A stretch of 46,481 nucleotides of DNA, taken from contig CAYYTW010000001.1 in the NCBI GenBank assembly GCA_964474765.1, positions 1-46,481 of the forward strand. The letters are read 5' to 3'. The DNA is from an uncultured Candidatus Saccharibacteria bacterium. GTDB taxonomy: Bacteria > Patescibacteriota > Minisyncoccia > Portnoybacterales > GCA-002795985. A program made the position numbers and the translations under genes. How positions within the stretch are numbered: position 1 is the first letter of the stretch; each line of letters begins with the position of its first letter. This document shows, one piece after another, positions 1 through 46,481 of the stretch. Below the pieces are notes generated by a model that was given only the letters and a program-made list of their open reading frames with translations, had not been told where the DNA came from and searched no databases.

Positions 1-119
1 GCATGCCAAATTTTAAAATACCTCAAGAGTCCAGAATAGGGTGGCATTATACAATCTCTTGTATATGCAAGCAAATATTGCTATACTATAAATAAGTAAA
101 AACAAGGGGGGACGGGTCT

Positions 120-341
120 TTGAAAAAAAAGATTCTTGCGGCGGTTATTTTTTTTGTTAGCAGTGTTTTGTTTGTGGCCGGCCTTGCCGGTTTAGCGGCT
201 ATGGCTAGCGATTACGCGCTGGGACTGATTATCTCTTTAGTGCCGCAGTTTCAATACGCGATTGCCAGAGAGGCGGCAATTCTTTTGGCCGCGATTCTGA
301 CTATTGCCGGCGTCTGGCTTCATTGGAAGGGAAACAGATAA
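120..341 (+). CDS. hypothetical small membrane protein (73 aa)
   Basis: TTG-start ORF with purine-rich aagggggga about 8 nt upstream. Two hydrophobic helices in the translation. No family recognised. Confidence 0.45.
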   Translation: MKKKILAAVIFFVSSVLFVAGLAGLAAMASDYALGLIISLVPQFQYAIAREAAILLAAILTIAGVWLHWKGNR

Positions 342-450
342 AACCATGGGTTTGGTGAAAAATACGTAAATCGTTCTAACCATTTTGTTGGTCGGCCCTT
401 TAAGGGGGTAACTATCAGAACCTTCTAAGGGTTTTAAAAGAGGACGTTTA

Positions 451-481
451 GCCATCGGCCGAAGAGTCGGTGGCCTTTTTG
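451..481 (+). terminator. putative intrinsic terminator
   Basis: Stem 451-459 pairs with 666-674-style partner 466-474 (9 bp including 2 G-U pairs), loop cgaaga, followed by cttttt. Confidence 0.5.
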
Positions 482-497
482 TTATAACGCGTTGTTG

Positions 498-526
498 TTG
501 AAACACGGTAATGGATGTGATATTCT
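498..526 (+). promoter_or_regulatory. putative sigma70-type promoter TTGAAA-N17-TATTCT
   Basis: ttgaaa 498-503, 17-nt spacer, tattct 521-526. The same architecture, including gtgatattctaa, recurs upstream of leuS at 14756-14784. Confidence 0.45.
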
Positions 527-578
527 AAAAGAAATGAATTGTCGGCGGCGTTAATGAAAGAATAATCAAAGTTTTTTT

Positions 579-1847
579 ATGTTCAAAAAAGCAATCTTAG
601 ACAACGGTTTAAGAGTCGTTGCTATTCCGATGGCCGGCACCAAGACGGTTACGGTTTTGGTTTTGGTCGGCACCGGCTCTCGGTGCGAAACGAAGGACAT
701 CAACGGCATTTCGCATTTTCTTGAGCACATGTTTTTTAAGGGAACCAAAAAAAGGCCCACTCCCGCCGATATTGTGGAAGAACTGGATAGTGTTGGCGGG
801 GAATATAACGCATTTACTTCTAAGGAATACACGGGTTATTTCGCCAAGGTTAACTATAAGCAATTCGACTTGGCGCTTGATTGGATAGCGGATATTTTTC
901 TGAATTCCCAATTGGAAGAAAAAGAAATAGAGAAGGAAAAGGGAGTTATCTTAGAAGAAATAAATATGTATTTAGACACCCCGATTTATTATATCGGCCA
1001 TCTTTGGGAGAGTCTGCTTTACGGCGATCAGCCGGCCGGCTGGCACGTCTTGGGCGGCAAGGAGAATATTTTAAATATCGGGCGTGAGCAAATAGCGAAT
1101 TATTTAAAATCCCAGTATGCCGGAAGCAATACCCTTGTTTGCGTCGCGGGCAATTTCAACGAAAACGAGACGATGGAAAAAATAAAAAAATATTTCGGAA
1201 AATTGAAGAGCGGAAGTCCTCGACCGAGCGCGCGGGTGTTAGAAAATCAGGGTCAGCCGGAAATTTTGACGCATTTTAAAAAAACAGACCAGACGCATTT
1301 TTGTCTTGGCGCCAGGGGCTATGGCGTTTTTCACGCCGATCGTTATGTTTTTAGCGTTTTGGGTATAATTTTGGGCGGATTTATGAGCTCGCGGTTGTTT
1401 CAAGAAGTGAGAGAAAAGAGGGGTTTGGCTTATTATATTAAAACCTCGACCGAAATCAGCACTGATGTCGGTTATCTGGTAACCCAAGCTGGGGTGGCTA
1501 ACTCTAAAATTGAAGAGGCAGTCGAAACAATCTTGGCTGAATATCGTTTTATCAGAGAGAAGGGAGTCAGCGAGAAAGAACTGTTGAGGGCTAAGGAGCA
1601 TGTTAAGGGGAGTTTGCTTTTGAATTTGGAAACATCCGACGAACAAGCCTCTTTTTTCGCTATCCAAGAAATTTTGAAAAAAGAAATTTTGACACCGGAG
1701 CAAGTTTTTGCGAAAATAGATATGGTAAGCGTTGATGATGTTCGGAGGGTAGCCGATGACATCTTCAAGCCGGAAAAACTTAATCTGGCTCTGATAGGAC
1801 CGTTCAAGAATAGGGGGAGGTTTGAGAAATTGTTGCGGATATTGTGA
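579..1847 (+). CDS. M16 (pitrilysin/insulinase) family zinc peptidase
   Basis: Inverted zinc motif HxxEH (HFLEHMFFKGT) near the N-terminus. The 422-aa two-domain length is typical of M16B peptidases. Confidence 0.9.
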   Translation: MFKKAILDNGLRVVAIPMAGTKTVTVLVLVGTGSRCETKDINGISHFLEHMFFKGTKKRPTPADIVEELDSVGGEYNAFTSKEYTGYFAKVNYKQFDLALDWIADIFLNSQLEEKEIEKEKGVILEEINMYLDTPIYYIGHLWESLLYGDQPAGWHVLGGKENILNIGREQIANYLKSQYAGSNTLVCVAGNFNENETMEKIKKYFGKLKSGSPRPSARVLENQGQPEILTHFKKTDQTHFCLGARGYGVFHADRYVFSVLGIILGGFMSSRLFQEVREKRGLAYYIKTSTEISTDVGYLVTQAGVANSKIEEAVETILAEYRFIREKGVSEKELLRAKEHVKGSLLLNLETSDEQASFFAIQEILKKEILTPEQVFAKIDMVSVDDVRRVADDIFKPEKLNLALIGPFKNRGRFEKLLRIL

Positions 1848-1960
1848 GCAGAATGCTCACGCAAGCTACGCTTAGTAAGATAGAAGCTAAACGGACGTCA
1901 ATAATGCCGCCAAACAAAACGCCAATAGCGTAAATTGGCGTAAAATGGCTTCTACTAATT

Positions 1961-2986
1961 ATGGAGCCGCGAACAACTTTCGATATTTCAATAAATACTG
2001 TCGTCAAATTGATTCTTGCTGTTTTGTCTTTGGTTGTGTTGTATCTTCTTCGGGACATAATCCTGATGGTTTTGGTGGCGCTAATTTTGGCTATTGCCTT
2101 TGACCGGCCGATTGACGCTCTTTGCGGGCGCGGGGTGCCGCGTTTTCTGGCGACAACATTAATCTACCTTCTTTTATTTTCCGTCATAGGGATATTATTT
2201 TATTTGGTTTTTCCTATTTTGGCCGAACAGATTAAAAACTTCGTGACCAATTATTCTTTTTATCTTGAAAGCATCGGCCGGCTGAAATTCGGCGCCAACC
2301 TGATAGACTTTAAGAGTATTTTTGATCAGCTGTCGAATAGTCTAACCGAAAGCGCCGGCGCCGTCATGGGGACCCTTATTACTTTTTTTGGCGGTCTCAT
2401 ATCTTTTTTCACTATCATTGTCGCCGCCATTTTTTTCAATATTCAGGAAAACGGCGTGAAAAAATTCATTTTTTATCTGACGCCGATCGAGCATCAGCCC
2501 TACGTTTTAAACCTTTTTGATAAAATTCAGCGGAAAGTGGGCAACTGGCTTTGGGGGAAAGTGGGCGTGGCAATCGGCGTCGGTGTCCTGACTTCTCTGG
2601 GGCTTTATCTTTTGGGAATAAAATATGCCTTGCTTCTGGGCTCTTTAACCATGATTTTGAATTTCATTCCTTTTGTCGGAGCGATTATCGCCGCCGTCCC
2701 CGCCGTCTTACTGGCTTTGACCCAATCTTTGGCTCTGGCCCTCTTGGTTGTTTTTCTCTTTATGTTTATTAACGGTTTCTTGGAGCCTTTCATTTTAGTT
2801 CCTCTTTTTATGAAAAAGGCCGTGGATTTAAATCCGGCCCTCATTCTTTTAGTTGTTTTAGTCGGTGGAAAACTGGCTGGTATTTTGGGGGTCGTTTTTG
2901 CTATTCCGGTTGCTGCCATTGCGGCGGTTTTGATTGAGGATTATATTCAACGAAAGACGAAATTGAGCGGGGCTGAAATCGATTGA
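1961..2986 (+). CDS. AI-2E family transporter (PerM/UPF0118-like permease)
   Basis: 341-aa polytopic membrane protein. The layout, including the W-rich KVGNWLWGK segment and C-terminal helices, matches my recollection of AI-2E/PerM proteins. Confidence 0.75.
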   Translation: MEPRTTFDISINTVVKLILAVLSLVVLYLLRDIILMVLVALILAIAFDRPIDALCGRGVPRFLATTLIYLLLFSVIGILFYLVFPILAEQIKNFVTNYSFYLESIGRLKFGANLIDFKSIFDQLSNSLTESAGAVMGTLITFFGGLISFFTIIVAAIFFNIQENGVKKFIFYLTPIEHQPYVLNLFDKIQRKVGNWLWGKVGVAIGVGVLTSLGLYLLGIKYALLLGSLTMILNFIPFVGAIIAAVPAVLLALTQSLALALLVVFLFMFINGFLEPFILVPLFMKKAVDLNPALILLVVLVGGKLAGILGVVFAIPVAAIAAVLIEDYIQRKTKLSGAEID

Positions 2987-2992
2987 TACATT

Positions 2993-3080
2993 CGACGACG
3001 CCCAAACCTCGCCCCTGAAGGCGAGATTAAAGGCGTCGCTCAGTATCAATCCCGAGCATACTCTGGCCTGAAGGCCAGAG
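2993..3080. terminator. pair of GC-rich hairpins between convergent genes
   Basis: ctcgcc-cctgaa-ggcgag (3008-3025) nested in gacgcc/ggcgtc, and ctctggcc-tgaa-ggccagag (3061-3080). Both share a cctgaagg loop, so they may be one repeat family acting as convergent terminators. Confidence 0.4.
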
Positions 3081-3102
3081 AGTCGAAGGATTGATTTTCG
3101 GA

Positions 3103-3600
3103 TTAACGATAATAAATGATTAAAAAAATTGCGATCAGGCCGACGATAAGTTGAGTAGAAATACCCCAGAGAAGCGGGGTGTTTTTGTTATTTTTTGGGT
3201 GAACAAAGCGATGGAAACGCGCCAGCTTTTCTAAAAGCGGTGTTTTTGTCACCCAGTAAAGGGTTAATAAGCCGTCTGGCAAGGCGGCCGATAGGGCGCC
3301 GACTAAAGCGTATTGTTTGGCGGGCGAGAACCAAACTAATGAGATGACGATTAACATCCCGAGCAGAAAATCGGTGGCTATTTTGCCGAGGACAAGAAAC
3401 GCTTCTTTGCCTCCGAATATGTTTAAGACGCCTTTTCTTTCTTTCAAGCGATCTCTGATGAGTTGAATTGTGTATTCATAATGCGGAATGGCGTCCAGCA
3501 GAAAATGCGAGGCGAAGGCGATAATGAAAACCAGCCAGTATTGGCGGGGAATGATTAGCCCGATTAAGGCGCCGAGTAAAATATGGGGGATGAGAATCAT
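3103..3600 (-). CDS. membrane protein, possibly membrane-bound metal-dependent hydrolase-like (DUF457/YdjM-like)
   Basis: Hydrophobic protein with His-rich segments (IPHILLG, ASHFLLDAIPHYEY). I prefer the ATG at 3600 (MILIPHIL) because the 3651 ORF-track start overlaps the rsmI start. Confidence 0.55.
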   Translation of the reverse strand: MILIPHILLGALIGLIIPRQYWLVFIIAFASHFLLDAIPHYEYTIQLIRDRLKERKGVLNIFGGKEAFLVLGKIATDFLLGMLIVISLVWFSPAKQYALVGALSAALPDGLLTLYWVTKTPLLEKLARFHRFVHPKNNKNTPLLWGISTQLIVGLIAIFLIIYYR

Positions 3601-3641
3601 AAATGCTTTATACTTTATCGTAAATATTTTATACTGAATAT

Positions 3642-4316
3642 ATGAATACATTGTATATCGTCGCGACGCCGATTGGCAATCTTAAAGACATTACATTGCG
3701 GGCGCTCGAAGTTTTGCGAGAGGCCGATTTGATTGTTTGTGAAGACACGCGGGTAACCTCGAAATTATTGAATCACTACGGAATTTCTAAGCCGTTAACC
3801 AGCTATTTTCAGCACAGCAAATTTTCTAAACTCGAATATATTATTGAGCAGTTGCGGCAGGGCAAAAAAATCGCTTTGGTCACCGACGCGGGAACCCCGG
3901 GGATTTCCGATCCGGGAAATCTGCTCATAAAACATATAACATGTAACACAAAACAAGACGAGGTCGCGATAATTCCGATACCTGGCCCATCAGCCGTGAT
4001 CGCCGCCCTAAGCATCTCTGGCTTCCCGACCGACAAATTTGTCTTCATGGGTTTCTCGCCGCAGAAAAAGGGCCGAGAGAAATTTTTTAAAGAAATTGTG
4101 GAGGCAAAATATACAACGGTTTTTTATGAGTCGGTGCACCGGATTATCAAAACATTAGAACGACTGAAAGAATTTTTGCCAGCTGATAGAAAAATTGTTG
4201 TTTGCCGCGAATTGACTAAGCAGTTTGAAACAATTTATCGGGGCACGGCCAGCGAAGTGCTGGAAGCGGTTAAAAATGATAAAATTAAAGGAGAATTCGT
4301 TATTGTTATACGCTAA
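3642..4316 (+). CDS. rsmI: 16S rRNA (cytidine1402-2'-O)-methyltransferase
   Basis: N-terminal LYIVATPIGNLKDITLRALEVL...CEDTR and the tetrapyrrole-methylase-like fold length (224 aa) are typical of RsmI. Confidence 0.88.
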   Translation: MNTLYIVATPIGNLKDITLRALEVLREADLIVCEDTRVTSKLLNHYGISKPLTSYFQHSKFSKLEYIIEQLRQGKKIALVTDAGTPGISDPGNLLIKHITCNTKQDEVAIIPIPGPSAVIAALSISGFPTDKFVFMGFSPQKKGREKFFKEIVEAKYTTVFYESVHRIIKTLERLKEFLPADRKIVVCRELTKQFETIYRGTASEVLEAVKNDKIKGEFVIVIR

Positions 4317-4344
4317 AACAACGAATACTTACTAAATCAACTAA

Positions 4345-5853
4345 ATGAATAACGTGTTTATGAAGAATAAATTCTATATCACTACTCCCATCTATTACGT
4401 CAACGATAAGCCGCACATCGGCCATGCCTATACGACCGTTTTGGCCGATGTTCTGGCGCGTTATCATCGCTTAATGGGCGAAGAGGTTTTTTTCTCGGTT
4501 GGGACCGATGAGCATGGAGCGAAGATTGAGGCGGCGGCGGAGCAAGCCAATAAAAGTCCGCGGGAGTTTTGCGATGAAAACGCCGAGGCGTTTAAAGAAG
4601 CGTGGCGAAGTCTGAACATTTCGTATGACAATTTTATCAGAACCACCAACCCGAAACACGAGAAAGCCGTCTCAAATGTCCTGGATTATTTATACAAGAA
4701 GGATTTCATCTACGAAGGAGTTTATAAGGGACTTTATTGCCGGGGATGCGAGCAGTATAAGACGGACGACGATTTGGTTGGCGGTCGGTGTCCGGACCAT
4801 CAGATTGAGCCGGAAGTTATGGAAGAGGACAGCTATTTTTTCCGGTTGTCTAAGTTCGGGGCGGAGTTGGGGCGAAGCATCGCGGACGATAAGTTTAAAG
4901 TCGAGCCAGCGGAAAGAAAAAACGAAGTTTTGAATTTCATCAGAAATGGACTACAGGATATTTCCATCTCGCGCAAAAAAGTTAAATGGGGGGTGCCCCT
5001 GCCTTTTTCCGCCGAAGGCGGATCCGCCTCTGGCGGAGACAAAAAATTCACGACCTATGTATGGATAGATGCCTTTTTGAACTATCTGACTGGTCTAGGA
5101 TGGGATGGGAAAAAAAATTCAAAATGGAACAAGTTCGGCGCAAACGCCAGCAAAATTCAAAATTCGAAATTAAGCTTTTGGCCCCCCGATGTTCAACTAA
5201 TGAGCAAGGATATTTTGCGGGTTCACGCGACAATCTGGCCGGCTTTGCTGTTGGCTCTCAAGATTCCTTTGCCAAAAAAATTATATATTCATGGATTTTT
5301 TACTATTGATAGTCAGAAGATGAGCAAGTCGGTGGGTAATGTCATCTGGCCAGAACAGTTGGTTGAAAAGTTCGGCGTTGATGGCGCGAGGTATCTTTTA
5401 ATGTCTTCGCTGGCGCATGGTCACGATGGCGATGTTTCGTGGGAAAAAATGGCGGAGAAATATAATACAAATTTAGCCAACGGCTTGGGTAATTTAGTCA
5501 GCCGGGTAATGAATTTAGCCAAGGGTTTTAACATCGCGGTTCGAGACGGGAGCCTGAAAATAAAAAGCGAGAAAGCAAGGAAGCTTCTCGATGAAATTAA
5601 ACTGAAAGAAGCGCTGGACGAAATCTGGAAAGAGGTTGATTGGGCCAATAAATATGTGGAGGAAACAAGGTTGTGGGAGTTGGTTAAGGCGAATAAAAAA
5701 GAGGCGAGAAAAGTTCTGGAAGAATTGCTGGCGGCAATCATCAGCGTGGCGGAGAGCCTGAAGCCGTTTATGCCGGCAACCGCGGAAAAGATTATTAAAA
5801 TTTTAGAGTCGGGCGAGATGAAAAAGGGAGAGATTTTGTTTCCGAGAATCTAA
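4345..5853 (+). CDS. metG: methionine--tRNA ligase (short form, no C-terminal tRNA-binding domain)
   Basis: Class I motifs HIGH (KPHIGHAYT) and KMSKS (QKMSKSVGN), plus a CxxC...CP knuckle. An alternative start at 4360 (MKNKFYITTPIYY) is plausible. Confidence 0.92.
   Translation: MNNVFMKNKFYITTPIYYVNDKPHIGHAYTTVLADVLARYHRLMGEEVFFSVGTDEHGAKIEAAAEQANKSPREFCDENAEAFKEAWRSLNISYDNFIRTTNPKHEKAVSNVLDYLYKKDFIYEGVYKGLYCRGCEQYKTDDDLVGGRCPDHQIEPEVMEEDSYFFRLSKFGAELGRSIADDKFKVEPAERKNEVLNFIRNGLQDISISRKKVKWGVPLPFSAEGGSASGGDKKFTTYVWIDAFLNYLTGLGWDGKKNSKWNKFGANASKIQNSKLSFWPPDVQLMSKDILRVHATIWPALLLALKIPLPKKLYIHGFFTIDSQKMSKSVGNVIWPEQLVEKFGVDGARYLLMSSLAHGHDGDVSWEKMAEKYNTNLANGLGNLVSRVMNLAKGFNIAVRDGSLKIKSEKARKLLDEIKLKEALDEIWKEVDWANKYVEETRLWELVKANKKEARKVLEELLAAIISVAESLKPFMPATAEKIIKILESGEMKKGEILFPRI
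5007..5038. repeat. GGATCC-centred double-hairpin repeat, in-frame in metG
   Basis: ttccgccgaaggcggatccgcctctggcggag encodes SAEGGSASGG. Near-identical copies lie at 30674-30705 (topA) and 33842-33874 (pth). Confidence 0.85.
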
Positions 5854-5863
5854 AAAATCTATT

Positions 5864-5960
5864 TGTTCCGCGTGGTTCAGCGTGCTGTTCCGCGTAGTTC
5901 TGCGATAAAAACGTCTTAATCGCGGAATCACGCAGAACTTTACGCGGAACTACGCAGAAA
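5864..5960. repeat. CCGCG-rich imperfect palindrome upstream of tatD
   Basis: gttccgcgtagttctgcg (5887-5904) is inverted at cgcagaactttacgcggaac (5931-5950). Related gcggaaccacgcggaac units recur inside tatD at 6329-6392. Confidence 0.7.
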
Positions 5961-5968
5961 ATAAGGAC

Positions 5969-6895
5969 GTGTTATTGATTGATACCCATGCGCATGTAAA
6001 TTTTAACGCTTATCGCGATGATAGCGACGACGTTATTAAGAGGGCGTTGAAAAATGGCATTTGGATGATTAATGTCGGATCGCAATATTCTACCAGCCGT
6101 CGGGCAGTGGAATTCGCGAAGCGATATCCCGAAGGTGTTTACGCGGCTGTCGGCGTCCACCCGGTTCATCTGAAAGAACAAGTGGTCAGCGAAGAGTTTG
6201 ACCCTCTGGAGGAGTTTGAATTTAAGACTAAGCCGGAAGTTTTTGATTATGGAAAGTATAAAGAATTAGCCAGTCAGCCAAAGGTGGTTGCTATCGGCGA
6301 GGTTGGTTTGGATTATTTTCATTTGCAAACCGCGGAACCACGCGGAACCGACCCTTCGACAAGCTCAGGGCAAGCGCGGAACCACGCGGAAACGATTGAG
6401 GAGCAGAAAAAGAAACAGCGGGATAATTTTATTAAGCATTTGAAGTTAGCCAAAGAATTAGACAAGCCAGTGATAATCCATTGCCGCGAGGCGCATAACG
6501 ATGTTTTGGAGATATTGAATGATTTTTATAATAACGCCCCCCACCCCCCTCTTAATTTAAGAGGGGGCGAGGAGGAGTTACGCGGAGTGGTCCATTCGTT
6601 TTCTGGCAGGTGGAGTCAGGCAGAAGAATATTTCAAATTAGGTTTTCATATCAGTTTTAATGGATTGATAACTTTTGCTCGGGATTATGATAAAGTGATA
6701 AAAAACGCGCCTCTAGGCCGTTTGATGCTTGAAACTGATTGTCCATATTTAACGCCGGTTCCACATCGCGGCAAAAGAAACGAGCCGAGTTATGTTAAGT
6801 ATGTGGCGGAGAAGATTGCGGAAATAAAAGGAGTGAGTTTTGAAGAGGTAGCGGAGGCGACGACCAAGAACGCCTATGAGTTGTTCGGGATTTAA
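5969..6895 (+). CDS. tatD: TatD family metal-dependent hydrolase/DNase
   Basis: N-terminal IDTHAH, plus GEVGLDY, IIHCREA, VHSFSG and LETDCPYL, the conserved TatD metal-binding blocks. GTG start. Confidence 0.88.
   Translation: MLLIDTHAHVNFNAYRDDSDDVIKRALKNGIWMINVGSQYSTSRRAVEFAKRYPEGVYAAVGVHPVHLKEQVVSEEFDPLEEFEFKTKPEVFDYGKYKELASQPKVVAIGEVGLDYFHLQTAEPRGTDPSTSSGQARNHAETIEEQKKKQRDNFIKHLKLAKELDKPVIIHCREAHNDVLEILNDFYNNAPHPPLNLRGGEEELRGVVHSFSGRWSQAEEYFKLGFHISFNGLITFARDYDKVIKNAPLGRLMLETDCPYLTPVPHRGKRNEPSYVKYVAEKIAEIKGVSFEEVAEATTKNAYELFGI
6329..6392. repeat. in-frame repeat insertion in tatD (encodes AEPRGTDPSTSSGQARNHAE)
   Basis: Direct gcggaaccacgcggaa units flank ccttcgacaagctcagggcaag. The segment sits between TatD blocks GLDYFH and KKQRDNF. 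Confidence 0.7.
6546..6566. repeat. perfect 21-nt palindrome inside tatD coding sequence
   Basis: cccctcttaa-t-ttaagagggg encodes PPLNLRGG. Related cccc...gggg palindromes occur at 14826-14864 and 32340-32500. Confidence 0.75.
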
Positions 6896-6925
6896 AAAAC
6901 GATGATTATTTAATTGAAGCCCTAC

Positions 6926-6954
6926 TTGACGCCCAGCGTCATTTTTCGTATACA
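6926..6954 (+). promoter_or_regulatory. putative hutH promoter TTGACG-N17-TATACA with small palindrome over the -35
   Basis: ttgacg 6926-6931, 17-nt spacer, tataca 6949-6954. tgacgc-cca-gcgtca overlaps the -35. Confidence 0.4.
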
Positions 6955-7017
6955 GAGAGTAAGATGAGATGAGACAATAGCGTTCCTTGAAAACTCTATT
7001 GGGCGGAGGAATAAAAG

Positions 7018-8559
7018 ATGGATCGATTAAGTCCTGTTGACTTCGTTGAACTTTGTCGCGACATCGGGAAAATCGAACTAAGACAGAGCGAGAAAGAAGC
7101 GGTTGAAAAAGGAAGGGCAATTCTTGAAAAAGCCATCAAATCCGGCGAAGAATATTACGCGGTTAATACCGGCGTCGGCGCTTTATTAGATCGTCGGATT
7201 CCTCCAACTAAGATGTTGGAATTTCAGGAAAATCTGATCTTGAGCCATGCCTGTGGAGTCGGTAAGCCGCTTGAAGAATGCATTGTCAGGGGAATGATAT
7301 TGCATATGATTTTGAATTTGAAAAGCGGTTATTCCGGTATTAGGCTAGAAACCTTAGAACTTTTAATTGGAATGTTTAATAGAAATATCATTCCCGTTGT
7401 TCCGGAGAAGGGGTCTCTCGGCGCCAGCGGCGATCTAATCCCGCAGGCCCATATCGCTTTAACGCTGATTGGGCGCGGACGCGTCTTCAGGATGCCCGGC
7501 GCGATTTGCGCGACGACTGAAGAATTCGATAGGCATAATTTGCGGCCGATTAAACTTCAGGCGGGTGAGGCAATTACCCTGCTCAATGGGACGAGTCTTA
7601 TGACGAGCCTAATGGCTTTTACCGCCGTTTATGCCAAAAATTTAATCACGACAGCTCATATTGCCGCCGCCATGTCTATTGCCGCTTTGGGCGGTACTCA
7701 TGACACCTTTGATTTTAAGGCGCAGAATTGGAATCGTCGCGCCTACCGAGATGCCTCGACTGATTTTATTCGTTTTCTGCTTTCTTCAAAAAAACAACAT
7801 TTCAGCGATCAGTCGGGAATGAAAAACAAAAGGCAGAAACCTTATTCGTTGAGATGCAGCCCCCGGGTTTTAGGCAGTTTTCTTGAAACATTGTCTCGTT
7901 ATGTTTGGCCGCTTGTTGCCGGCGAAATAAATAATTTTAGCGGCAACCCAGAGATTTTTTTGGAATCGGAAAAAGTGGCGCAGGGACGCGACAATTTTCA
8001 TGGCCAATCTCTTGCTCAAGCAGCCGATGCCTTAGCAATCGTTTTGGCTAACTTGTCCGGTATTTCCGAGAGAAGGATTGATAAACTTTTGAATGGCAGT
8101 TCGAAAGATTTGCCAATGTTTTTAATGCGGGGCAGTGGATTGAATACCGGATTGATGATTGTTCAATATACCGCCGTTTCTCTGGTCGCGGAAAACAGGT
8201 TTCTGGCCAATCCGGCTTCGGTACATTCTATTCCGGTGGCGGCCGGACAAGAAGATTTTGTCAGTATGGGAGCGTTGGGCGCCAGAAGAGTTTGGGAGAT
8301 TTTGAAGAACGCGGAGATGGTTGTTGCCATTGAGCTTCTTTGCGCGGCTCAAGCCTTTGATTTTAAGCGATCTGTCCCTGGCGATTCTTGGATTAGAAAA
8401 GCCCATAAGATTATTCGGGAGATCGTACCTCATTTTGATAAAGACGAAGAATTTTGTCGGCAGATAGAAAATCTAGCCGGATTTATTCATGACCGCGATG
8501 GTTTTTTGAAAAAAATCGGTCTGACGCATTGGTTCGACCGTTACTCTATCCAGCAGTAA
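7018..8559 (+). CDS. hutH: histidine ammonia-lyase
   Basis: GSLGASGDL (the Ala-Ser-Gly MIO-forming triad), 513 aa, aromatic ammonia-lyase family blocks. Confidence 0.93.
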   Translation: MDRLSPVDFVELCRDIGKIELRQSEKEAVEKGRAILEKAIKSGEEYYAVNTGVGALLDRRIPPTKMLEFQENLILSHACGVGKPLEECIVRGMILHMILNLKSGYSGIRLETLELLIGMFNRNIIPVVPEKGSLGASGDLIPQAHIALTLIGRGRVFRMPGAICATTEEFDRHNLRPIKLQAGEAITLLNGTSLMTSLMAFTAVYAKNLITTAHIAAAMSIAALGGTHDTFDFKAQNWNRRAYRDASTDFIRFLLSSKKQHFSDQSGMKNKRQKPYSLRCSPRVLGSFLETLSRYVWPLVAGEINNFSGNPEIFLESEKVAQGRDNFHGQSLAQAADALAIVLANLSGISERRIDKLLNGSSKDLPMFLMRGSGLNTGLMIVQYTAVSLVAENRFLANPASVHSIPVAAGQEDFVSMGALGARRVWEILKNAEMVVAIELLCAAQAFDFKRSVPGDSWIRKAHKIIREIVPHFDKDEEFCRQIENLAGFIHDRDGFLKKIGLTHWFDRYSIQQ

Positions 8560-8570
8560 GAGGGGGAGAT

Positions 8571-9470
8571 ATGGAAAAAATCGCGCTTTGCGTGCCGAAT
8601 ATCAGCGAGGGGCGGGATCATGGAAAGATTAACCGAATCGCTTCTGTCGTTGAAATTCCTGGATGTAAATTGTTGGATGTCGCATCTGATGTTAATCATA
8701 ACCGGACAGTCATTACTTTTGGCGGCGAGCCGGAGGCAGTCAAAGAGGCGGCGTTTAACTTAATCAAAAAAGCCGCGGAACTGATTGATATGTCTCAACA
8801 TAAAGGTGGGCACCCGCGTATGGGCGCGGTTGATGTTTGTCCTTTTGTGCCGGTAGCTGAAATGACTATGCAAGAATGCGCAAAATTGGCATGGGAATTG
8901 GGTTGGGCCGTTGGTTGCGAATTGGGCCTGCCCGGTTATTTCTACGGCTACGCGGCGATGAAGCCAGAGCGGAAGGTATTATCTGATATCCGCGCTGGAG
9001 AATACGAAGCGTTAGCGGAAAAAATGGAAAAGCCGGAATGGCGTCCGGACTTCGGTCTGCCGGAATTTAATCCGCGTTTCGGAGCTACGGTCATCGGCGC
9101 CAGAGATTTTCTCGTTGCATTTAATATCAATCTGCAAAGCGACAATCTTGATCTGGCTCGTGCTATAGCTTGGGCCGTTCGCGGTTCCAACAACGGCGTT
9201 TTTCCAAACGTGCAAGCGCTGGGAATCGATACTCGGGAAAAGGGATATGTGCAGGTCTCGATGAATTTGTTGAATTACAAAATCGATTCAATAGCCGAAG
9301 TTTTCCAGGCAGTAAAAAATCTTGCAGCAGTATTTGAGACCGAGATCCATAGTAGTGAAATTATCGGCTTGGTGCCGCGCGATGCCCTAAAAGATGTGTC
9401 GCCTGAATATCTGCAGTTGAAAGATTTTGATCCCCAAAAACAAATCATCGAGGAGGCATTAGAATTATGA
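8571..9470 (+). CDS. ftcD: glutamate formimidoyltransferase (FtcD N-terminal-domain type)
   Basis: MEKIALCVPNISEGRD... and HPRMGAVDVCPFVP are typical of formiminotransferases. The ATG at 8571 has RBS agggggag. The 8529 ORF-track start overlaps hutH. Confidence 0.87.
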   Translation: MEKIALCVPNISEGRDHGKINRIASVVEIPGCKLLDVASDVNHNRTVITFGGEPEAVKEAAFNLIKKAAELIDMSQHKGGHPRMGAVDVCPFVPVAEMTMQECAKLAWELGWAVGCELGLPGYFYGYAAMKPERKVLSDIRAGEYEALAEKMEKPEWRPDFGLPEFNPRFGATVIGARDFLVAFNINLQSDNLDLARAIAWAVRGSNNGVFPNVQALGIDTREKGYVQVSMNLLNYKIDSIAEVFQAVKNLAAVFETEIHSSEIIGLVPRDALKDVSPEYLQLKDFDPQKQIIEEALEL

Positions 9471-9940
9471 TATCAATATCAGAGCAGAAGGTAAGAGAAT
9501 TTTTGCTGGAATTAGCCTCCAAAGATCCGGCTCCTGGTAGTGGAAGCGTTGCAGCGTTGGCTGCCGCTATGGCCGCGGCTTTGGTTGCGAAGGTGTGTCG
9601 TTTAACTGTCGGAAAGAAGGAATATGCTGGTGTGGCGGAAGAAATAGCATACGTCCGGGGGCAGTCCGAAGCGCTGATGGCGGGATTAGCTATTTTAGCC
9701 GAAGAGGATAAACGGGCTTTCCTGCGGTTCGTTGCCGATAAATATTCTCCCGAAAGTTTAGTAGAAACGGCGGTGATTCCGTCCAAAGTGGCTAATTTGG
9801 CGAGCGAAGTTCAGTGTTTGGCTAAAATCGTGGCCGAAAAAGGAAATAGAAATCTTTTCGCCGAAGCGAGTCTTGCCATTGATTTGGCAAGGGTCGCGAA
9901 AAGTAATGCACTTTTGATCGCGAAAATGAATTCGCAGTAG
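9467..9940 (+). CDS. formimidoyltetrahydrofolate cyclodeaminase-like (cyclodeaminase/cyclohydrolase family)
   Basis: PAPGSGSVAALAAAMAAALVAKV motif and a helical ~160-aa protein. The ATGA overlap with ftcD indicates translational coupling. Confidence 0.8.
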   Translation: MISISEQKVREFLLELASKDPAPGSGSVAALAAAMAAALVAKVCRLTVGKKEYAGVAEEIAYVRGQSEALMAGLAILAEEDKRAFLRFVADKYSPESLVETAVIPSKVANLASEVQCLAKIVAEKGNRNLFAEASLAIDLARVAKSNALLIAKMNSQ

Positions 9941-9950
9941 TAAAGGGCTT

Positions 9951-9990
9951 GCCCGTCTATCTTGACGGGCTTTTCAAATTCTGTTTAAAT
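9951..9990 (+). promoter_or_regulatory. terminator-promoter module copy 1 (hairpin GCCCGTC/GACGGGC + TTGACG-N17-TTAAAT)
   Basis: gcccgtc 9951-9957 pairs with gacgggc 9964-9970, followed by a T-run. ttgacg 9962-9967, 17-nt spacer, ttaaat 9985-9990. Confidence 0.55.
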
Positions 9991-10061
9991 GAGACAAAAG
10001 AAGAATCTTGACAATCTAAGTGGGCATACAAAGAGCGTTTTTGTTTTAAAAGGAGGAAGAA

Positions 10062-10268
10062 ATGGGACAATGTGAACCCTGTATTGATTTTGTCGGCTAC
10101 GAAAAGAAAAACGGAGTTACTGTGGCGCGGTTTCGGTGGTACAACGGCAGAAAGGCGGATTTTCTTAAGACTCGGGAAGAGTGTGATGTCCGTCTGGAAA
10201 ATTTGCAACGCCAAGGATTGCCTCACGATCAGACATTAAAAGCCATTAAGAATTGGCCGAAGGAATAA
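10062..10268 (+). CDS. hypothetical protein (68 aa)
   Basis: ATG preceded by strong RBS aaggagg. No family recognised. Confidence 0.45.
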   Translation: MGQCEPCIDFVGYEKKNGVTVARFRWYNGRKADFLKTREECDVRLENLQRQGLPHDQTLKAIKNWPKE

Positions 10269-10292
10269 ACGGCTCTTCGGAGGAATATCAAG

Positions 10293-11144
10293 ATGGAATG
10301 GGAAACAACGAGTGCTTCCGGGCTCGAATTGTTGTATGATAAGATTTATCCCGCTTTCGGTTTACCTTTGGGCGCGCATCTGGTGGAGGCGAATGTTGTA
10401 TTGACTTTGGCCGGCGCCAGGGGATATACAGAGTTCTTTGTCAGACGATCCGACTATGGCAGCCAAGAGGAAGTTTGTAAAATTAACAGTGCCATTAGAA
10501 GTCTCGGAGTCCAGTTGACGCATCTTAATGATATGAAATTTATCAACGGAAGAGACGCTACGGTGGTTTTGTCCAAGATTGCCATAGAAAGTCTGGCGGG
10601 TTATCCAGCGGTTTTTTCGGAGATTTGCCAAGAAGTAACATTTTTGAAGCGGATTTCTTCAAATGAAAAAATTGATTGGCCCGATAAGGTTAAAAATGTT
10701 GAACGGCTTCACTTGGCGATTAAGAGGGCGCAGGCGGTCGGCGAAATTGACAAAGATTATAACTCTTCAAATATTCTGCTTGGTTTGATTTTGGGATATC
10801 CTTTCGTAGCGATACTCGACGTAGAGGAAGATAGCTGCCGTAGATTCTTACCGAGCCAATTTCCTGCATGTCCGTACGGAAAATTTTTGGAGAGGCAGGA
10901 TGATCATCGTTTAATATCCTCTGACATTCCTGAAGTGTTGCTCTACGGCGGCGATTTGCCCGACTTCTTTTTCAGTAAGGCGCATCGAGATCATCCAAAG
11001 ATCAAGGCGAAAATAGAGTGCTGGCGGGAAATATTGGCGGATTTTTACGGCTCCGATTGGCACAAAAAAATCAGCCGAGATCGCGATTTTATGAAAGCGC
11101 GTCAAGCTATAGAGGTGTGGCGGAATGATATCTTGGCTGAATAA
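10293..11144 (+). CDS. hypothetical protein (283 aa) embedded in the hut cluster
   Basis: Long ORF with no competing frame and an RBS-like ggaggaa upstream. No motif recognised. Confidence 0.6.
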   Translation: MEWETTSASGLELLYDKIYPAFGLPLGAHLVEANVVLTLAGARGYTEFFVRRSDYGSQEEVCKINSAIRSLGVQLTHLNDMKFINGRDATVVLSKIAIESLAGYPAVFSEICQEVTFLKRISSNEKIDWPDKVKNVERLHLAIKRAQAVGEIDKDYNSSNILLGLILGYPFVAILDVEEDSCRRFLPSQFPACPYGKFLERQDDHRLISSDIPEVLLYGGDLPDFFFSKAHRDHPKIKAKIECWREILADFYGSDWHKKISRDRDFMKARQAIEVWRNDILAE

Positions 11145-11160
11145 CTGTTTTTAAAAAACA

Positions 11161-11199
11161 GCTCGTCTGATTGACGGGCTTTTTAATTTGTGGTTAAAT
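11161..11199 (+). promoter_or_regulatory. terminator-promoter module copy 2
   Basis: gctcgtc/gacgggc hairpin (one G-U pair) plus T-run. ttgacg 11171-11176, 17-nt spacer, ttaaat 11194-11199. Confidence 0.55.
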
Positions 11200-11261
11200 T
11201 GGGAAACAGAATTACATTTGTGATCCTTGATAAATGAAAGAATGCGCGGAGGGGGAAAGAC

Positions 11262-12989
11262 ATGGATAAAGAACAACTGGAAGAGGAAATCCAAAAGTAC
11301 GGACGGCCGATGTATATGGACGAAAGGCCGAAAAGACCTTTCGGCCTGCAGGGCGGCACGCGGCTTCGTTGGTGCAAAAATTGGGACGCGGAAGCGGCGC
11401 TAAGAATGTTAAGGAATAATTTGCATCCACGTGTCGCCTATGACTGGGAAAAGCTGATCGTTTACGGCGGTAGCGGCCGGGCGGCGCGCAACTGGCATGA
11501 GTTTCATCGGATTGTTCGGGCGTTAAAATCGCTCAACGAAAACGAGACTCTTTGCATTCAGTCCGGCAAGCCAGTCTACATCGCGCCAACACATAAAGAC
11601 GCCCCAAGGGTTATCATCGCAAATTCTAACTTAGTCCCCGCTTGGGCCACAGATGAGCACTTTGACTATTTGGATAAATTGGGCCTGATGATGTATGGAC
11701 AGATGACGGCAGGTTCCTGGATTTATATCGGGACGCAGGGAATTTTACAGGGAACTTATGAAACTTTTCGCGCTTGCGCCGAACAGCATTTTGGCGGCAA
11801 TTTGCGTGGCAAGTTTGTTTTGACCGCCGGCCTGGGAGCGATGTCTGGCGCGCAAGCACTGGCCGCAACCATGAACGGAGCCGCGGTTTTAGTCGTTGAG
11901 GTCCGGCGGGAAAAGATAGAACAGAAAGTAAAAGAAGGCTATTGCGATTTTTTAGAAACAGATCTCTTTGCGGCTCTGGTTCGGATAAGGCAGGCGATAA
12001 CAGAGAAGAAGGCAATTTCTGTCGGTTTAGTCGGTAATGCCGCCGAAATTTATCCTGAGTTGGTCAGTCGCGATGTTATTCCCGACATAGTAACCGACCA
12101 AACTCCTGCTCATAACCTTCTATTTTATGTTCCAGTGGGGAATCTTGAGCAGCTTGATGAATTAAGACATAAGGATTCGGAAGCCTACCGAAAAGAAGCT
12201 TTGCATGCTATTTATTATCATGTCGATGCCATTATCGATATGCAAAAACGGGGCGCGATCGCTTTTGATTATGGGAATGCCTTACGTGATCAGGCTTGTA
12301 AAGCCGGCTTATCGGCAGTTCGGAAGCCCGACGGCGGACAGTTTGTCTATCCCGGATTTGTACCGGCTTATATCCGTCCTCTTTTCTGTGAGGGTAAAGG
12401 ACCTTTTCGTTGGGCGGCTTTATCGGGCGATCCGCATGATATCTTGACCATCGATAAAGCGATCTTTAAATTATTTCCGCACGATGAGGGCTTAAAAAAT
12501 TGGATCAGGAAAGTTCAGTCCAAGGTGCCTTTTATCGGTTTACCGACCAGGATTTGTTGGCTGGGTTGTGGCGATAGGGTCAAGCTCGGATTGCTTATTA
12601 ATCATCTTGTCAAAACTGGCCGAGTTAAGGCGCCGATAGTCATCGGACGCGATCATCTGGATTGCGGCAGCGTGGCTTCTCCTTCACGGGAAACAGAAGG
12701 AATGATTGATGGTAGTGACGCGATAGCCGACTGGCCGCTTCTGAATTTTGCTCTCAACGCGGTCAATGGTGCCTCGTGGGTTTCTTTTCATCACGGCGGC
12801 GGCGTTGGTATGGGCATGTCGCTTCATGCCGGCATGGTTATCGTCTGCGATGGGACAAAAGAGCGAGACGAACGTATAGAAAGAGTTTTGGCCGTTGATC
12901 CCGGCCTGGGTGTCGCGCGGCACGCGGACGCGGGTTATGAGATAGCCTGGGAAGTGGCTCGCAAGAAAGGTGTGAAGATCCCGAAATAA
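11262..12989 (+). CDS. hutU: urocanate hydratase
   Basis: 575 aa. The [20 protein letters not shown] and RDHLD..SVASP blocks are characteristic of urocanase. Confidence 0.93.
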
Positions 12990-13106
12990 AATCGGCAGGC
13001 GACCACGCCCTCAGCGGTCGGGGTATTGACATCAATACGAAGAAATGTTATATTGTTTGTAAATGTTTTTTAAAAAGACTATGAGGATATTGAGAGGGAG
13101 AAGAAG

Positions 13107-13328
13107 ATGGGAGAGGCTATAGCGGGAGTGTTGGCTATAATTTTTGGTGCAGTCATTTTTCTTGCGTTTTTGGCTATAGTGATTTTTGTTATCGTTTCGG
13201 TGTTAAGCCTTTATGGGCTTATCGTGATAGGCGGCGCGATAATTCTTGTGCTTCTATTGTTTGGTGAGATAATAACAGATATCTTAAGCAAGATTAAAAA
13301 GAAATTTTTGGGATGGCGTAGGCATTAA
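13107..13328 (+). CDS. hypothetical small membrane protein (73 aa)
   Basis: RBS gagggag upstream. Two hydrophobic helices. No family recognised. Confidence 0.45.
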   Translation: MGEAIAGVLAIIFGAVIFLAFLAIVIFVIVSVLSLYGLIVIGGAIILVLLLFGEIITDILSKIKKKFLGWRRH

Positions 13329-13349
13329 GAGATGCGCCTAGATTTCCTA

Positions 13350-13391
13350 GCCCGTCATAAGCTTGACGGGCCTTTTTATTTGTATTTAAAT
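13350..13391 (+). promoter_or_regulatory. terminator-promoter module copy 3
   Basis: gcccgtc 13350-13356 pairs with gacgggc 13365-13371, followed by a T-run. ttgacg 13363-13368, 17-nt spacer, ttaaat 13386-13391, then ttgagacaag as in copy 1. Confidence 0.55.
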
Positions 13392-13417
13392 TGAGACAAG
13401 AAAACGACCTTTGAAAA

Positions 13418-14707
13418 GTGAATGGGGGCGATGAATATATGCAGAGGGAAAGAGCTGATCTGTTGATAATTCATGCCGGCGAACTGTTAACTCTTAGAGG
13501 CGGTAGTCACCCGCGTGTTGGCGTGGAGATGAACGAACTTGGTATTATCGAAAATGGTGCAGCGGCGATCAAAAACGGCACAATCTGCGATGTTGGCACG
13601 ACGGAAGAAATTTTGGAAAGGTGGTCCGGATATGTTGTCTATGCCACCGACAAAGTCGTTATGCCTGGTTTTGTCGATTGCCACACTCACGCAGTTTTCG
13701 CCGGATCGCGGGCGCATGAATACACCGCCAAAATCAAGGGCGAAACTTACGAAAGCCAGCATCGAGAAAAGAAGGGAATTTTTTATACGGTTGAACAAAC
13801 ACGCCGTGCTTTCGAAGAAGAATTAATAGATCGCGGACTGAAAGTTCTGCGTCAGATATTGCGCCATGGTACTACGACAGTCGAGATAAAAAGCGGTTAC
13901 GGTTTAGATTGGCCGAACGAGTTTAAGATTCTCAATGTGATAAAAAAATTACAGGATTTGGCACACGAGCAGATCACCATTATCCCGACTTTTCTGGGAG
14001 CGCATGCGGTTCCTTTGGAAATTGAAGATCATTGGGATTATATCGATCTGGTCGTAGAGATGCTGGTTGTGGTTAGACAAAAGGGGTTAGCGGAATTTTG
14101 TGATGTCTTTTGCGATCAATTGGGTTTCAGTCGCCGTAGCGCAAACTATATTTTGATGGCGGCCGCAGATCTAGGATTCAAGCTTAAGGCTCATCTTGAT
14201 CAGACATCGGGAGCCGCCGGTTTCACTTTGATTAATGATTTCCCTCTGGTTTCTGCTGATCATTTGGATTACACCAAACTTGATGAAATCGCTGAAGACA
14301 AAAGAAGTTTTGTGGCCGTTTTACTGCCTGGGGTTACTTATCATCTGATGGAAATGAAGAAAAAAGAATTCTGGGAAAACAGGGCACAGGAAATTATCAG
14401 CAAGGGCTTCGCAGTGGCGCTGGCCACTGATTATAATCCCGGCTCTTGCCCGTGTTTCTCGATGCAGGCAATTATGGAGCTGGCTGCCAGAATTTACCGG
14501 ATGACGCCCGAACAAATTATTAACGCTGTAACTATTAATGCGGCGCACGCCCTTTGCCGCGGCCACGAAGTCGGCAGTCTGGAAATCGGAAAGAAAGCAG
14601 ATATAATTATCTGCGATGTATCGGATTATCGGGAGCTGATAAACAGTTTTGGCCACAACAAAGTATCGACAGTGATAAAAAACGGAAGAGTGGTCGTCAA
14701 TAACTAA
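13418..14707 (+). CDS. hutI: imidazolonepropionase
   Basis: Amidohydrolase signature PGFVDCHTHAVFAG, ~420 aa, hut context. An alternative ATG start lies at 13439. Confidence 0.9.
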   Translation: MNGGDEYMQRERADLLIIHAGELLTLRGGSHPRVGVEMNELGIIENGAAAIKNGTICDVGTTEEILERWSGYVVYATDKVVMPGFVDCHTHAVFAGSRAHEYTAKIKGETYESQHREKKGIFYTVEQTRRAFEEELIDRGLKVLRQILRHGTTTVEIKSGYGLDWPNEFKILNVIKKLQDLAHEQITIIPTFLGAHAVPLEIEDHWDYIDLVVEMLVVVRQKGLAEFCDVFCDQLGFSRRSANYILMAAADLGFKLKAHLDQTSGAAGFTLINDFPLVSADHLDYTKLDEIAEDKRSFVAVLLPGVTYHLMEMKKKEFWENRAQEIISKGFAVALATDYNPGSCPCFSMQAIMELAARIYRMTPEQIINAVTINAAHALCRGHEVGSLEIGKKADIIICDVSDYRELINSFGHNKVSTVIKNGRVVVNN

Positions 14708-14720
14708 TTTTAGAAAATAA

Positions 14721-14745
14721 ACGTCCTTTCGGGGACGTTTTTTAT
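14721..14745 (+). terminator. intrinsic terminator after hutI
   Basis: acgtcc-tttcgg-ggacgt hairpin followed by tttttt. Confidence 0.75.
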
Positions 14746-14755
14746 TGTTATGATG

Positions 14756-14784
14756 TTGAAAAAAGGAGGACGTAGTGATATTCT
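14756..14784 (+). promoter_or_regulatory. putative leuS promoter TTGAAA-N17-TATTCT
   Basis: ttgaaa 14756-14761, 17-nt spacer ending gtga, tattct 14779-14784. Same architecture as 498-526. Confidence 0.45.
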
Positions 14785-14893
14785 AAGGAGTAATTGGTAG
14801 TATATGAATAAAATAATCCCACTTCAATCCCCCCTTTATATGATGGAAGGAAGCAAGGAGGGGTTAAAAAGTAATGTGTTCGCGATTTTTTTT

Positions 14894-17632
14894 ATGAAAG
14901 AATATAATCCACAGAAAATAGAAAAAAAATGGCAACAAAGATGGGAGAAAAGCGTTTTGTATGGGGCCAAAGATTTTATCAAAAAGCCGAAAAAATATAT
15001 TTTGGTTGAGTTTCCTTATCCGTCCGGCAGCGGTTTGCATGTTGGTCACGCCAGAAGCTATTCGGCTCTGGATGCGATAGCTAGAAAAAAGAGGATGGAG
15101 GGATATAATGTTTTGTTCCCGTTCGGTTGGGATGCTTTTGGTCTGCCGACGGAAAATTACGCGATTAAAACGGGCATTCATCCGCGCCAGGCAACCGACC
15201 GAAACATTAAAACATACAAGCGGCAGATTAAGTCGCTGGGTTTGTCTGTTGACTGGAGCCGTGAAATCGATACGACCGACCCGAAATATTACAAATGGAC
15301 GCAATGGATATTTTTGAAATTTTTTGAAAAAGGCCTGGCTTATCAGGCGGAGATGCCGATTAACTGGTGTCCGTCCTGCAAAATCGGTTTGGCCAACGAA
15401 GAGGTTGTCGATGGCAAATGCGAGCGTTGCGGCGCAGCGACCAAGAAACGGCAAATCAAACAGTGGCTTTTAAAAATTACCGCCTATGCCGATAAGCTGT
15501 TAAAAGGATTGGAAGAGGTTGATTATCCGGAAAAAATTAAGGCCCAACAGATTAATTGGATTGGAAAGAGCGAGGGAACAACCGCAAAATTTGAAATTGT
15601 AATTTCAAATTTTGCGGAAAATCCGAAATCCGAAATCCGAAATCCGAAACAAACTCAAAATTCAAATAACAAAGATTTAAAACAATGTATAGAGATTTTT
15701 ACTACGAGAGTTGATACTATTTTCGGTGTTACCGCTTTGGTTCTGGCGCCGGAACGTCCAATAATTAAGGATTTAGAATCACGAATTAAGAATTACGAAG
15801 AGGTCGAAAAATATATAAAAGAAGCAGCGAAAAAACCAGAGATAGAGAGAACAAGCGAAACAAAAGAACGGACGGGCGTTGAATTGAAGGGGATTTTTGC
15901 GATTAATCCGGTTAATAATGAAAAAGTGCCGGTTTGGATTGCTGATTATGTCTTGGCGCATTACGGCGGCGGCGCGGTGATGGTGGTCCCGGCGCATGAC
16001 AAACGCGATTGGGATTTTGCGAAAAAGTATAATATTCCGATTAAAGAGGTTATTTCCGGTGGTAGTGTCGAAAAAGAGGTATATCCCGATTATGGAAAAT
16101 TAGTCAACTCCGGCCAATTCAACGGAATGACGTCGCAGGAAGCAATTGAAGAAATTTCAAGATGGTTGGAAGAAGGGGGGTTTGGCAAAAAGAAAATAGA
16201 ATATAAGCTTCGCGACTGGATTTTTTCGAGACAGCATTATTGGGGAGAACCTATACCGCTAATTTTTTGCGAGAGCTGCAAGAAATTAGCGGAAAATTCT
16301 AAACTCGAAATCCGCTCTCGCTCGCGAGGAACTTGTTCTAATTCTAAACAAATCCAAAATCCAAAATCCAAAATCCAATTTAGCGACGGCGAATTATTGA
16401 ATCCTGGGTGGATAGCTATGCCAGAGAATAAATTGCCCGTTGAATTGCCATATGTAAAAAAGTACCAGCCGACCGATACCGGCGAATCGCCGCTGGCAGC
16501 GATCAAAAATTGGGTCAATGTTAAATGCCCGAAGTGCAAGGGGTCGGCGAAACGGGAAACGGACACAATGCCTAATTGGGCCGGCTCGTCTTGGTATTAC
16601 CTCGCGTATCTTATGCGAGGAAATTCGAAATCCGAAGCACGAAATCCGAAACAAATTCAAAATAACAAATTCAAAATTAAAAAATATGTTTGGGATAAAA
16701 AGAAAATTAATTATTGGATGCCAGTAGACTTATATAATGGCGGAATGGAACACACGACCTTGCATTTGCTTTATTCTCGTTTCTGGCATAGATTTTTATA
16801 CGACTTAAAATTAGTGCCGACCCCCGAGCCTTATGCGCGGCGGCGTTCGCACGGCATGGTCTTGGCCGAAGACGGGCAAAAAATGAGCAAAAGCCGGGGC
16901 AATGTTGTTAATCCTGACGAGATAATTAAAATTTACGGGGCTGACGCCTTGAGAATCTACGAAATGTTCATGGGGCCTTTCGATCGGGCGATTAGCTGGA
17001 ATCAAAAAGGGTTAGTTGGCTGCTATCGGTTTTTATCAAGAGTTTGGGAAATGGTAAAGCAGGTAAGCAAAGTTAGCTCCGGCGTGATTCAGGTAGTGGG
17101 CCCCAAAATTGCTGGGGGACAGGAAATCGTGCCGGAACAAACAAGGAGAGGGTTGCTTCGAGAGTTGAATAAGACGATTAAGAAGGTTAGCGAAGATATG
17201 GAAGAGATGAAATTTAACACGGCCATTGCCTGCTTGATGGAATCGTCGAATGAAATAGGTAATTTATTGGGCGAAATGGAGAAATGGGGCTATTTCATAC
17301 CACAGGATATTTTTGAAACATATCTAAAATTACTTTCTCCCTTCGCGCCGCATTTGGCAGAGGAGCTTTGGAGCAAATTGGGGCATAAAAAGTCAATCTT
17401 TTACGAAAAATGGCTGAAATACGATCCAAAATTAATTCGAGAGGAAACTTTTGAGCTAGTTGTCCAGATTAATGGTAAAGTCCGCGACGCGATTTCCGCG
17501 ACGGTTGATATTTCGGAAGAGGACGCGAAAGAGTTGGCGTTGAATAGTGAAAAAGTTCAGAAGTGGCTTGAGAACAAGCCGGTTAGAAAAGTTATTTTCG
17601 TAAAAAATAGATTGATTAACCTAATCGTTTAA
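14894..17632 (+). CDS. leuS: leucine--tRNA ligase
   Basis: HIGH-type GLHVGHARSY, KMSKS (QKMSKSRGN), a CP1 editing domain (TTRVDTIFG) and zinc CxxC pairs. MKEYNPQKIEKKWQQRW at 14894 matches the canonical LeuRS N-terminus. The 14804 ORF-track start is probably an upstream extension. Confidence 0.93.
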   Translation: MKEYNPQKIEKKWQQRWEKSVLYGAKDFIKKPKKYILVEFPYPSGSGLHVGHARSYSALDAIARKKRMEGYNVLFPFGWDAFGLPTENYAIKTGIHPRQATDRNIKTYKRQIKSLGLSVDWSREIDTTDPKYYKWTQWIFLKFFEKGLAYQAEMPINWCPSCKIGLANEEVVDGKCERCGAATKKRQIKQWLLKITAYADKLLKGLEEVDYPEKIKAQQINWIGKSEGTTAKFEIVISNFAENPKSEIRNPKQTQNSNNKDLKQCIEIFTTRVDTIFGVTALVLAPERPIIKDLESRIKNYEEVEKYIKEAAKKPEIERTSETKERTGVELKGIFAINPVNNEKVPVWIADYVLAHYGGGAVMVVPAHDKRDWDFAKKYNIPIKEVISGGSVEKEVYPDYGKLVNSGQFNGMTSQEAIEEISRWLEEGGFGKKKIEYKLRDWIFSRQHYWGEPIPLIFCESCKKLAENSKLEIRSRSRGTCSNSKQIQNPKSKIQFSDGELLNPGWIAMPENKLPVELPYVKKYQPTDTGESPLAAIKNWVNVKCPKCKGSAKRETDTMPNWAGSSWYYLAYLMRGNSKSEARNPKQIQNNKFKIKKYVWDKKKINYWMPVDLYNGGMEHTTLHLLYSRFWHRFLYDLKLVPTPEPYARRRSHGMVLAEDGQKMSKSRGNVVNPDEIIKIYGADALRIYEMFMGPFDRAISWNQKGLVGCYRFLSRVWEMVKQVSKVSSGVIQVVGPKIAGGQEIVPEQTRRGLLRELNKTIKKVSEDMEEMKFNTAIACLMESSNEIGNLLGEMEKWGYFIPQDIFETYLKLLSPFAPHLAEELWSKLGHKKSIFYEKWLKYDPKLIREETFELVVQINGKVRDAISATVDISEEDAKELALNSEKVQKWLENKPVRKVIFVKNRLINLIV
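15617..15670. repeat. CGAAATC pentamer-rich repeat (family A), in-frame in leuS
   Basis: gaaaatccgaaatccgaaatccgaaatccgaaacaaactcaaaattcaaat encodes ENPKSEIRNPKQTQNSN. Confidence 0.8.
16291..16380. repeat. family A-related repeat, in-frame in leuS
   Basis: Encodes ENSKLEIRSRSRGTCSNSKQIQNPKSKIQ. It contains a 33-nt segment (16306-16338) identical to 30722-30754 in topA. Confidence 0.85.
16621..16680. repeat. family A repeat, in-frame in leuS
   Basis: aaattcgaaatccgaagcacgaaatccgaaacaaattcaaaat encodes NSKSEARNPKQIQNNKFKI. The same string occurs in intergenic copies at 34109 and 38578. Confidence 0.85.
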
Positions 17633-17785
17633 ACGCGAGACAATGAATGTAAGCTTGCAGCTATTCACGTTATCGCGCGAATAGCGTCATCTTTCGTAAG
17701 CGTTTATAGAGAGCGGAACGCTCGATATATCGGGCGTACCGCCCGTTATAGTATTTCGCAGTAGAATATTTAATTTACCGAAAGC

Positions 17786-18193
17786 ATGAACAAGGAATTT
17801 TCCCATAGGGCATCAAATCTAAATAAGAAAACCAAAGTCGTTTTCATCGCTATGTCGAAGCATAGTTTTTACTTCCGGCGGCATGCGGTGAAATATGTCT
17901 TGAAGCTGGGTTACGCGCCAATCTCGCAGTATGGCATTGTTGATTATTTTCTGATAGACACGGTTGATAGGGATTTGGTGCGGCGCGCTAACAATAATTT
18001 GATTAGAATATCTGATGAAATGTATGTTTTCGGCCCGGTCAGCGATGGCGTTTTGGCGGAAATCCTGATGGTTAAAAAAACGAAGAAACCTATTAAATAT
18101 TTTAAAATAGTTAATTCTAAAAATGTGAAGGAGATAAAAGTCGGCGAGATTGAATTTGAAAAGGGTTTAGAGGGTTTCCGAAAAAATATCTAA
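17786..18193 (+). CDS. hypothetical protein (135 aa)
   Basis: Clean ORF with no family confidently recognised. It has a vague Rossmann-like alternation (VVFIAMS...MYVFGPVSDGV). Confidence 0.5.
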   Translation: MNKEFSHRASNLNKKTKVVFIAMSKHSFYFRRHAVKYVLKLGYAPISQYGIVDYFLIDTVDRDLVRRANNNLIRISDEMYVFGPVSDGVLAEILMVKKTKKPIKYFKIVNSKNVKEIKVGEIEFEKGLEGFRKNI

Positions 18194-18207
18194 GTAAGTA
18201 GAAAAAA

Positions 18208-18912
18208 ATGCAATGCGTATTTTTGGCGGCTGGGAGGGGAACGAGGTTGCGTCCATTAACGGACACTATACCTAAGCCGCTTTTACAAATCGGCGGTAAA
18301 CCGATTTTGGCCCATAATTTTGAGCAGTTGCCCGATGAAATCGACAGCGTCGTTTTGATTGTTGGGTGGCTGGGCGATAAAATTCGCAGTTATTTCGGCG
18401 ATAATTTTTTGGGCCGAGAAATTGTCTATGTTGAACACAAAGAAATGTTGGGGACAGGTTACGCCCTAAGTTTATGCCGCGATATGTTGAGCGATAAATT
18501 TATTGCGATGATGGGAGATAATTTGTATAGCAAGAAAGATGTAGAAAAATGTTTAAGGCATGATTTGTGTCTGTCGGTAAAAGAAGTAGAAAATCCGCAA
18601 GACTTCGCGGTGGTCGAAATAGATGCGAGCGGCGCGCTAAAAGCCGTTTGCGAAAAACCGCATAATTCTGAATCAAATTTAGTTAATACCGCGCTATATG
18701 TTTTAGATAAAAGATTTTTCAATTATCCTTTGGTAAAAATTCCCTCCGGCGAGTATGGATTGCCGCAGACAATCGCGGTTATGGCGCGCGATTGTCGGAT
18801 TGGCATCGAGAGAGCAGAGGCTTGGACAGAGATTAACACGCCGGAAGATCTAAAGAGAGCGGGCTATCAATTCAAAGTAATTCGTAACTTATGGGCCAAT
18901 GAAAATTCTTAA
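18208..18912 (+). CDS. sugar-phosphate nucleotidyltransferase (NTP_transferase family)
   Basis: N-terminal LAAGRGTRLRPLTDTIPKPLL is the G-x-G-T-R-x(n)-PK signature. Sugar specificity cannot be called. Confidence 0.8.
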   Translation: MQCVFLAAGRGTRLRPLTDTIPKPLLQIGGKPILAHNFEQLPDEIDSVVLIVGWLGDKIRSYFGDNFLGREIVYVEHKEMLGTGYALSLCRDMLSDKFIAMMGDNLYSKKDVEKCLRHDLCLSVKEVENPQDFAVVEIDASGALKAVCEKPHNSESNLVNTALYVLDKRFFNYPLVKIPSGEYGLPQTIAVMARDCRIGIERAEAWTEINTPEDLKRAGYQFKVIRNLWANENS

Positions 18913-19543
18913 GATTAATCCCGAAAATTTGAGAGGAAGTCTGGGAGCTATCGGCGAGGCGGTGAATACGATTCGGCGAGGCGGTGTCGTTGTTTATCCT
19001 ACTGATACTGTTTATGGTTTGGGTGCCGATGCTACTAGAGGAGAAGCGGTCCAGCGTGTTTTTAATATCAAAAAAAGACCGGCGATTAAGCCTGTACCTT
19101 TGATTGTTCCAGATTTAGAAATGGTTGGGAAGTTGGCTTTTTTGAACAAAAAGATCGAAGAAACTCTTTTGACAATCTGGCCTGGACCGGTTACAGTTTT
19201 GCTCCAGAAAAAATTTAATCTTCCTGAAAGCGTAACGGCCGGTCTGAAAACAATCGGTCTGCGAATACCGGACCATAAAATAACGCATTTTTTGGTCGTT
19301 CAGTGCAGGGTGCCCCTTACCGCCACTTCGGCTAATATTTCCGGCCAGCCGCCTTCTAACAAGATAGAAGAAGTTTTGTCTCAATTTAAAAATATGCCCT
19401 ATGTTCCTGATTTAGTTTTAGACGCGGGGGATTTGAATTTTTCTGAACCTTCAACTATTTTAGATTTGAGTAATGGCAAGCCGACGGTTACCCGTGTCGG
19501 GCCCGTCAACAGAGAAAAACTATTTGAGATTATCGGCGTCTAG
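18899..19543 (+). CDS. tsaC: L-threonylcarbamoyladenylate synthase (YrdC/TsaC/Sua5 family)
   Basis: VVYPTDTVYGLGADA and LTATSANISG motifs. 214-aa single-domain form. Confidence 0.85.
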   Translation: MKILKINPENLRGSLGAIGEAVNTIRRGGVVVYPTDTVYGLGADATRGEAVQRVFNIKKRPAIKPVPLIVPDLEMVGKLAFLNKKIEETLLTIWPGPVTVLLQKKFNLPESVTAGLKTIGLRIPDHKITHFLVVQCRVPLTATSANISGQPPSNKIEEVLSQFKNMPYVPDLVLDAGDLNFSEPSTILDLSNGKPTVTRVGPVNREKLFEIIGV

Positions 19544-19560
19544 CCACAGTTAAGAGAGAA

Positions 19561-20412
19561 TTGATTACAATGGAAATAATTCTGCCTGACAAAAAATATT
19601 TGGGGCCGTGTTTTGGAATCAGGAGGGCGGTTGAAAAATGTTTATCTCTTAAAAAGGACAATTTTGTGATTTACGGCCAACTTGCTCATAGTGCCGCGCT
19701 TTGTATAGAATTAGAGCGGAGTGGATTGGAAATCGTTGGGGGTATTGAGGATATTAAGGGGGGGAAAGTTGTCATTCGGCCCCATGGGATTCTCAAAAAC
19801 GATCTAGACTTTTTGAGAAAGAGCGGCGTTTTTTTAGTTGATTTGACTTGTCCGTTTGTTAAGAAGCTTTTGGATAAAGCAGTGGAATTCGAAAAAAATG
19901 GTTATCGGGTGGTTATTATCGGCGATAAGAATCACTCGGAAATAAAGAATGTGTGCAGTTTTTTGCAAAAACCGTTAGTCATCGACAGAAAGGATGAGGT
20001 GCGCGAAATTGATCCTGATAAAAAAATAGCCGTTTTGACGCAGACCACCCAGACTTTAAAAAAAATCAATGAATTGCTTCCCTTGATAAAACGCCGGCGC
20101 AAAGAGATTGTTTTTATTTCTACTCGTTGCGATGAAACTGACGAGCGGCAAAAGGAAGCGAAAAAAATATCGGAAAAAGCGGATTTGGTTTTGGTGGTTG
20201 GCGATAAGATGTCGAAAAATGCCAATAATTTGGTGAAAGTGGCGCGGGAAAAAACTCGCGCCAAACTCGTTCAAAATGCCAGGGGGCTTGCAAAAATCCT
20301 TAAAAATATGCATTATATATCCAATCTGAAAGTCGGCGTCATTGCCAGCGCTTCGACGCCGGCATTCGTGGTCAGCGACATAATTAAATGCCTCAAAGAA
20401 AAAAAATTTTAA
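19561..20412 (+). CDS. ispH: 4-hydroxy-3-methylbut-2-enyl diphosphate reductase
   Basis: GPCFGIRRAV, RPHG, TCPFVKK, GDKNHSE, TQTTQ and SKNANNL blocks, including the three Cys regions of LytB/IspH. Confidence 0.87.
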   Translation: MITMEIILPDKKYLGPCFGIRRAVEKCLSLKKDNFVIYGQLAHSAALCIELERSGLEIVGGIEDIKGGKVVIRPHGILKNDLDFLRKSGVFLVDLTCPFVKKLLDKAVEFEKNGYRVVIIGDKNHSEIKNVCSFLQKPLVIDRKDEVREIDPDKKIAVLTQTTQTLKKINELLPLIKRRRKEIVFISTRCDETDERQKEAKKISEKADLVLVVGDKMSKNANNLVKVAREKTRAKLVQNARGLAKILKNMHYISNLKVGVIASASTPAFVVSDIIKCLKEKKF

Positions 20413-21452
20413 TTTTGGGTTCAACAGGTAATTTGGGCAGGCAGAGTTTAGATATTTTGAAAAGCTTGCCGGAATATCGCGTGGTTGGTTTAACGACAAA
20501 TGATAATGTTTCTGAACTTCAAAGACAGGTAAAAATTTTTAAACCGGATTTTGTAGTTGTTGCCAATCAGGAAGCAGGTTCCCAGCTAAAGGCGCGCGAA
20601 TGCTGTGTTTACATCGGCAAAGAATGGCTGAGTAAAGTAATAGAAAGAGAAAAAATCGATTGCGTTTTTAACGCTCTGTCCGGGGTTGTCGGTATTGAGC
20701 CGACCATGGCTGCCATTCGCGCCAAAAAACGAATCTTGATGGCCAATAAAGAAAGTTTGGTCGCAGCCGGAGAAATTATAATGAAGGAAGCGAAAAGGCG
20801 CAGCATTGAGATTCTGCCAGTTGATTCGGAACATTCGGCGATCTTTCAGTGTTTGGTCGGCGAGAAAATCGAAGAAGTCGATAAAATTATTCTAACCTGT
20901 TCCGGCGGGTATCGCGGTCGCAAAAAAAATCCAAGGATTAACGATCTTCTGCAAAAATCAAAATGGAAAATGGGCGAGAAGATTACTGTTGATAGTGCCA
21001 CCCTGATGAATAAGGGTTTAGAGGTCATTGAGGCGCAGGTTTTGTTCAATTTGCCGGCGGAAAAGATTGAAGTAGTCATTCACCCAGAAGCGATTGTTCA
21101 TTCGATGGTTAGATTTAAAGACGGCAGCATCAAGGCGCAATTGGGCCCGACAGATATGAGATTGCCAATTTTGTACGCGCTTACTTATCCGGAAAGAAAA
21201 AGCGTGTCGGGGAAGGAGTTATCGCTTGATAATTTGGTTTTGAATTTCAGAAAGCCGAACATTAAAAAGTTTCCCTGCCTGGCTTTGGCTTACCAAGCGG
21301 CTAAAATCGGGGGAACGATGCCCGCGGCTTTAGTGGCCGCTGACGAAATAGCGGTTGGATATTATTTAAAAAACAAAATCAGCTTTCGGCAGATACCAGA
21401 AATAATAAAAAAGATAATTGACAATGAGATGATTTCAAAACTGTCATTCTGA
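20388..21452 (+). CDS. dxr: 1-deoxy-D-xylulose 5-phosphate reductoisomerase
   Basis: ILGSTGNLGRQSLDI (NADPH-binding motif), ANKESLV, DSEHSAIFQC and NKGLEVIEA blocks. It overlaps the ispH 3-prime end by 25 nt. Confidence 0.9.
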   Translation: MPQRKKILILGSTGNLGRQSLDILKSLPEYRVVGLTTNDNVSELQRQVKIFKPDFVVVANQEAGSQLKARECCVYIGKEWLSKVIEREKIDCVFNALSGVVGIEPTMAAIRAKKRILMANKESLVAAGEIIMKEAKRRSIEILPVDSEHSAIFQCLVGEKIEEVDKIILTCSGGYRGRKKNPRINDLLQKSKWKMGEKITVDSATLMNKGLEVIEAQVLFNLPAEKIEVVIHPEAIVHSMVRFKDGSIKAQLGPTDMRLPILYALTYPERKSVSGKELSLDNLVLNFRKPNIKKFPCLALAYQAAKIGGTMPAALVAADEIAVGYYLKNKISFRQIPEIIKKIIDNEMISKLSF

Positions 21453-21568
21453 TGGTGAAGCCCGAAGAATCTCTCAACTTGTTTGAGAAAAGGAGCTTAA
21501 TTTCTTGCATTCGCAAGAGATTCTTCACTTCGTTCAGAATGACAAAATAGGGTTTTGTAACCATCTCA
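21443..21568. repeat. palindromic repeat plus solo MITE end overlapping the dxr stop codon
   Basis: gtcattctga (21443-21452) is inverted at tcagaatgac (21534-21543). This is followed by gttttgtaaccatctca (21552-21568), the right terminal repeat of the 130-bp MITE. Confidence 0.7.
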
Positions 21569-21703
21569 ATCACCAAATTATTAAGCAGCCGAATCTCGAA
21601 GAAATTTTAGCGGCTATTGAGAGAACGAAAGAAAAGACGAAGGAATTAATAGAAAAAAGCACTTTTAAAAACGAATAAAATAAATTCTTTTTGGAGGTGG
21701 GAT

Positions 21704-23206
21704 GTGGCGAAGATTATTAATGAACCGTCGAGGACATTCGGGGAATATTTGTTTGATCCGGATCGAAAAGAGAAACATCACCAGCCGGAAAAAATTAGTC
21801 TGAAGACTCCTTTAGTGAAATACCAAAAGGGCGAAGAGCCGTCTTTGTTTTTGAATATCCCCTTGGTGTCAGCTTGTATGCAGGCGGTCTCTGGACCGGA
21901 GCTGGCGATTGCGCTGGCGCGTTGCGGGGGAATATCTTTTATTTTTCAGTCCCAGCCGATAGAGAATCAGGTTGTGATGATTAGGCGGGTCAAGGGTTCT
22001 AAGGCTGGGTTTGTGGTTTCGACGTCGAATCTTGGGCCGGAGAATATCATCGCAGACGTTCTTGAGCTTCATGAGAAAACTGGACACTCGACTATTCCTA
22101 TTACTCATAATGGGACGGGGATTGGCCGCTTGCTGGGAATTCTCACGGAGCATGATTGGAAATTTGAAGAAAATCGCGGCCGACTTGTTTCTGAAGTAAT
22201 GACTCAAATAGAAGATGTCATTTTTGGTCCGGCTGGCATTTCTTTACACGGAGCCAACTCGCTTCTTAAAAAGCACAAAAAAAGTTGTCTGCCCATTATA
22301 GATAATGAAGGCAACCTTCAGTCTTTGGTTTTCTGGAAGGATTTGATAAATCATTTGAATAACCCCGACGAATTATTAGACGCCGAAAAGCGTTTGGTGG
22401 TCGGCGCCGGCATCAATACTTGGGATTATAAAGAGAGGGTGCCAGCGCTGGTTGAGGCGGGTGCCGATATTTTTTGTGTTGATTCTGCCAATGGATTCAC
22501 CGATTGGCAAAGAGAAACCATTCGGTGGATCAAAGCTAATTTCAGAGAGGTGAAGGTCGGCGGCGGCAATGTGGTCAGCGGCCGAGGATTTAGGTTTTTG
22601 GTGGAGACCGGAGCTGATTTTGTAAAAGTTGGAATCGGCGGCGGGTCAATTTGTATAACCCGCGAACAGAAGGGCATTGGCAAGGGTCAGGCAACGGCAG
22701 TTATAGGGGTGACCAAGGCAAGGGATAAATTTTTTCGCGAAAAAGGAATTTATATCCCCGTTTGTTCCGATGGTGCCATCATTTATCCCGTTCATATGGC
22801 TATGGCTTTAGCTCTTGGCGCCGATTTCGTGATGATGGGCGGCTGGTTTGCCCGTTTCCGTGAGGCGCCGGGTCGTCTGATTATGGATGGCGGCAATTAT
22901 TACAAGGAATATTGGGGCGAGGCGACCAATAAAGCGCGCAACTTCGCCCGTTACGATGTCGTGCCGGATAAAAAAGGACTGTTTATTTTTGAGGAAGGCG
23001 TTGAGGGAAGGGTGCCTTTTGCTGGAGACTTGAAAGACGGCGTCGGAGATGCGTTGGCTAAAATTAAAGCCACAATGTGTGATTGCGGCGCTCTCGATTT
23101 GGAAGAATTCCGAGACGGGGCTGTGATTCAGTTGGCTTCTCCGTTGGCAATTGCCGAAGGAGGGGCAAACGTTATTGTGAAGAAAAATATCTTTTCTGGA
23201 AAATAA
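21704..23206 (+). CDS. guaB: IMP dehydrogenase family protein (with CBS pair)
   Basis: Catalytic-loop GIGGGSICITREQKGIG, a TIM-barrel length of 500 aa and an inserted CBS-like region. GTG start after ggaggtggg. Confidence 0.82.
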   Translation: MAKIINEPSRTFGEYLFDPDRKEKHHQPEKISLKTPLVKYQKGEEPSLFLNIPLVSACMQAVSGPELAIALARCGGISFIFQSQPIENQVVMIRRVKGSKAGFVVSTSNLGPENIIADVLELHEKTGHSTIPITHNGTGIGRLLGILTEHDWKFEENRGRLVSEVMTQIEDVIFGPAGISLHGANSLLKKHKKSCLPIIDNEGNLQSLVFWKDLINHLNNPDELLDAEKRLVVGAGINTWDYKERVPALVEAGADIFCVDSANGFTDWQRETIRWIKANFREVKVGGGNVVSGRGFRFLVETGADFVKVGIGGGSICITREQKGIGKGQATAVIGVTKARDKFFREKGIYIPVCSDGAIIYPVHMAMALALGADFVMMGGWFARFREAPGRLIMDGGNYYKEYWGEATNKARNFARYDVVPDKKGLFIFEEGVEGRVPFAGDLKDGVGDALAKIKATMCDCGALDLEEFRDGAVIQLASPLAIAEGGANVIVKKNIFSGK

Positions 23207-23233
23207 AAATATAAAAGAGAAATAAAAAAATCG

Positions 23234-23262
23234 CCCCCGCAGTATTGCGGGAGCATTTTTAT
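23234..23262. terminator. putative bidirectional terminator between convergent genes
   Basis: cccgc-agtatt-gcggg hairpin flanked by A-run/T-run (aaaaaaatcg...gcatttttattttt). Confidence 0.5.
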
Positions 23263-23274
23263 TTTTAGCTTTTT

Positions 23275-24450
23275 TTATTCTTCATTTCTTGTTCTTTCCA
23301 TCGTCGCGAAATATTCGCGCAGGCAGTTGCCGCAGTGGCGGCAGGCGGTGGTTCCCATCTCGCCTTCGATTTTGCCACAGGAGTAGACCCACCTGTTGTA
23401 TTTAAATCTAAAGATGGACATGATTTCTACCCAGGCGGCCGTGGTGATGGCACAATAAGAATTTAGCGTTCTTTTGCGTAGGATATAATTTTTTCGGTGT
23501 CGTTTCGGTATTTCTTTTTCGGAATAATAAGCCATAAAGGTTAGGACAATCGGCACTTCGCGCGCGCAATAATGCGTGACAACATCTTTGACCAACTCTA
23601 TGTTCCAGGCGTCAACCCGGACCCGGACGAACATCAGATTTTTCGGAATGGGGTCGAGCAAATACGCTTTCGTGTCAGTCATTTGGGCCGGGTTAATAGT
23701 TAGGACAACTGGGGCATCAAAATTTTCAAGGTCTTTCGGGATGGAGGTATTGTAGAACTTTTTTTTGTAGGGTTTCGCGCTTTCGATAACCAATTCCCGG
23801 CGGTTATTGCTGTCATTTCCGTCATTAACGCGGACGATGTATTCGTTTTCTTCGACCCAGTCCGGGTCCGGCATGTTGGGAAGATTTTCGTCCAGCGGTT
23901 CCAGATATGAACGGCCGGATTGGAAGAAGCAGTCTTTGCATTTCATCGGGCACCGCCCGGTTTGCGGGATACAGCAGACAATGCCGCTGCCCTTGGTCTT
24001 CGGATTTTCGATATAAGGCGGCCAAAGGTTTTCCTGAAGCTTCGTAAGAATGAAACCGATGCCTCCGCTGTCATAGAGAATGTCTGCGTATTCCGCGGAA
24101 AGGCCAGCAATGGACCTAGTGTCAATGCAATAACAGCCGTGCTCCAGAAGTTGTGTCGGAGTCCGAGGCGCGAGGCCCTCCGCCTCTTTACGGGTGAAGT
24201 AGGCGTTGTGGATGGACTCTTTCGTCGGCTCGATCACTGGTCCCGATCTAAAAGGATGCGATTCGGGCCCGCCGCGCTTGCAGGGTTCTGTTTTAATGAC
24301 AAGCGCAAATTCGTAATCGGGATATTCGTTTATCAGAATTTCGCGCAACGGTTCGCCATTTTTTACCCTGGCCCATATTTCCATTCTTTGTTGGCGGCTA
24401 AGTTCTTTCATCAATTTCTCCTTTTTTCGCTTCGGAAATCTATTTGTCAA
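23275..24450 (-). CDS. radical-SAM-like protein, function unknown
   Basis: CPMKCKDC is a CX3CX2C motif. A second Cys cluster lies at the C-terminus (SCGK...TACRHCGNC). No subfamily recognised. Confidence 0.65.
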   Translation of the reverse strand: MTNRFPKRKKEKLMKELSRQQRMEIWARVKNGEPLREILINEYPDYEFALVIKTEPCKRGGPESHPFRSGPVIEPTKESIHNAYFTRKEAEGLAPRTPTQLLEHGCYCIDTRSIAGLSAEYADILYDSGGIGFILTKLQENLWPPYIENPKTKGSGIVCCIPQTGRCPMKCKDCFFQSGRSYLEPLDENLPNMPDPDWVEENEYIVRVNDGNDSNNRRELVIESAKPYKKKFYNTSIPKDLENFDAPVVLTINPAQMTDTKAYLLDPIPKNLMFVRVRVDAWNIELVKDVVTHYCAREVPIVLTFMAYYSEKEIPKRHRKNYILRKRTLNSYCAITTAAWVEIMSIFRFKYNRWVYSCGKIEGEMGTTACRHCGNCLREYFATMERTRNEE

Positions 24451-24517
24451 ATAACTCCTTAATTCTTTCTTGATTTTAACACTTTTAGCGTGTCTGGGTC
24501 AATAGGCATGGGAGGTT

Positions 24518-25984
24518 TTATACAAGGGATTTATAAGTCTTTTTGATCGGCCGGCAGATAAAAATGTCGCCGTCAAAATTTTCCGGACCAAAGCTTTCTA
24601 TGGTTTTTGTCGCCTTATCATAAGAATTAAAGCCGGCAAAAATGGTTGGGCCGCTGCCGGAGAGGCCGCACTCGCCGGAATATTTGGAAAAGTGACTGCA
24701 GATTTTTTTAGTAGCAGGACAAGCTTTTTGTATTAGTTCAGAAAATTGTTTTCCCGTTCGATCATACAGTTGGTACATATAGGCGGTAGAAATTCGTTGA
24801 TGCGGCCGCATCAAAACATAGAACCTGGAAACTTTTTGCTTAATGGGTTTTATCTTTTCCCCCACCCCTTCTATTAAAGCTGTGCCATAATTAGCAACAA
24901 AAAATGGCACATCGCAACCGATGGATAGGCCAATTTTCATCAATTCTTTTTTGGTTAATTTCAGGTTGTATAATTTATTTAAGCCGATTAAGGCAGCAGC
25001 CGCGTCAGAGGAGCCGCCGCCAAGGCCAGCGCTGATGGGAATATTTTTGGTTAAGCTGATTGTGCAGGGTAGCGCTTTTTGAACATATTCTTCTAATGCC
25101 TTTTTGGCTTTGGTAATTAAATTTTTTTCAGAAGGGCAGACAATAGCACCGGTCAAATTATATTCCCTATCTTTTTTAGCGATATAAATTACATCATAAA
25201 GATTAATAGCTTGAAATATCGAGCGGATGGCGTGATATCCATTAGACAGCTTGTCTATAATTTCGAAAGAAAGGTTGATTTTAGCGCAGGCCTTGATTTC
25301 AATCTGACGCGGAAAGCTTCCCCCCAATAAACGCTTGCCAATATTTATATCAACAGGAGTGGTGATTTTTATGTTTTCATATAAGCCGGGAACAATCTTG
25401 ATTTTGCGTCCCATTCTTTCGACCAAAGACGCGTCGTCGGTGCCATAAAAATTATTTTTCCGCGCAGATTCGTGCGCCCCTTTTAAAATTTCATATCGAA
25501 ACGCCTGAGGTGTTTGCGCAAGCCAAAGATTGTTTCGGGGCAGGGTTTTTTGAACAAATTTGCTCCCCTGCTTAACGGTGTCGCGTGGCGGGATAGCCGG
25601 GACAGCCGCCCCAAACTTTTGAGCATTTTCAAGACAATTTTCGATTAATTGTTCGGTTACCGCTGGTCTTGCCGCGTCATGAATCAAAACATAATCAGCC
25701 TCTTCTATTTTTTGGAGCGCATTATAAACAGAATCTTGCCGTGTTTTTCCGCCAGTAATTATTTTTTTGACCTTTTTAAATTGGCATTTATTGATGAGGC
25801 GTCTTGCAGAATTAATTCTATTTTTTCTAACCACTAAAATAATTTCCTTGATTGAGCCGCATTTTTCAAAAGGAGAGATTGCATGAACCAAAAGCGTCTC
25901 TCTATTAATTATCAGGAAGGCCTTATCCTTTAGGCCGATTCTTTTTCCTTTTCCAGCCCCAACAATTATCGCAACATTGTTCAT
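24518..25984 (-). CDS. ispDE: fused 2-C-methyl-D-erythritol 4-phosphate cytidylyltransferase / 4-diphosphocytidyl-2-C-methyl-D-erythritol kinase (IspD-IspE)
   Basis: The N-terminal ~225 aa carry IspD motifs (VAIIVGAGKGKR, HDAARP, QTPQAF). The C-terminal ~260 aa carry IspE/GHMP motifs (KINLSFEI, PISAGLGGGSSDAAAAL). Confidence 0.85.
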   Translation of the reverse strand: MNNVAIIVGAGKGKRIGLKDKAFLIINRETLLVHAISPFEKCGSIKEIILVVRKNRINSARRLINKCQFKKVKKIITGGKTRQDSVYNALQKIEEADYVLIHDAARPAVTEQLIENCLENAQKFGAAVPAIPPRDTVKQGSKFVQKTLPRNNLWLAQTPQAFRYEILKGAHESARKNNFYGTDDASLVERMGRKIKIVPGLYENIKITTPVDINIGKRLLGGSFPRQIEIKACAKINLSFEIIDKLSNGYHAIRSIFQAINLYDVIYIAKKDREYNLTGAIVCPSEKNLITKAKKALEEYVQKALPCTISLTKNIPISAGLGGGSSDAAAALIGLNKLYNLKLTKKELMKIGLSIGCDVPFFVANYGTALIEGVGEKIKPIKQKVSRFYVLMRPHQRISTAYMYQLYDRTGKQFSELIQKACPATKKICSHFSKYSGECGLSGSGPTIFAGFNSYDKATKTIESFGPENFDGDIFICRPIKKTYKSLV

Positions 25985-26169
25985 TTATTTGATGCCGCGA
26001 GAGGTATTCTTCGCTTCGACATATTATGTCGGAGTTACGGAATACTAAGAGAGGTTGCCCCTCGACTTCGCTCGGGATAAAAACTCTCACGATGTTGCCC
26101 GAGGTGGGAGTTGAACCCACACTAACTAAGCCCGCACGATTTTGCCTGTCCGCTTCGCCTTGAGTTTTC

Positions 26170-26256
26170 TGGTGCCGCTGGTCGGAGTCGAACCGACACG
26201 GGATTGCTCCCACAGCATTTTGAGTGCTGCGTGTATACCAATTTCACCACAGCGGC
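26170..26256 (-). tRNA. tRNA-Leu (anticodon CAA), CCA encoded
   Basis: Manual fold: acceptor GCCGCUG/CAGCGGC, anticodon stem CAGCA/UGCUG with loop CUCAAAA, long variable arm UGGGAGCAAUCCCGU, T arm GUCGG-UUCGACU-CCGAC, 3-prime ACCA. Confidence 0.85.
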
Positions 26257-26507
26257 ATCCTCAATGAGCATCCTACTCATTATAGTTTAGGGAGATAGAT
26301 TTTAGTTGTCAAATGAACGAAGAAAGTATCTGTCATTTGCTGGATTGGGCTCATGGCCGAAGTCTTTTTTACAAAAGAGGGAGACATCCAAAGAATGGTT
26401 CTCGCGGTGCATCCAGATTTTTGTTTTACTTTTCTGTTTCGTCCATTCAAAATTTACCATTTATTCACTATTTTGAACGATCGTCTAAAATAGTGAATAT
26501 AAAGAAG

Positions 26508-26659
26508 ACGCGTGATGTGAAATTCTTTAGCTCAACAAACCAATTTGTCATTGCGAGGAGCGAATGGAATGAGCGACGAAGCAATCTCTGAGATTGCTTC
26601 GTCGCTCCGCTTACGCTTCGTTTCTCGCAATGACACTTTGATAATTTCACATCACGCGT
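26508..26659. mobile_element. 152-bp nested-palindrome MITE with 17-bp perfect terminal inverted repeats and 7-bp direct flanking repeat
   Basis: TIR acgcgtgatgtgaaatt (26508-26524) pairs with aatttcacatcacgcgt (26643-26659). Inner inverted repeats are gtcattgcgag/ctcgcaatgac and agcgacgaagcaatc/gattgcttcgtcgct. It is flanked by aaagaag on both sides (26501-26507, 26660-26666). Confidence 0.75.
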
Positions 26660-26711
26660 AAAGAAGATATAAAATGAACATATAAAATACGTATAAAATA
26701 AGAAAAGATAG

Positions 26712-28490
26712 CTATCGTTTTTTCCATTTCGCCCCGACTAACTTTTGAACGTTTTTTATTTTGGCTAAATTTCGGCAATCTATTTTGTGAACCGTCACGC
26801 CGCGGGAGACGGTAACATAGCCGTTAATAGGATCTGGCGGCTGGGGTTGGCAGCATTTGGCCACGTGGATTAAGATCTGTGTTTGTCCGTCGATTTCTAC
26901 TCGGGCGGGCAATGCCTCTTTTTCTTTAGCTTTTTTGGGCGGCTGAATTTGTTTTTCTTTCGGCGCCTCAAATGTCTCTTTTTCGAAAATTATTCTTTCC
27001 TTTTCTCTTAGCCATTTTTTAATTTTCGAGCGAGCATCGGAAGTTTTGACGAATTCGAGCCAATCCCGTTTAGGCATGGCTTCTTTTCTGGTCAAGATTT
27101 CTACAATTTGTCCGTTTGAAAGCGGCTGGCTTAAGGCGACAATTTTTCCGTCCGCTTTGGCCTCGGCGCAACGATGGCCGACATCCGTGTGAATGGCATA
27201 GGCAAAGTCTACGGCCGTCGCGTCTTCCGGCAGGTCAATGACGAGGCCCATGGGCGTGAAGACGAAAATTCTGTCGTTGAAAAAATCTATTTTCAGCCCT
27301 TCGAGAAATTCTTCCGGGTCTTTGGTCTCTTTTTGCCATTCCTGGAGCTGTTGTATCCAGATTAATTCTTTTTTCGGCGCCTGAAGCGATGGTGCTGGCT
27401 GGGCGCCGAAGCGAAAAGTTTTTTTCAGATAGTCTTTGAATCCTTTTTTCTCCGCATAGTGCCAATGGGCGGCGATACCATACTCTGCTTCCTTGTGTAT
27501 TTTTTCCGTCCGGATTTGTATCTCAACAATTTTGCCGTCCGTGCAAAAAACCGTCGTGTGAATCGATTGGTAGCCGTTGGTTTTTGGGATTGCGATATAA
27601 TCTTTAATGCGTCCGGGCAAGGGGCGCCACATTTTATGAATGACGCCTAAGGCGGTATAGCAATCTTCAACTGTCGGAACAATGATTCTTAGGGCAACCA
27701 GGTCATATATTTTATTTAAATCCATCTCGTGCCGCCGGAGTTTTTTGTATAGGCTGTAATAGTGTTTAGCGCGGGAATGGATGTCAACAACCTGAACTTT
27801 AGTTTTTTCTAATTCCCCCCCGACCATTTTTTGGATTCTTTGAATATATTTTTCCCGTTCCTGGTATTTGTCTCTTACGTTTTGCATCAGCCAATTGTAC
27901 TCGTTGGGATAATAATAGGGAAAGGCCGCGTCTTCGATCTGTCCTTTCATTTCGCCCATTCCCAGGCGATAAGCCAGAGGCGCGTAGATTTCCAGCGCTT
28001 CCATAGCGATTCTTTTTTGTTTTTCCTCCGGCACATATTTTAAAGTTTTCAGATTATGCAGCCGGTCGGCCAGCTTGATCAAAACCACCCGGATGTCCTG
28101 GGCCATGGCCAGAAGCATTCTTCTTAATTTTTCCGCCTGCCCTTCAATGCCGCGGTATTTGATTCTACCAAGCTTACTGACGCCACTGACCATAAAAGCG
28201 ATTTCCGGCCCGAATTCTTTTTCAATGTTTTCTATCGTGATCGGCGTGTCATCGACGACATCATGGAGAAGTCCGGCGGCGATGGTTTTAGAATTCAGTT
28301 TCAGCTGGGCCAAGGTTTTGGCGGTGGCCAGCGGATGAATGATGTATGGCTCGCCCGATTCCCGAAGTTGATCGCCGTGGGCTTTTTTGGCACACTCAAA
28401 AGCCTTTTGAATTAAATCAAAGTTTGCTTGAGGATTGTATGATTGGATTTCTTTAATGAGGTCGTCGATGGTTGGTGTGTGTGTGGGCAT
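26712..28490 (-). CDS. rel: bifunctional (p)ppGpp synthetase/hydrolase, RelA/SpoT homologue
   Basis: HD domain (HDVVDDT), synthetase block (YQSIHTTV...IQIRT...AAHWHY), a TGS domain and a conserved-Cys region (VAKCCQP). At 592 aa it appears to lack a C-terminal ACT/RRM domain. Confidence 0.9.
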   Translation of the reverse strand: MPTHTPTIDDLIKEIQSYNPQANFDLIQKAFECAKKAHGDQLRESGEPYIIHPLATAKTLAQLKLNSKTIAAGLLHDVVDDTPITIENIEKEFGPEIAFMVSGVSKLGRIKYRGIEGQAEKLRRMLLAMAQDIRVVLIKLADRLHNLKTLKYVPEEKQKRIAMEALEIYAPLAYRLGMGEMKGQIEDAAFPYYYPNEYNWLMQNVRDKYQEREKYIQRIQKMVGGELEKTKVQVVDIHSRAKHYYSLYKKLRRHEMDLNKIYDLVALRIIVPTVEDCYTALGVIHKMWRPLPGRIKDYIAIPKTNGYQSIHTTVFCTDGKIVEIQIRTEKIHKEAEYGIAAHWHYAEKKGFKDYLKKTFRFGAQPAPSLQAPKKELIWIQQLQEWQKETKDPEEFLEGLKIDFFNDRIFVFTPMGLVIDLPEDATAVDFAYAIHTDVGHRCAEAKADGKIVALSQPLSNGQIVEILTRKEAMPKRDWLEFVKTSDARSKIKKWLREKERIIFEKETFEAPKEKQIQPPKKAKEKEALPARVEIDGQTQILIHVAKCCQPQPPDPINGYVTVSRGVTVHKIDCRNLAKIKNVQKLVGAKWKKR

Positions 28491-28717
28491 TAGTCAGAAA
28501 TCAATTTTTGAGAAGTGCCAAATTTGCTTTCTATCCACGAAGCACCAAACTCAAAGCAGTAAATTCCTACTGGTGGCCACCAGAAAGGCGGTAAATAAAT
28601 CACAATAACCAAAACACAAAATCCAAAACGGTTTTGAAAATTTTAATTTTGCATTTTGTTCTCGTATACGAGGAACTTGTCCGATTTATTTAGGATTTGT
28701 AATTTTGGATTTGTAAT

Positions 28718-31063
28718 TTATTTCTTGTTGCACTCTTTGTTTGAGCACTTGGTTTTTCCTTTTGGCATCTCGACTAAGAGCGAATTGCACTTCGGGCATT
28801 TTTGGCCGGTCGGTTTATTCCAAAGCGCGAAGTCGCAATTCGGATAGCGTGAGCAGCCGTAAAAATTTCTTCCTTTTTTCGAGCGTAGTTCAACGATGTC
28901 TCCTTCTACGCATTTTGGGCAGACTATTCCCAGCTTCTTCTCGATTTTTTTTATATTTTTGCAATTTGGATAATTGGAACACCCCAAGAAAGCGCCGAAG
29001 CGTCCGCGTTTTACCGTCATCGGCGCTCCGCACTTTTCGCAGCCAACGCCGGCATGCGCTCCATCTATCTTCTTCTCTTCTTCGGTTTTTTCAGTATATT
29101 TACATTTGGGAAAATTGGCGCAAGCAATGAATTTCCCGAATCGTCCGAATTTCATGATAAGATCACCGCCGCATTCCGGGCATTGACGGTCAAGCTTTTC
29201 CAAAATGTCTTCTTTTTTTACTTTTTCCATTTTTTCTAAAAGATTTTTATGAAACGGTCCATAAAATTCACTAATTACCGGCGCCCACTCCCGTTTTCCC
29301 TCCGCTATTTCATCAAGGTTTTCTTCTACGGTCGCGGTAAATTTGACGTCTACGATTCGAGGAAAATGTTCTACTAAAAGATCGTTGACAAGCGCGCCGA
29401 TTTCCAGGGGGAAAAGCCGGCGACTCTCATCCTTATCGATGTATTGCCGCTCAATAATGGTTGAAATTATCGGCGCGTAGGTTGATGGCCGGCCGATGCC
29501 GTTTTCTTCAAGCGTTTTTACCAGCGATGCTTCGTTGTAACGCGGCGGGGCGGCGGTGAATTTTTGTTCCGTCTCAATGCGGGAGAGGGTTAAGGGTTCC
29601 TTTTCTTTCATCTCCGGGATCAATCCTGTTTCTCCAAGGTTTCTTTTTTCGTAGGCTTTCAGGTAGCCATCAAATTTTACAACTGACCCGCCGGCCCTAA
29701 GAAGATAGGAATTTTTCGTCTTTTCGTTTTTTGCCTCAATCTCTATTTGCAGGGAGTCAAAAATAGCCGGCGTCATTTGCGAAGCGATCACGCGGCCCCA
29801 GATGAGTTTGTAAAGTTTATGCTGGTTGGGATCAAGAGTCGCTTTGAGTTCGTCTGGGATTTTTTCCGGATGAGTCGGGCGAATGGCTTCATGCGCCTCT
29901 TGGGCGCCTTTTGATTTATTTTTGAAGAAGCGGGGAGAGGGCAGAGCGTATTCTGCTCCGAATTCTTTTTGAATTGTTTTTTGCGCGGAGGCAAGTGATT
30001 CTTGCGAAAGATTAAACGAATCGGTTCGCATGTAGGTGATATGACCCTCTTCGTAGAGCTTTTGAGCCACGACCATGGTTTGCTTAGCGGAGAACCCCAG
30101 TCGTCCGATAGCGGCCTGTTGTAGCGTAGAGGTAGTGAGGGGCGGAGGAGGGAATCCTTGAGTTTCTTTGCGGTCAACTGACTTGATGGAATAAGACGAT
30201 TCTTCCAGGTCGGCTTTTATGTTTTCCGATTCTTTCGTGGACGAGATGGAGGTTTTCTTGTTTCGGTATACTCCAGCGAAAACTTTTGTCTCGGTGATTT
30301 TTTCAATTTTTTCCCCGTTTTTCTCCGCGAGGCTTGCTTCAAATTCTTCGGTTGCGCCCTCTTTTCGGAGTCGGGCTTTAATATTCCAAAATTCTTCTTC
30401 GCGGAATTTTTCGATTTCGCGTTCACGTTCGACAATGAAGCGTAGAGCAATAGATTGCACGCGTCCGGCCGAAAGGCCGCGTCGCATTTTTTTCCAGAGA
30501 AACGGCGAGAGTTCATAACCGACGAGGCGGTCTAAAATTCTTCGCGCTTGCTGGGCATCGACCAAATTAATATCGATCTCGCGCGGATTTTTAAGCGCGT
30601 TTTCTATAGCGCTTTTGGTGATTTCATGGAAAACAATGCGGTGATAAGGTTTTGAATTTTGAATTTTGAATTTTTCCGCCGAAGGCGGATCCGCCCCTGG
30701 CGGAGAATTTTTTTCGGATTTGAACAAGTTCCTCGCGAGCGAGAGCGGATTTCGGATTTCGGATTTCCCAAGCTGTAAAGCTTGGGCGAGGTGCCAGGAA
30801 ATAGCTTCGCCTTCACGGTCTTCGTCGGTGGCCAGAATAACCTCTTTTGATTTGGCGGATAATTTTTTAAGTTCGGAAACTTTGGTTCTCGCCTTGGCAG
30901 GAATAATGTATCTGGGTTCAAAATTGTGTTCAATATCAATCCCCATTTCTTTTTTTGGCAGATCGCGAACATGCCCATAGCTCGATTTAACCAAAAAATT
31001 GTCGCTTAGAAAGCGCTGGATGGTTTTGGCTTTGGTTGGCGATTCGACGATGACGAGTTTCAT
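28718..31063 (-). CDS. topA: DNA topoisomerase I
   Basis: Toprim N-terminus MKLVIVESPTKAKTI, the active-site region and four C-terminal CxxC...CxxC zinc-ribbon repeats. The 31084 ORF-track start arises from a duplicated leader repeat. Confidence 0.93.
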   Translation of the reverse strand: MKLVIVESPTKAKTIQRFLSDNFLVKSSYGHVRDLPKKEMGIDIEHNFEPRYIIPAKARTKVSELKKLSAKSKEVILATDEDREGEAISWHLAQALQLGKSEIRNPLSLARNLFKSEKNSPPGADPPSAEKFKIQNSKPYHRIVFHEITKSAIENALKNPREIDINLVDAQQARRILDRLVGYELSPFLWKKMRRGLSAGRVQSIALRFIVEREREIEKFREEEFWNIKARLRKEGATEEFEASLAEKNGEKIEKITETKVFAGVYRNKKTSISSTKESENIKADLEESSYSIKSVDRKETQGFPPPPLTTSTLQQAAIGRLGFSAKQTMVVAQKLYEEGHITYMRTDSFNLSQESLASAQKTIQKEFGAEYALPSPRFFKNKSKGAQEAHEAIRPTHPEKIPDELKATLDPNQHKLYKLIWGRVIASQMTPAIFDSLQIEIEAKNEKTKNSYLLRAGGSVVKFDGYLKAYEKRNLGETGLIPEMKEKEPLTLSRIETEQKFTAAPPRYNEASLVKTLEENGIGRPSTYAPIISTIIERQYIDKDESRRLFPLEIGALVNDLLVEHFPRIVDVKFTATVEENLDEIAEGKREWAPVISEFYGPFHKNLLEKMEKVKKEDILEKLDRQCPECGGDLIMKFGRFGKFIACANFPKCKYTEKTEEEKKIDGAHAGVGCEKCGAPMTVKRGRFGAFLGCSNYPNCKNIKKIEKKLGIVCPKCVEGDIVELRSKKGRNFYGCSRYPNCDFALWNKPTGQKCPKCNSLLVEMPKGKTKCSNKECNKK
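30651..30768. repeat. composite repeat insertion in-frame in topA (GGATCC hairpin + family A)
   Basis: Encodes GKSEIRNPLSLARNLFKSEKNSPPGADPPSAEKFKIQNSK between conserved TopA blocks. It contains 30674-30705 (GGATCC element, opposite orientation to the metG and pth copies) and 30722-30754 (33 nt identical to leuS). Confidence 0.85.
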
Positions 31064-31137
31064 GAAACATGTAACATGAAACATGTAACAGATGCAAAAA
31101 AATTGTTACATGTTATATGTTGTGTGTTACGTGCTCT

Positions 31138-32238
31138 TTATCTCGCTATCACATATTGCATCCCGCCTAAGTTTTTCGCTTTTCCCTTCATTTCCATTAA
31201 AGTCAGGGTCGAGCTGACCGTTGCTGTGTCAAGTTTAGTTTCTATCACGATTTTGTCAATATGGATTGGTTCATGAGAGAGGAGTTTTAAAATCAGCGCT
31301 TCTTCGTCGGTGTCGGGAATTATTTCTTTGGCTTCGATTTGTTCGGTGAGGGAAACAAGGTTTAATTCCTCGAGAACGTCTTGAACATTGCAAACCAATT
31401 TCGCCCCCATTTTTATTAGATTATTTGGGCCAACGGAGCTTGGAGAATAAATTGGCCCGGGAATGGCAAAAACTTGGCGGTTCTGGCCGAGAGCGTGATT
31501 AGCGGTTAAAAATGTCCCGCTTTTTTCAGCGGCCTCGATGACTAATACGCCTAAAGATAAACCGGAAATAATGCGGTTGCGGGCGGGGAAATGATAGGGC
31601 ATCGCTTCGGTTCCGATTGGGTATTCGGAAATGACAGCTCCGTTTTCGGCAATCATATCGGCAAGTTTGCGGTTGCTTGATGGATAAATGCTGTTTCTGT
31701 CCAAGCCGGAGCCGATAACAGCGATCGTTCTGCCTCTTGTTTCAAAGCAAGCTTTGTGGGCCAGAGTGTCGATACCTAACGCTAAACCGCTGACAATGGT
31801 TAGACCGGCGGATGATAAATCGCGCGCGAGGTTGCCGACAGCCTGGATGCCGTAGGAAGTTGGTTTTCTGGTGCCGACAACCGCTAGACTAAAATCGTCT
31901 TGCGGTTTGAAGGCGCCCCTGATATATAAAACCGCCGGCGGGTCGTAAATTTCTTTGAGAAGTTTGGGATATGTTTTGTCTCCGGCGGTTATTATCGTCA
32001 TCTTTTCTTTGGCTAATTTTTCTAATTCTTTGTCTGGATTGATATTTCTTCGTTCGGCGCAAATTTTTTGCGCTATTTTTTCGTCGAGCCCGGCGTTTCG
32101 GAAATCGTTTTCGTCTGCCCGCCAGGCATTTTCTAAGGAATCAAAATAAGCCAGAAGCATTTTGAATCTTATGGCTCCGATTTCCGGGAAAAGATTGAAA
32201 GCATTGTAATATTTTAATTCTTTTGTCGAGGTAGACAT
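31138..32238 (-). CDS. dprA: DNA-processing protein DprA (Smf)
   Basis: Rossmann-like core with GLALGIDTLAHKA and GTFLTANHALGQNRQVFAIPG, plus a C-terminal winged-helix-like tail. The dprA-topA gene order is widely conserved. Confidence 0.9.
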   Translation of the reverse strand: MSTSTKELKYYNAFNLFPEIGAIRFKMLLAYFDSLENAWRADENDFRNAGLDEKIAQKICAERRNINPDKELEKLAKEKMTIITAGDKTYPKLLKEIYDPPAVLYIRGAFKPQDDFSLAVVGTRKPTSYGIQAVGNLARDLSSAGLTIVSGLALGIDTLAHKACFETRGRTIAVIGSGLDRNSIYPSSNRKLADMIAENGAVISEYPIGTEAMPYHFPARNRIISGLSLGVLVIEAAEKSGTFLTANHALGQNRQVFAIPGPIYSPSSVGPNNLIKMGAKLVCNVQDVLEELNLVSLTEQIEAKEIIPDTDEEALILKLLSHEPIHIDKIVIETKLDTATVSSTLTLMEMKGKAKNLGGMQYVIAR

Positions 32239-32527
32239 TTCTTATCTTAAATGAGTGGATAATGATAAATTGCGGGATAAGGGGGAATCAGGCATTGATT
32301 CCGTTAGAGAGAGTTTGGTGAATAATGCCTAAAACTATTATTCTCCCTCCCCCCTTTAGACTTTGTCCGTCCGTAGCTTCACGCGAAGGAGGATGAGGGG
32401 AGGATTAAAGAGGGGTGTTAAAATGAATAAATTATATTTTTTATTTGAAACACCGCCTCCCCCAACTCCTCCTCATCATCCTGCGCCAAGACTTTGGAGG
32501 ACAGACCAGAGGAGGGAAGGATAAAAT

Positions 32528-32657
32528 GAGATGGTTACAAAACTATCTAATCTGTCATCCCGAATTCATTTCGGGATCTAAGTTTAGTGATTATTAGAAC
32601 GAAGTAGATTCTGAAACAAGTTCAGAATAACAATACGACGAGTTTTGTAACCATCTC
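32528..32657. mobile_element. 130-bp MITE copy A (TIR gagatggttacaaaac)
   Basis: 16-bp perfect terminal inverted repeats. It differs from copy B (36840-36969) at one position and is flanked by aat/aat. Confidence 0.8.
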
Positions 32658-32694
32658 AATATACAATTTTCACCAAACACTCTCTCTCACGGGA

Positions 32695-32723
32695 TTGACA
32701 AAAATTAGAATATAGTATATAAT
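32695..32723 (+). promoter_or_regulatory. perfect-consensus sigma70 promoter TTGACA-N17-TATAAT
   Basis: ttgaca 32695-32700, exactly 17 nt, tataat 32718-32723. Confidence 0.65.
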
Positions 32724-32739
32724 AACGGAAAATTACTAG

Positions 32740-33009
32740 CCCCCACACTTAATTGACACTGAAGCAGGGCTTTTGCATGTTGATTTATATTTTATCTATT
32801 AACACACAAGGCACAGCAGCAATTCTTTGTTTCGCACAACAAATGTGCCAATTAAGTGTGGGGGTAAAATGCGCCTCGCTATCCTATCTGTGAGTGGCGA
32901 AAACTTAAGAACAACCCTCCTATTCTTGGTTAGTAACCGGTGAGATCGGGGGTTGCCCGATTCTTCGGGATTTGCCCCTGAAGCTCGCAGATAGGATAGC
33001 GAGGCGCAT
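32740..33009 (+). other. two consecutive long perfect-stem hairpins downstream of the consensus promoter (candidate structured RNA/leader or two palindromic MITEs)
   Basis: Stem 1 is 32740-32755 with 32849-32864 (16 bp perfect). Stem 2 is 32869-32890 with 32988-33009 (22 bp perfect), with inner helices such as atcggg/cccgat. Confidence 0.5.
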
Positions 33010-33042
33010 CAGTTCCTCCAAAACTAAATAAGAGGTGAAGTC

Positions 33043-33327
33043 GTGGATAAGGGATGGCTATGTAATGGATTGCTGTTGGCGCTATGCGTTATTTTCTTCT
33101 TAATTTCTTTTACCGGCGTTCGTGTGTCTCGGCACATCCATGACGACGGCACAATAATTTCAACAGTAAACCCATTGTGTCTCATTGGGACGCGCTCGCG
33201 AAACGCGAAATTGGTTGAGGAGGCGATCCGAGTGATGTCGGCAGGGCTGGGCGTCCAGGTTGTCGAAATTTTTAGTGACGGCTGGACGGTCAGGGGCCGC
33301 GTTGCCCAGAACCAAGATAGGAGTTAA
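33043..33327 (+). CDS. hypothetical protein (94 aa, N-terminal TM helix)
   Basis: GTG start with RBS aagaggtga 6 nt upstream. It is followed by a terminator. No family recognised. Confidence 0.45.
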   Translation: MDKGWLCNGLLLALCVIFFLISFTGVRVSRHIHDDGTIISTVNPLCLIGTRSRNAKLVEEAIRVMSAGLGVQVVEIFSDGWTVRGRVAQNQDRS

Positions 33328-33348
33328 TTCGGCCGGAGAACGGCTTTT

Positions 33349-33375
33349 GCGGGCGTCACGCGCCCGCCTTTTTTG
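33349..33375 (+). terminator. intrinsic terminator
   Basis: gcgggcg-tcacg-cgcccgc followed by cttttttg. Confidence 0.7.
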
Positions 33376-33550
33376 TTTGTGTGATTTGTAATCGAATTGT
33401 TGTTTCTTGCATCATCTTGAATTTATTTCAGAATCTTTTTAATAATCGATAACCTATGAGATCCCGAAACAAGTTCGGGATGACATGGATGTATAGTTAA
33501 GAAGCTTTTAATTAAATCTTTTTAATAGGAGTATTATGTTTTTTGGGTAA

Positions 33551-34108
33551 TTAAAATAATTCCAATTTTTTAATCGCTTCTGGAATTACTTTTTTAATAA
33601 CTTCTTTTTCTTCTCTGTTGAAGTTTTTTAAAACAAAGGCGTCAGCCTTGATGTCGGTTTCGGGGTGGGGTGGCCTGATGCCGATACGCATGCGCCAAAA
33701 ATCTTTTGTGTCAAGCGCATCAATGATTGATTGCGCTCCTTTATGTCCGGCCGAGCCGCGGCCAAACTCGAATTTAAAGATGCCGAGCGGCAAATCAAAA
33801 TCATCATGCACTATCGTGTAACTTCCAACTTCTCCGCCAAAGGCGGATCCACCCTCGGCGGACAACTTCCAACTTCCAACTATTGATTTAACTGCTTCCC
33901 CCGAACTATTCATATATGTCTGCGGCTTGGCGATGATAATGCCGCGTTCAGTATTTTCAGATATTTCCGACTCTAACTTTCTATTTAATTTCCACTTAGA
34001 AAATCCGCCGATATTTTTTTGAATATAATCAACAGTTAAAAACCCCACATTGTGTCGGGTTTTTTCATATTTTTTTCCCGGATTGCCGAGGCCGACAACT
34101 ATCTTCAT
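33551..34108 (-). CDS. pth: peptidyl-tRNA hydrolase
   Basis: MKIVVGLGNPG...YEKTRHNVGF...MNSSG...HDDFDLPLG...GHKG blocks. The 34150 ORF-track start lies inside a family A repeat. Confidence 0.9.
   Translation of the reverse strand: MKIVVGLGNPGKKYEKTRHNVGFLTVDYIQKNIGGFSKWKLNRKLESEISENTERGIIIAKPQTYMNSSGEAVKSIVGSWKLSAEGGSAFGGEVGSYTIVHDDFDLPLGIFKFEFGRGSAGHKGAQSIIDALDTKDFWRMRIGIRPPHPETDIKADAFVLKNFNREEKEVIKKVIPEAIKKLELF
33842..33874. repeat. GGATCC-centred hairpin repeat in-frame in pth
   Basis: Encodes SAEGGSAFGGE and is flanked by ggaagttggaagtt units. It has the same coding orientation and frame as the metG copy. Confidence 0.8.
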
Positions 34109-34240
34109 AGAAATCCGAAGCACGAAATCCGAAATCCGAAACAATATCAAATGCCCAAAATCATAATGCCCAAACCGTTTTGAATATTTGAAAATTTAAT
34201 TTATAATTTATTTCGAATTTCGAAATTTTGATTTCGAGTT
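34109..34240. repeat. family A palindromic repeat, intergenic copy (pth-lepB)
   Basis: Left end gaaatccgaagcacgaaatccgaaatccgaaaca. Right end atttcgaatttcgaaattttgatttcgag in inverted orientation. Confidence 0.7.
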
Positions 34241-34322
34241 TACGAACTAATAATATCGCGTCTTGCAAAAATGGGCAAATACTATAGAATGAAATTAACA
34301 AATAATTCATAAAGGAGAAATA

Positions 34323-34871
34323 ATGCGCGGTTTTTTTCTTTTCCTTTGGGAGACAATTAAAATTGTTGTTGTTTCCGCATTGATAGTGGTGCCGATACGG
34401 TATTTTGTTGTCCAGCCGTTTTTTGTCAAAGGCGCTTCGATGGAACCGGGTTTTGACGACGGGCATTACTTGATTATTAATGAAATTAGCTATCGTCTCG
34501 AGGCTCCCGAAAGAGGAGATGTGATAGTTTTTCGTTACCCCTTGGATCCGTCGCAATATTATATCAAAAGAATTATTGGTTTGCCCGGCGAGACGGTGGA
34601 AATCGTCGGCGGGGGGGTAATTATTTATAACCAGCGGCATCCAGCCGGGATGGTTTTAGTGGAGGATTATTTGGTAGCCGGCCAAAAAACTACCGGCGAT
34701 TTCAGAGTGACTCTGCGCGGTGATGAATATTTTGTTTTGGGAGATAATCGCGAGGCTTCTTCTGATTCCAGGCGTTGGGGTCCATTGGATAAAGATTATA
34801 TCATCGGCCGTGTCTGGGTGCGGGCTTGGCCGCCGGATAGACTGATGGTTTTCGCGGCGCCGAACTATTAA
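34323..34871 (+). CDS. lepB: signal peptidase I
   Basis: GASMEP (catalytic Ser), KRIIGLPGE (Lys box) and GDNREASSDSR blocks. RBS aaaggag. Confidence 0.9.
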   Translation: MRGFFLFLWETIKIVVVSALIVVPIRYFVVQPFFVKGASMEPGFDDGHYLIINEISYRLEAPERGDVIVFRYPLDPSQYYIKRIIGLPGETVEIVGGGVIIYNQRHPAGMVLVEDYLVAGQKTTGDFRVTLRGDEYFVLGDNREASSDSRRWGPLDKDYIIGRVWVRAWPPDRLMVFAAPNY

Positions 34872-34880
34872 AAGGACACA

Positions 34881-34944
34881 ATGCGAAATATGCGAATAAA
34901 CTTGTTAGTAGGCGAGTGGCGTGAAAAATTCGCATTTTTCGCAT
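34881..34944. repeat. 64-bp palindromic element with 17-bp arms built from ATGCGAA units
   Basis: atgcgaaatatgcgaat (34881-34897) is inverted at attcgcatttttcgcat (34928-34944), with one mismatch. Confidence 0.7.
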
Positions 34945-34975
34945 AAATCTTTCGCGCTTTTCGCATTATATTATA

Positions 34976-36301
34976 ATGTTTCAACCGGCAAAGCCAAAAA
35001 ATAGGCCTGAAAATAGGCCCGGAAATCAAAAAACATTTCAAGCTCCAAAGGGGACTTATGATATTCTGCCCGGCGAACAAGTTTACTGGGAGAGAATTTA
35101 TAAAATCGCGAGAGAGGTTTTTCTTTTTTACGGTTTCGGGCGGATTGACACTCCTATCATTGAAGAGGCGGACCTTTACGTTCGCGCCACCGGCGAATCG
35201 ACGGATGTCGTCGAAAAGCAAATATATCTTTTTAAAAGCAAAGGCGGAGATTTTTTGGCTTTGCGTCCAGAGTTTACCCCGGGCGTTATTCGCGCCTATT
35301 TAGAGGATGGGTTGTCTGCCTTGGTTCATCCAGTTAAGCTTTATAGTTTTGGCCCCCTTTTTCGTTATGAAAATCCGCAGGCTGGACGCTATCGACAGTT
35401 CCACCAGATTAACCTTGAGGTTATTGGCAGCAAGGCGCCAGCCAACGACGCCGAAGTCATCCAGCTGTTTTTCGTGATTTTCCGCGAGTTGGGATTGAAA
35501 GCTATTAATCTTTATATTAATTCTATTGGGTGTTCGGAATGCCGGCCGCATTACAGAAAACTATTGGTTGGATATTATAAAAATAAGATTGATCGTCTCT
35601 GTCTCGATTGCAAAAAGCGTTTTAGGCAAAATCCATTGAGATTGTTGGACTGCAAAGACGAGCGGTGCGTTCAGTTTATGGTTGGCGCGCCTCAAATGAT
35701 CGATCACCTTTGCGAAGAATGCCATACTCATTTAAAGGGCGTGTTGGAGTTTCTGGACGACTTGGAAATTCCTTATATTTTAAATCAGTCTTTGGTGCGG
35801 GGCTTGGATTATTATACTAAAACTGTTTTCGAGTTTTGGCCCGATGGTGAACAGGCGCGTCAGGGCGCCTTGGGGGGTGGCGGGCGCTACGACTATCTGA
35901 TAAAGTTTTTAGGCGGCAAGGATACTCCGGCCGTGGGAGGCGGGATAGGCGTGGAAAGATTAATCGCGCAATTGAAATCCCAGGCCGTTAAATTCCATTC
36001 GCTTATCAGTCCGCGGGTTTTTTTGGTTCAATTAGGAGAGTTGGCTAGAAGAAGGGGTTTTAAAATTTTCGAAGAACTGCGGAAGGCAAATATTGCCGCC
36101 GCCGCCGCGTTTAGCAAAGACAGCATTAAAACCCAGTTGAAGTTGGCGGATCGAGCCGAAATTAAGATAGCGCTGATTTTCGGTCAGCAAGAGGTTTTGG
36201 ACGGAACGGTTATTATCCGCGATATGGCTAGCGGAGCCCAGGAAACCATAAAACAGGATAAATTGATTTTGGTGTTGAAGAAAAGGTTGGCGAAAAAATA
36301 A
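34976..36301 (+). CDS. hisS: histidine--tRNA ligase
   Basis: KGTYDILPGE, class II motif regions (FRYENPQAGRYRQFHQ, GGGGRYD) and a C-terminal anticodon-binding domain. Confidence 0.92.
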   Translation: MFQPAKPKNRPENRPGNQKTFQAPKGTYDILPGEQVYWERIYKIAREVFLFYGFGRIDTPIIEEADLYVRATGESTDVVEKQIYLFKSKGGDFLALRPEFTPGVIRAYLEDGLSALVHPVKLYSFGPLFRYENPQAGRYRQFHQINLEVIGSKAPANDAEVIQLFFVIFRELGLKAINLYINSIGCSECRPHYRKLLVGYYKNKIDRLCLDCKKRFRQNPLRLLDCKDERCVQFMVGAPQMIDHLCEECHTHLKGVLEFLDDLEIPYILNQSLVRGLDYYTKTVFEFWPDGEQARQGALGGGGRYDYLIKFLGGKDTPAVGGGIGVERLIAQLKSQAVKFHSLISPRVFLVQLGELARRRGFKIFEELRKANIAAAAAFSKDSIKTQLKLADRAEIKIALIFGQQEVLDGTVIIRDMASGAQETIKQDKLILVLKKRLAKK

Positions 36302-36387
36302 CCGCGATACCAATATGCGAATGCATACGAATTATACTAATATATTCGTAGCGTTAGCATGGTAATTAGTATTATTCGCATCGCATA

Positions 36388-36738
36388 ATGGAGGACTGTA
36401 TTTTTTGCAAAATCGCCAATAAACGGATTCCGGCTGAAATCGTTTGCGAAGACGAGCAGATTTTGGCGTTTAACGATGTTCATCCCATCGCGCCCGTTCA
36501 TGTTTTAATCATTCCCAAAGAGCATATTCCGACCATTGATGATTTGAAAGACGAACATCAAGATTTAGTCGGCAAGATGATTTTGGCCGCCCGAAATATT
36601 GCTCGCGACTTGAATATTAGCGAGGATGGTTATAAACTATTGTTTCGGGTGAAGCATTACGGCGGGCAGGAAGTTGATCATCTTCACTTGCATTTGATAG
36701 GTGGCGCGCCGCTGGCGGAGATTATTAAGCCAATATAA
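36388..36738 (+). CDS. HIT (histidine triad) family protein
   Basis: CIFCKI N-terminus and the histidine triad HLHLHLI near the C-terminus. Confidence 0.88.
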   Translation: MEDCIFCKIANKRIPAEIVCEDEQILAFNDVHPIAPVHVLIIPKEHIPTIDDLKDEHQDLVGKMILAARNIARDLNISEDGYKLLFRVKHYGGQEVDHLHLHLIGGAPLAEIIKPI

Positions 36739-36839
36739 ATTACTTAGATTCGAAATCCGAATTTCGAAATACGAAACAAATTCAAATATCTAATGTTCAA
36801 ATTCCTGAAACGGTTTCGGTCATTCTGATTTTGAACATT

Positions 36840-36969
36840 GAGATGGTTACAAAACTATCTAATCTGTCATCCCGAATTCATTTCGGGATCTAAGTTTAGT
36901 GATTATTAGAACGAAGTAGATTCTGAAACAAGTTCAGAATGACAATACGACGAGTTTTGTAACCATCTC
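36840..36969. mobile_element. 130-bp MITE copy B, nested inside a family A repeat
   Basis: 129/130 identical to 32528-32657 and flanked by att/att. Family A halves lie at 36745-36838 and 36971-37010. Confidence 0.8.
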
Positions 36970-37035
36970 ATTCTACATTGTTTCGGATTTCGGATTTCGT
37001 GCTTCTGATTTTTGCATAGAGAGGGGGTATGTTTT

Positions 37036-37302
37036 ATGTCTATCGAAGTTACAAAACGAGACAGAGAGCCAACCGGTAGTTTGCTGAGGCGCTTTGTGCG
37101 CCGTGTTCAACAAAGTCGCGTTTTGCTGGACGCGCGAACAAAGAGATTTTATTTAAAAGATAAAACTCGCCGGCAGACAAAAGAAAGCGCTTTGCGCCGC
37201 GAAGAATTGAAGAAGTTGCGGGAAAAATTATTTAAAGCCGGACAGGTTAACGAGGGAGAGTTAATTCCAAAAGAAAAAATTAGAAAACTTTTGAATAAAT
37301 AA
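37036..37302 (+). CDS. rpsU: 30S ribosomal protein S21
   Basis: Basic ~88-aa protein with S21-like pattern (SLLRRFVRRVQQSRVL...RFYLK...RRQ). ATG at 37036 with RBS gagggggt. Confidence 0.75.
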   Translation: MSIEVTKRDREPTGSLLRRFVRRVQQSRVLLDARTKRFYLKDKTRRQTKESALRREELKKLREKLFKAGQVNEGELIPKEKIRKLLNK

Positions 37303-37516
37303 TGCGGAAACAAACAACATCGCCAGTTATTGATGGGGTTATTGAGGGGCGGAAAATTGTCGAGACTATTCCGCAGAAAGGCAAGAAGCAGGTTCTCCAA
37401 AAAATACTTGAGATTCTAAGAGAAGGAGGTTTGATTAAATAATTAATCGGATTTCAGAAATATGTCGTTATTTACGATAGCGTAAATAGCAACAAGTTGG
37501 GAGACGCGATTTATTT

Positions 37517-38026
37517 ATGGATGGTTTAAAACCAACAATCCAAAACGATTTAAAGACGGCGATGAAGAATAAAGACGCGTTTTTGCTTAGTGTCTTGCGA
37601 ATGGTTTCCGCCGCCATAAAAAACAAAGAGCTTGAGAAAAGAACTAGATTATCCAAAAGCGAATCAGTGGAAAAACTGGATGAATTGTCGCAACTGACCG
37701 AAGAAGAAATTCTTGGCGTTGTCGCATCCGAGGCTAAAAAACGCAAAGACGCGGCTTTGGAATTTGAATCCGGCGGTCGGCCGGAGCTGGCGGAAAAAGA
37801 ATTAAAAGAGGCCGAATTTTTGAAGAAATATCTGCCGGAACAGATGTTAGAAGACGAAATTCGCAAGTTGGTTATTGAAGCTGTCCAAAAAGTTGGCGCT
37901 ACCAGCCCCCAAGAAATGGGTAAAGTTATGGGCGCGCTAATGCCGCAAGTCAAAGGAAGGGCAGATGGTGGCTCGGTGAATAGGATTGTTAAGGAGGAGT
38001 TGGAGAAGCGGGGGACCGATCTTTAA
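37517..38026 (+). CDS. yqeY: GatB/YqeY domain-containing protein
   Basis: IQNDLKTAMKNKDAFLLSVLRMVSAAIKNKELE and a C-terminal G(K)VMGALMPQVKGRADG, typical of YqeY. Confidence 0.85.
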   Translation: MDGLKPTIQNDLKTAMKNKDAFLLSVLRMVSAAIKNKELEKRTRLSKSESVEKLDELSQLTEEEILGVVASEAKKRKDAALEFESGGRPELAEKELKEAEFLKKYLPEQMLEDEIRKLVIEAVQKVGATSPQEMGKVMGALMPQVKGRADGGSVNRIVKEELEKRGTDL

Positions 38027-38157
38027 ATCCCAATTACCAATCCCGAATTCCGAAAAAATTCGCAATAATCAATCGGCGAGATAATCTATGTATGAATTGG
38101 AACTTGAATATTTTTTCTGAATTCTGGTTTGGGCATTGGTGATTGGCGGCAGTTTTT

Positions 38158-38577
38158 ATGATTGAAATAAGAAATCTCACTCGAAGTATAATCGACCAAT
38201 GTTTTTTTCAAAAAGTCGGCAAGATTGTCTTGAAAAAATTGGGGCAGTCGGAAAATTTTGAAGTAAGCCTGGTTTTTGTGGGCGATGCGAGGATGCGGGC
38301 GCTGAATAAAAAATATCGGGGCATAGATAAAACGACCGATGTGCTGTCGTTTTTTTATGGCGGAGAGGGGCCGGGAGATATGTTGGGTGAGATTGTTATT
38401 TCAATTCCGCAAGCGAAAAAGCAAGCGAAAAAGCAGAGTTATCCACTAAAGCGCGAATTGCTTGCGCTTTTTGCGCATGGTATACTTCATTTATCGGGGT
38501 ATGAAGATGAGACGAAAAGGGGATACGAAAAGATGATGAGGAAACAGGAAGAACTTTTAGAATCTTTAAGTTTTTAA
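38158..38577 (+). CDS. ybeY: rRNA maturation RNase YbeY
   Basis: HGILHLSGYEDE (H-G-x-L-H-L-x-G-Y motif) and DVLSF upstream. An alternative TTG start lies at 38143. Confidence 0.87.
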   Translation: MIEIRNLTRSIIDQCFFQKVGKIVLKKLGQSENFEVSLVFVGDARMRALNKKYRGIDKTTDVLSFFYGGEGPGDMLGEIVISIPQAKKQAKKQSYPLKRELLALFAHGILHLSGYEDETKRGYEKMMRKQEELLESLSF

Positions 38578-38728
38578 ATCCGAAATCCGAAGCACGAAAT
38601 CCGAAACTCTCTTACGCCAAGGCTTCAGAGGGCAAGCAATACTAATTAAGTTAGAATTTGCCTGCCCACCGAAGCTCGTTAGGGCGAATGTTGGGTTTCG
38701 TATTCCGGATTTTGATATTCGAATTTTC
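38578..38728. repeat. family A palindromic repeat, intergenic copy (ybeY-ftsA)
   Basis: Left end aaatccgaaatccgaagcacgaaatccgaaac. Right end gtttcgtattccggattttgatattcgaatttt, inverted. Confidence 0.7.
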
Positions 38729-38730
38729 TC

Positions 38731-39966
38731 GTGGCACGAGATAATATCATCTGTGGCCTGGATATAGGCAGCAGCAATATAAGGGCGGTGGTGGCGCAGT
38801 TGAGGGCTGGTTATGAAAAACCTCAAATTTTGGGCGTTAGCAGCGCGCCTTCTTTTGGGGTAAGAAAGGGGGTTATTGTTGACATTAGCGAAGTGGCAAA
38901 CGGAATCAGGACAGTCCTTGAAGAAGCGGAACGAACTTCCGATGCTTTTGTCCGGCAGGTGGTTGTGAATATCGGCGGCAGTCACATCAACTGTCGCTCT
39001 TCGAGGGGGGTGGTGGCTGTTTCGCGGGCTGACGGGGAGATTTCCGGCGAAGATGTCAGCCGGGCGATAAAGGCTGCCCAAACCGTTTCTATCCCGCAAA
39101 ACAGAGAGTTGCTTCACGCATTGCCCCGCCTTTTTACTGTTGATGAAGAAAGGGGCGTTGAAAATCCTGTTGGAATGAGCGGAGTCAGGCTGGAGGCAGA
39201 TGTTTTATTAGTTGAGGGCGCGGCTCCTTTTATCAAGAATTTGACCAAATGTCTTCAGGAGGCCGAAATTGAGGCGGAAGATGTTGTTTTGTCGGCCCTG
39301 GCTGCTTCAAAGGCGGTTTTATCGAAAAGGCAAAAAGAATTGGGGGTTTTGCTTTTGGATTTGGGAGGTGGAACTTCCGGCTTGACGGTTTTTGAAGAAT
39401 GCGAGGTTTTGCACGCCTGCGTTTTACCAATCGGCGGTTCACACATCACCAATGATATCGCGATAGGATTAAGAACGTCAGTCGAGGTTGCGGAGAGAAT
39501 TAAACTTGAGTATGGTTCGGCGCAGCCCGAAGAAATCAATAAAAAAGACATTATAGATTTGACAAAATTGGGAGAAGAAGAAGGGGTGGTTCCAAGAAGG
39601 CAGATCGCGGATATTATCAATGCTCGTCTTATGGAAATTTTCGATCTCGTTAGCAAGGAGCTTCAAAAAATTGGTCGGGATGGCCTTTTGCCCGCTGGTT
39701 TGGTTTTGGTTGGTGGCGGCGCCAAAATGCCGGGCCTTGTTGATTTGGCTAAAGAAGAATTGAAATTGCCGGCGCAGATCGGTTTTCCGGCGGGGGTTGA
39801 CGGCGTGATTAACCAGACTGATGATCCTGCGTTTGCCACAGCTGTCGGTTTGGTTTTATGGGGCGCGGAGGAACGGCAGTCGGAAAGCAACGGGAAAAGA
39901 ATTTCTCTGCCAGCCAGCGGATTTTTATCTTCCGCCAAAAAATGGTTGAAGGGTTTTATCCCATAG
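38731..39966 (+). CDS. ftsA: cell division protein FtsA
   Basis: Actin-fold N-terminus ICGLDIGSSNIRAVV, LDLGGGTSGLTVF and VLVGGGAKMPG phosphate-binding motifs. GTG start. Confidence 0.9.
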   Translation: MARDNIICGLDIGSSNIRAVVAQLRAGYEKPQILGVSSAPSFGVRKGVIVDISEVANGIRTVLEEAERTSDAFVRQVVVNIGGSHINCRSSRGVVAVSRADGEISGEDVSRAIKAAQTVSIPQNRELLHALPRLFTVDEERGVENPVGMSGVRLEADVLLVEGAAPFIKNLTKCLQEAEIEAEDVVLSALAASKAVLSKRQKELGVLLLDLGGGTSGLTVFEECEVLHACVLPIGGSHITNDIAIGLRTSVEVAERIKLEYGSAQPEEINKKDIIDLTKLGEEEGVVPRRQIADIINARLMEIFDLVSKELQKIGRDGLLPAGLVLVGGGAKMPGLVDLAKEELKLPAQIGFPAGVDGVINQTDDPAFATAVGLVLWGAEERQSESNGKRISLPASGFLSSAKKWLKGFIP

Positions 39967-40043
39967 AACACAATAAATCTTTCTTGAGCTACTTCGCTTC
40001 CATCAAAAAATCTTCGTAATCAAACTCTAAGCCACGGTATTAT

Positions 40044-40268
40044 ATGAAATTTAGACAAACATTATTCTGGGACACAAACCCTAAGAATATAGACGTTAAA
40101 AGAAATGCTCAATATATCATTGAACGAATTTTGGAGTTTGGGGATATAAACGAAGTAAGTTGGATGTTAAGGCATTACCCGAAAAGCGTTATTAAAAAAG
40201 TAATGCACCTTCCACGAGTTCAATTAAACGATAAATCAAAAGCATTATGGTCCCTGTTGATCAAGTAA
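40044..40268 (+). CDS. small protein upstream of AbiEii toxin (putative cognate antitoxin-like partner)
   Basis: 74-aa ORF overlapping the next gene by 22 nt. The LFWDTNPKNIDVKRNAQYIIERILEFGD pattern resembles small partners and C-terminal parts of AbiEi-type proteins as I recall them. Confidence 0.5.
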   Translation: MKFRQTLFWDTNPKNIDVKRNAQYIIERILEFGDINEVSWMLRHYPKSVIKKVMHLPRVQLNDKSKALWSLLIK

Positions 40269-40927
40269 AACAAGGTTTTGACACTCTTTTTTTTGATGCT
40301 TTGCCGAAAGCTGTTGTTCTGGCGTTAAAAAAATGTTCAGAAATGGATTTTTTTTCACAAGGTAATTGGTATTTGGCCGGGGGCACCGCGCTCGCTTTGC
40401 AGTCAGGGCATCGCAGGTCTTACGACCTGGATTTTTTTACAAAAAATAAAATTTTTGACGAAAAAAAAGTTGAAAAAATTTTGAATGACGGAGGAGAATG
40501 GATTACTAATGCTATAAGCAAGGGAACAGTTTACGGCATATTTTCCGAAACAAAAATGAGTTTTATATCTTACCCATACTTCAAACCGGCCGAGAAAATG
40601 CGTAACTTTGGAACAGTTTCTTTGCTAACGCCCCCCGATATTGCGGTAATGAAAATTATCGCTATTTCTCAAAGAGGTAAAAAGCGAGACTTTTTTGATT
40701 TATATTGGATTTGTCGAAATGTAGAATCGTTGCGTAATAGTATCTTGAAGGTAGACAAACAATATTCTGTGCGTCAAAATCTTATCCATATTTTGAAAAG
40801 TTTGGTGTATTTCAAAGACGCGGAAAGCGACCCGGAGCCGGAAATATATTTTGACGCCAACTGGAAAAAAGTAAAAAGTTTTTTCACGAAAGAAATTCCA
40901 ATAATTGCGGAGAAAATAATCAAATGA
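40247..40927 (+). CDS. nucleotidyltransferase AbiEii/AbiGii toxin family protein
   Basis: GGTALALQSGHRRSYDLDFF matches the nucleotidyltransferase motif of AbiEii-like (DUF1814) type IV toxins. 226 aa. Confidence 0.78.
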   Translation: MVPVDQVKQGFDTLFFDALPKAVVLALKKCSEMDFFSQGNWYLAGGTALALQSGHRRSYDLDFFTKNKIFDEKKVEKILNDGGEWITNAISKGTVYGIFSETKMSFISYPYFKPAEKMRNFGTVSLLTPPDIAVMKIIAISQRGKKRDFFDLYWICRNVESLRNSILKVDKQYSVRQNLIHILKSLVYFKDAESDPEPEIYFDANWKKVKSFFTKEIPIIAEKIIK

Positions 40928-41132
40928 ATTTTCAAGGTAGAAACCAATAGCTGATTGGAGTTATCCACAATTTTCCCATAGACCATTTTGATAAAAATTG
41001 ATAAAATAAGAGTAGAAAAGAACTCATAACGACATCGACGGCAAGACTTAGAGATAGTAACGTTTTATTCGCGCCGAGAGCGAAATAAACTTACTATGAG
41101 TTCATTAAGAATATGGAAGAATATGGAAGAAT

Positions 41133-41522
41133 ATGGAACTCAATGAGAAAAATTTAAAATCTGTTTTAAGGCCTATTTTAACAGATCAGCGCGAGGAATG
41201 TCAGCGTTATCTGGGGGCCCTAAAGGAAGATTTTGATTCAAAACTCGAAATTATTGGCGAGCAATATTTTGATATTAAAAAAATCCTTGATTCTCACACA
41301 AAGATCCTTGATTCTCACACAAAGACCCTTGATTCTCACACAAAGACCCTTGAATCGCATACGGAAATGATAGTTTCTATTAAAGAAGACGCGGAAATCA
41401 TCAAACTTGACATCGAATTTATTAAAAATGAACTTAGAAAGAAAGTTGATTGGGATGAATTCGCCGCTTTAGAAAAACGAGTGGCGCTAATTGAATCAAG
41501 ACTTAAGGGCGCGATCGCTTAA
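41133..41522 (+). CDS. hypothetical coiled-coil protein with heptad tandem repeats
   Basis: 129 aa, helical and charged, with four consecutive (I/T)L(D/E)SHT(K/E) heptads. Confidence 0.6.
   Translation: MELNEKNLKSVLRPILTDQREECQRYLGALKEDFDSKLEIIGEQYFDIKKILDSHTKILDSHTKTLDSHTKTLESHTEMIVSIKEDAEIIKLDIEFIKNELRKKVDWDEFAALEKRVALIESRLKGAIA
41283..41366 (+). repeat. 4 x 21-bp tandem repeat within a CDS
   Basis: Units start at 41283, 41304, 41325 and 41346. The first two are identical (atccttgattctcacacaaag). Confidence 0.9.
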
Positions 41523-41628
41523 ATAATTAGAAGAACCCGCTCGCTCTGTTTGCGGAACCTTGTTTCCTCGTTTTGCTCGGAAATCAGTAGGATAATAAAA
41601 TAATGATAACAATGACGATTATGCATAT

Positions 41629-41649
41629 CGAGAGAGAGAGAGAGAGAGT
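41629..41649. repeat. (GA)10 dinucleotide microsatellite
   Basis: gagagagagagagagagagag read directly. Confidence 0.95.
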
Positions 41650-41825
41650 AAGCGGGGCTCGCCGCGGTTTTGTTTCAGCAGACGATTTTTTTAATAACGC
41701 TAACGCTGTCTTTGTGGCGGCGTTTTTTTATTGCTTCCAAGCTTAATGCCCCGAGCGCCCGTCCTCCGCAGTCTGCCGGCTGGCGGACGGAGGATGGATA
41801 AGCTCGGGGAGATTCATACTTTGAA

Positions 41826-41967
41826 AGACTTAGGACTTACGCGCTTGTCATCCTGAATTTATTTCAGGATCTAAAAAGGCTTTATATGAGACAAACGGTT
41901 TTATTATGAGATTCCGAAACAAGTTCGGAATGACAAATTTGGAGTCAAACGCGTAAGTCCTAAGACT
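41826..41967. repeat. MITE-like palindromic element related to the 130-bp MITE core
   Basis: TIR cttaggacttacgcg (41829-41843) pairs with cgcgtaagtcctaag (41950-41964). The internal gtcatcctgaatttatttcaggatc ... gattccgaaacaagttcggaatgac core is shared with 32528 and 36840. Confidence 0.7.
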
Positions 41968-41984
41968 AATAACTAAAAAATAAG

Positions 41985-44009
41985 TTGATTAACAAACATA
42001 TGCGAAAAAATATTTACTCCGGCAAATCAAGAAGTTTTGATATTAGAACGAAAAGGTCGAGACATACGGGATTCCGTTTTCATTTTGGCAGTTTGTTTAA
42101 AGGCGGGCTGACAGTTTTGATTTCCGTCTTGATTATTTTCGCTCTTGTTCAAGCCGGCACCATCACGCCGCCAAGCGGATCGCCAAGCGCAAAATTTTAT
42201 ACTCTTTCGGAAATCTACACTCGGCTTACCACTAACGCCACTACCACTGAAGGGGGGCACTCTTTTGCTTTTAGCGATTCTCTGGCTGGCACGGGCCGCA
42301 CTTTAACCGAGATTTATGGCGCTATTCCGACCATTGACGCGACAAAAGTGCTTTCCGGCACAAGTTATCTTGGCATAGCCGGAAGTATGGCCAATAATGG
42401 CGCATTTGCTTTAACTGCCAGTTCGTCTGATCAATCAGTTACGGCTGGCTATTATAGCGGCGGCACTCTGGCTGGGGACGCGGATTTGGTGGCGGTAAAT
42501 ATTTCAAACGGTGTTAATATATTTGGCGTCATCGGCAATCTGATTGCGGGTTATCTTTACGGCGACAGCGACGCTTCAAAAGTATTGACTTCTGCGACAG
42601 GCAATGATGGAGCTAACTCTTATTTAGCTACAAACTTAAACAATAATACAGTTAAAAAAGGTATCAGTTATGGAGTAGGCCCAACCACCGGCGCTTATTC
42701 CGGCTATCCGGGCACTGGATGGTCTGGCACTGCCATAAATCAAGCCGCCTGCGACGCCCAAAACCCGACTTGGTACTGGTTTGAAGACGGCAACGGCGAT
42801 GGCGACACAACTGACCCAGAAGATGGTGTTTGCGTCCGAGCTTCTACTGTTACTTCTCTTTCTTGGAACGGTGCGGAGCAGATTGCCCCGACTCCGATCG
42901 CCGCCCAAGCCGCGACAGCTGGTACAGCAAATTCAATCACTAAAGCCAGCGCCGGCTGGACGGCTAATGCCTATACTGATGCTGTTGTTAAAATTACTTC
43001 GGGTACTGCATCGGGTTGCTGGGGTGTTGTTAAGTCAAACATCACCGACACCATTACTGTCTACGGCTCATGGCTTACTTCCAGCCCTGCTACAAGCAGC
43101 TACGCCTCAAATTGTGGCACGCCTGACGAAACTTCGGTTTTCTCTGTTGAAGATGACGGTTTCGCTATTTACGACAATTCTTGGATCGGCGATTGGACTT
43201 GTGACGGAACGGCTTTTCCAAACGGCGCGCCTTCTTGGGTTTCCTATCCGACTTCGGCCAAGGCCGGTTCCGGCAATATCGCGTTGGCCATAGCAGATTG
43301 CTATGATGGTACAAGAGATTTGCTTCCCACCGAAGCGAGCCGCGCGGTTAAAACTGGCACAGCCACTGCAACTTCAACTACATCCATCACCGACTCTTCT
43401 CTTTCTTTAAATACCAACGCATGGGTTGGGCAAAAAGTGCTTATTACCGGCGGCACTGGTTCGGGCGGTTATGGCCGAATTGAGAGCAATACGGGAACAG
43501 TAATTACGGTGGATAGCTGGACAGGCGGGGATCCAGATGTCGGATCCACATTTGCTATCATCTATCTTATTCCGCACGCAGCTTATAACCCAGCAACAGA
43601 TATTCTTAGCCTTAACGCAGTTGGAAGTGCTGTAACAGCTGATAATGACCCTCTAAACGGCAACCTCGGGCCACTGACACAAGAAGTTTTAAAAAATTGG
43701 AAGGGCACAAAGTTGCCTACAGCCAGTGATTTTTTCGGTTTTTGCGGCACCGAGGGAGACGGCACCCCCAGTTTAGCTTATCGCACTTCCGGCAACGCTT
43801 ATACCACTGACAAAACTTACGGCGATTATGGCGGACAAGTAGGAAGATCAGACGAATTTTTGGATTTAGCTAACAGCGGAAACTGGGAATGGCTTTCAGA
43901 GCAGCACCACTACTACAGTGCGCGGATAGCCGGCAATTACGCCTGCTCGTACTTCCATGGTAGTAGTGTCTACGGTGGCTACAGATTCCGTGCCGTCTTC
44001 CGCCCGTAG
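41985..44009 (+). CDS. DGR target (variable) protein: N-terminal membrane anchor, Thr/Gly/Ser-rich ectodomain, C-terminal C-type-lectin/FGE-like VR domain
   Basis: TM helix GLTVLISVLIIFALVQAG. The C-terminus GNWEWLSEQ...YRFRAVFRP matches the WEW...(G/Y)FR pattern of CLec-fold DGR variable regions. The last 118 nt match the TR. An alternative ATG start lies at 41999. Confidence 0.85.
   Translation: MINKHMRKNIYSGKSRSFDIRTKRSRHTGFRFHFGSLFKGGLTVLISVLIIFALVQAGTITPPSGSPSAKFYTLSEIYTRLTTNATTTEGGHSFAFSDSLAGTGRTLTEIYGAIPTIDATKVLSGTSYLGIAGSMANNGAFALTASSSDQSVTAGYYSGGTLAGDADLVAVNISNGVNIFGVIGNLIAGYLYGDSDASKVLTSATGNDGANSYLATNLNNNTVKKGISYGVGPTTGAYSGYPGTGWSGTAINQAACDAQNPTWYWFEDGNGDGDTTDPEDGVCVRASTVTSLSWNGAEQIAPTPIAAQAATAGTANSITKASAGWTANAYTDAVVKITSGTASGCWGVVKSNITDTITVYGSWLTSSPATSSYASNCGTPDETSVFSVEDDGFAIYDNSWIGDWTCDGTAFPNGAPSWVSYPTSAKAGSGNIALAIADCYDGTRDLLPTEASRAVKTGTATATSTTSITDSSLSLNTNAWVGQKVLITGGTGSGGYGRIESNTGTVITVDSWTGGDPDVGSTFAIIYLIPHAAYNPATDILSLNAVGSAVTADNDPLNGNLGPLTQEVLKNWKGTKLPTASDFFGFCGTEGDGTPSLAYRTSGNAYTTDKTYGDYGGQVGRSDEFLDLANSGNWEWLSEQHHYYSARIAGNYACSYFHGSSVYGGYRFRAVFRP
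43888..44005 (+). repeat. DGR variable repeat (VR)
   Basis: 118 nt aligned without gaps to 45030-45147. There are 15 mismatches, all where the TR has adenine. Confidence 0.9.
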
Positions 44010-44082
44010 TGATTTCCCATCTTGATAATTTGGTAATTTGATGATTTCGCTGATTTTGAAAAAAAGATTACACTGATAATAT

Positions 44083-44460
44083 ATGGCTTATTTATATCAG
44101 GATTTAACTTACAAACTGCGAGGAATATTTTTTGAGGTATATAACAAATTAGGACCGGGGTTGCCAGAGAAAGTTTATCAGAAATCTGTGATTTATGAAC
44201 TGCAAAAAGATAATATTTCCTACGAGACCGAAAAGAACATTAATATCAAATATAAGGATATAAATGTCGGAAAACAAAGGTTGGATTTGGTTGTTGATGG
44301 GAAAATAATCATTGAGGTTAAAGCCACTGATAATATGCATTCGCTTTTTGAAAAACAAACCATTGCTTATCTTAAAGCGTCAGATTACAAGCTGGCTTTA
44401 TTGGTGAATTTTGGCGGGAGTAAACTGGTTATAAAACGATATATTAATATGGATCAGTGA
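44083..44460 (+). CDS. GxxExxY protein (PD-(D/E)XK nuclease-fold family)
   Basis: GLPEKVY is GxxExxY. LDLVVDGKIIIEVKA is a D...ExK-like motif. 125 aa. Confidence 0.82.
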   Translation: MAYLYQDLTYKLRGIFFEVYNKLGPGLPEKVYQKSVIYELQKDNISYETEKNINIKYKDINVGKQRLDLVVDGKIIIEVKATDNMHSLFEKQTIAYLKASDYKLALLVNFGGSKLVIKRYINMDQ

Positions 44461-44496
44461 TATCAGTTTTTATTTATCAGTGTTATCGGTTTTTCT

Positions 44497-44853
44497 ATGT
44501 CTCGCTACGAACACATAAGAATATTTCAATGCGCCTATATGTTGACCATTGAAATATACAAAACGACAGCCAATTTCAACCGGGAATTCAAATACACTCT
44601 TGGAGAAAAGTTAAAAAACGCGGCACACGAAATTCTGGACGCGATAATGAGAACAAACTCAATGCCAGACAGAGAGAAACAAAAATGCTTTCCAGAAATT
44701 GATTTTAAGAAAGAGAATTTGCGCGTGTATTTAAGAATCGCCGCTGATTTAAAATTAATCAGCCCTGGCCGGCTTGGAGTTCTCAATGAAAGAATTGAAG
44801 AGCTTGGCCGACAACTGGGCGGTTGGCAAAAATGGACGGCTAAAAGCAGGTAG
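44497..44853 (+). CDS. avd: four-helix-bundle protein, Avd-like DGR accessory factor
   Basis: 118-aa helical basic protein with a C-terminal ELGRQLGGWQKW resembling the Avd/23S-IVS protein family. It sits between the target gene and the TR, as in canonical DGRs. Confidence 0.75.
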   Translation: MSRYEHIRIFQCAYMLTIEIYKTTANFNREFKYTLGEKLKNAAHEILDAIMRTNSMPDREKQKCFPEIDFKKENLRVYLRIAADLKLISPGRLGVLNERIEELGRQLGGWQKWTAKSR

Positions 44854-45029
44854 TATTTTTGGCCGCCTATTCTTGCCAGAGTTTCCGCTTGCCATGGGCG
44901 GCGGGAAGCGCGCAAGAGAAATGATGGGAATCACAGTCCCGTTCCCTAGGAAAATTTTCTAGGATATTTGACAAAGGCCATACCGAGCTTCGGCAAGGAT
45001 TGGCCGGGAATAATGAATAGTAACGGGAC

Positions 45030-45147
45030 AATGGCTTTCAGAGCAGCACAACAACAACAATGCGCGGATAGCCGGCAATAACGCCTGCTCGAACTTCAAT
45101 AATAATAATGTCAACAATGGCAACAGATTCCGTGCCGTCTTCCGCCC
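45030..45147 (+). repeat. DGR template repeat (TR)
   Basis: Non-coding copy of the VR, rich in AAC/AAT (14 AAY triplets in the VR frame), 103/118 identical to the VR. Confidence 0.9.
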
Positions 45148-45161
45148 TAATGATTCCCGAA

Positions 45162-45200
45162 CTTGAGCCCTTAGCTCTTTATTGGGGCTAAGGGCTCAAG
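45162..45200. other. 14-bp perfect-stem hairpin between the TR 3-prime end and the RT stop codon
   Basis: cttgagcccttagc (45162-45175) pairs with gctaagggctcaag (45187-45200), with an 11-nt loop. No flanking T-run on either strand. Confidence 0.8.
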
Positions 45201-45201
45201 C

Positions 45202-46467
45202 TTAATGAGGCTCTTTCCAAATAAAATAATCGTAATTTCGATTGACCGGCTCAAGATAAATTTTCAGAATCCCGAAGTGCTTTTCATAAAGCGTTTTTCG
45301 CAGATTGTAGCAGTTGGCGTGCTTGAAAAATCCATAAACGGAATTGATTGATGAAAAAATGTGGCGGAAATCATCTGTAAATTTCCTGTTGTCAAAAACT
45401 ATAAATGGATCATTGAAAATTATGTCGCAAGCGCGAGATGTGTCGTTTGGATCAAGCGCTTTCAGAACTTTTTGATTGAAATGCCATAAATTGCTTTTAA
45501 GCTTTTTGACGGTTCGCCGTCTGATAAGCGTATAATCCGGCTTGACTATATATCCGCAAAAATTAATGCCGTTTGTTGCCGGCTGGAGAATCTGCTTTTT
45601 GGGGTGAAGTTTAAGTCGCAGATCGGTTTCCACGAAAGTTTTGATGTCATCGCGCCACTTAAGCAGTTGTCCTTTTGAAGAATTAAGCAACAACAGATCA
45701 TCCATATAGCGGAAATAATATCGGCATTTTAGCGAGTGTTTGATGAATTGATCGAGTTCGTTCAGATAGACATTGGCGAAAAATTGGCTGGTCAAATTGC
45801 CGATGGGCAAGCCGCAATTAACTTTGCCAAAAAGAGATTTATGCGGCGGCACGGATTGTAAAAGTTTCAGGTCGCCTCTCGGGATGTAATTCGTGGTCGG
45901 ATCGTGAGAAATAATTTTTTCGGCCAGCCATAAGATTTCCGGGTTCTTGGCACGCTTTTTAATAAAAGAAAATAGAACGCCCTTGTCTATACTGACGAAA
46001 AAACTTTGAATGTCGGCTTGGAGAAAAAACAAATCCGGGGCGATAATTTTTTTGAGGTAATGGATAGCTTTATGGGCTCCTTTAGTTTGGCGGCAGGCGT
46101 AAGAGTGGAAAACAAACATTTTTTCCCAGACGGGTTCAAGATAGCTAACAAGCAAATGGTGGACAACGCGATCCCGAAAATCAGCGGCCCAGACCTCGCG
46201 CAGTTTCGGGTCAGTGATGGCAAAACAAATTGAGGGGCCGAGCTGGTAATTATGACTTTTTAATTCTTCTTTCAGTTTCAAAAGTTCCGATTCAAAATTC
46301 ATTTCAAATTTGGCCACGTGATAAGTTTTGCGTTTATGTTTTCGGCAATCAAGGTAGGCCTTATAAAGATTTTTGAAATTAAAGAGGTCCGTTCCAAGTT
46401 TTTTGACATTTTTTTCACAGGGTTGCGGTGCATAATGCCAGATACATTCTGGACTCCTTGAGACCAT
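45202..46467 (-). CDS. DGR-type reverse transcriptase
   Basis: RT motifs include PIGNLTSQFFANVYL (the I/LGxxxSQ motif characteristic of DGR RTs) and YFRYMDDLLLL (YMDD catalytic box). The N-terminus LYKAYLDCRKHKRKT...FRDRVVHH is typical. No maturase or endonuclease domains. Confidence 0.92.
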   Translation of the reverse strand: MVSRSPECIWHYAPQPCEKNVKKLGTDLFNFKNLYKAYLDCRKHKRKTYHVAKFEMNFESELLKLKEELKSHNYQLGPSICFAITDPKLREVWAADFRDRVVHHLLVSYLEPVWEKMFVFHSYACRQTKGAHKAIHYLKKIIAPDLFFLQADIQSFFVSIDKGVLFSFIKKRAKNPEILWLAEKIISHDPTTNYIPRGDLKLLQSVPPHKSLFGKVNCGLPIGNLTSQFFANVYLNELDQFIKHSLKCRYYFRYMDDLLLLNSSKGQLLKWRDDIKTFVETDLRLKLHPKKQILQPATNGINFCGYIVKPDYTLIRRRTVKKLKSNLWHFNQKVLKALDPNDTSRACDIIFNDPFIVFDNRKFTDDFRHIFSSINSVYGFFKHANCYNLRKTLYEKHFGILKIYLEPVNRNYDYFIWKEPH

Positions 46468-46481
46468 AATCTCATGGCGTT

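Follow-up and report, generated by a model that had tools for sequence, protein, structure and literature searches.

The window analyzed here is the whole stretch of 46,481 nucleotides. Three protein-coding genes within it, metG, topA and pth, each contain a copy of the same 30-nt repeat. The positions of the genes and copies are as follows.

4345..5853, + strand: metG (methionyl-tRNA synthetase, MetRS); Pfam tRNA-synt_1g, E = 1e-100; PDB 2csx, E = 2e-115
5008..5037, + strand: twin-hairpin copy 1, TCCGCCGAAGGCGGATCCGCCTCTGGCGGA; 0 mismatches to TCCGCCNNNGGCGGATCCGCCNNNGGCGGA
28718..31084, - strand: topA (DNA topoisomerase I); Pfam Toprim, Topoisom_bac and Zn_ribbon_Top1; PDB 6ozw, E = 6e-144
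30675..30704, + strand: twin-hairpin copy 2, TCCGCCGAAGGCGGATCCGCCCCTGGCGGA; 0 mismatches to TCCGCCNNNGGCGGATCCGCCNNNGGCGGA
33551..34150, - strand: pth (peptidyl-tRNA hydrolase, Pth); Pfam Pept_tRNA_hydro, E = 4e-48; PDB 2z2i
33833..33862, + strand: twin-hairpin copy 3, TCCGCCAAAGGCGGATCCACCCTCGGCGGA; 1 mismatch (in a stem) to TCCGCCNNNGGCGGATCCGCCNNNGGCGGA

The 30-nt repeat has the design (TCCGCC-NNN-GGCGGA)x2 with GGATCC at its center. Specifically, it is composed of two 15-nt hairpin units in inverted orientation, TCCGCC-NRA-GGCGGA and TCCGCC-TYN-GGCGGA. An earlier note on this DNA had reported a GGATCC-centered hairpin repeat in the three genes, and the repeat is real: no dinucleotide-preserving shuffle of the window (0/100) gave any match to the element at ≤3 mismatches, and the five strand-matches observed for the 15-mer core were not reached in any of the 100 shuffles. 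The positions given in that note for the metG and topA copies were right within 1 nt, while that for the pth copy (33842-33874) lay approximately 10 nt too far to the right.

All three ORFs are open, their products are full-length by Pfam, and the inserts encode the peptides previously read: SAEGGSASGG in MetRS (residues 222–231 of the 502-aa ORF), PPGADPPSAE in TopA (minus strand, residues 128–137) and SAEGGSAFGG in Pth (minus strand, residues 97–106 of the 199-aa ORF, or 83–92 counted from MKIVV as the likely start). The copies in metG and topA are read in different frames, and that of topA is a rare proline-rich one. On the + strand these two copies differ by 1 nt and are therefore opposite relative to the coding strands. 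The suggestion that the repeat occurs in both orientations is correct to this extent but weak, because the copies are near-identical to their own reverse complement and orientation is defined solely by the two loop triplets. The element had also been described as stop-free in the frames used; the property in fact extends to all six frames, in which the three window copies have no stop codon. An element whose length is divisible by three and that is stop-free in six frames can never close an ORF, so an open ORF alone is no evidence of selection.

The G+C content of the element is 0.70–0.77, against 0.44 for the window. As RNA it folds into a long hairpin of -21.6 to -26 kcal/mol (z = -3.5 to -5.9), and as DNA into twin hairpins of -12.8 kcal/mol (metG and topA copies) or -7.1 kcal/mol (the mismatched pth copy). 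An Rfam search of the window matched tRNA and nothing else. An intrinsic terminator was rejected, as on either strand the hairpin has a T-run before it and an A-run behind it, opposite to the terminator order.

Occupied and empty sites

The MetRS sequence aligns with PDB 2csx and 1a8h with an exact 10-aa gap at the insert. The stretch spanning the insert reads GVPLPFSAEGGSASGGDKK, and its empty form is LPFDKK. Five orthologues with 84–88% identity (P0004, P0007, P0024, P0025 and P0026) read LPF|DKKF and have exactly 10 residues fewer, and 105 of the 110 scorable MetRS homologues have no extra residue at the site. At the DNA level, the alignment of filled and empty metG sites (L121 and L122) shows a gap of exactly 30 nt without a target-site duplication, and the empty sites already hold the flanks TTT/TTC and GAY.

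In Pth, a 10-aa gap relative to PDB 2z2i coincides exactly with the insert, and the nearest orthologue (P0122) lacks just these 10 residues. The orthologues of MetRS and Pth without exactly 10 codons are 72–88% identical. The element in pth splits a heptamer array, which becomes perfect once the 30 nt are taken out. The topA copy is present as described, but it is nested in a larger composite. These features and a paralogous composite in leuS are located as follows.

16280-16387: paralogous composite element in leuS
30650-30674 and 30746-30767: Tandem Repeats Finder (TRF) arrays in topA
30656..30766, - strand: composite 111-nt (37-codon) insert in topA, between Toprim and the next domain; holds the 30-mer
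33818..33880, - strand: (GGAAGTT)x4 heptamer array in pth, split by the element; from direct sequence reading, TRF and orthologue comparison

On the coding strand, the topA composite consists of (AAATCCG)x3, the core CTCTCGCTCGCGAGGAACTTGTTC, the 30-nt element and (AAAATTC)x3. The entire 37-residue block is absent from two TopA orthologues with 83–84% identity (P0242 and P0243) and has no alignment to the TopA structures in the PDB. Comparison of the topA composite with the leuS composite reveals an exact 30-nt gap at the element. Heptamer arrays were considered as a general target and rejected; strongly 7-periodic flanks occur in ~5% of copies among the matches listed versus 0.2% of controls, a real but minority association.

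The exact 10-aa and 30-nt gaps relative to the solved structures, close orthologues, empty sites and the leuS paralogue indicate that the insert residues in MetRS and Pth are not ancestral and that the 30-mer was inserted. The orthologue alignments proposed in the earlier note thus agree with it, the TopA block being likewise non-ancestral. Its expectation of surface loops is borne out by predicted models. In the AF2 model of Pth, the sole segment with pLDDT < 50 is residues 82–93, the insert, and in that of MetRS the values fall below 50 at residues 220–226 (P0001 numbering). The AlphaFold models therefore place both inserts in predicted disordered or low-confidence loops.

Distribution and reading frame of the element

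Scanning species-representative genomes for the exact 30-mer yielded at least 120 loci. The three copies in one genome to which the earlier note was confined are confirmed, but the phenomenon is much wider and involves many phyla. The matches listed (at least 120 loci) are all from metagenome-assembled genomes (MAGs) and cover many CPR lineages, Omnitrophota, Chloroflexota, Ignavibacteriota and others; they were produced by several groups with several assemblers and platforms, and include long-read contigs of 0.7–1.6 Mb. The host genes elsewhere include those of RpoB, DnaE, AspRS and HemB (confirmed by Pfam), and the inserts in HemB and AspRS appear as exact 10-aa gaps relative to solved structures. 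Of the 125 copies among the matches listed, 76 are inside stretches of 600 nt or more without a stop codon and ~39% lie outside long ORFs. The sites of the element across phyla include intergenic DNA and genes that are unrelated to one another, in which its positions are unrelated too. Exact-match copies per genome are apparently few, with one or few loci in most MAGs among the matches listed. The cross-phylum spread of an exact 30-mer inside genes is what is new here. Literature searches with the DNA core, the peptide and related topics found no description of the element, and the matches to the core string were cloning primers only.

At the sampled loci, doublets far outnumber true singlets (125 versus ~5). 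The flanks show a TTY|RAA preference, with T at position -2 in 86% and A at position +2 in 78% of the copies among the matches listed. This preference is symmetric: TTY to the left of the element and RAA to its right are equally conserved. At TTY|RAA sites the clean 30-nt block is either present or absent, and no target-site duplication accompanies it. Covariation of the loop triplets was not significant (perfectly complementary pairs in 23 of 125 copies; shuffle mean 16.8, maximum 29). The apparent G.T and A.C loop pairing arises because a single asymmetric master sequence (GAA...TCT) occurs in both orientations.

Several candidate carriers gave no support. E. coli genomes had no match to the element, and plasmids had partial 20-nt matches but no full-length match. 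Phages as vectors are not evident, as the element was present in just 2 of ~2.9 million viral contigs. No half-elements around a cargo gene, as expected of an autonomous parent, were found, and most "solo" halves are degenerate doublets. The 46-kb window has no transposase or other candidate mobilizing gene; the reverse transcriptase at 45202-46467 is part of a diversity-generating retroelement with no evident link to the element.

The dominant reading frame of the element encodes S-A-x-G-G-S-A-x-G-G. The genic copies among the matches listed are distributed over the three frames as 66 : 6 : 4 (n = 76), while TTY|RAA sites in long ORFs are available in proportions of 47 : 11 : 42%. The Ser/Ala/Gly frame accordingly holds 87% of the copies versus 47% predicted, and the frame with 42% of the available sites holds only 5%. 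This bias goes beyond target availability and argues for translation and purifying selection. From it we infer that transcription and translation turn the inserts into flexible loops of 10 residues. Purifying selection would purge copies that are read in the basic frame (RRxRIRxxR) or the proline-rich frame (PPxADPPxAE), or that lie in structured regions.

Mobility and alternative explanations

The 30-mer is probably an ultra-short non-autonomous insertion element of two inverted 15-nt hairpins, which works like Rickettsia palindromic elements (RPEs), REPINs and mitochondrial GC clusters but is a member of none of them. A trans-acting enzyme that recognizes the hairpin doublet would insert, and perhaps precisely excise, the copies. 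Among enzymes of this sort, a single-strand HUH/Y1-type transposase, as in REPIN-RAYT or IS200/IS605 systems, is the most likely, and the element itself would be selfish or neutral rather than beneficial to the host.

The metG alleles bear most directly on mobility. Four MetRS orthologues carry the element at the same bond and in the same orientation and are non-sister in a neighbor-joining tree (without support values). These copies come from four independent data sets (NCBI, ENA, JGI and the window) and show point differences. A comparison of the window with L127 shows a difference at 1 of the 30 element positions, against 62 of 189 (33%) in the flanks and 35 of 63 third codon positions. A local recombination patch was rejected, as similarity among the filled metG alleles does not rise near the site relative to the rest of the gene. 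P0001 is on one contig, and a protein search retrieved almost no conspecific sequences. In the MetRS of L128 a decayed copy (PTQGGSVSGG) is still in frame. Further independent copies were observed in the Pth of P0127, two codons away from the site in the window, and in the LeuRS of L124, for which the matching site in the window is empty. The non-sister filled alleles, the 1/30 divergence relative to the flanks and these additional Pth and LeuRS copies were counted in favor of mobility, or at least of an active process. On the opposite side, the apparently low number of exact-match copies in most genomes is not what one expects of a proliferating repeat and does not explain how the element came to span phyla, and the symmetric conservation of the flanks does not readily fit the one-sided target of known IS200/IS605 elements. 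In addition, the shared site and orientation in four MetRS lineages could represent one old insertion kept by selection on nucleic-acid structure and followed by precise losses.

This last point leads to the strongest alternative, that of an old, vertically inherited insert retained for a nucleic-acid function, either as a protein-binding palindrome or as an mRNA hairpin for stability, processing or ribosome pausing, with the absences explained by secondary precise deletions. Besides the shared position and orientation, the conservation of the element well above synonymous sites in the flanks, the very stable RNA hairpin and the flank symmetry expected of a dimeric binding site are consistent with it. 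We nevertheless regard it as unlikely: the seamless empty site in 105 of 110 MetRS homologues would require many nucleotide-exact deletions with just 0–1 nt of microhomology, the unrelated positions, genes and intergenic locations across phyla are unsuited to a locus-specific function, and a decayed in-frame copy survives in L128.

Excision of the 30 nt from the mRNA, or their bypass by the ribosome as in T4 gene 60 and the Magnusiomyces mitochondrial "byp" elements, is much less probable still. The stable mRNA hairpin would fit, and so would the likeness of byp elements to GC-rich hairpins inserted into AT-rich coding sequence. Frame would be irrelevant to a skipped segment, yet one frame predominates far beyond prediction; a length that is always a multiple of three and free of stops makes bypass unneeded, and the decayed L128 copy has also stayed in frame.

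Two further explanations have almost no standing. Convergent selection for a flexible Ser/Ala/Gly-rich linker peptide without mobile DNA would account for the linker-like dominant frame and the location in loops, but it is already contradicted by nucleotide-level identity across phyla including synonymous positions, and it would produce neither the palindrome, nor the ~39% of copies outside long ORFs, nor those in other frames such as the one in topA. An artefact of library preparation or assembly is suggested by the resemblance of GGCGGATCC to a synthetic Gly-Gly-Ser/BamHI linker, by the exclusive origin of the listed genome matches (at least 120) from MAGs and by the restriction of the core string to cloning primers in the literature, but against it stand the variety of groups, assemblers, platforms and long contigs, the shared orthologous site in four independent data sets, where the copies show point differences and one has decayed, and a strong frame bias and flank preference that an artefact would not produce.

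Comparison with known systems and implications

RPEs are ~105–150 bp long, comprise approximately ten families, encode a conserved peptide several tens of residues long and are confined to Rickettsia and relatives (Ogata et al. 2000, summarized in PMC10969869 and PMC3184786). Both they and the present element are palindromic repeats in essential protein genes that keep the ORF open, occupy tolerated sites, have non-coding copies as well and are interpreted as selfish DNA becoming part of proteins. The parallel drawn in the earlier note is therefore apt as regards in-frame palindromic insertion, but the element is not an RPE by length, host or multi-phylum spread: it has 30 nt (10 residues), is stop-free in six frames, lacks a target-site duplication and is near-identical in many phyla, and its host here belongs to the CPR (the nearest named orthologues are from Candidatus Portnoybacteria), not to Rickettsia. 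It is set apart from RPE families 1–10 by their described length and host, family-defining similarity being impossible for a 30-mer.

REPINs are doublets of REP sequences mobilized by RAYT transposases; they are extragenic, contain a spacer, number tens to hundreds per genome with a single-copy RAYT and are mostly inherited vertically (PMC3116915, PMC3337134). They carry a GTAG or CGTC tag at one end (PMC3733652). Like them, the element is an inverted doublet of short GC-rich hairpins that folds into one long hairpin, is non-autonomous and lacks a classical target-site duplication, and its doublets far outnumber singlets. It differs in its zero spacer, mostly intragenic location (76/125), low exact-match copy number and span of phyla; it starts with TCCG, ends with CGGA and has T-rich and A-rich flanks without the tag, and no RAYT was found within the 46-kb window.

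The GC42 mitochondrial GC clusters of yeast and the double-hairpin elements (DHEs) of Allomyces (PMC4478555; Paquin et al. 2000, cited there) are similar 30–50-nt GC-rich hairpins in AT-rich genomes. They share presence/absence polymorphism, the absence of an encoded enzyme, stems conserved far above background with variation in the loops, and an occasional in-frame location in coding regions. GC42 duplicates AG target nucleotides (PMC4478555). GC clusters are organellar and mostly intergenic, whereas the element is found in bacterial chromosomes, mostly in genes, at TTY|RAA and without duplication. Terminal inverted repeats are shared with MITEs, the element being two abutted 15-nt inverted copies; MITEs are roughly 50–400 bp long with an internal core (PMC3184786), while the element has 30 nt, no core, no target-site duplication and inverted (TTY / RAA) rather than direct flanks.

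PATEs derived from IS200/IS605 elements share the hairpin ends, the seamless empty sites without target-site duplication and a conserved short sequence beside the insertion point. Known IS200/IS605 elements require longer ends, which contain guide sequences, and insert 3' of a specific tetra- or pentanucleotide on one side. The whole element studied here is 30 nt long, TTY on its left is matched by an equally conserved RAA on its right, and no TnpA was found in the window.

On the whole, the 30-mer seems to be a mobile element of very small size, not described before, which proteins accommodate as a flexible loop of 10 residues. A bolder and rather doubtful version is that of an actively homing cross-phylum element, the smallest self-contained transposable unit described in bacteria, which a possibly widely shared or host-encoded enzyme would insert and excise precisely at TTY|RAA, time and again at the same bond of one gene in separate lineages; its length and stop-free makeup would then be an adaptation to life inside the essential genes of gene-dense uncultivated bacteria.

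The insertion element would extend the RPE idea, selfish DNA surviving as protein, from one intracellular genus to much of the uncultivated bacterial tree, and into genes as constrained as rpoB, dnaE, topA and those of aminoacyl-tRNA synthetases. At 30 nt it would be almost as small as a mobile unit can be, and it suggests a simple design rule for tolerance within genes: a multiple of three, stop-free in six frames, with one benign frame. A testable question arises from its near-identity across phyla: by what enzyme or vector does DNA pass between CPR bacteria and the organisms with which they live? Protein alignments are lengthened and broken up by the inserts, as they are by the heptamer arrays and the other hairpin families in this DNA, and such lineage-specific indels can distort phylogenies and domain models in work on CPR genomes. 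The inserts could also serve as strain-level markers.

A 30-nt element inserted in metG, topA and pth

A GC-rich element with the motif TCCGCC-NNN-GGCGGA-TCCGCC-NNN-GGCGGA is present in three copies in the window, and the motif was matched in 0/100 dinucleotide-preserving shuffles of the same DNA.

Copies of the element and the composite topA insert
5008-5037: element copy 1, in metG (methionyl-tRNA synthetase, MetRS), no stem mismatches
30675-30704: element copy 2, in topA (topoisomerase I, TopA), no stem mismatches
33833-33862: element copy 3, in pth (peptidyl-tRNA hydrolase, Pth), one mismatch
30656-30766: composite topA insert of 111 nt (heptamer array, core CTCTCGCTCGCGAGGAACTTGTTC, heptamer array)

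The earlier note had placed a repeat inside these three genes, and Pfam and PDB searches confirmed three complete long-ORF products; by motif search its coordinates were right for copies 1 and 2 but displaced by ~10 nt for copy 3. The element is built of two mutually inverted 15-nt hairpin units and is therefore nearly its own reverse complement, its direction being set solely by the loop triplets. Folded as DNA, the metG and topA copies form twin hairpins at -12.8 kcal/mol and the mismatched pth copy at -7.1 kcal/mol; folded as RNA, the element makes a single long hairpin (-21.6 to -26 kcal/mol, z = -3.5 to -5.9). Its G+C content is 70-77%, against 44% for the window. The description as a stop-free quasi-palindrome also held, and the absence of stop codons extends to all six frames. 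Because it is 30 nt long and stop-free in six frames, the element is unable to break any ORF; the open ORF around it is a built-in property and is no evidence of selection.

In-frame insertion was supported by orthologue alignments, in which MetRS and Pth relatives lack exactly ten residues. MetRS homologues with 84-88% identity (P0004, P0007, P0024 and P0025) read LPF/DKKF where the window protein reads LPF-SAEGGSASGG-DKKF, and among 110 scorable homologues at this site, 105 have no extra residues and four have ten. The nearest Pth orthologue (P0122) is likewise without exactly the ten residues. Gaps of exactly ten residues fall at the element in comparison with solved structures of MetRS (2csx and 1a8h) and Pth (2z2i). 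TopA orthologues (83-84% identity) lack a 37-residue block that includes the element; TopA residues 106-144, which separate the Toprim domain from the one after it, were unaligned to solved structures. Judged by the names on the nearest orthologues, the host belongs to Candidatus Portnoybacteria (CPR).

At the DNA level, empty metG sites read ccattt/gataaa (locus L121) and cctttc/gataaa (L122), and filled sites read cctttt[30 nt]gacaaa or cctttt[30 nt]gataaa. The difference is exactly 30 nt and no bases are duplicated; the empty state already has the T-rich and GA flanks. The composite topA insert has a paralogue within leuS (16280-16387), and the two align end to end apart from a 30-nt gap (AAATTC[30]AAAATTC versus AAATCC/AAAATCC). 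In silico deletion of the element from pth leaves a perfect (GGAAGTT)x4 array.

AlphaFold models of Pth and MetRS were built from orthologue alignments. In the Pth model (mean pLDDT 80.5), the sole segment below 50 is residues 82-93, corresponding to the insert S83-G92, which lies between helix 66-85 and strand 96-107. In the MetRS model, values below 50 were found at residues 220-226, inside the element insert, and 254-272, a second lineage-specific insert. The element inserts are thus predicted to occupy the least confident, unstructured parts of the proteins, in line with the surface-loop location expected in the earlier note.

Distribution and regularities of the copies

When 185,579 species, each represented by one genome, were scanned for the exact stems, at least 120 loci carrying the element were found; the copy numbers and the list of phyla are minimum values, and the taxon labels of some co-assembled bins may be imprecise. 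Among the matches listed, all carriers are metagenome-assembled genomes (MAGs), and the analysis as a whole draws on MAGs. Those from the CPR are Kaiser-, Portnoy-, Lipton-, Doudna-, Moran-, Falkow-, Giovannoni-, Campbell-, Terry-, Davies- and Magasanikbacteria and records labelled Saccharibacteria; the others include Omnitrophota, Kiritimatiellae, Lentisphaerae, Planctomycetales, Ignavibacteriota, Bacteroidota, Chloroflexota/Dehalococcoidia, Melainabacteria, Firestonebacteria, Desulfotomaculaceae and some records labelled Proteobacteria. These matches come from several assemblers, including long-read contigs of 0.7-1.6 Mb, and the copy number per genome among them is seemingly low. The element was found on only two viral contigs, none of the E. 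coli genomes searched carries one, and the plasmids searched gave only partial 20-nt matches. Host genes, where checked, encode RNA polymerase beta, DNA polymerase III alpha, AspRS, HemB and an amylase-domain protein; HemB (Chloroflexota) and AspRS likewise show gaps of exactly 10 residues relative to solved structures.

Copy statistics were derived from 125 copies in the matches listed. Their loops follow NRA...TYN, and the commonest loop pairs (GAA...TCT and AGA...TTC) are a single asymmetric sequence in two orientations; complementarity between loops was not significant in this set. On the left flank, 86% of copies have T at position -2 and 84% have T or C at -1; on the right, 82% have A or G at +1 and 78% have A at +2, which together give a symmetric TTY/RAA preference. 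As the empty sites show, these bases belong to the target and not to the element. Strongly 7-nt-periodic flanks occur in ~5% of the copies but in 0.2% of controls, which makes heptamer arrays a preferred target, though a minor one. Doublets outnumber true single hairpins by ~25 : 1 in sampled loci.

Stop-free stretches of at least 600 nt, which define a genic copy here independently of gene calling, hold 61% of the listed copies versus 73% of random positions in the same loci, and genes are little avoided. The 76 genic copies are read as S-A-x-G-G-S-A-x-G-G (66), in an Arg-rich frame (6) or as P-P-x-A-D-P-P-x-A-E (4), whereas 47%, 11% and 42% of the TTY/RAA sites within long ORFs at these loci lie in the Ser/Ala/Gly, Arg-rich and proline phases, respectively. 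Relative to site availability, the benign S-A-x-G-G frame is over-represented, and depletion of the proline frame is about eight-fold. Splicing or bypass of the insert would make the frame irrelevant; the bias therefore argues for translation. The insert is probably translated and under purifying selection, for which the frame bias is the main, indirect evidence. The window topA copy is read in the rare proline frame, but within the non-native 37-residue insert, which is presumably under weak constraint.

Shared MetRS site and possible mechanism

Several observations suggest an active process. MetRS carriers of the element at the same bond are the window protein, P0002, P0027 and the decayed P0028. 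On a neighbour-joining tree (drawn without support values) the four are non-sister, and the window protein, P0002 and P0028 each cluster with an empty allele. Between the window metG and L127, the element differs at 1/30 positions, compared with 33% of 189 flanking nucleotides and 35/63 third codon positions; against L124, the values are 1/30 and 19% in the flanks. A recent recombination patch is unlikely, since filled alleles resemble one another no more closely in their flanks than across the whole gene. The copy in L128 has decayed, though still in frame, and differs at 7-8 of 30 positions. Independent copies are present in P0127 (Pth), two codons away from the window's site, and in the LeuRS of L124 (SAHGGSASGG), at a site that is empty in the window and L128. 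Either a conserved master sequence has struck the same bond repeatedly, or one old insert has stayed constant and been lost several times by exact excision. Each reading calls for a mechanism that is both precise and sequence-specific.

The element works like Rickettsia palindromic elements (PMC10969869, PMC3184786), as the earlier note had proposed, but is not one of them by size and host range. It departs from MITEs in size and in lacking a target-site duplication. It also works like REPINs (PMC3116915, PMC3337134), though it has neither their extragenic location nor their sequence tags nor their vertical inheritance. It works, too, like mitochondrial GC clusters and double-hairpin elements (PMC4478555), but GC clusters are organellar and have duplicated target nucleotides. 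Each of the four classes thus has defining features that the element fails. The literature searched, by DNA core, peptide and several keyword sets, contained no description of the 30-mer.

Clean 30-nt presence or absence, lack of duplication, flank preference, frame bias, predicted loop location and above-background conservation are established for the element. A trans-acting enzyme probably recognises the hairpin doublet. The closest resemblance is to HUH/Y1 single-strand transposition (REPIN-RAYT and IS200/IS605), with its hairpins, doublet unit, lack of duplication and seamless empty sites; unlike known members, the element has symmetric flanks, a size of 30 nt and no GTAG/CGTC tags. No candidate mobilising gene was found within the 46-kb window.

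Other repeats and a retroelement region

Three in-frame leuS inserts (15608-15685, 16280-16387 and 16619-16690) consist of AT-rich heptamer tandem arrays (AAATCCG, AAATCCA and AAATTCA) and are absent from close-relative LeuRS (L124 and L128). The middle one shares with the topA insert a 63-nt core, 86% identical and in a different reading frame. Similar arrays occupy intergenic DNA at 34104-34246, 36746-37012 and 38576-38607; we take these arrays to be reminiscent of cyanobacterial STRR heptamer repeats. A further MetRS loop, the one following GLGWDG (metG 5116-5175), is an insertion hot-spot, with 20 residues containing (CAAAATT)x3 in the window and unrelated short elements in orthologues, such as PPLKKGG (P0004) and CHPEFISGS...MLKQVQHD (P0024 and P0026). 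A hairpin family (TCATCCCGAATTCATTTCGGGATCT and GAGATTCCGAAACAAGTTCGGAATGACA) that recurs in intergenic DNA (33412-33485 and 41848-41935) is translated as ...MLKQVQHD... within MetRS of other Portnoybacteria. The tatD-family gene (5969-6895) has two more lineage-specific inserts (6329-6394 and 6539-6586): TAEPRGTDPSTSSGQARNHAET, which includes a direct repeat of CGCGGAACCACGCGGAA, is shared with L124, where it is longer, and is absent from L122 and L127, and PHPPLNLRGGEEELRG lies in a loop differing among all orthologues. Two copies of a 144-nt repeat (32527-32670 and 36839-36982) are 97% identical.

In the Kiritimatiellae genome STD1_155 (L005 4587-4616 and 6408-6437; L002; L051), the 30-mer, [E], forms part of a longer repeat whose flanks are identical, aatgcataggaattt[E]caatccgtctttgttgtcattccgagcgta, which means that larger repeats can carry it along too. 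In L077, L076, L114 and L118, the 30-mer occupies the loop of a different palindrome, CTCCCCCTT[E]AAGGGGGAG.

The stretch 41985-46467 looks like a diversity-generating retroelement (DGR).

Features of the DGR-like region
45202-46467, minus strand: reverse transcriptase (Pfam RVT_1)
45030-45147: template repeat, matching the variable repeat
43888-44005: variable repeat, at the 3' end of a 674-aa ORF (41985-44009)

The 674-aa ORF had no Pfam match. Template adenines account for 18/26 template-to-variable mismatches. RVT_1 genes adjoin the syntenic M16 peptidase in L122 and L124. An ORF adjoining the region (40247-40927) has an AbiEii nucleotidyltransferase toxin domain (type IV toxin-antitoxin/abortive infection), and a 21-nt tandem repeat, CCTTGATTCTCACACAAAGAC (3.3 copies, 97% matches, 41279-41383), lies in a low-GC stretch upstream of the DGR target gene.

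Follow-up and report, generated by a model that had tools for sequence, protein, structure and literature searches.

The window examined here (the whole 46,481 nt stretch of DNA that was analyzed) carries the genes for leucyl-tRNA synthetase (LeuRS, leuS) and DNA topoisomerase I (TopA, topA) on opposite strands. A preliminary description had reported a 33 nt segment shared exactly by the two genes, in the same sense orientation and read one base apart. Exact string search recovered the pair at 16306-16338 (+) and 30722-30754 (-), and the segment lies on the sense strand in leuS as well as topA. The frames were recomputed and do differ by one base: in leuS, (16306-14894) mod 3 = 2, and the segment begins at codon position 3 to give (L)EIRSRSRGTCS, while in topA, (31084-30754) mod 3 = 0, and it begins at codon position 1 to give RNPLSLARNLF. 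No such match arose in 100 dinucleotide shuffles, and no further copy was found in the window with up to three mismatches allowed. Similarity between leuS and topA reaches beyond the segment, over 63 nt at 86%. The segment is a composite, in which an 8–9 nt part derived from an (AAATCCG)n heptanucleotide array, CGAAATCC(G), is followed by a 24–25 nt very short interspersed repeat that we designated module A (consensus GCTCTCGCTYGCGAGGAACTTGTTC). A second repeat, module B, is a 30 nt GC-rich double hairpin. The relevant features of the two genes are as follows.

14894..17632, + strand: leuS, leucyl-tRNA synthetase, 912 aa from M31 of the ORF at 14804-17632 (Pfam, PDB 1h3n alignment, homologues)
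15619..15671, + strand: LeuRS insert 1, (AAATCCG)x4.4 and related heptamers, read NPKSEIRNPKQTQNS, missing from the PDB homologue
16283..16408, + strand: LeuRS insert 2, ORF residues 494-535, made up of heptamer array, module A, heptamer array
16294..16314, + strand: heptamer array 5' of module A in leuS, AAATTCT AAACTCG AAATCCG
16306..16338, + strand: reported segment in leuS, CGAAATCC array part and module A, read EIRSRSRGTCS
16314..16338, + strand: module A core in leuS, GCTCTCGCTCGCGAGGAACTTGTTC, net insertion 24 nt, covariance model match 51.9 bits
16350..16378, + strand: heptamer array 3' of module A in leuS, (AAATCCA)x4.1, read KSKIQNP...
16621..16687, + strand: LeuRS insert 3, composite heptamer unit GAAATCCGAAGCACGAAATCCGAAAC and AAATTCA array
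28718..31063, - strand: topA, DNA topoisomerase I, 781 aa from M8 of the ORF at 28718-31084, intact (Pfam, PDB, homologues)
30641..30764, - strand: TopA composite insert, net +111 nt (37 codons) in the DNA alignment with L037 and L040
30675..30704, - strand: module B in topA, TCCGCC-NNNN-GCGGATCCGCC-NNNN-GCGGA, read PPGADPPSAE
30722..30754, - strand: reported segment in topA, read RNPLSLARNLF, module A core at 30722-30746, covariance model match 47.9 bits

Both ORFs are full length and contain all the expected Pfam domains (tRNA-synt_1, the editing domain and Anticodon_1 in LeuRS; Toprim, Topoisom_bac and three Zn ribbons in TopA). Both proteins align end to end with solved structures and neither gene is therefore a pseudogene, a possibility that had been raised as fatal to the frame comparison and could be dismissed. 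The leuS gene is intact in spite of its three repeat-derived inserts, and the gene call on the source contig begins at the same methionine (M31). Relative to the solved structures, the region of the shared segment is a clean insertion of 42 aa in LeuRS and of 39 aa in TopA. LeuRS insert 2 follows the first CxxC of the Zn module, falls between residues 443 and 444 of the T. thermophilus enzyme, and has a hypervariable middle among homologues. A LeuRS homologue with 69% identity (P0004) has a heptamer array at the orthologous site and lacks exactly the 24 nt of module A. The composite unit of insert 3 also occurs in three intergenic copies in the window.

In TopA, (AAATCCG)3 comes first, followed in turn by module A, AAATCCG..., module B and (AAAATTC)3. 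The insert appears as gaps of 88 and 23 nt in the DNA alignment with L037 and L040, and all 111 nt are missing from orthologues at 84, 83 and 75% identity, the closest ones among them; the site in these relatives has no heptamer array. AlphaFold2 confidence is low at the inserts of both enzymes, with pLDDT <50 for insert 1 (residues 240-262), part of insert 2 and insert 3 (residues 577-597) of LeuRS, and 32–46 for residues 100-136 of TopA. More generally, the inserts sit in loops that separate conserved structural elements, disorder is predicted for them, and the enzymes keep all of their domains. We infer that translation of the modules yields surface loops that the proteins tolerate.

A covariance model (R1) found two extra copies of module A in the window, in metS and in the spacer after topA, bringing the number to four in 46 kb. 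These copies, and two further examples of module B, are listed below.

5121..5157, - strand: module A variant in metS, antisense to metS, read NKFGANAS, covariance model match 41.9 bits, E 7e-7
28652..28688, + strand: intergenic module A variant between topA and relA, GTTCTCGTATACGAGGAACTTGTCC, in a heptamer-array palindrome, covariance model match 45.1 bits
5008..5037, + strand: module B in metS, clean 10-codon insert SAEGGSASGG, no heptamer array
33832..33862, - strand: module B in pth, interrupting a single unit of a (GGAAGTT)n heptamer array

The metS variant of module A lies within an insert of about 20 aa relative to PDB 2csx, has a heptamer array alongside at 5151-5173, and has two stem pairs altered on both sides (GGCG...CGCC). 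Module B, like module A, is found as an insertion, in this case in metS, topA and pth. Its copy in metS corresponds to a gap of exactly 10 residues in the alignment with PDB 2csx, and in L037 the orthologous pth shows, at the matching place, a (TCAAGTT)n array without the 30 nt. Comparison of the filled and empty pth sites shows a clean 30 nt insertion with no target-site duplication found.

Public scans together with R1 gave a total of 26 copies of module A, in low-GC genomes of several CPR classes (Saccharibacteria, Nealsonbacteria and others). Seventeen of the 26 lie inside 15 Pfam-verified housekeeping genes, all in frame and without stops; the sampled loci were picked for containing module A, and this coding fraction, like any density calculated from them, is biased. 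The host proteins are LeuRS, TopA, MetRS, MurB (two copies), histidine kinase (two), RpoB, RpoC (two), MnmA, RseP, IleRS (two), TsaD, a PEP-utilising enzyme and AlaRS. Beyond leuS and topA, and into other CPR genomes, module A is present as 15 insertions (13 genes) at non-homologous sites. Heptanucleotide arrays flank nearly all of the 26 copies, and these arrays are direct, not inverted. Tandem double copies are seen in L002 and L028, and intergenic composite repeats with module A exist besides the genic copies.

Certain searches gave little. The exact 21 nt core had zero matches among GTDB representative genomes, since the loop of the common variant has T in place of C; a degenerate pattern was successful. 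Twelve matches of the degenerate pattern in high-GC genomes (Actinomycetes, Hyphomicrobiaceae and others) were set aside as coding sequence unrelated to module A, given that heptamer flanks are missing and that loop positions 8/11 form a Watson-Crick pair in only 4 of 10 distinct loop sequences. A scan of viral contigs and BLAST searches of phage genomes returned no module matches and hence no sign of a phage origin. The sole Rfam match at the gathering threshold was a tRNA, and nothing meaningful was returned at E<=10 around a typical module A copy. Nothing relevant on heptamer or in-gene repeats of CPR/Patescibacteria was found in the literature searched.

The reading frame of module A varies among its hosts. 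Across the 17 genic copies, five of the six frames are in use, giving EQVPR[EK]RE (seven copies), NKFLASES-type (four), TSSSQARA (four), LSLARNLF and RSRSRGTC, and this excludes conservation at the level of the peptide; the nucleic acid must be the target of any selection or recent spread. Both modules are multiples of three in length (24 and 30 nt) and contain no stop codon on either strand, and as a 7 nt array runs through three frames in every 21 nt, it is the array phase or insertion point, not the module, that sets the frame. The preliminary description had stressed that the sequence stays open. The copies are indeed free of stops, although this is weak evidence, given that 6.5–17% of comparable sequences are equally open in six frames, and stop-codon avoidance was dropped as a proof of selection. 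Its central argument, that the shared segment reflects repeat-driven insertion and not shared protein ancestry, is supported by the clean insertions, the empty sites, the non-homologous locations and the five frames, and the interpretation holds and generalizes beyond leuS and topA.

It is also conceivable that the inserts are never translated, whether through excision from the transcript or through ribosomal bypassing. They resemble the 'byp' hairpins of Magnusiomyces mitochondria and the insert of phage T4 gene 60 in being short GC-rich hairpins within essential coding sequences, here in a lineage of unusual biology, and this is no more than a resemblance. Byps are untranslated and frame-free, and are often bounded by stops with matching take-off and landing codons, whereas all 17 genic copies of module A hold the host frame open, without stops and with lengths in multiples of three, a constraint that would be unneeded if the insert were skipped. 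No take-off/landing codon pairs or boundary stop codons were found at the inserts inspected, and we consider this explanation very improbable.

Chance, an artefact of assembly or contamination, or convergence of low-complexity sequence might be suspected as well, as the source is a metagenome-assembled genome in which chimeric joins can form at repeats. However, the chance expectation is zero, module A occurs in frame in independent JGI, ENA and NCBI assemblies, the flanks of the host genes are colinear with orthologues on either side of each insert, and variants with compensatory changes exist. Explanations of this kind are effectively refuted.

Module A consists of two adjacent mini-palindromes, CTCGC-TT-GCGAG and GAAC-TT-GTTC. 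At hairpin positions 8/11, 20 copies have C-G and three have T-A, compensatory changes in a first helix of about 5 bp; because the search pattern fixed most positions, the apparent conservation is inflated and the covariation test limited. Predicted RNA folds of the module and of whole inserts are no more stable than those of shuffled sequences (z +0.25 to -0.7), and the structural claim made here extends to covariation in the 5-bp helix and not to a stable RNA structure.

These properties bear on the idea that the module is a functional cis-element under nucleotide-level selection, whose presence within genes is adaptive or at least maintained. As candidate roles, it might halt antisense transcription as a weak hairpin-plus-U-tract, be bound by a protein specific to CPR bacteria, or mark a place where RNA is processed. 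The near-invariance across CPR classes in whichever reading frame is consistent with such a role, as is the covariation (at 8/11, and at the two further pairs swapped in metS), which is absent from the high-GC chance matches. The T-rich module-sense strand is opposite the transcribed strand in about 19 of 22 orientable copies, intergenic ones included, and carries a U-rich tract 3' of the hairpins, and one module B unit scores as terminator-like, antisense to topA. Against this, besides the unremarkable folds, terminator-like sites are not enriched (19 versus 14.2 +/- 3.5), the leuS and topA copies are oppositely oriented and have no U-tract, close orthologues manage without the insert, and the insertion sites are scattered with no set position relative to gene ends. 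The orientation bias within genes is mostly forced, as T-rich heptamers contain TGA. A cis-element is decidedly unlikely on this evidence.

The heptamer arrays themselves are far more numerous than expected, with 22 in the window compared to 1.15 in shuffled sequence, and the window sequence shows an excess at lag 7. Over 183 kb of CPR loci there were 63 lag-7 segments, at most 10 at other lags, and none in high-GC controls. Such arrays, built on a unit whose length three does not divide, would be a hitherto unreported hallmark of these genomes. Between the window and the syntenic L037, whose nucleotide identity is about 85%, every coding indel of at least 6 nt is a repeat or a hairpin module. 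When the near-identical strains L007 and L008 were compared for polymorphism in array length, two indels only were seen, neither of them repeat-related. The host genes encode essential single-copy enzymes, which argues against phase-variable contingency loci.

Taken together, the evidence favors, with a probability of about 0.6, a CPR/Patescibacteria repeat system composed of modules A and B and the heptamer arrays, in which modules are copied and pasted into permissive sites of genes and are tolerated as loops. The copied DNA would have its source in intergenic composite repeats or other arrays, and would move either by homology or template switching between arrays or by a trans-acting enzyme that recognizes the small hairpin, and selection would then keep just the in-frame, stop-free copies within tolerant loops. 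The leuS and topA copies may represent a recent intragenomic duplication of an 'inverted' subtype, with the module sense on the A-rich strand, and this would account for their 33/33 identity. The route by array homology cannot be general, as module B in metS has no array and the TopA site in relatives has none either. Neither a mobilizing enzyme nor a target-site duplication or terminal repeats were found, and the word mobile, as used in the preliminary description, describes the distribution of the copies only.

A more specific version would have modules A and B as non-autonomous elements moved by a trans-acting enzyme that acts on single-stranded DNA hairpins, much as RAYT or IS200/IS605-type HUH transposases move REP/REPIN elements, with the arrays as preferred targets or by-products. 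Such an enzyme could explain the uniform sequence over many genomes and classes, the hairpin with compensatory changes, the array-free insertions in metS and at the topA site, and the tandem doublets of L002 and L028; clean insertions without target-site duplication are expected of HUH-type single-strand transposition. The window, however, has no transposase-like gene, a Pfam search of all the larger ORFs yielding no more than a DGR-type reverse transcriptase and a PD-(D/E)XK protein, and module A does not carry the GTAG/CGTC tag known from REPs. Its 24 nt and 5-bp stem also put it below the size of any known mobilized unit. Strand bias relative to GC skew is absent in the window, where the skew is uniform and two copies are on each strand, and a replication-strand bias was rejected on this ground. 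Mobilization by an enzyme of this type is unlikely.

With regard to known systems, the modules are apparently an undescribed analogue, in CPR bacteria, of the Rickettsia palindromic elements (RPEs). According to PMC10969869, which summarizes Ogata et al. 2000, RPEs are about 100–150 bp long with one conserved peptide and a single frame per family. The two share the form of short hairpin-forming interspersed repeats in a reduced-genome lineage, with many in-frame insertions in housekeeping genes of unrelated function, at fold-compatible positions. They differ in that module A is only 24–25 nt with a stem of about 5 bp, compared with the long palindromic stem of a ~100–150 bp RPE, and is read in five frames where each RPE family specifies one conserved peptide. 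Module A also lies in heptanucleotide arrays, is nearly unchanged over several CPR classes, and has no sequence similarity to RPEs. REP/BIME and REPIN sequences, which RAYT transposases mobilize (PMC3733652), are similar in size (20–40 nt), in having many dispersed copies and tandem doublets, in having no target-site duplication, and perhaps in being imperfect palindromes. REPs, in contrast, are extragenic with a GTAG or CGTC head, whereas 17 of 26 module A copies are genic, the consensus has neither tag, and the stem is only about 5 bp; no RAYT (IS200/IS605-like) transposase was present among the window ORFs. Unlike MITEs, the modules do not have terminal inverted repeats with target-site duplication, as seen from the pth comparison and from the direct arrays around module A. 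Tandem 7 nt arrays are also found genome-wide in cyanobacteria as STRRs, and may fall inside functional genes, a likeness that applies to the flanking arrays and not to module A. In heterocystous cyanobacteria, STRRs occur within RNase P RNA genes. The term, for short tandemly repeated repetitive sequences, appears in PMC2858038. The CPR arrays belong to another lineage, have other units, and lie in protein-coding genes in A-rich sense orientation, hosting non-tandem hairpin modules. The amino-acid tandem repeats of Borgs (PMC9879509) are comparable as nucleotide repeats that arise fast in ORFs and add disordered segments, but they are local perfect tandem duplications with units in multiples of three, with no dispersed module and no 7 nt unit running through three frames.

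If upheld, this would be a second independent, and more extreme, case after RPEs of selfish or structured DNA within essential protein-coding genes, in a group to which a large share of bacterial diversity belongs and whose minimal genomes are expected to shed junk. It would account for much of the length variation and many of the 'low-complexity' segments (KSEIRNP, KIQNSKF, EQVPRKREQ, PPSADPP...) in CPR housekeeping proteins, would call for caution in treating module-derived segments as homologous characters in alignments and phylogenies, and would offer a testable system for the addition of new disordered loops to ancient enzymes.

A near-invariant module across long-diverged CPR classes, with compensatory stem changes, is unlike decaying neutral insertions. 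Such a pattern points either to spread or horizontal transfer in the very recent past, or to a function for which the nucleotide sequence or structure is selected. It is quite unlikely that module A, and probably B, is a structured nucleic-acid signal conserved in CPR bacteria and selected at the DNA or RNA level in core genes (rpoB, rpoC, aminoacyl-tRNA synthetases, topA). Were this the case, the signal might be a stop for antisense transcription, a site for binding or processing by a CPR-specific factor, or a handle for recombination or uptake, and the heptamer arrays could be frame-neutral 'landing pads' that allow one nucleotide signal to fit any protein. CPR cells are naturally competent nucleotide scavengers, which gives some context to the idea of a recombination or uptake handle. 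DNA uptake sequences differ from the module in being about 10–12 nt long and present at about one per kb, compared to 25 nt and four copies in 46 kb for module A.

The 33-mer CGAAATCCGCTCTCGCTCGCGAGGAACTTGTTC was found by exact string search to have exactly two copies in the window, at the positions given in the preliminary description:
16306-16338, + strand, in leuS
30722-30754, - strand, in topA
No further match at up to three mismatches is present in the window, and the shuffle expectation is likewise none. The ORF at 14804-17632 (+) encodes a complete leucyl-tRNA synthetase (LeuRS), with nearest named relatives in Candidatus Portnoybacteria and other Patescibacteria, and the ORF at 28718-31084 (-) a complete type IA topoisomerase I (TopA). 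Both were identified by Pfam and by end-to-end alignment to solved structures, and neither gene is a pseudogene. Since the strands of the copies match those of the genes, the repeat is in sense orientation in both. Its first base is at codon position 3 in leuS, giving (L)EIRSRSRGTCS, and at codon position 1 in topA, giving RNPLSLARNLF; recomputation returned the same frames and translations as first described.

The opening 8–9 nt of the 33-mer (CGAAATCC[G]) are heptamer array sequence, and the specific part is the next 24–25 nt, GCTCTCGCTCGCGAGGAACTTGTTC, or module A. In topA the module lies between whole heptamers, as (AAATCCG)3 / 24 nt / AAATCCG, while in leuS it is preceded by AAATCCG and followed by TAATTCT; it is read in different frames because the phase of the array relative to each gene differs. 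The topA insert also contains module B, a 30-nt GC-rich double hairpin (TCCGCC-NNNN-GCGGATCCGCC-NNNN-GCGGA), which recurs at two sites:
5008-5037, in the MetRS gene (metS)
33832-33862, in pth
Both modules are without stops in all six frames. For module A this is only mildly unusual, as 6.5–17% of shuffles or window k-mers are also stop-free, and the stop-freeness of the modules is best seen as a filter rather than a design.

Many tandem heptanucleotide arrays (AAATCCG, AAATCCA, AAATTCA and relatives) occur across the window. When lags of 3 to 12 were scanned, period 7 alone was in large excess (5 strict segments, 174 nt), the other lags giving 0–1 strict segments each and shuffles about 0; with looser criteria the count was 22 arrays, where 1.15 would be expected. 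As three units span 21 nt (seven codons), an array passes through all three frames (KSEIRNP, KSKIQNP, KFKIQNS). In 183 kb of CPR loci there were 63 period-7 segments, an upper estimate because the loci were picked for having module A; no other lag gave more than 10, and 87 kb of non-CPR controls had no period-7 segment. Period-7 arrays, like module A, are general in the sampled CPR loci. Heptamers such as AAATTCA and AAAATCA are stop-free only on the A-rich strand, and for this reason genic arrays are nearly always A-rich in sense. A composite unit, GAAATCCGAAGCACGAAATCCGAAAC, has four copies in the window (16621-16652, 34104-34135, 36977-37004 (-) and 38576-38607), one in leuS (read NSKSEARNPKQ) and three intergenic, one of which begins within the stop codon of ybeY; this repeat thus has genic and intergenic forms. 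The intergenic arrays at 28590-28720, 34100-34250 and 36746-36830 are long imperfect palindromes, which run from an A-rich array through a centre like AAAACGGTTT to a T-rich array, and may act as bidirectional terminators.

Alignment to Thermus thermophilus LeuRS shows 42 inserted residues, which include the 33-mer segment, between positions 443 and 444, and two more insertions in the protein are heptamer-derived. A LeuRS orthologue of 69% identity (P0004) also has a heptamer array there, but without module A, and is exactly 24 nt shorter. Between Toprim and the strand that follows it, the window TopA has 39 residues where a solved TopA has 2; orthologues of 84%, 83% and 75% identity are insert-free (...ALKLDEKNAKRIVFHEITK), and the window is longer than the orthologous DNA (about 85% identity) by 88 + 23 = 111 nt. 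In pth, the syntenic relative L037 has (TCAAGTT)n where the window has (GGAAGTT)n with module B cleanly within one unit, and no target-site duplication was found around the module in this comparison. In metS, module B adds 10 codons cleanly, with no surrounding array. Throughout the 10-kb block syntenic with L037, all coding indels of at least 6 nt are these repeat or hairpin modules. AlphaFold2 models (78–80-sequence alignments) have confident cores, with pLDDT below 50 at TopA residues 100–136 and LeuRS residues 240–262, 477–488 and 577–597. The unit change in pth involves all units together (33820-33881 against 4040-4080 of L037), which indicates concerted turnover of the array between two related genomes.

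A metagenome scan with a 21-nt core of module A matched one MurB gene and, twice in tandem, a histidine-kinase gene. Scanning GTDB species representatives with a degenerate pattern that left the loop positions free gave 28 loci. Sixteen are low-GC CPR genomes, including several Candidatus Saccharibacteria and Nealsonbacteria MAGs and some with 2–5 copies, and all have GCTCTCGCTTGCGAGGAACTTGTTC with T-rich heptamer flanks; the 12 from high-GC genomes were rejected as unrelated coding matches. A covariance model (R1) built from these CPR copies detected two more in the Patescibacteria MAG locus L015 and the following in the window:
5121-5157, - strand, module A copy inside metS
28652-28688, + strand, module A copy in the topA-relA spacer
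Altogether, 17 of 26 copies lie in Pfam-verified genes (LeuRS, TopA, MetRS, MurB x2, histidine kinase x2, RpoB, RpoC x2, MnmA, M50 protease, IleRS x2, TsaD, PEP-utilising enzyme and AlaRS) and the other nine are intergenic. Where murB and rpoC each carry the module in two genomes, the sites differ. The genic copies use five of the six reading frames:
antisense, EQVPR[EK]RE, 7 copies
antisense, NKFLASES-type, 4 copies
antisense, TSSSQARA, 4 copies
sense, LSLARNLF (topA), 1 copy
sense, RSRSRGTC (leuS), 1 copy
The predominance of antisense copies is largely due to the heptamers being open only on the A-rich strand. In the leuS and topA copies it is the A-rich strand that carries the module in sense, which makes them an inverted subtype; their 33-nt identity is consistent with one copy having recently been duplicated from the other. 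L015 also has three copies of an intergenic composite repeat, each about 230 nt long (2560-2860, 3210-3510 and 5800-6100; 81% mean column identity), lying between co-directional genes and combining module A with several different heptamer arrays; this repeat may be a 'full-length' source from which the module came.

Module A contains two neighbouring mini-palindromes, CTCGC-TT-GCGAG and GAAC-TT-GTTC. At loop positions 8 and 11, which the search pattern left free, 20 copies have C-G and 3 have T-A, a consistent pairing that the high-GC chance matches do not show, and the metS copy has two further stem pairs swapped on both sides. Overall, 99% of cells are paired and three pairs are changed on both sides, matched by 0/500 shuffles, with the caveat that most columns were fixed by the search pattern and that the model itself fitted the alignment. 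In predicted folding energy the module does no better than shuffles. CUUG/CTTG and TTTA belong to the classic mini-loops of two residues with an intraloop closing pair, which would make a helix with a 2-nt apex plausible. This covariation, together with near-invariance across CPR classes, leaves some room for a real function, with an antisense terminator, protein-binding site or RNA-processing site as candidates; set against this, terminator-like sites are not enriched and orthologues manage without the insert.

Repeat-driven insertion, as first proposed from the leuS and topA copies, is thus supported and extended by clean insertions, empty orthologous sites and a dispersed family in five frames. 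A conserved 24–25-nt module and a 30-nt one have undergone repeated, independent, in-frame insertion into loops of essential enzymes, and these insertions are tied to 7-nt arrays, missing from close orthologues and independent of frame. DNA copy-and-paste would generate the copies, selection would then keep in-frame, stop-free and structurally tolerated events, and the inserts would be translated as disordered loops. Bypass or splicing of the inserts is unlikely, since every genic copy preserves the frame. A candidate copying route is homology or template switching between arrays, which would account for the shared array flank of the leuS and topA copies and for the missing target duplications, but not for module B in metS, where there is no array, nor for the topA site, where relatives have none. 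The main rival is a trans-acting enzyme that recognises the hairpin and moves the modules, although none is encoded in the window.

These in-frame selfish or structured repeats are of a known kind, with unusual properties and a wide phylogenetic spread. According to PMC10969869, Rickettsia palindromic elements are selfish hairpin repeats found in-frame in housekeeping genes, and in this respect module A is functionally similar. Membership of that family was rejected, since module A is five times shorter, uses five frames rather than encoding one conserved peptide, is tied to heptamer arrays and has no relation to those elements in sequence or lineage. REPs fall in the same size class, but most module A copies lie within genes and the module has no GTAG/CGTC head (PMC3733652). 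A MITE was also rejected, there being neither terminal inverted repeats nor target-site duplication, and no Rfam family matched. The heptamer arrays resemble cyanobacterial STRR heptamers. No literature on heptamer arrays or in-gene modules of CPR/Patescibacteria was found, an absence of evidence only, as coverage was incomplete.

Several other repeats were observed. The L037 pth gene has a different 66-nt in-frame insert (4228-4304) with hairpin GTCATTCCCGCGCAAGCGGGAATCC (read VIPAQAGIQ...), which adds a third class to the hairpin repeats seen inside CPR genes. Three CPR LeuRS homologues (P0018, P0087 and P0036) have their own, different GC-rich hairpin-like inserts, P0018 with one copy of PPYGGTPPKAVANPKSQT at each of two sites, which suggests many module families across the radiation. 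A 144-nt repeat has two copies at 97% identity (32527-32670 and 36839-36982), each with two hairpins of the type TGTCAT-CCCGAA...TTCGGG-AT, and single hairpins related to these lie at 33412-33485, 41848-41935 and 21517-21551; together they look like a MITE-like family of intergenic hairpins, separate from modules A and B. The pth-dprA interval (32222-33560), about 1.3 kb missing from L037, where the two genes adjoin, contains such hairpins, a strong terminator-like hairpin (33349-33367) and a 94-aa ORF without a Pfam match. At the hisS 5' end (34998-35026), 2.4 units of a 12-nt tandem repeat (AAAATAGGCCCG) add 24 nt relative to L037, and a 21-nt tandem repeat (x3.3, 97% matches) occupies 41285-41353 within ORF 41133-41522, which has no Pfam match. 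Two loci from different samples (L007 and L008) encode an identical LeuRS (P0034) and are 100% identical but for indels of 111 nt in a glycosyltransferase gene and 103 nt in glmS, the second breaking L007 glmS; since neither is associated with repeats, deletion variants or misassembly may account for them.

At 40247-40927, within a stretch of low GC (0.37), is a gene for an AbiEii-type nucleotidyltransferase toxin of a type IV toxin-antitoxin system, just upstream of a diversity-generating retroelement (DGR) at 41985-46467 with the following parts:
43888-44005, variable region, at the 3' end of ORF 41985-44009
45030-45147, template repeat, all mismatches being at template adenines
45202-46467, - strand, reverse transcriptase (RVT_1)
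A PD-(D/E)XK gene is also present in the DGR, between the other parts.

Follow-up and report, generated by a model that had tools for sequence, protein, structure and literature searches.

A chromosomal diversity-generating retroelement of CPR type with a conserved structured RNA upstream of its template repeat

The 46,481-nt stretch of DNA from an uncultured Candidatus Saccharibacteria bacterium that we analyzed (the window) very probably carries an intact, chromosomally encoded diversity-generating retroelement (DGR) of CPR type. Every defining feature of a DGR that can be examined by sequence is present, and the sequence-only reading that had called the locus a complete DGR is borne out by adenine-specific differences between a template repeat (TR) and a variable repeat (VR) at the 3' end of an intact ORF, a reverse transcriptase (RT) resembling that of Bordetella phage (bRT), and an Avd homologue. 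DGRs are a well-known class; what appears possibly distinct here is the template RNA, in which the helices for priming and stopping would both lie upstream of the TR. The locus is composed of the following elements.

42000..44009, plus strand: target gene, 669 aa, from the NCBI-annotated start ATG 42000
43888..44005, plus strand: VR, the 40 final target codons, by alignment
44006..44018, plus strand: IMH-like VR flank, consisting of G, the stop codon TAG, then TGATTTCCC
44027..44050, plus strand: AT-rich 8-nt tandem motif (TTGRTAAT x3) 3' of the VR, by eye
44058..44495, plus strand: inserted cassette, 438 bp, with 22-nt inverted terminal repeats (44058-44079 and 44474-44495)
44083-44460, plus strand: GxxExxY PD-(D/E)XK gene inside the cassette, by PDDEXK_3 match
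44497..44853, plus strand: avd, 118 aa, four-helix-bundle accessory protein, by profile matches
44875..44913, plus strand: P0 stem-loop of the DGR RNA, with invariant internal-loop nucleotides (CAGAGU / AGCGCGC)
44926-44933, plus strand: P1 5' strand by covariation, GGGAAUCA, proposed primer strand
2 nt between the P1 and P2 5' strands, plus strand: linker CA
44936-44943, plus strand: P2 5' strand by covariation, GUCCCGUU, proposed stop strand
44945-44963, plus strand: hairpin H3, with compensatory changes in every pair
between H3 and H4, plus strand: A-rich single strand
44976-45005, plus strand: H4, a long interrupted stem-loop with a UUCG tetraloop and compensatory changes in every pair
45022..45029, plus strand: P2 3' strand, AACGGGAC, adjoining the first TR nucleotide
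45030..45147, plus strand: TR, with 38 A and 14 in-frame AAY codons, by alignment
45151..45158, plus strand: P1 3' strand, UGAUUCCC, 3 nt beyond the TR/VR identity, IMH*-like
45162..45200, no strand assigned: hairpin of 17 bp closed by a 5-nt loop, located between the TR and the RT stop codon
45202..46467, minus strand: DGR reverse transcriptase, 421 aa, RVT_1, convergent with avd-TR

Alignment of the TR with the VR (MAFFT and ungapped comparison) yielded 118 columns without gaps and 15 mismatches, all of which fall at TR adenines (A>G 7, A>T 6, A>C 2; non-A mismatches 0), as the sequence-only reading had described. Since adenines make up 38 of the 118 TR nucleotides, the probability that all 15 mismatches would fall on A is 4.3e-9 (hypergeometric). 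In the frame of the ORF at 41985-44009 the TR contains 14 AAY (Asn) codons, and in-frame comparison confirmed that 13 of these are altered in the VR, the AAT at 43935 being the only one left unaltered. The VR ends the target gene, which stops at TAG 44007-44009, and no further VR was found when both strands of the window were searched. The identical 3' end, previously given as 27 nt, measures 25 nt (45123-45147) and is GC-rich; beyond it the VR continues with GTAGTGATTTCCC and the TR with TAATGATTCCC. The VR flank TGATTTCCC is a near-copy, with one T more, of the TR flank TGATTCCC, which is the P1 3' strand, and each lineage's VR flank follows its own TR flank, such that the pair co-varies across lineages. 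Judged by sequence, the VR has a putative IMH at its 3' end, and the putative IMH* that closes the TR is not identical to it. The TTGRTAAT x3 motif was seen by eye in many lineages, where it occupies the place of the GC-rich inverted repeat of the Bordetella phage BPP-1.

The target ORF is open from TTG 41985, which gives the 674 aa originally reported for it; that ORF is indeed intact and no pseudogene, but the annotated start is ATG 42000. Its product begins with a basic stretch and a TM helix (GLTVLISVLIIFALV), followed by a beta-rich middle and a C-terminal VR domain. The target is an intact, membrane-anchored surface protein with 14 codons at its tip that the DGR is predicted to rewrite. 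We found ~170 target homologues, many of which share contigs with RT homologues, and the variability among 56 homologous targets is restricted to the 14 TR-Asn codons (2.62 vs 0.53 bits, p=1.3e-7). A CLec-type ligand-binding pocket had been proposed for the VR domain, and such a pocket is a possible candidate through motif resemblance only (WRLPT-like/KLPTxxDF, WEW and YRFR, arranged WEW...YRFR). The domain has no Pfam match even at E<=10, matches nothing in the PDB by sequence profile or by fold, and aligns with Lcl_C at an hhalign probability of 0.4; in two AlphaFold (AF2) runs its pLDDT was below 50 (residues 535-674 of the full-length model) and 41.5 (domain alone).

The gene named as an RT at the outset does encode one, of RVT_1 type with an (I/L)GxxxSQ motif, but its position on the minus strand, convergent with target-avd-TR, had been overlooked. 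Its best solved relative is Bordetella bRT (8ub7; 148 bits, E=4.6e-42), compared with E=5e-13 for the best group II intron RT. The motif IGNLTSQ aligns with bRT IGSLTSQ, YMDD aligns too, and residues K45, F82, R90, D152, D256 and D257, which are invariant in the clade, align with bRT K29, F66, R74, D138, D215 and D216. Two other classes were tried and rejected: a group II intron RT/maturase (TIGR04416, 111 bits vs a cutoff of 300) and a retron RT (retron St85 model, 53.5 bits vs a cutoff of 235). By these matches the enzyme is a DGR-type RT in which the (I/L)GxxxSQ motif is present and the catalytic aspartates are intact, a class assignment drawn from profile and structure-database matches and from the TR/VR pairs of relatives. 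Because the RT gene is convergent with the TR, the two cannot be co-transcribed as they are in the prototype.

The Avd-like gene that had been noted matches PF22296 bAvd above the cutoff (64.6 bits vs 40) and scores 67.8 bits against the NCBIfam equivalog NF033474, under its cutoff of 80; avd is kept beside RT homologues. An A-biased TR/VR pair occurs in 98 of the 160 loci that encode RT relatives. Close relatives share the arrangement in which the RT is convergent with TR-avd-target, and in all seven loci where a pair is detectable and the RT is at least 57% identical, the TR and the RT occupy opposite strands. The closest relative (locus L001, RT identity 88%) is from a Candidatus Doudnabacteria MAG, which agrees with the CPR-like host suspected earlier and makes a CPR attribution reasonable. 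DGRs of CPR and DPANN organisms were reportedly described by Paul et al. in 2017.

The spacer between avd and the TR is, on comparative sequence evidence, a conserved structured RNA with strong covariation. RNAalifold independently predicts P0, P2, H3 and H4, with compensatory changes in 31 of 35 pairs. Paired cells amount to 91.2%, vs 70.3% in shuffles and 38-49% in slid controls, and the covariation score of 0.672 (vs 0.274 in shuffles) was matched in 0 of 500 shuffles. Among 13 lineages, P1 strands pair better with their own partners than across lineages (7.77 of 8 vs 6.49 positions), as do P2 strands (7.62 of 8 vs 6.35; p<=5e-5 for each, permutation test), and the edges of P1 and P2 match the limits of TR/VR homology. 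With a generic 7+7 pairing scan, little power was gained over shuffles. A covariance model finds the RNA domain in loci outside the training set, including loci with other gene orders, always on the TR strand and always ending at the TR start; P1 also holds in these additional loci, whose alignments are fitted to the model's own structure. In one relative (L084) natural insertions are restricted to loops and linkers. At the last paired position of the P1 5' strand, eight of the 13 lineages have A, two have C and three have U, and a conserved priming adenosine is not evident among them. Downstream of the P1 3' strand there is no conservation between lineages except for RT coding sequence. Within the 54 nt that separate the TR from the RT stop codon, the hairpin at 45162..45200 is conserved in position and not in sequence; in a consensus scan it was not terminator-like, and it may be either a terminator of the convergent transcripts or an analogue of the Avd-binding stem-loop.

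These observations suggest a model in which a plus-strand transcript, starting from avd or just downstream of it and running through the TR, would fold with the TR looped out between a pair of helices. In P1, the upstream strand 44926-44933 would pair with 45151-45158, 3 nt past the TR, arranged like a primer annealed to its template, such that the upstream strand's 3' end faces into the TR. In P2, 44936-44943 would pair with 45022-45029, abutting the TR 5' end, and could act as a roadblock that terminates cDNA synthesis. Treating P1 as the primer duplex and P2 as the stop is by analogy only. The RT-Avd complex, its RT supplied in trans from the convergent gene, would prime in cis from A44933 or a neighboring nucleotide and copy the TR, misincorporating opposite adenines, until it halts at P2. 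With the shared GC-rich 25 nt and the IMH-like flank as guides, the resulting cDNA would take the place of the VR, and up to 14 Asn-templated codons in the C-terminal domain of the surface protein could be re-randomized.

Alternatively, P1 and P2 could be a mere structural clamp or processing signal, with priming from a downstream spacer as in Bordetella phage, here formed by the hairpin at 45162-45200 and RNA antisense to the 3' end of the RT gene. We consider this unlikely, though well short of negligible. A strong stem-loop does lie right after the TR region, like the Avd-binding stem-loop of BPP-1, and the identity of the putative priming nucleotide in P1 is not conserved; such stem-loops occur just 3' of the TR, as BPP-1-like downstream elements, in 207 of 278 DGRs, CPR members included, in a survey whose upstream coverage was just 40 nt per TR (Handa et al. 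2024, bioRxiv 10.1101/2023.10.23.563531). Against these points, the sequence past the P1 3' strand is unconserved outside the RT gene and carries insertions of ~0.3 kb in L084 and ~1.2 kb in L093 (the latter directly after the P1 3' strand), yet both loci have A-specific VRs. In addition, the conserved covarying structure lies entirely upstream, and relatives with the canonical gene order, in which 4-20 nt separate the end of the TR from the RT match and there is no room for a spacer, also contain the upstream domain according to the covariance model.

Other alternatives concern the locus as a whole and the gene that separates the VR from avd. There is practically no chance that the repeat stems from plain segmental duplication followed by random mutational divergence, a reading rejected on the adenine-only differences (15 of 15 at one copy's adenines), a pattern that recurs in 98 related loci and that here adjoins RT and Avd genes. 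That the element is a recently inactivated relic, with A-specific differences recording past activity only, is improbable: the target protein is recorded just once more, on two contigs, with an identical VR, and the cassette between target and avd could disturb transcription, but all ORFs are intact, catalytic and motif residues are conserved, no non-A mismatch has accumulated in 118 nt, and every RNA helix is intact, with the cassette outside the RNA domain. The 125-aa GxxExxY protein had been counted as part of the DGR, and its family identity holds, with full-length matches to TIGR04256 / PF13366 PDDEXK_3 (126.5 bits, cutoff 35, and 120.7 bits, cutoff 22). Its gene lies between the VR and avd on their strand, and a homologue of 72% identity, flanked by the same ATTACACTGAT repeats, is found beside two other DGRs, directly after the VR in L004, where the DGR gene order differs from that of this locus, and just upstream of the RT in L010. 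There is thus some slight prospect that it is a functional accessory, e.g. a nuclease acting at the VR. However, the closest relatives lack it, L001 having 32 nt in place of window positions 44048-44493, a homologue is present in only two of the 160 related loci, the 22-nt inverted repeats that bracket the gene have no further copy in the window, and its GC content is 32.5%, vs 40-49% in the DGR genes; other relatives have unrelated small nuclease-like ORFs (GIY-YIG-like by eye) in similar hairpin-flanked insertions. Because the gene sits in a 438-bp cassette with inverted ends that is missing from the closest relative, it is, as far as sequence indicates, an independent insertion and no DGR component. 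23S rRNA intervening sequences are a known setting for both the GxxExxY family and Avd-like four-helix-bundle proteins.

Returning to priming and stopping upstream of the TR, we tentatively propose, as a serious possibility that falls somewhat short of even, that the DGR RNA of this clade is a circular permutation of the Bordetella-phage DGR RNA, with the priming and stop strands and the protein-binding stem-loops in a ~160-nt upstream domain and the 8-nt primer-binding site alone after the TR. The proposal covers CPR members as well as relatives with canonical and other gene orders, in which the RNA-plus-TR module recurs. If it is true, the RNA domain and the TR form a self-contained module, which explains how the RT gene can be placed downstream, upstream or on the other strand, and the domain represents an RNA family that is absent from Rfam and of which we found no mention or description in the accessible DGR literature.

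The BPP-1 DGR, with the order mtd-avd-TR-Sp-brt, is the only one with a solved RT-Avd-RNA structure (PDB 8ub7 series), and the order of its RNA elements is taken from the same source (Handa et al. 2024, bioRxiv 10.1101/2023.10.23.563531). Our locus resembles it in A-specific TR-to-VR transfer, an Avd partner, a VR at the target 3' end, the conserved IGxxxSQ, YMDD and fingertip residues of the RT, and a GC-rich invariant VR end with a non-identical IMH/IMH*-like flank. The order of RNA elements is also alike: a strand pairing with the TR 3' region, 2 nt, a strand pairing just 5' of the TR, a stem-loop, an A-rich single strand and a long interrupted stem-loop. In BPP-1, however, the primer and stop strands and the stem-loops are downstream of the TR, whereas here their putative counterparts are upstream; the RT gene of our locus runs convergently on the other strand, with no TR-RT spacer, and the downstream spacer elements co-transcribed with the RT that typify BPP-1 RNA are not found at this locus. 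Further differences are an RT C-terminal extension of ~90 aa, the AT-rich 8-nt repeat after the VR instead of a GC-rich inverted repeat, a cellular chromosome rather than a phage as host, and a target unrelated to Mtd in sequence.

With the 'CPR set' of DGRs (Wu et al. 2018, PMC5758913) the locus shares a CPR host, an Avd-containing cassette and a target without recognizable domains, but its layout, target-avd-TR-(RT), cannot be mapped onto the named architecture B3, 'TR-(avd)-RT'. As for the TIGR04256/PF13366 family, its member here is distinguished by the 438-bp unit that carries it, which ends in 22-nt terminal inverted repeats and has a homologous counterpart beside two other DGRs. Finally, cis-priming from an internal 2'-OH of the template RNA beside a duplex, an analogy with retrons drawn by Handa et al. 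(bioRxiv 10.1101/2023.10.23.563531), would be a feature in common with retron msDNA synthesis. The retron RT belongs to a different clade, there is no msr/msd pair here, and the DGR product replaces a segment of a chromosomal gene.

A gap-free alignment of 118 nt relates the template repeat (TR, 45030-45147) to the variable repeat (VR, 43888-44005) at the end of the target gene, and the TR has A at all 15 mismatches (seven A to G, six A to T and two A to C), an outcome with a chance probability of 4.3e-9 given a TR with 38 A in 118 nt. The TR, translated in the frame of ORF 41985-44009, reads QWLSEQHNNNNARIAGNNACSNFNNNNVNNGNRFRAVFRP, and 13 of its 14 AAY codons are changed in the VR. The alignment thus reproduces what a sequence-only reading of this DNA had described, with zero substitutions at non-adenine TR positions; only the identical 3' end, claimed to be 27 nt, measured 25 nt. 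No further VR-like copy was found on either strand of the window. Comparison of 56 homologous targets shows conservation throughout the C-terminal 40 residues except at the 14 positions that TR Asn codons template, where mean entropy is 2.62 bits versus 0.53 bits at the remaining VR codons (Mann-Whitney p=1.3e-7) and where the amino acids found are those reachable from AAY. A search of protein clusters for VR variants from this population returned, as its sole record, the same protein with a different start codon.

Just 3' of the VR (44027-44050) lies an AT-rich 8-nt tandem motif, TTGATAAT TTGGTAAT TTGATGAT, and ATTTGRTWATTTG-like repeats occupy the same position in the related loci L001, L088, L090, L002, L005, L009, L100, L004 and L010. 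The GC-rich cruciform that follows the VR in Bordetella phage BPP-1, source of the reference diversity-generating retroelement (DGR), is absent here, and the AT-rich repeat may be a recipient-site signal.

Features of the locus beyond the repeats and the target gene
44058-44495: GxxExxY cassette, 438 bp, with 22-nt terminal inverted repeats (44058-44079 and 44474-44495) of sequence GAAAAAAAGATTACACTGATAA
44083-44460: GxxExxY/PDDEXK_3 gene (Pfam and NCBIfam)
44497-44853: avd, accessory variability determinant (PF22296 bAvd, 64.6 bits, above cutoff)
45202-46467, minus strand: reverse transcriptase (RT) gene (RVT_1 in Pfam and NCBIfam)

The best match of the RT among all PDB sequences is the Bordetella phage enzyme bRT (8ub7; E=4.6e-42), followed by group II intron RTs at about 5e-13, and its IGNLTSQ motif lines up with IGSLTSQ of bRT. 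Residues K45, F82, R90, D152 and D256/D257, invariant in 20 clade members, correspond to K29, F66, R74, D138 and D215/D216 of bRT, which make template, dNTP and catalytic contacts (Handa et al. 2024, bioRxiv 10.1101/2023.10.23.563531). The C-terminus is ~90 aa longer than that of bRT, and this extension is without a family match; within it (45202-45480, residues ~330-421), N375, S376, G379, L389, F398 and L401 are clade-invariant. The sequence-only reading had named the RT correctly but overlooked that ORF 45202-46467 lies on the minus strand. Its Avd-like gene held up against PF22296, while the product scored 67.8 with the NCBIfam Avd equivalog, under the cutoff of 80; its target start at 41985 gives way to the annotated ATG at 42000 (669 aa). 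The DGR is thus genuine and complete and belongs to the CPR type, a class already known; the sequence-only reading is supported except for the RT strand that it overlooked, the part it gave the GxxExxY gene and its CLec fold, which stays putative.

Elsewhere in the window are genes for LeuRS, topoisomerase I, RelA/SpoT, FtsA and HisRS, so the element is chromosomal. The closest RT relative in species-representative genomes is encoded by a Candidatus Doudnabacteria MAG (88% identity). A DUF6922 gene (40044-40268) that overlaps an AbiEii nucleotidyltransferase-toxin gene (40247-40927) precedes the DGR by about 1 kb, and the two resemble a type IV toxin-antitoxin pair. Closer to the DGR, on the same upstream side, ORF 41133-41522 (129 aa, coiled-coil-like, without a Pfam match) contains four tandem 21-nt repeats (41279-41383) encoding KILDSHT heptads, and the 460-nt intergenic region immediately 5' of the target start holds a 22-nt inverted repeat (41826-41847 and 41946-41967; 91% complementary, 98 nt apart).

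The GxxExxY gene had been counted as a component of the DGR. BLAST against the Doudnabacteria sibling showed both flanks to be collinear, with 44048-44493 represented there by only 32 nt. The core of the inverted repeats, ATWACACTGATAA, occurs in the window only at the two cassette ends, against 0.08 occurrences expected, and the GC content of the gene is 32.5%, versus 40-49% for the DGR genes. Among 160 loci encoding RT relatives, only two carry a homologue (72% amino acid identity), positioned right after the VR in L004 (1320-1685) and just upstream of the RT gene in L010 (6550-6915), and in both it is flanked by ATTACACTGAT repeats, as here. Two further loci, L084 and L093, have other small ORFs, GIY-YIG-like by eye, in hairpin-flanked insertions of the same region. 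Given the sibling gap, inverted repeats, GC content, rarity and L084/L093 insertions, we treat the GxxExxY gene as a small, putatively mobile cassette and not as a DGR accessory; it looks like a tiny unit landing repeatedly beside DGR variable repeats. The GIY-YIG-like ORFs lie at 3087-4118 of L084, flanked by the inverted repeats CCCCCAC...GTGGGGG and CCCCCGTGAGATAA...TTATCTCATGGGG, and at 1031-2567 (minus strand) of L093, where GTCTTTGCGAG-type repeats form an additional 1.2-kb array.

The target begins with a basic segment and a transmembrane helix and has ~170 homologues, many encoded on contigs that also carry RT homologues. A DGR in a CPR genome is expected biology; this one marks a membrane-anchored surface protein as the organism's hypervariable interface. 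Attachment to host cells may be its way of life, as in other CPR bacteria. The VR domain has no Pfam match. AlphaFold2 models of the full target (pLDDT 62.5, C-terminus <50) and of its C-terminal 140 aa (pLDDT 41.5) were too poor for fold assignment, Foldseek returned no match in the PDB at E<=0.001, target-family profile searches against PDB sequences found nothing, and a homology search with the C-terminal domain alone gave 10 fragments only. We rejected the PF07603 (Lcl_C) annotation of distant target homologues as support for a CLec fold, since the N-terminal module is common to these proteins and the VR domain is not. The "CLec-type" label is therefore a putative one, drawn only from motif resemblance. 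The N-terminal module (41985-42600, residues ~60-210) shares up to 71% identity with the homologous proteins P0212-P0240, whose C-terminus is an Lcl_C/DUF1566 domain in place of the VR domain: one surface-anchoring module is joined to different variable heads.

Using our own detector, we found an A-biased repeat pair in 98 of the 160 RT-relative loci. The layout of the window, with TR, avd and VR/target on the strand opposite the RT and downstream of its stop codon, recurs in every one of the seven loci whose RT is at least 57% identical and in which a pair was detected (six distinct contigs, as L001 and L083 lie on the same one); it thus characterizes the lineage and does not stem from misassembly. 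With more distant RTs, the TR is mostly on the same strand, upstream or downstream of the RT. Placement of TR and RT on different strands has already been noted (Wu et al. 2018, PMC5758913; myDGR paper).

The 176-nt interval between avd and the TR is conserved and structured. RNAalifold, applied to 15 sequences, predicted a stem-loop (P0), a domain-closing helix (P2), a hairpin (H3) and a long interrupted stem-loop with a UUCG loop (H4), with compensatory changes in 31 pairs. In independent pair counting, 91.2% of cells were paired versus 70.3% in shuffles, and covariation was 0.672 versus 0.274, with 0 of 500 shuffles reaching the former; control structures slid by 1-3 columns were 38-49% paired. 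A further helix, P1, pairs GGGAAUCA (44926-44933) with UGAUUCCC (45151-45158) across the TR. Because MAFFT (alignment A4) mis-registers the short 3' strand of P1 in several lineages, this helix was assessed by an alignment-free permutation test instead of column counts, in which the upstream 8-mer of each of 13 lineages was paired with its own and the others' 22 nt after the TR. Own pairing averaged 7.77 of 8 versus 6.49 for cross pairing, and none of 20,000 permutations was as good; for P2 the values were 7.62 and 6.35, with 12 distinct helix sequences. The 3' strand of P2 (45022-45029) adjoins the first TR nucleotide, that of P1 begins 3 nt past the last, and the upstream strands of the two helices are separated by a 2-nt linker, CA. 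The RNA has no match in Rfam at the gathering threshold or at E<=1, and a scan for consensus promoters and terminators around the TR gave nothing useful.

A generic scan for 7+7-nt primer/stop pairings up- and downstream of every TR had low power (true cases 14, shuffles up to 13), and its best upstream matches cluster at ~100-130 nt, which is suggestive only; we therefore used a covariance model of the upstream domain. This model matches loci outside its training set, in every case on the same strand as the TR and up to the point where the TR begins, both in the one-strand order RT-RNA-TR-avd (L007, L004, L097, L011 and L006; E about 1e-9 to 1e-15) and in the canonical order avd-RNA-TR-RT (L031, L029, L017, L026, L059 and L048; E about 1e-3 to 1e-7). 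P1 is kept in these loci with new sequences (TCCATTG/CAATGGA, AATCTATT/AATAGATT and AAACACT/AGTGTTT). RNA domain and TR thus behave as one module, with the RT gene free to move. L026, a single Paceibacterota contig, has two TR/VR pairs (1432-1739 and 4583-4893), each with its own upstream copy of the RNA domain and a nearby avd-like gene. The L084 and L093 insertions lie either in loops and linkers around the DGR RNA or in the TR-RT interval, and leave P0, P1, P2, H3 and H4 untouched.

A hairpin with a 17-bp stem (45162-45200) is separated from the RT stop codon by 1 nt; relatives share the position of this hairpin, not its sequence. It may be a terminator of convergent transcripts, and it is without a U-tract; by analogy, it may instead be the counterpart of the Avd-binding stem-loop after the BPP-1 TR. 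L093 has no counterpart of this hairpin, which favors a dispensable role.

In the cryo-EM structure of the BPP-1 RNP, a primer strand of the spacer downstream of the TR (Sp47-56) pairs with TR117-129; after 2 nt, Sp59-70 pairs with the part of avd immediately 5' of the TR, and copying into cDNA halts just short of this duplex; a short stem-loop, unpaired adenosines, a single-stranded "thumb ring" and a long interrupted bRT-binding stem-loop follow (Handa et al. 2024). The order is the same here (P1 5' strand, 2 nt, P2 5' strand, H3, A-rich single strand, interrupted stem-loop H4), yet the block is upstream of the TR, whereas in BPP-1 it is downstream. In P1, the 3' end of the upstream strand faces the TR, which is the polarity that a primer has on its template. 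By analogy, this strand would act as a cis-primer for TR copying, and P2 as a roadblock that halts cDNA synthesis where TR/VR homology has its 5' limit. We infer from this likeness that the putative priming and stop elements of the template RNA lie upstream of the TR, a model with covariation support. Four observations argue for it: the edges of P1 and P2 coincide with the limits of TR/VR homology; in the VR flank, each lineage keeps a near-copy of its own P1 3' strand, resembling the IMH/IMH* pair of signals at VR and TR 3' ends; the natural insertions of L084 fall only in loops and linkers; and L093 tolerates 1.2 kb of extra sequence right behind the P1 3' strand. Two observations argue against it: lineages do not consistently have A as the last paired nucleotide of the P1 5' strand, and BPP-1-like downstream elements were described in most DGRs, though in a study that examined only 40 nt upstream of each TR (Handa et al. 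2024).

If confirmed, upstream priming would allow the functional RNA of many uncultivated DGRs to be located from sequence by a simple rule and would explain the architectural plasticity of DGR cassettes; the minimal RNA for reconstitution or engineering would be about 44869-45200. To our knowledge, the BPP-1 RNA, with priming elements downstream of the template, is the only DGR RNA dissected so far; here, covariation across more than 13 lineages defines two helices, one on each side of the template and 0-3 nt from it, that present a putative primer, 2-nt linker and stop from the upstream side, in an RNA module that accompanies the TR through three gene orders.

Follow-up and report, generated by a model that had tools for sequence, protein, structure and literature searches.

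The only mechanistic model of reverse transcription in diversity-generating retroelements (DGRs) comes from one phage, in which a spacer 3′ of the template repeat (TR) primes cDNA synthesis. Many DGRs, abundant ones of the CPR among them, have no room for a 3′ spacer. In the locus described here, part of a 46,481-nt stretch of DNA analysed as a whole (the window), the reverse transcriptase (RT) gene converges on the TR from the opposite strand, and only 54 nt separate the TR end (45147) from the first base of the RT stop codon (45202). Where, then, does the template RNA carry the elements that the phage RNA holds in its 3′ spacer, and how is such an inverted RT tolerated?

A cassette with a convergent RT gene

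The repeat pair consists of a variable repeat (VR, 43888-44005, + strand), a 118-nt direct repeat of the TR with 87% identity, and the TR itself (45030-45150, + strand), where strict TR/VR homology covers 45030-45147 and the putative first templated base is A45150. At each of the 15 mismatches between VR 43888-44005 and TR 45030-45147, the TR has A on the + strand. The VR ends 4 nt ahead of the stop codon in the ORF of the target gene (41985-44009, + strand), which encodes 674 aa without a Pfam match and carries the VR at its 3′ end. VR and TR have in common a GC-rich CGCCC and a sequence resembling the T strand described below; after the VR this segment is IMH-like, with the T-like sequence TGATTTCCC directly 3′ of the VR.

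Downstream of the target lies avd, the accessory variability determinant (44497-44853, + strand; Pfam bAvd PF22296, E 1.4e-17), and the RT gene occupies 45202-46467 on the − strand (421 aa; RVT_1, E 1e-14). The RT ORF is intact, and its motifs IGNLTSQ and YMDD are both invariant among relatives. RT homologues number in the thousands, with the nearest ones in Patescibacteria, and related RTs adjoin TR/VR pairs. Having an A-only TR/VR pair, a DGR-type RT, an avd gene and a VR at the 3′ end of its target, the element is a chromosomal DGR of a Patescibacteria (CPR) bacterium. Mutagenic retrohoming, by which adenine-mutagenised cDNA would replace the VR, is suggested here by its A-only footprint.

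Between target and avd stands a PDDEXK_3 (GxxExxY) gene (44083-44460, + strand; Pfam PF13366, E 5.6e-35), bracketed by a 22-nt inverted repeat (44058-44079 / 44474-44495). It is missing from the corresponding place in four related loci (L161, L162, L164 and L168) and found in a fifth (L165), and is probably an insertion rather than a core part of the DGR.

A sequence-only reading of this DNA had described the RT as convergent with the TR, in an order unlike that of the Bordetella phage (avd-TR-Sp-brt), and had assigned template RNA and RT mRNA to the + and − strands. The cassette layout agrees on gene order and orientation, with the RT ORF on the − strand and TR, target and avd on the +, and the A-only differences on the + strand support the assignment of the two transcripts. 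The same reading proposed comparing gene order in relatives. Where RT identity is at least 70% and a TR/VR pair is detectable, seven of seven relatives are convergent. RT homologues (59-81% identical) led to eight further contigs; a TR was detectable in seven, and in each it lies opposite in strand to the RT. A hidden Markov model of the RNA domain upstream of the TR found 27 loci (26 distinct contigs), every one on the strand opposite the RT. The layout is thus convergent wherever TR or RNA domain can be placed, on about 27 independent contigs.

The inversion could in principle be an assembly artefact, or the DGR decayed and inactive: the window stops 14 nt past the RT start, and the far side of the RT gene lies outside it. 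Against this stand the identical layout on so many independent contigs from different projects, several of which span 50-160 kb and carry the DGR far from their ends, as well as the intact RT ORF with its catalytic motifs and the exclusively A-type differences. The refutation by artefact that the sequence-only reading had allowed for did not materialise, and we regard an artefact or decay as hardly credible. As part of the whole explanation given below, the convergent RT is probably the normal, conserved layout of its lineage.

At the level of gene order the arrangement is not new. Wu et al. 2018 (PMC5758913) catalogued DGRs in which components including TR and RT may occupy different strands, found co-transcription unnecessary, and described CPR DGRs with a dominant architecture of their own. 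The text of that paper never mentions a spacer, intergenic or noncoding sequence, or RNA or secondary structure, and the location of the cis-acting RNA in its cassettes is not stated there.

A structured RNA domain 5′ of the template repeat

The 176-nt gap between avd and TR, together with the last avd codons, holds a structured RNA (44823-45029) 5′ of the TR on the + strand. From 5′ to 3′ it comprises H0, H1, P, a 2-nt linker, S1′, H2, a 12-nt single strand, H3 and S1. In the H0 helix (44823-44879) the last avd codons (44823-44844) pair with the start of the domain (44858-44879), with compensatory changes in 12 of 20 pairs (RNAalifold, 18 sequences). H1 (44882-44907) is an 11-bp stem-loop found by RNAalifold, in which 10 of 11 pairs have changed on both sides; its flanks GCCAGAG (44875-81) and GCGCGC (44908-13) are invariant or nearly so, same-strand DGRs (below) included. 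The P strand GGGAAUCA (44926-44933) pairs with the T strand UGAUUCCC (45151-45158), which lies just past the TR, in an 8-bp helix. Two nucleotides past P, the S1′ strand GUCCCGUU (44936-44943) pairs with the S1 strand AACGGGAC (45022-45029), which abuts the TR start; among convergent relatives seven of the eight S1′:S1 pairs are compensatory and 94% of cells are paired. Directly 3′ of S1′ comes the H2 stem-loop (44945-44963; compensatory changes in 6/6 pairs), then the conserved 12-nt single strand AUAUUUGACAAA (44964-44975), unpaired in the RNAalifold and minimum free energy (MFE) folds and keeping the pattern (R)AUA...GA.AA across both the convergent and the same-strand clade, and then H3 (44976-45005), a long interrupted stem-loop with compensatory changes in 8/9 pairs.

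H1, S1′:S1, H2 and H3 are recovered independently by RNAalifold from 21 sequences. When P:T is added, 89.2% of cells are paired, versus 73.6% in shuffles, and 34 of 42 pairs show changes on both sides; none of 500 shuffles reaches any of these measures, and slid controls drop to 37-57% paired. The MFE fold of 44870-45204 alone contains H1, P:T, S1′:S1, H2, H3 and the hairpin that follows T (z −5.1).

The P:T duplex is notable for switching as a unit. In 20 of 21 relatives the sequence that complements P best is located 2-6 nt past the TR-terminal CGYCC, and the convergent clade has four P/T types (GGGAAUCA/UGAUUCCC, GGGAAUUAC/GUAAUUCCC, GGGAAUUU/AAGUUCCC and GAGACGAC/GUCGUCUC), P and T changing together; same-strand DGRs add nine further types. 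In the MAFFT register P:T is 86% paired in the convergent clade and 73% in same-strand DGRs, a lower score caused by subgroups that are shifted by one column. Another partner for P, the TR-internal GAUUCC, pairs less well although it is the first choice of RNAalifold. We rejected it: 2-4 sequences, the four with a differing P among them, break two of its pairs, and just one pair has a change on both sides.

A junction finder that ignores sequence, requiring a strand that pairs with the TR 3′ end and then within 0-4 nt a strand that pairs upstream of the TR, gave the window a z of only 2.4 and missed the known junction of phage BPP-1, because the helices there hold wobble and non-standard pairs. 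Automated over all loci it chose spurious partners in about a third, and alignments were used instead.

The domain is not confined to convergent elements. With iterated nhmmer profiles, one per clade since a single profile bridged the two poorly, a homologous 5′ domain was found in 19 same-strand DGRs (TR then RT) of other phyla (L014-L070; Desulfobacterota, Nitrospirota, Omnitrophota, Thiobacillus and others). In the 13 of these 19 with a placeable TR, it ends 5-24 nt ahead of the TR. They share with the window element the invariant motifs GCC.GA.U, AG.G.GC, AUA, UAC, GAU and AAGUGG and both long-range duplexes, P:T and S1′:S1, the latter with compensatory changes in 8/8 pairs and 97% of cells paired. 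They differ in having the RT directly after T, on one strand and without the terminal hairpin, and their RTs are only 39-52% identical to that of the window. In one convergent relative (L167) the domain is 5′ of the TR although avd is downstream. The domain thus belongs to the TR, and not to avd or the RT. Since the same-strand DGRs carry it 5′ of the TR as well, the orientation of the RT is irrelevant to the template RNA.

No Rfam family matches the 5′ domain in scans of the window and 13 related loci. The covariance model of the phage RNA (RF03022, Phage_DGR), against which BPP-1 scores 104.7 bits, has no match at E <= 5 in 43700-46481 and none in the 13 related loci. The window element nevertheless shares with the Bordetella phage BPP-1 DGR a target with 3′ VR, avd, an A-specific TR and RT. 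The phage RNA, known in Rfam by RF03022 and also as the RT-10 motif, consists of the avd 3′ end, the TR and a 140-nt spacer. In both RNAs the TR 3′ end is duplexed with a distal strand, and a second duplex 2 nt away pairs just upstream of the TR; both run stem-loop, P, S1′, stem-loop, roughly 12 unpaired nt and a long stem-loop. In the arrangement and spacing of its elements the domain agrees with the phage spacer, as published (bioRxiv 10.1101/2023.10.23.563531) and as read from BPP-1 itself. The window element departs from BPP-1 in placing its spacer-like domain 5′ of the TR and its RT gene on the other strand, with only 8 nt plus an optional hairpin 3′ of the TR.

The correspondence suggests roles for the individual parts. 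H1 is a candidate counterpart of the phage Avd-binding stem-loop; A44933, the last base of P, would be the priming nucleotide; by position, the 12-nt single strand may correspond to the phage ‘thumb ring’ and H3 to the RT-binding stem-loop. T would match the template strand of the phage template:primer duplex, and S1 would take the place of the avd strand in the ‘cPRT stop’ duplex, a duplex that in the phage could not be rescued by compensatory mutation. Given the matching duplex geometry and element order, this RNA resembles the phage one circularly permuted. The likeness to the phage spacer may reflect homology or convergence, neither sequence nor covariance model showing any detectable similarity.

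Alternatively, the 5′ domain might be an element of processing, stability or regulation, and the primer of the cDNA might be, for example, nicked target DNA or a 3′ end left by RNA cleavage. Priming in this clade is assigned by analogy, and for the phage DGR itself alternative priming models have been proposed (PMC5703328). The sequence after the VR, moreover, is complementary to P, in L005 better so than T. We had considered that the VR flank might differ from T so as to break pairing with P and discriminate TR from VR; no such difference exists, and the idea was rejected. Since the post-VR sequence complements P, the P duplex may have a second or a different role. Two long-range duplexes, however, bracket the TR exactly, 2 nt apart on their 5′ strand, like those of the phage active complex; the elements are colinear with the phage spacer; and the domain stays with the TR wherever avd and RT are. 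A function unrelated to the spacer is therefore unlikely in our view.

The 3′ side of the template repeat

Downstream of T, and before the RT stop codon, is a hairpin (45162-45200) with a 5-nt loop, whose perfect 14-bp arms extend to 17 bp; the sequence-only reading had pointed to it, and it is real. Its MFE is −31.4 kcal/mol on the + strand (z −4.8) and −29.9 kcal/mol on the − strand (z −5.5). At its place L086, L089, L088, L164, L166 and L002 have compensatory changes or unrelated hairpins, those of the last four being unrelated and GC-rich, some with U-runs behind them. A U-run follows the hairpin in some relatives (L011, L164), whereas in the window no T-run or U-tract follows it on either strand, and a scan with a terminator consensus made no call. 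A promoter and terminator scan yielded fewer sites than in shuffles, none of them at the hairpin or where the 5′ domain begins. The hairpin may serve as a bidirectional terminator or insulator; because it lacks a U-tract and is placed relative to T like the Avd-binding stem-loop of the phage, its role as a terminator is uncertain.

That placement raises the possibility that the hairpin is itself the key 3′ cis element and the counterpart of the Avd stem-loop, in which case the break of the permutation would fall between this stem-loop and P, and H1 would be an extra. It starts 3 nt past T, the relative place of the phage stem-loop Sp3-33; Handa et al. predict stem-loops just 3′ of the TR in 207 of 278 DGRs; and among close relatives the stem is kept by compensatory changes. 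Yet the hairpin is absent in L090, L162, L165 and L005, loci whose RT abuts or overlaps the end of the TR, tiny in L094/L095, and replaced by the unrelated hairpins of the four loci just named; same-strand relatives, with the RT directly after T, have no such stem-loop. H1, by comparison, is present in all, with its invariant flanking motifs. We therefore consider it quite improbable that the hairpin rather than H1 fills the Avd-binding role.

A phage-like 3′ spacer could also extend past the hairpin, antisense to the 3′ end of the RT gene, so that template RNA and RT mRNA would be coupled. The short distance between TR and RT speaks for this, as do relatives whose RT ORF abuts or overlaps the TR 3′ end, where a short overlap of antisense transcripts is likely. 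So does synonymous diversity, which over the final 65 codons of the RT (0.40-0.42) is a little under the average for the gene (0.44-0.51). But the N-terminal codons share the low value (0.40), so there is no constraint specific to the RT 3′ end, and synonymous suppression in the last RT codons is neither clear nor specific. The RT-antisense segment 45201-45340, folded as + strand RNA, does no better than shuffles (z +0.86). Inserts of 0.3-1.8 kb separate T from the RT in L084/L085 (a 0.3-kb GIY-YIG insert), L093 (1.2 kb of repeats) and L167 (avd and another gene), and TR/VR differences there stay A-only. All phage-like elements, finally, are already found 5′ of the TR. An antisense spacer is accordingly very improbable: nothing is needed downstream of T and the optional hairpin.

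These results divide the two options that the sequence-only reading had offered for the 3′ side. A very short spacer ending at the hairpin was nearly right for that side, which comes down to the 8-nt T and an optional hairpin, but the equivalent of the spacer appears to sit 5′ of the TR. Sense/antisense coupling finds no support in an unstructured 45201-45340, in codons under no clear synonymous constraint, or in loci that tolerate inserts of this size.

A proposed self-contained template RNA

We favour, at a probability of about 70%, the explanation that the convergent RT is tolerated because a self-contained + strand module serves as template RNA and carries its spacer elements in cis, 5′ of the TR. 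This RNA would be about 380 nt long (about 44823-45200). With S1′:S1 formed just upstream of the TR and P:T just downstream, the TR would form a loop held by these two neighbouring duplexes. Avd and the RT made from the − strand mRNA would bind the template RNA in trans, and the 2′-OH of A44933 would prime cDNA at A45150. Synthesis would then cross the TR, with adenine mutagenesis, and stop at the S1:S1′ duplex, while the hairpin 45162-45200 would end or insulate both convergent transcripts.

In the msr-msd RNA of retrons, the priming nucleotide is 5′ of the template, beside a duplex of template-flanking sequences. The likeness to the present RNA is limited to this proposed priming topology. 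The element is not a retron: it has a DGR-type RT with Avd, a TR/VR pair and adenine mutagenesis, and neither msr/msd nor a retron effector. A precedent for a separate TR RNA is the Trichodesmium DGR, in which a promoter distinct from that of the RT mRNA drives an independent, abundant TR transcript of 265 nt (PMC4143802); the TR there is downstream of the RT, and that work does not propose a structured 5′ domain. The permuted RNA, without a match in Rfam, appears to be undescribed.

In a wider reading, to which we give somewhat less than even odds, DGR template RNAs come in two circularly permuted topologies, and a large clade has its spacer and primer 5′ of the template, as in retrons. With the spacer in that position the TR RNA would be autonomous, leaving the RT gene free to invert or move. 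Because the VR flank keeps a complement of P, an RNA joined covalently to the cDNA might, furthermore, guide homing.

If the 5′ domain acts as proposed, it would extend the phage mechanism to DGRs that cannot accommodate a 3′ spacer, and would account for the tolerance of layouts in which, for example, the RT is inverted or displaced. Together with RT and Avd, the compact RNA (about 380 nt) makes a defined set for reconstitution, for which the model names the priming nucleotide and compensatory mutations, and could aid the building of DGR-based mutagenesis tools whose RNA and protein components are separable. As a conserved motif outside Rfam, the domain also allows the TR and its strand to be recognised on contigs that do not reach the VR. 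The clade with a 5′ spacer, as the wider reading would draw it, takes in the convergent-RT elements of the CPR and many same-strand elements of Desulfobacterota, Nitrospirota, Omnitrophota and Proteobacteria.

The element and its convergent layout

The target gene (41985–44009, +) carries in its 3′ end the VR (43888–44005), a direct repeat of the TR (45030–45147) over 118 nt at 87% identity. At all 15 mismatches the TR copy has adenine on the + strand. The template RNA must accordingly be of + sense, opposite to the RT mRNA, as the sequence-only reading had stated. Also on the + strand are a PDDEXK_3/GxxExxY gene (44083–44460) and avd (44497–44853; bAvd). The RT ORF (45202–46467, −; RVT_1, motifs IGNLTSQ and YMDD) is indeed convergent with the TR, its stop codon 54 nt from the TR end. 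The other genes of the window are housekeeping genes (aminoacyl-tRNA synthetases, topoisomerase I, RelA/SpoT, IMPDH), and the DGR is therefore chromosomal. The best genome match for the RT is a Candidatus Doudnabacteria MAG, at 88% RT identity.

Layouts were surveyed in 160 loci from genome and metagenome collections, chosen for RT similarity, with TR/VR pairs called by adenine bias. The TR was immediately upstream of the RT on the same strand in 53 loci and downstream on the same strand in 34 (mostly human-gut contigs); 18 loci were convergent and one was divergent. All seven relatives with at least 70% RT identity and a detectable TR/VR pair were convergent. Eight extra contigs (L161–L168; lengths to 161 kb) were fetched by exact RT protein, with 59–81% RT identity in the alignment. 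The TR was detectable in seven, every time on the strand opposite the RT, and avd was also opposite in seven of the eight. The convergent layout is a lineage trait and no artefact. Wu et al. 2018 (PMC5758913) record that TR and RT can lie on different strands, so the arrangement was already known at catalogue level; by itself it is known, and ordinary in this lineage.

A third layout, with a same-strand TR 13–85 nt downstream of the RT, occurs in ∼30 distant RT relatives (33–37% identity) among the human gut metagenome contigs L115–L160. In at least five of L161–L168 the gene next to the RT 5′ end is an opposite-strand ORF of 440–570 aa with Pur_ac_phosph_N, fn3 or CarboxypepD_reg matches; these ORFs showed no second VR, and the window stops short of that position. 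A 22-nt inverted repeat, 86% complementary (44058–44079 / 44474–44495), brackets the PDDEXK_3/GxxExxY gene, which is missing from the target–avd gap in several relatives and has a Y1 transposase-like ORF in its place in L166; 44058–44495 resembles a small mobile insertion that separates target gene and avd.

A structured RNA domain ahead of the template

With relatives aligned from RT 3′ end to avd 3′ end, the 176-nt avd–TR gap proved strongly conserved down to 46% RT identity. RNAalifold on an alignment of 21 sequences (A2) returned four helices independently, with many compensatory changes. In window coordinates, helix H0 (44823–44844 with 44858–44879) includes the last avd codons, and 12 of its 20 pairs are compensatory. 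There follow a conserved GCCAGAG (44875–44881), stem-loop H1 (44882–44907), a conserved GCGCGC (44908–44913), a 12-nt linker (44914–44925), strand P (44926–44933, GGGAAUCA), the dinucleotide CA (44934–44935), strand S1′ (44936–44943, GUCCCGUU), stem-loop H2 (44945–44963), a single strand (44964–44975, AUAUUUGACAAA), the long stem-loop H3 (44976–45005), 16 nt of single strand (45006–45021) and strand S1 (45022–45029, AACGGGAC), with the TR from 45030 onward. S1′ pairs with S1, and P with strand T (45151–45158, UGAUUCCC).

On A2 the structure has 89.2% of cells paired, against 73.6% for column shuffles, and 34 of 42 pairs show changes on both sides; none of 500 shuffles attained any of the measures, and sliding the 3′ partners by 1–3 columns dropped pairing to 37–57%. 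S1′:S1 is 94% paired (compensatory pairs, 7 of 8). P:T is 86% paired in the MAFFT register, in which four loci with a different P (L005, L010, L011 and L101) stand one column out; read directly, their variant P, GAGACGAC, is complementary to GUCGUCUC. The best complement of P within the TR and its flank falls 2–6 nt past the TR-ending CGYCC in 20 of the 21 sequences. A single-sequence MFE fold of 44870–45204 recovered H1, P:T, S1′:S1, H2, H3 and the hairpin beyond T (z −5.1).

A second GAUUCC inside the TR (45125–45132), in conserved RFR codons, is also able to pair with P, and RNAalifold chose it first; this may reflect either an alternative conformer or a coincidence of the coding sequence. 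The sequence after the VR (44006–44020 in the window; the VR flanks in the related loci) keeps the P complement, and in L005 it pairs with P over 9 bp versus 6 bp for the TR's own T strand, so P might also contact the target site during homing.

A profile of the domain (nhmmer) matched 27 loci, in all of them on the strand opposite the RT. The order in L167 is target, domain, TR, avd, another gene and convergent RT; the domain thus travels with the TR, not with avd. The domain can also be aligned, invariant motifs included, in same-strand DGRs of Desulfobacterota, Thiobacillus, Nitrospinota and Omnitrophota. A profile seeded on same-strand DGRs found it in 19 same-strand loci, ending 5–24 nt before the TR in the 13 with a called TR. 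The RT there starts within a few nucleotides of T, which leaves no room for a 3′ spacer either. In a 17-sequence alignment (A4) S1′:S1 is 97% paired with all eight pairs compensatory, and P:T is represented by nine distinct complementary sequence pairs. This 5′ domain, the probable spacer, is shared across a large DGR clade, and in the CPR lineage the RT gene is simply inverted beside an autonomous RNA module; with the cis elements most likely ahead of the template, RT orientation would not matter.

Comparison with the phage DGR RNA

The cryo-EM study of the Bordetella phage (BPP-1) RNP (bioRxiv 10.1101/2023.10.23.563531) gives the order of the spacer elements, an Avd-binding stem-loop (Sp3–33) first. 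The primer strand Sp47–56, which ends in the priming nucleotide A56, pairs with TR117–129; two unpaired nucleotides later, Sp59–70 pairs with avd369–379, directly ahead of the TR, as the ‘cPRT stop’. Next come a short stem-loop with adenosines behind it, the single-stranded ‘thumb ring’ of 13 nt and a long RT-binding stem-loop. We also read these segments from the BPP-1 sequence itself. The window's H1, linker, P, 2 nt, S1′, H2, AUA plus 12-nt single strand and H3 come in the same order with similar sizes, but here the domain runs at its 3′ end into S1 and the TR, whereas the BPP-1 spacer comes after the TR. On this evidence the window RNA resembles the phage RNA in circularly permuted form. 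Carried over from the phage, the priming role would fall to A44933, which pairs with U45151, and A45150 would be templated first; G stands at that position in the VR, consistent with A45150 being copied.

The Rfam family Phage_DGR (RF03022) scores 104.7 bits against BPP-1 and has no match in the window, and an Rfam scan of 13 related loci placed no family over the 5′ domain; the likeness is accordingly one of function and architecture, short of family membership. Most likely the element operates as the phage DGR does, its RNA permuted so that the cis elements lie ahead of the template. The contig of the Doudnabacteria relative (L001) has a LOOT RNA (RF03000) match that narrowly passes the gathering score (593–689, +; 51.2 bits against 46.4) and is unrelated to the DGR.

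The literature searched, which did not extend to subscription papers, contained no description of a spacer 5′ of the TR, and a prior one is possible. Wu et al. 2018 (PMC5758913) do not mention ‘spacer’, ‘intergenic’, ‘secondary structure’, ‘RNA structure’ or ‘noncoding’. Handa et al. restricted their analysis to 40 nt on the upstream side of the TR and 100 nt on the downstream side; P lies ∼100 nt upstream. Weinberg 2017 connected the RT-10 motif with the phage spacer and offered the speculation that further RT-associated motifs might serve other DGRs. The permuted domain, with its covariation support, is the result of interest here and is directly testable.

The terminal hairpin and possible antisense coupling

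The sequence-only reading had offered a choice between a very short 3′ spacer and coupling of template RNA with antisense RT mRNA. That choice is superseded: the hairpin 3′ of the TR is real, and the cis elements most likely sit 5′. The hairpin (45162–45200; 17 bp, 5-nt loop) lies inside the 54-nt TR–RT gap, with energies of −31.4 kcal/mol on the + strand and −29.9 on the − strand (z about −5). Its stem is kept through compensatory changes in the close relatives L086 and L089, and replaced by unrelated GC-rich hairpins in L088, L164, L166 and L002; U-runs follow the hairpin in L011 and L164. Relatives whose RT ORF touches or runs into the TR end (L090, L162, L165, L005, L003) lack it, and same-strand relatives have none after T. 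Taken together, this is more in keeping with a terminator or insulator of convergent transcription than with a specific protein-binding site. The window's own hairpin has no U-tract, which weakens the terminator reading, and its position relative to T is that of the phage Avd-binding stem-loop; we therefore keep a counterpart of that stem-loop as a rival of low weight, against which stands the hairpin's replacement or loss across relatives.

L003, L005, L090, L094 and L095 have no hairpin, and the 3′ ends of their RT ORF and TR, on opposite strands, meet or overlap; a short sense/antisense transcript overlap is probably unavoidable in them. L081, L082 and L092 have a 16-nt tandem duplication (TCTTAGTAGGGTTCTT) between hairpin and RT stop codon.

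As for coupling, the + strand RNA of 45201–45340, opposite the 3′ end of the RT gene, has no excess structure (z +0.86), and synonymous diversity is as low in the first 40 RT codons (0.40) as in the last ones (0.40–0.42). Some relatives carry natural insertions between T and RT: 0.3 kb with a GIY-YIG ORF in L084/L085, 1.2 kb in L093 and 1.8 kb in L167. In L084, L093 and L167, where a VR was found, the adenine pattern of the TR/VR differences persists (A-only in L093 and L167; 20 of 23 A-type in L084). Obligatory antisense coupling is therefore unlikely.

L084 has two small GIY-YIG ORFs (PF01541; 3075–3341 and 3577–3897, both −) inserted in its DGR, one separating the terminal hairpin from the last RT codons and flanked by inverted repeats CCCCGTGAGATAA / TTATCTCATGGGG, the other in the stretch of the 5′ RNA domain that joins H3 to S1. 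In L103 and L104, a VR-like sequence with the TR adenine positions substituted stands beside the RT hairpin and runs into target-gene coding sequence, which suggests either VR/TR recombination with loss of avd and the 5′ domain or a repeat-spanning assembly collapse.
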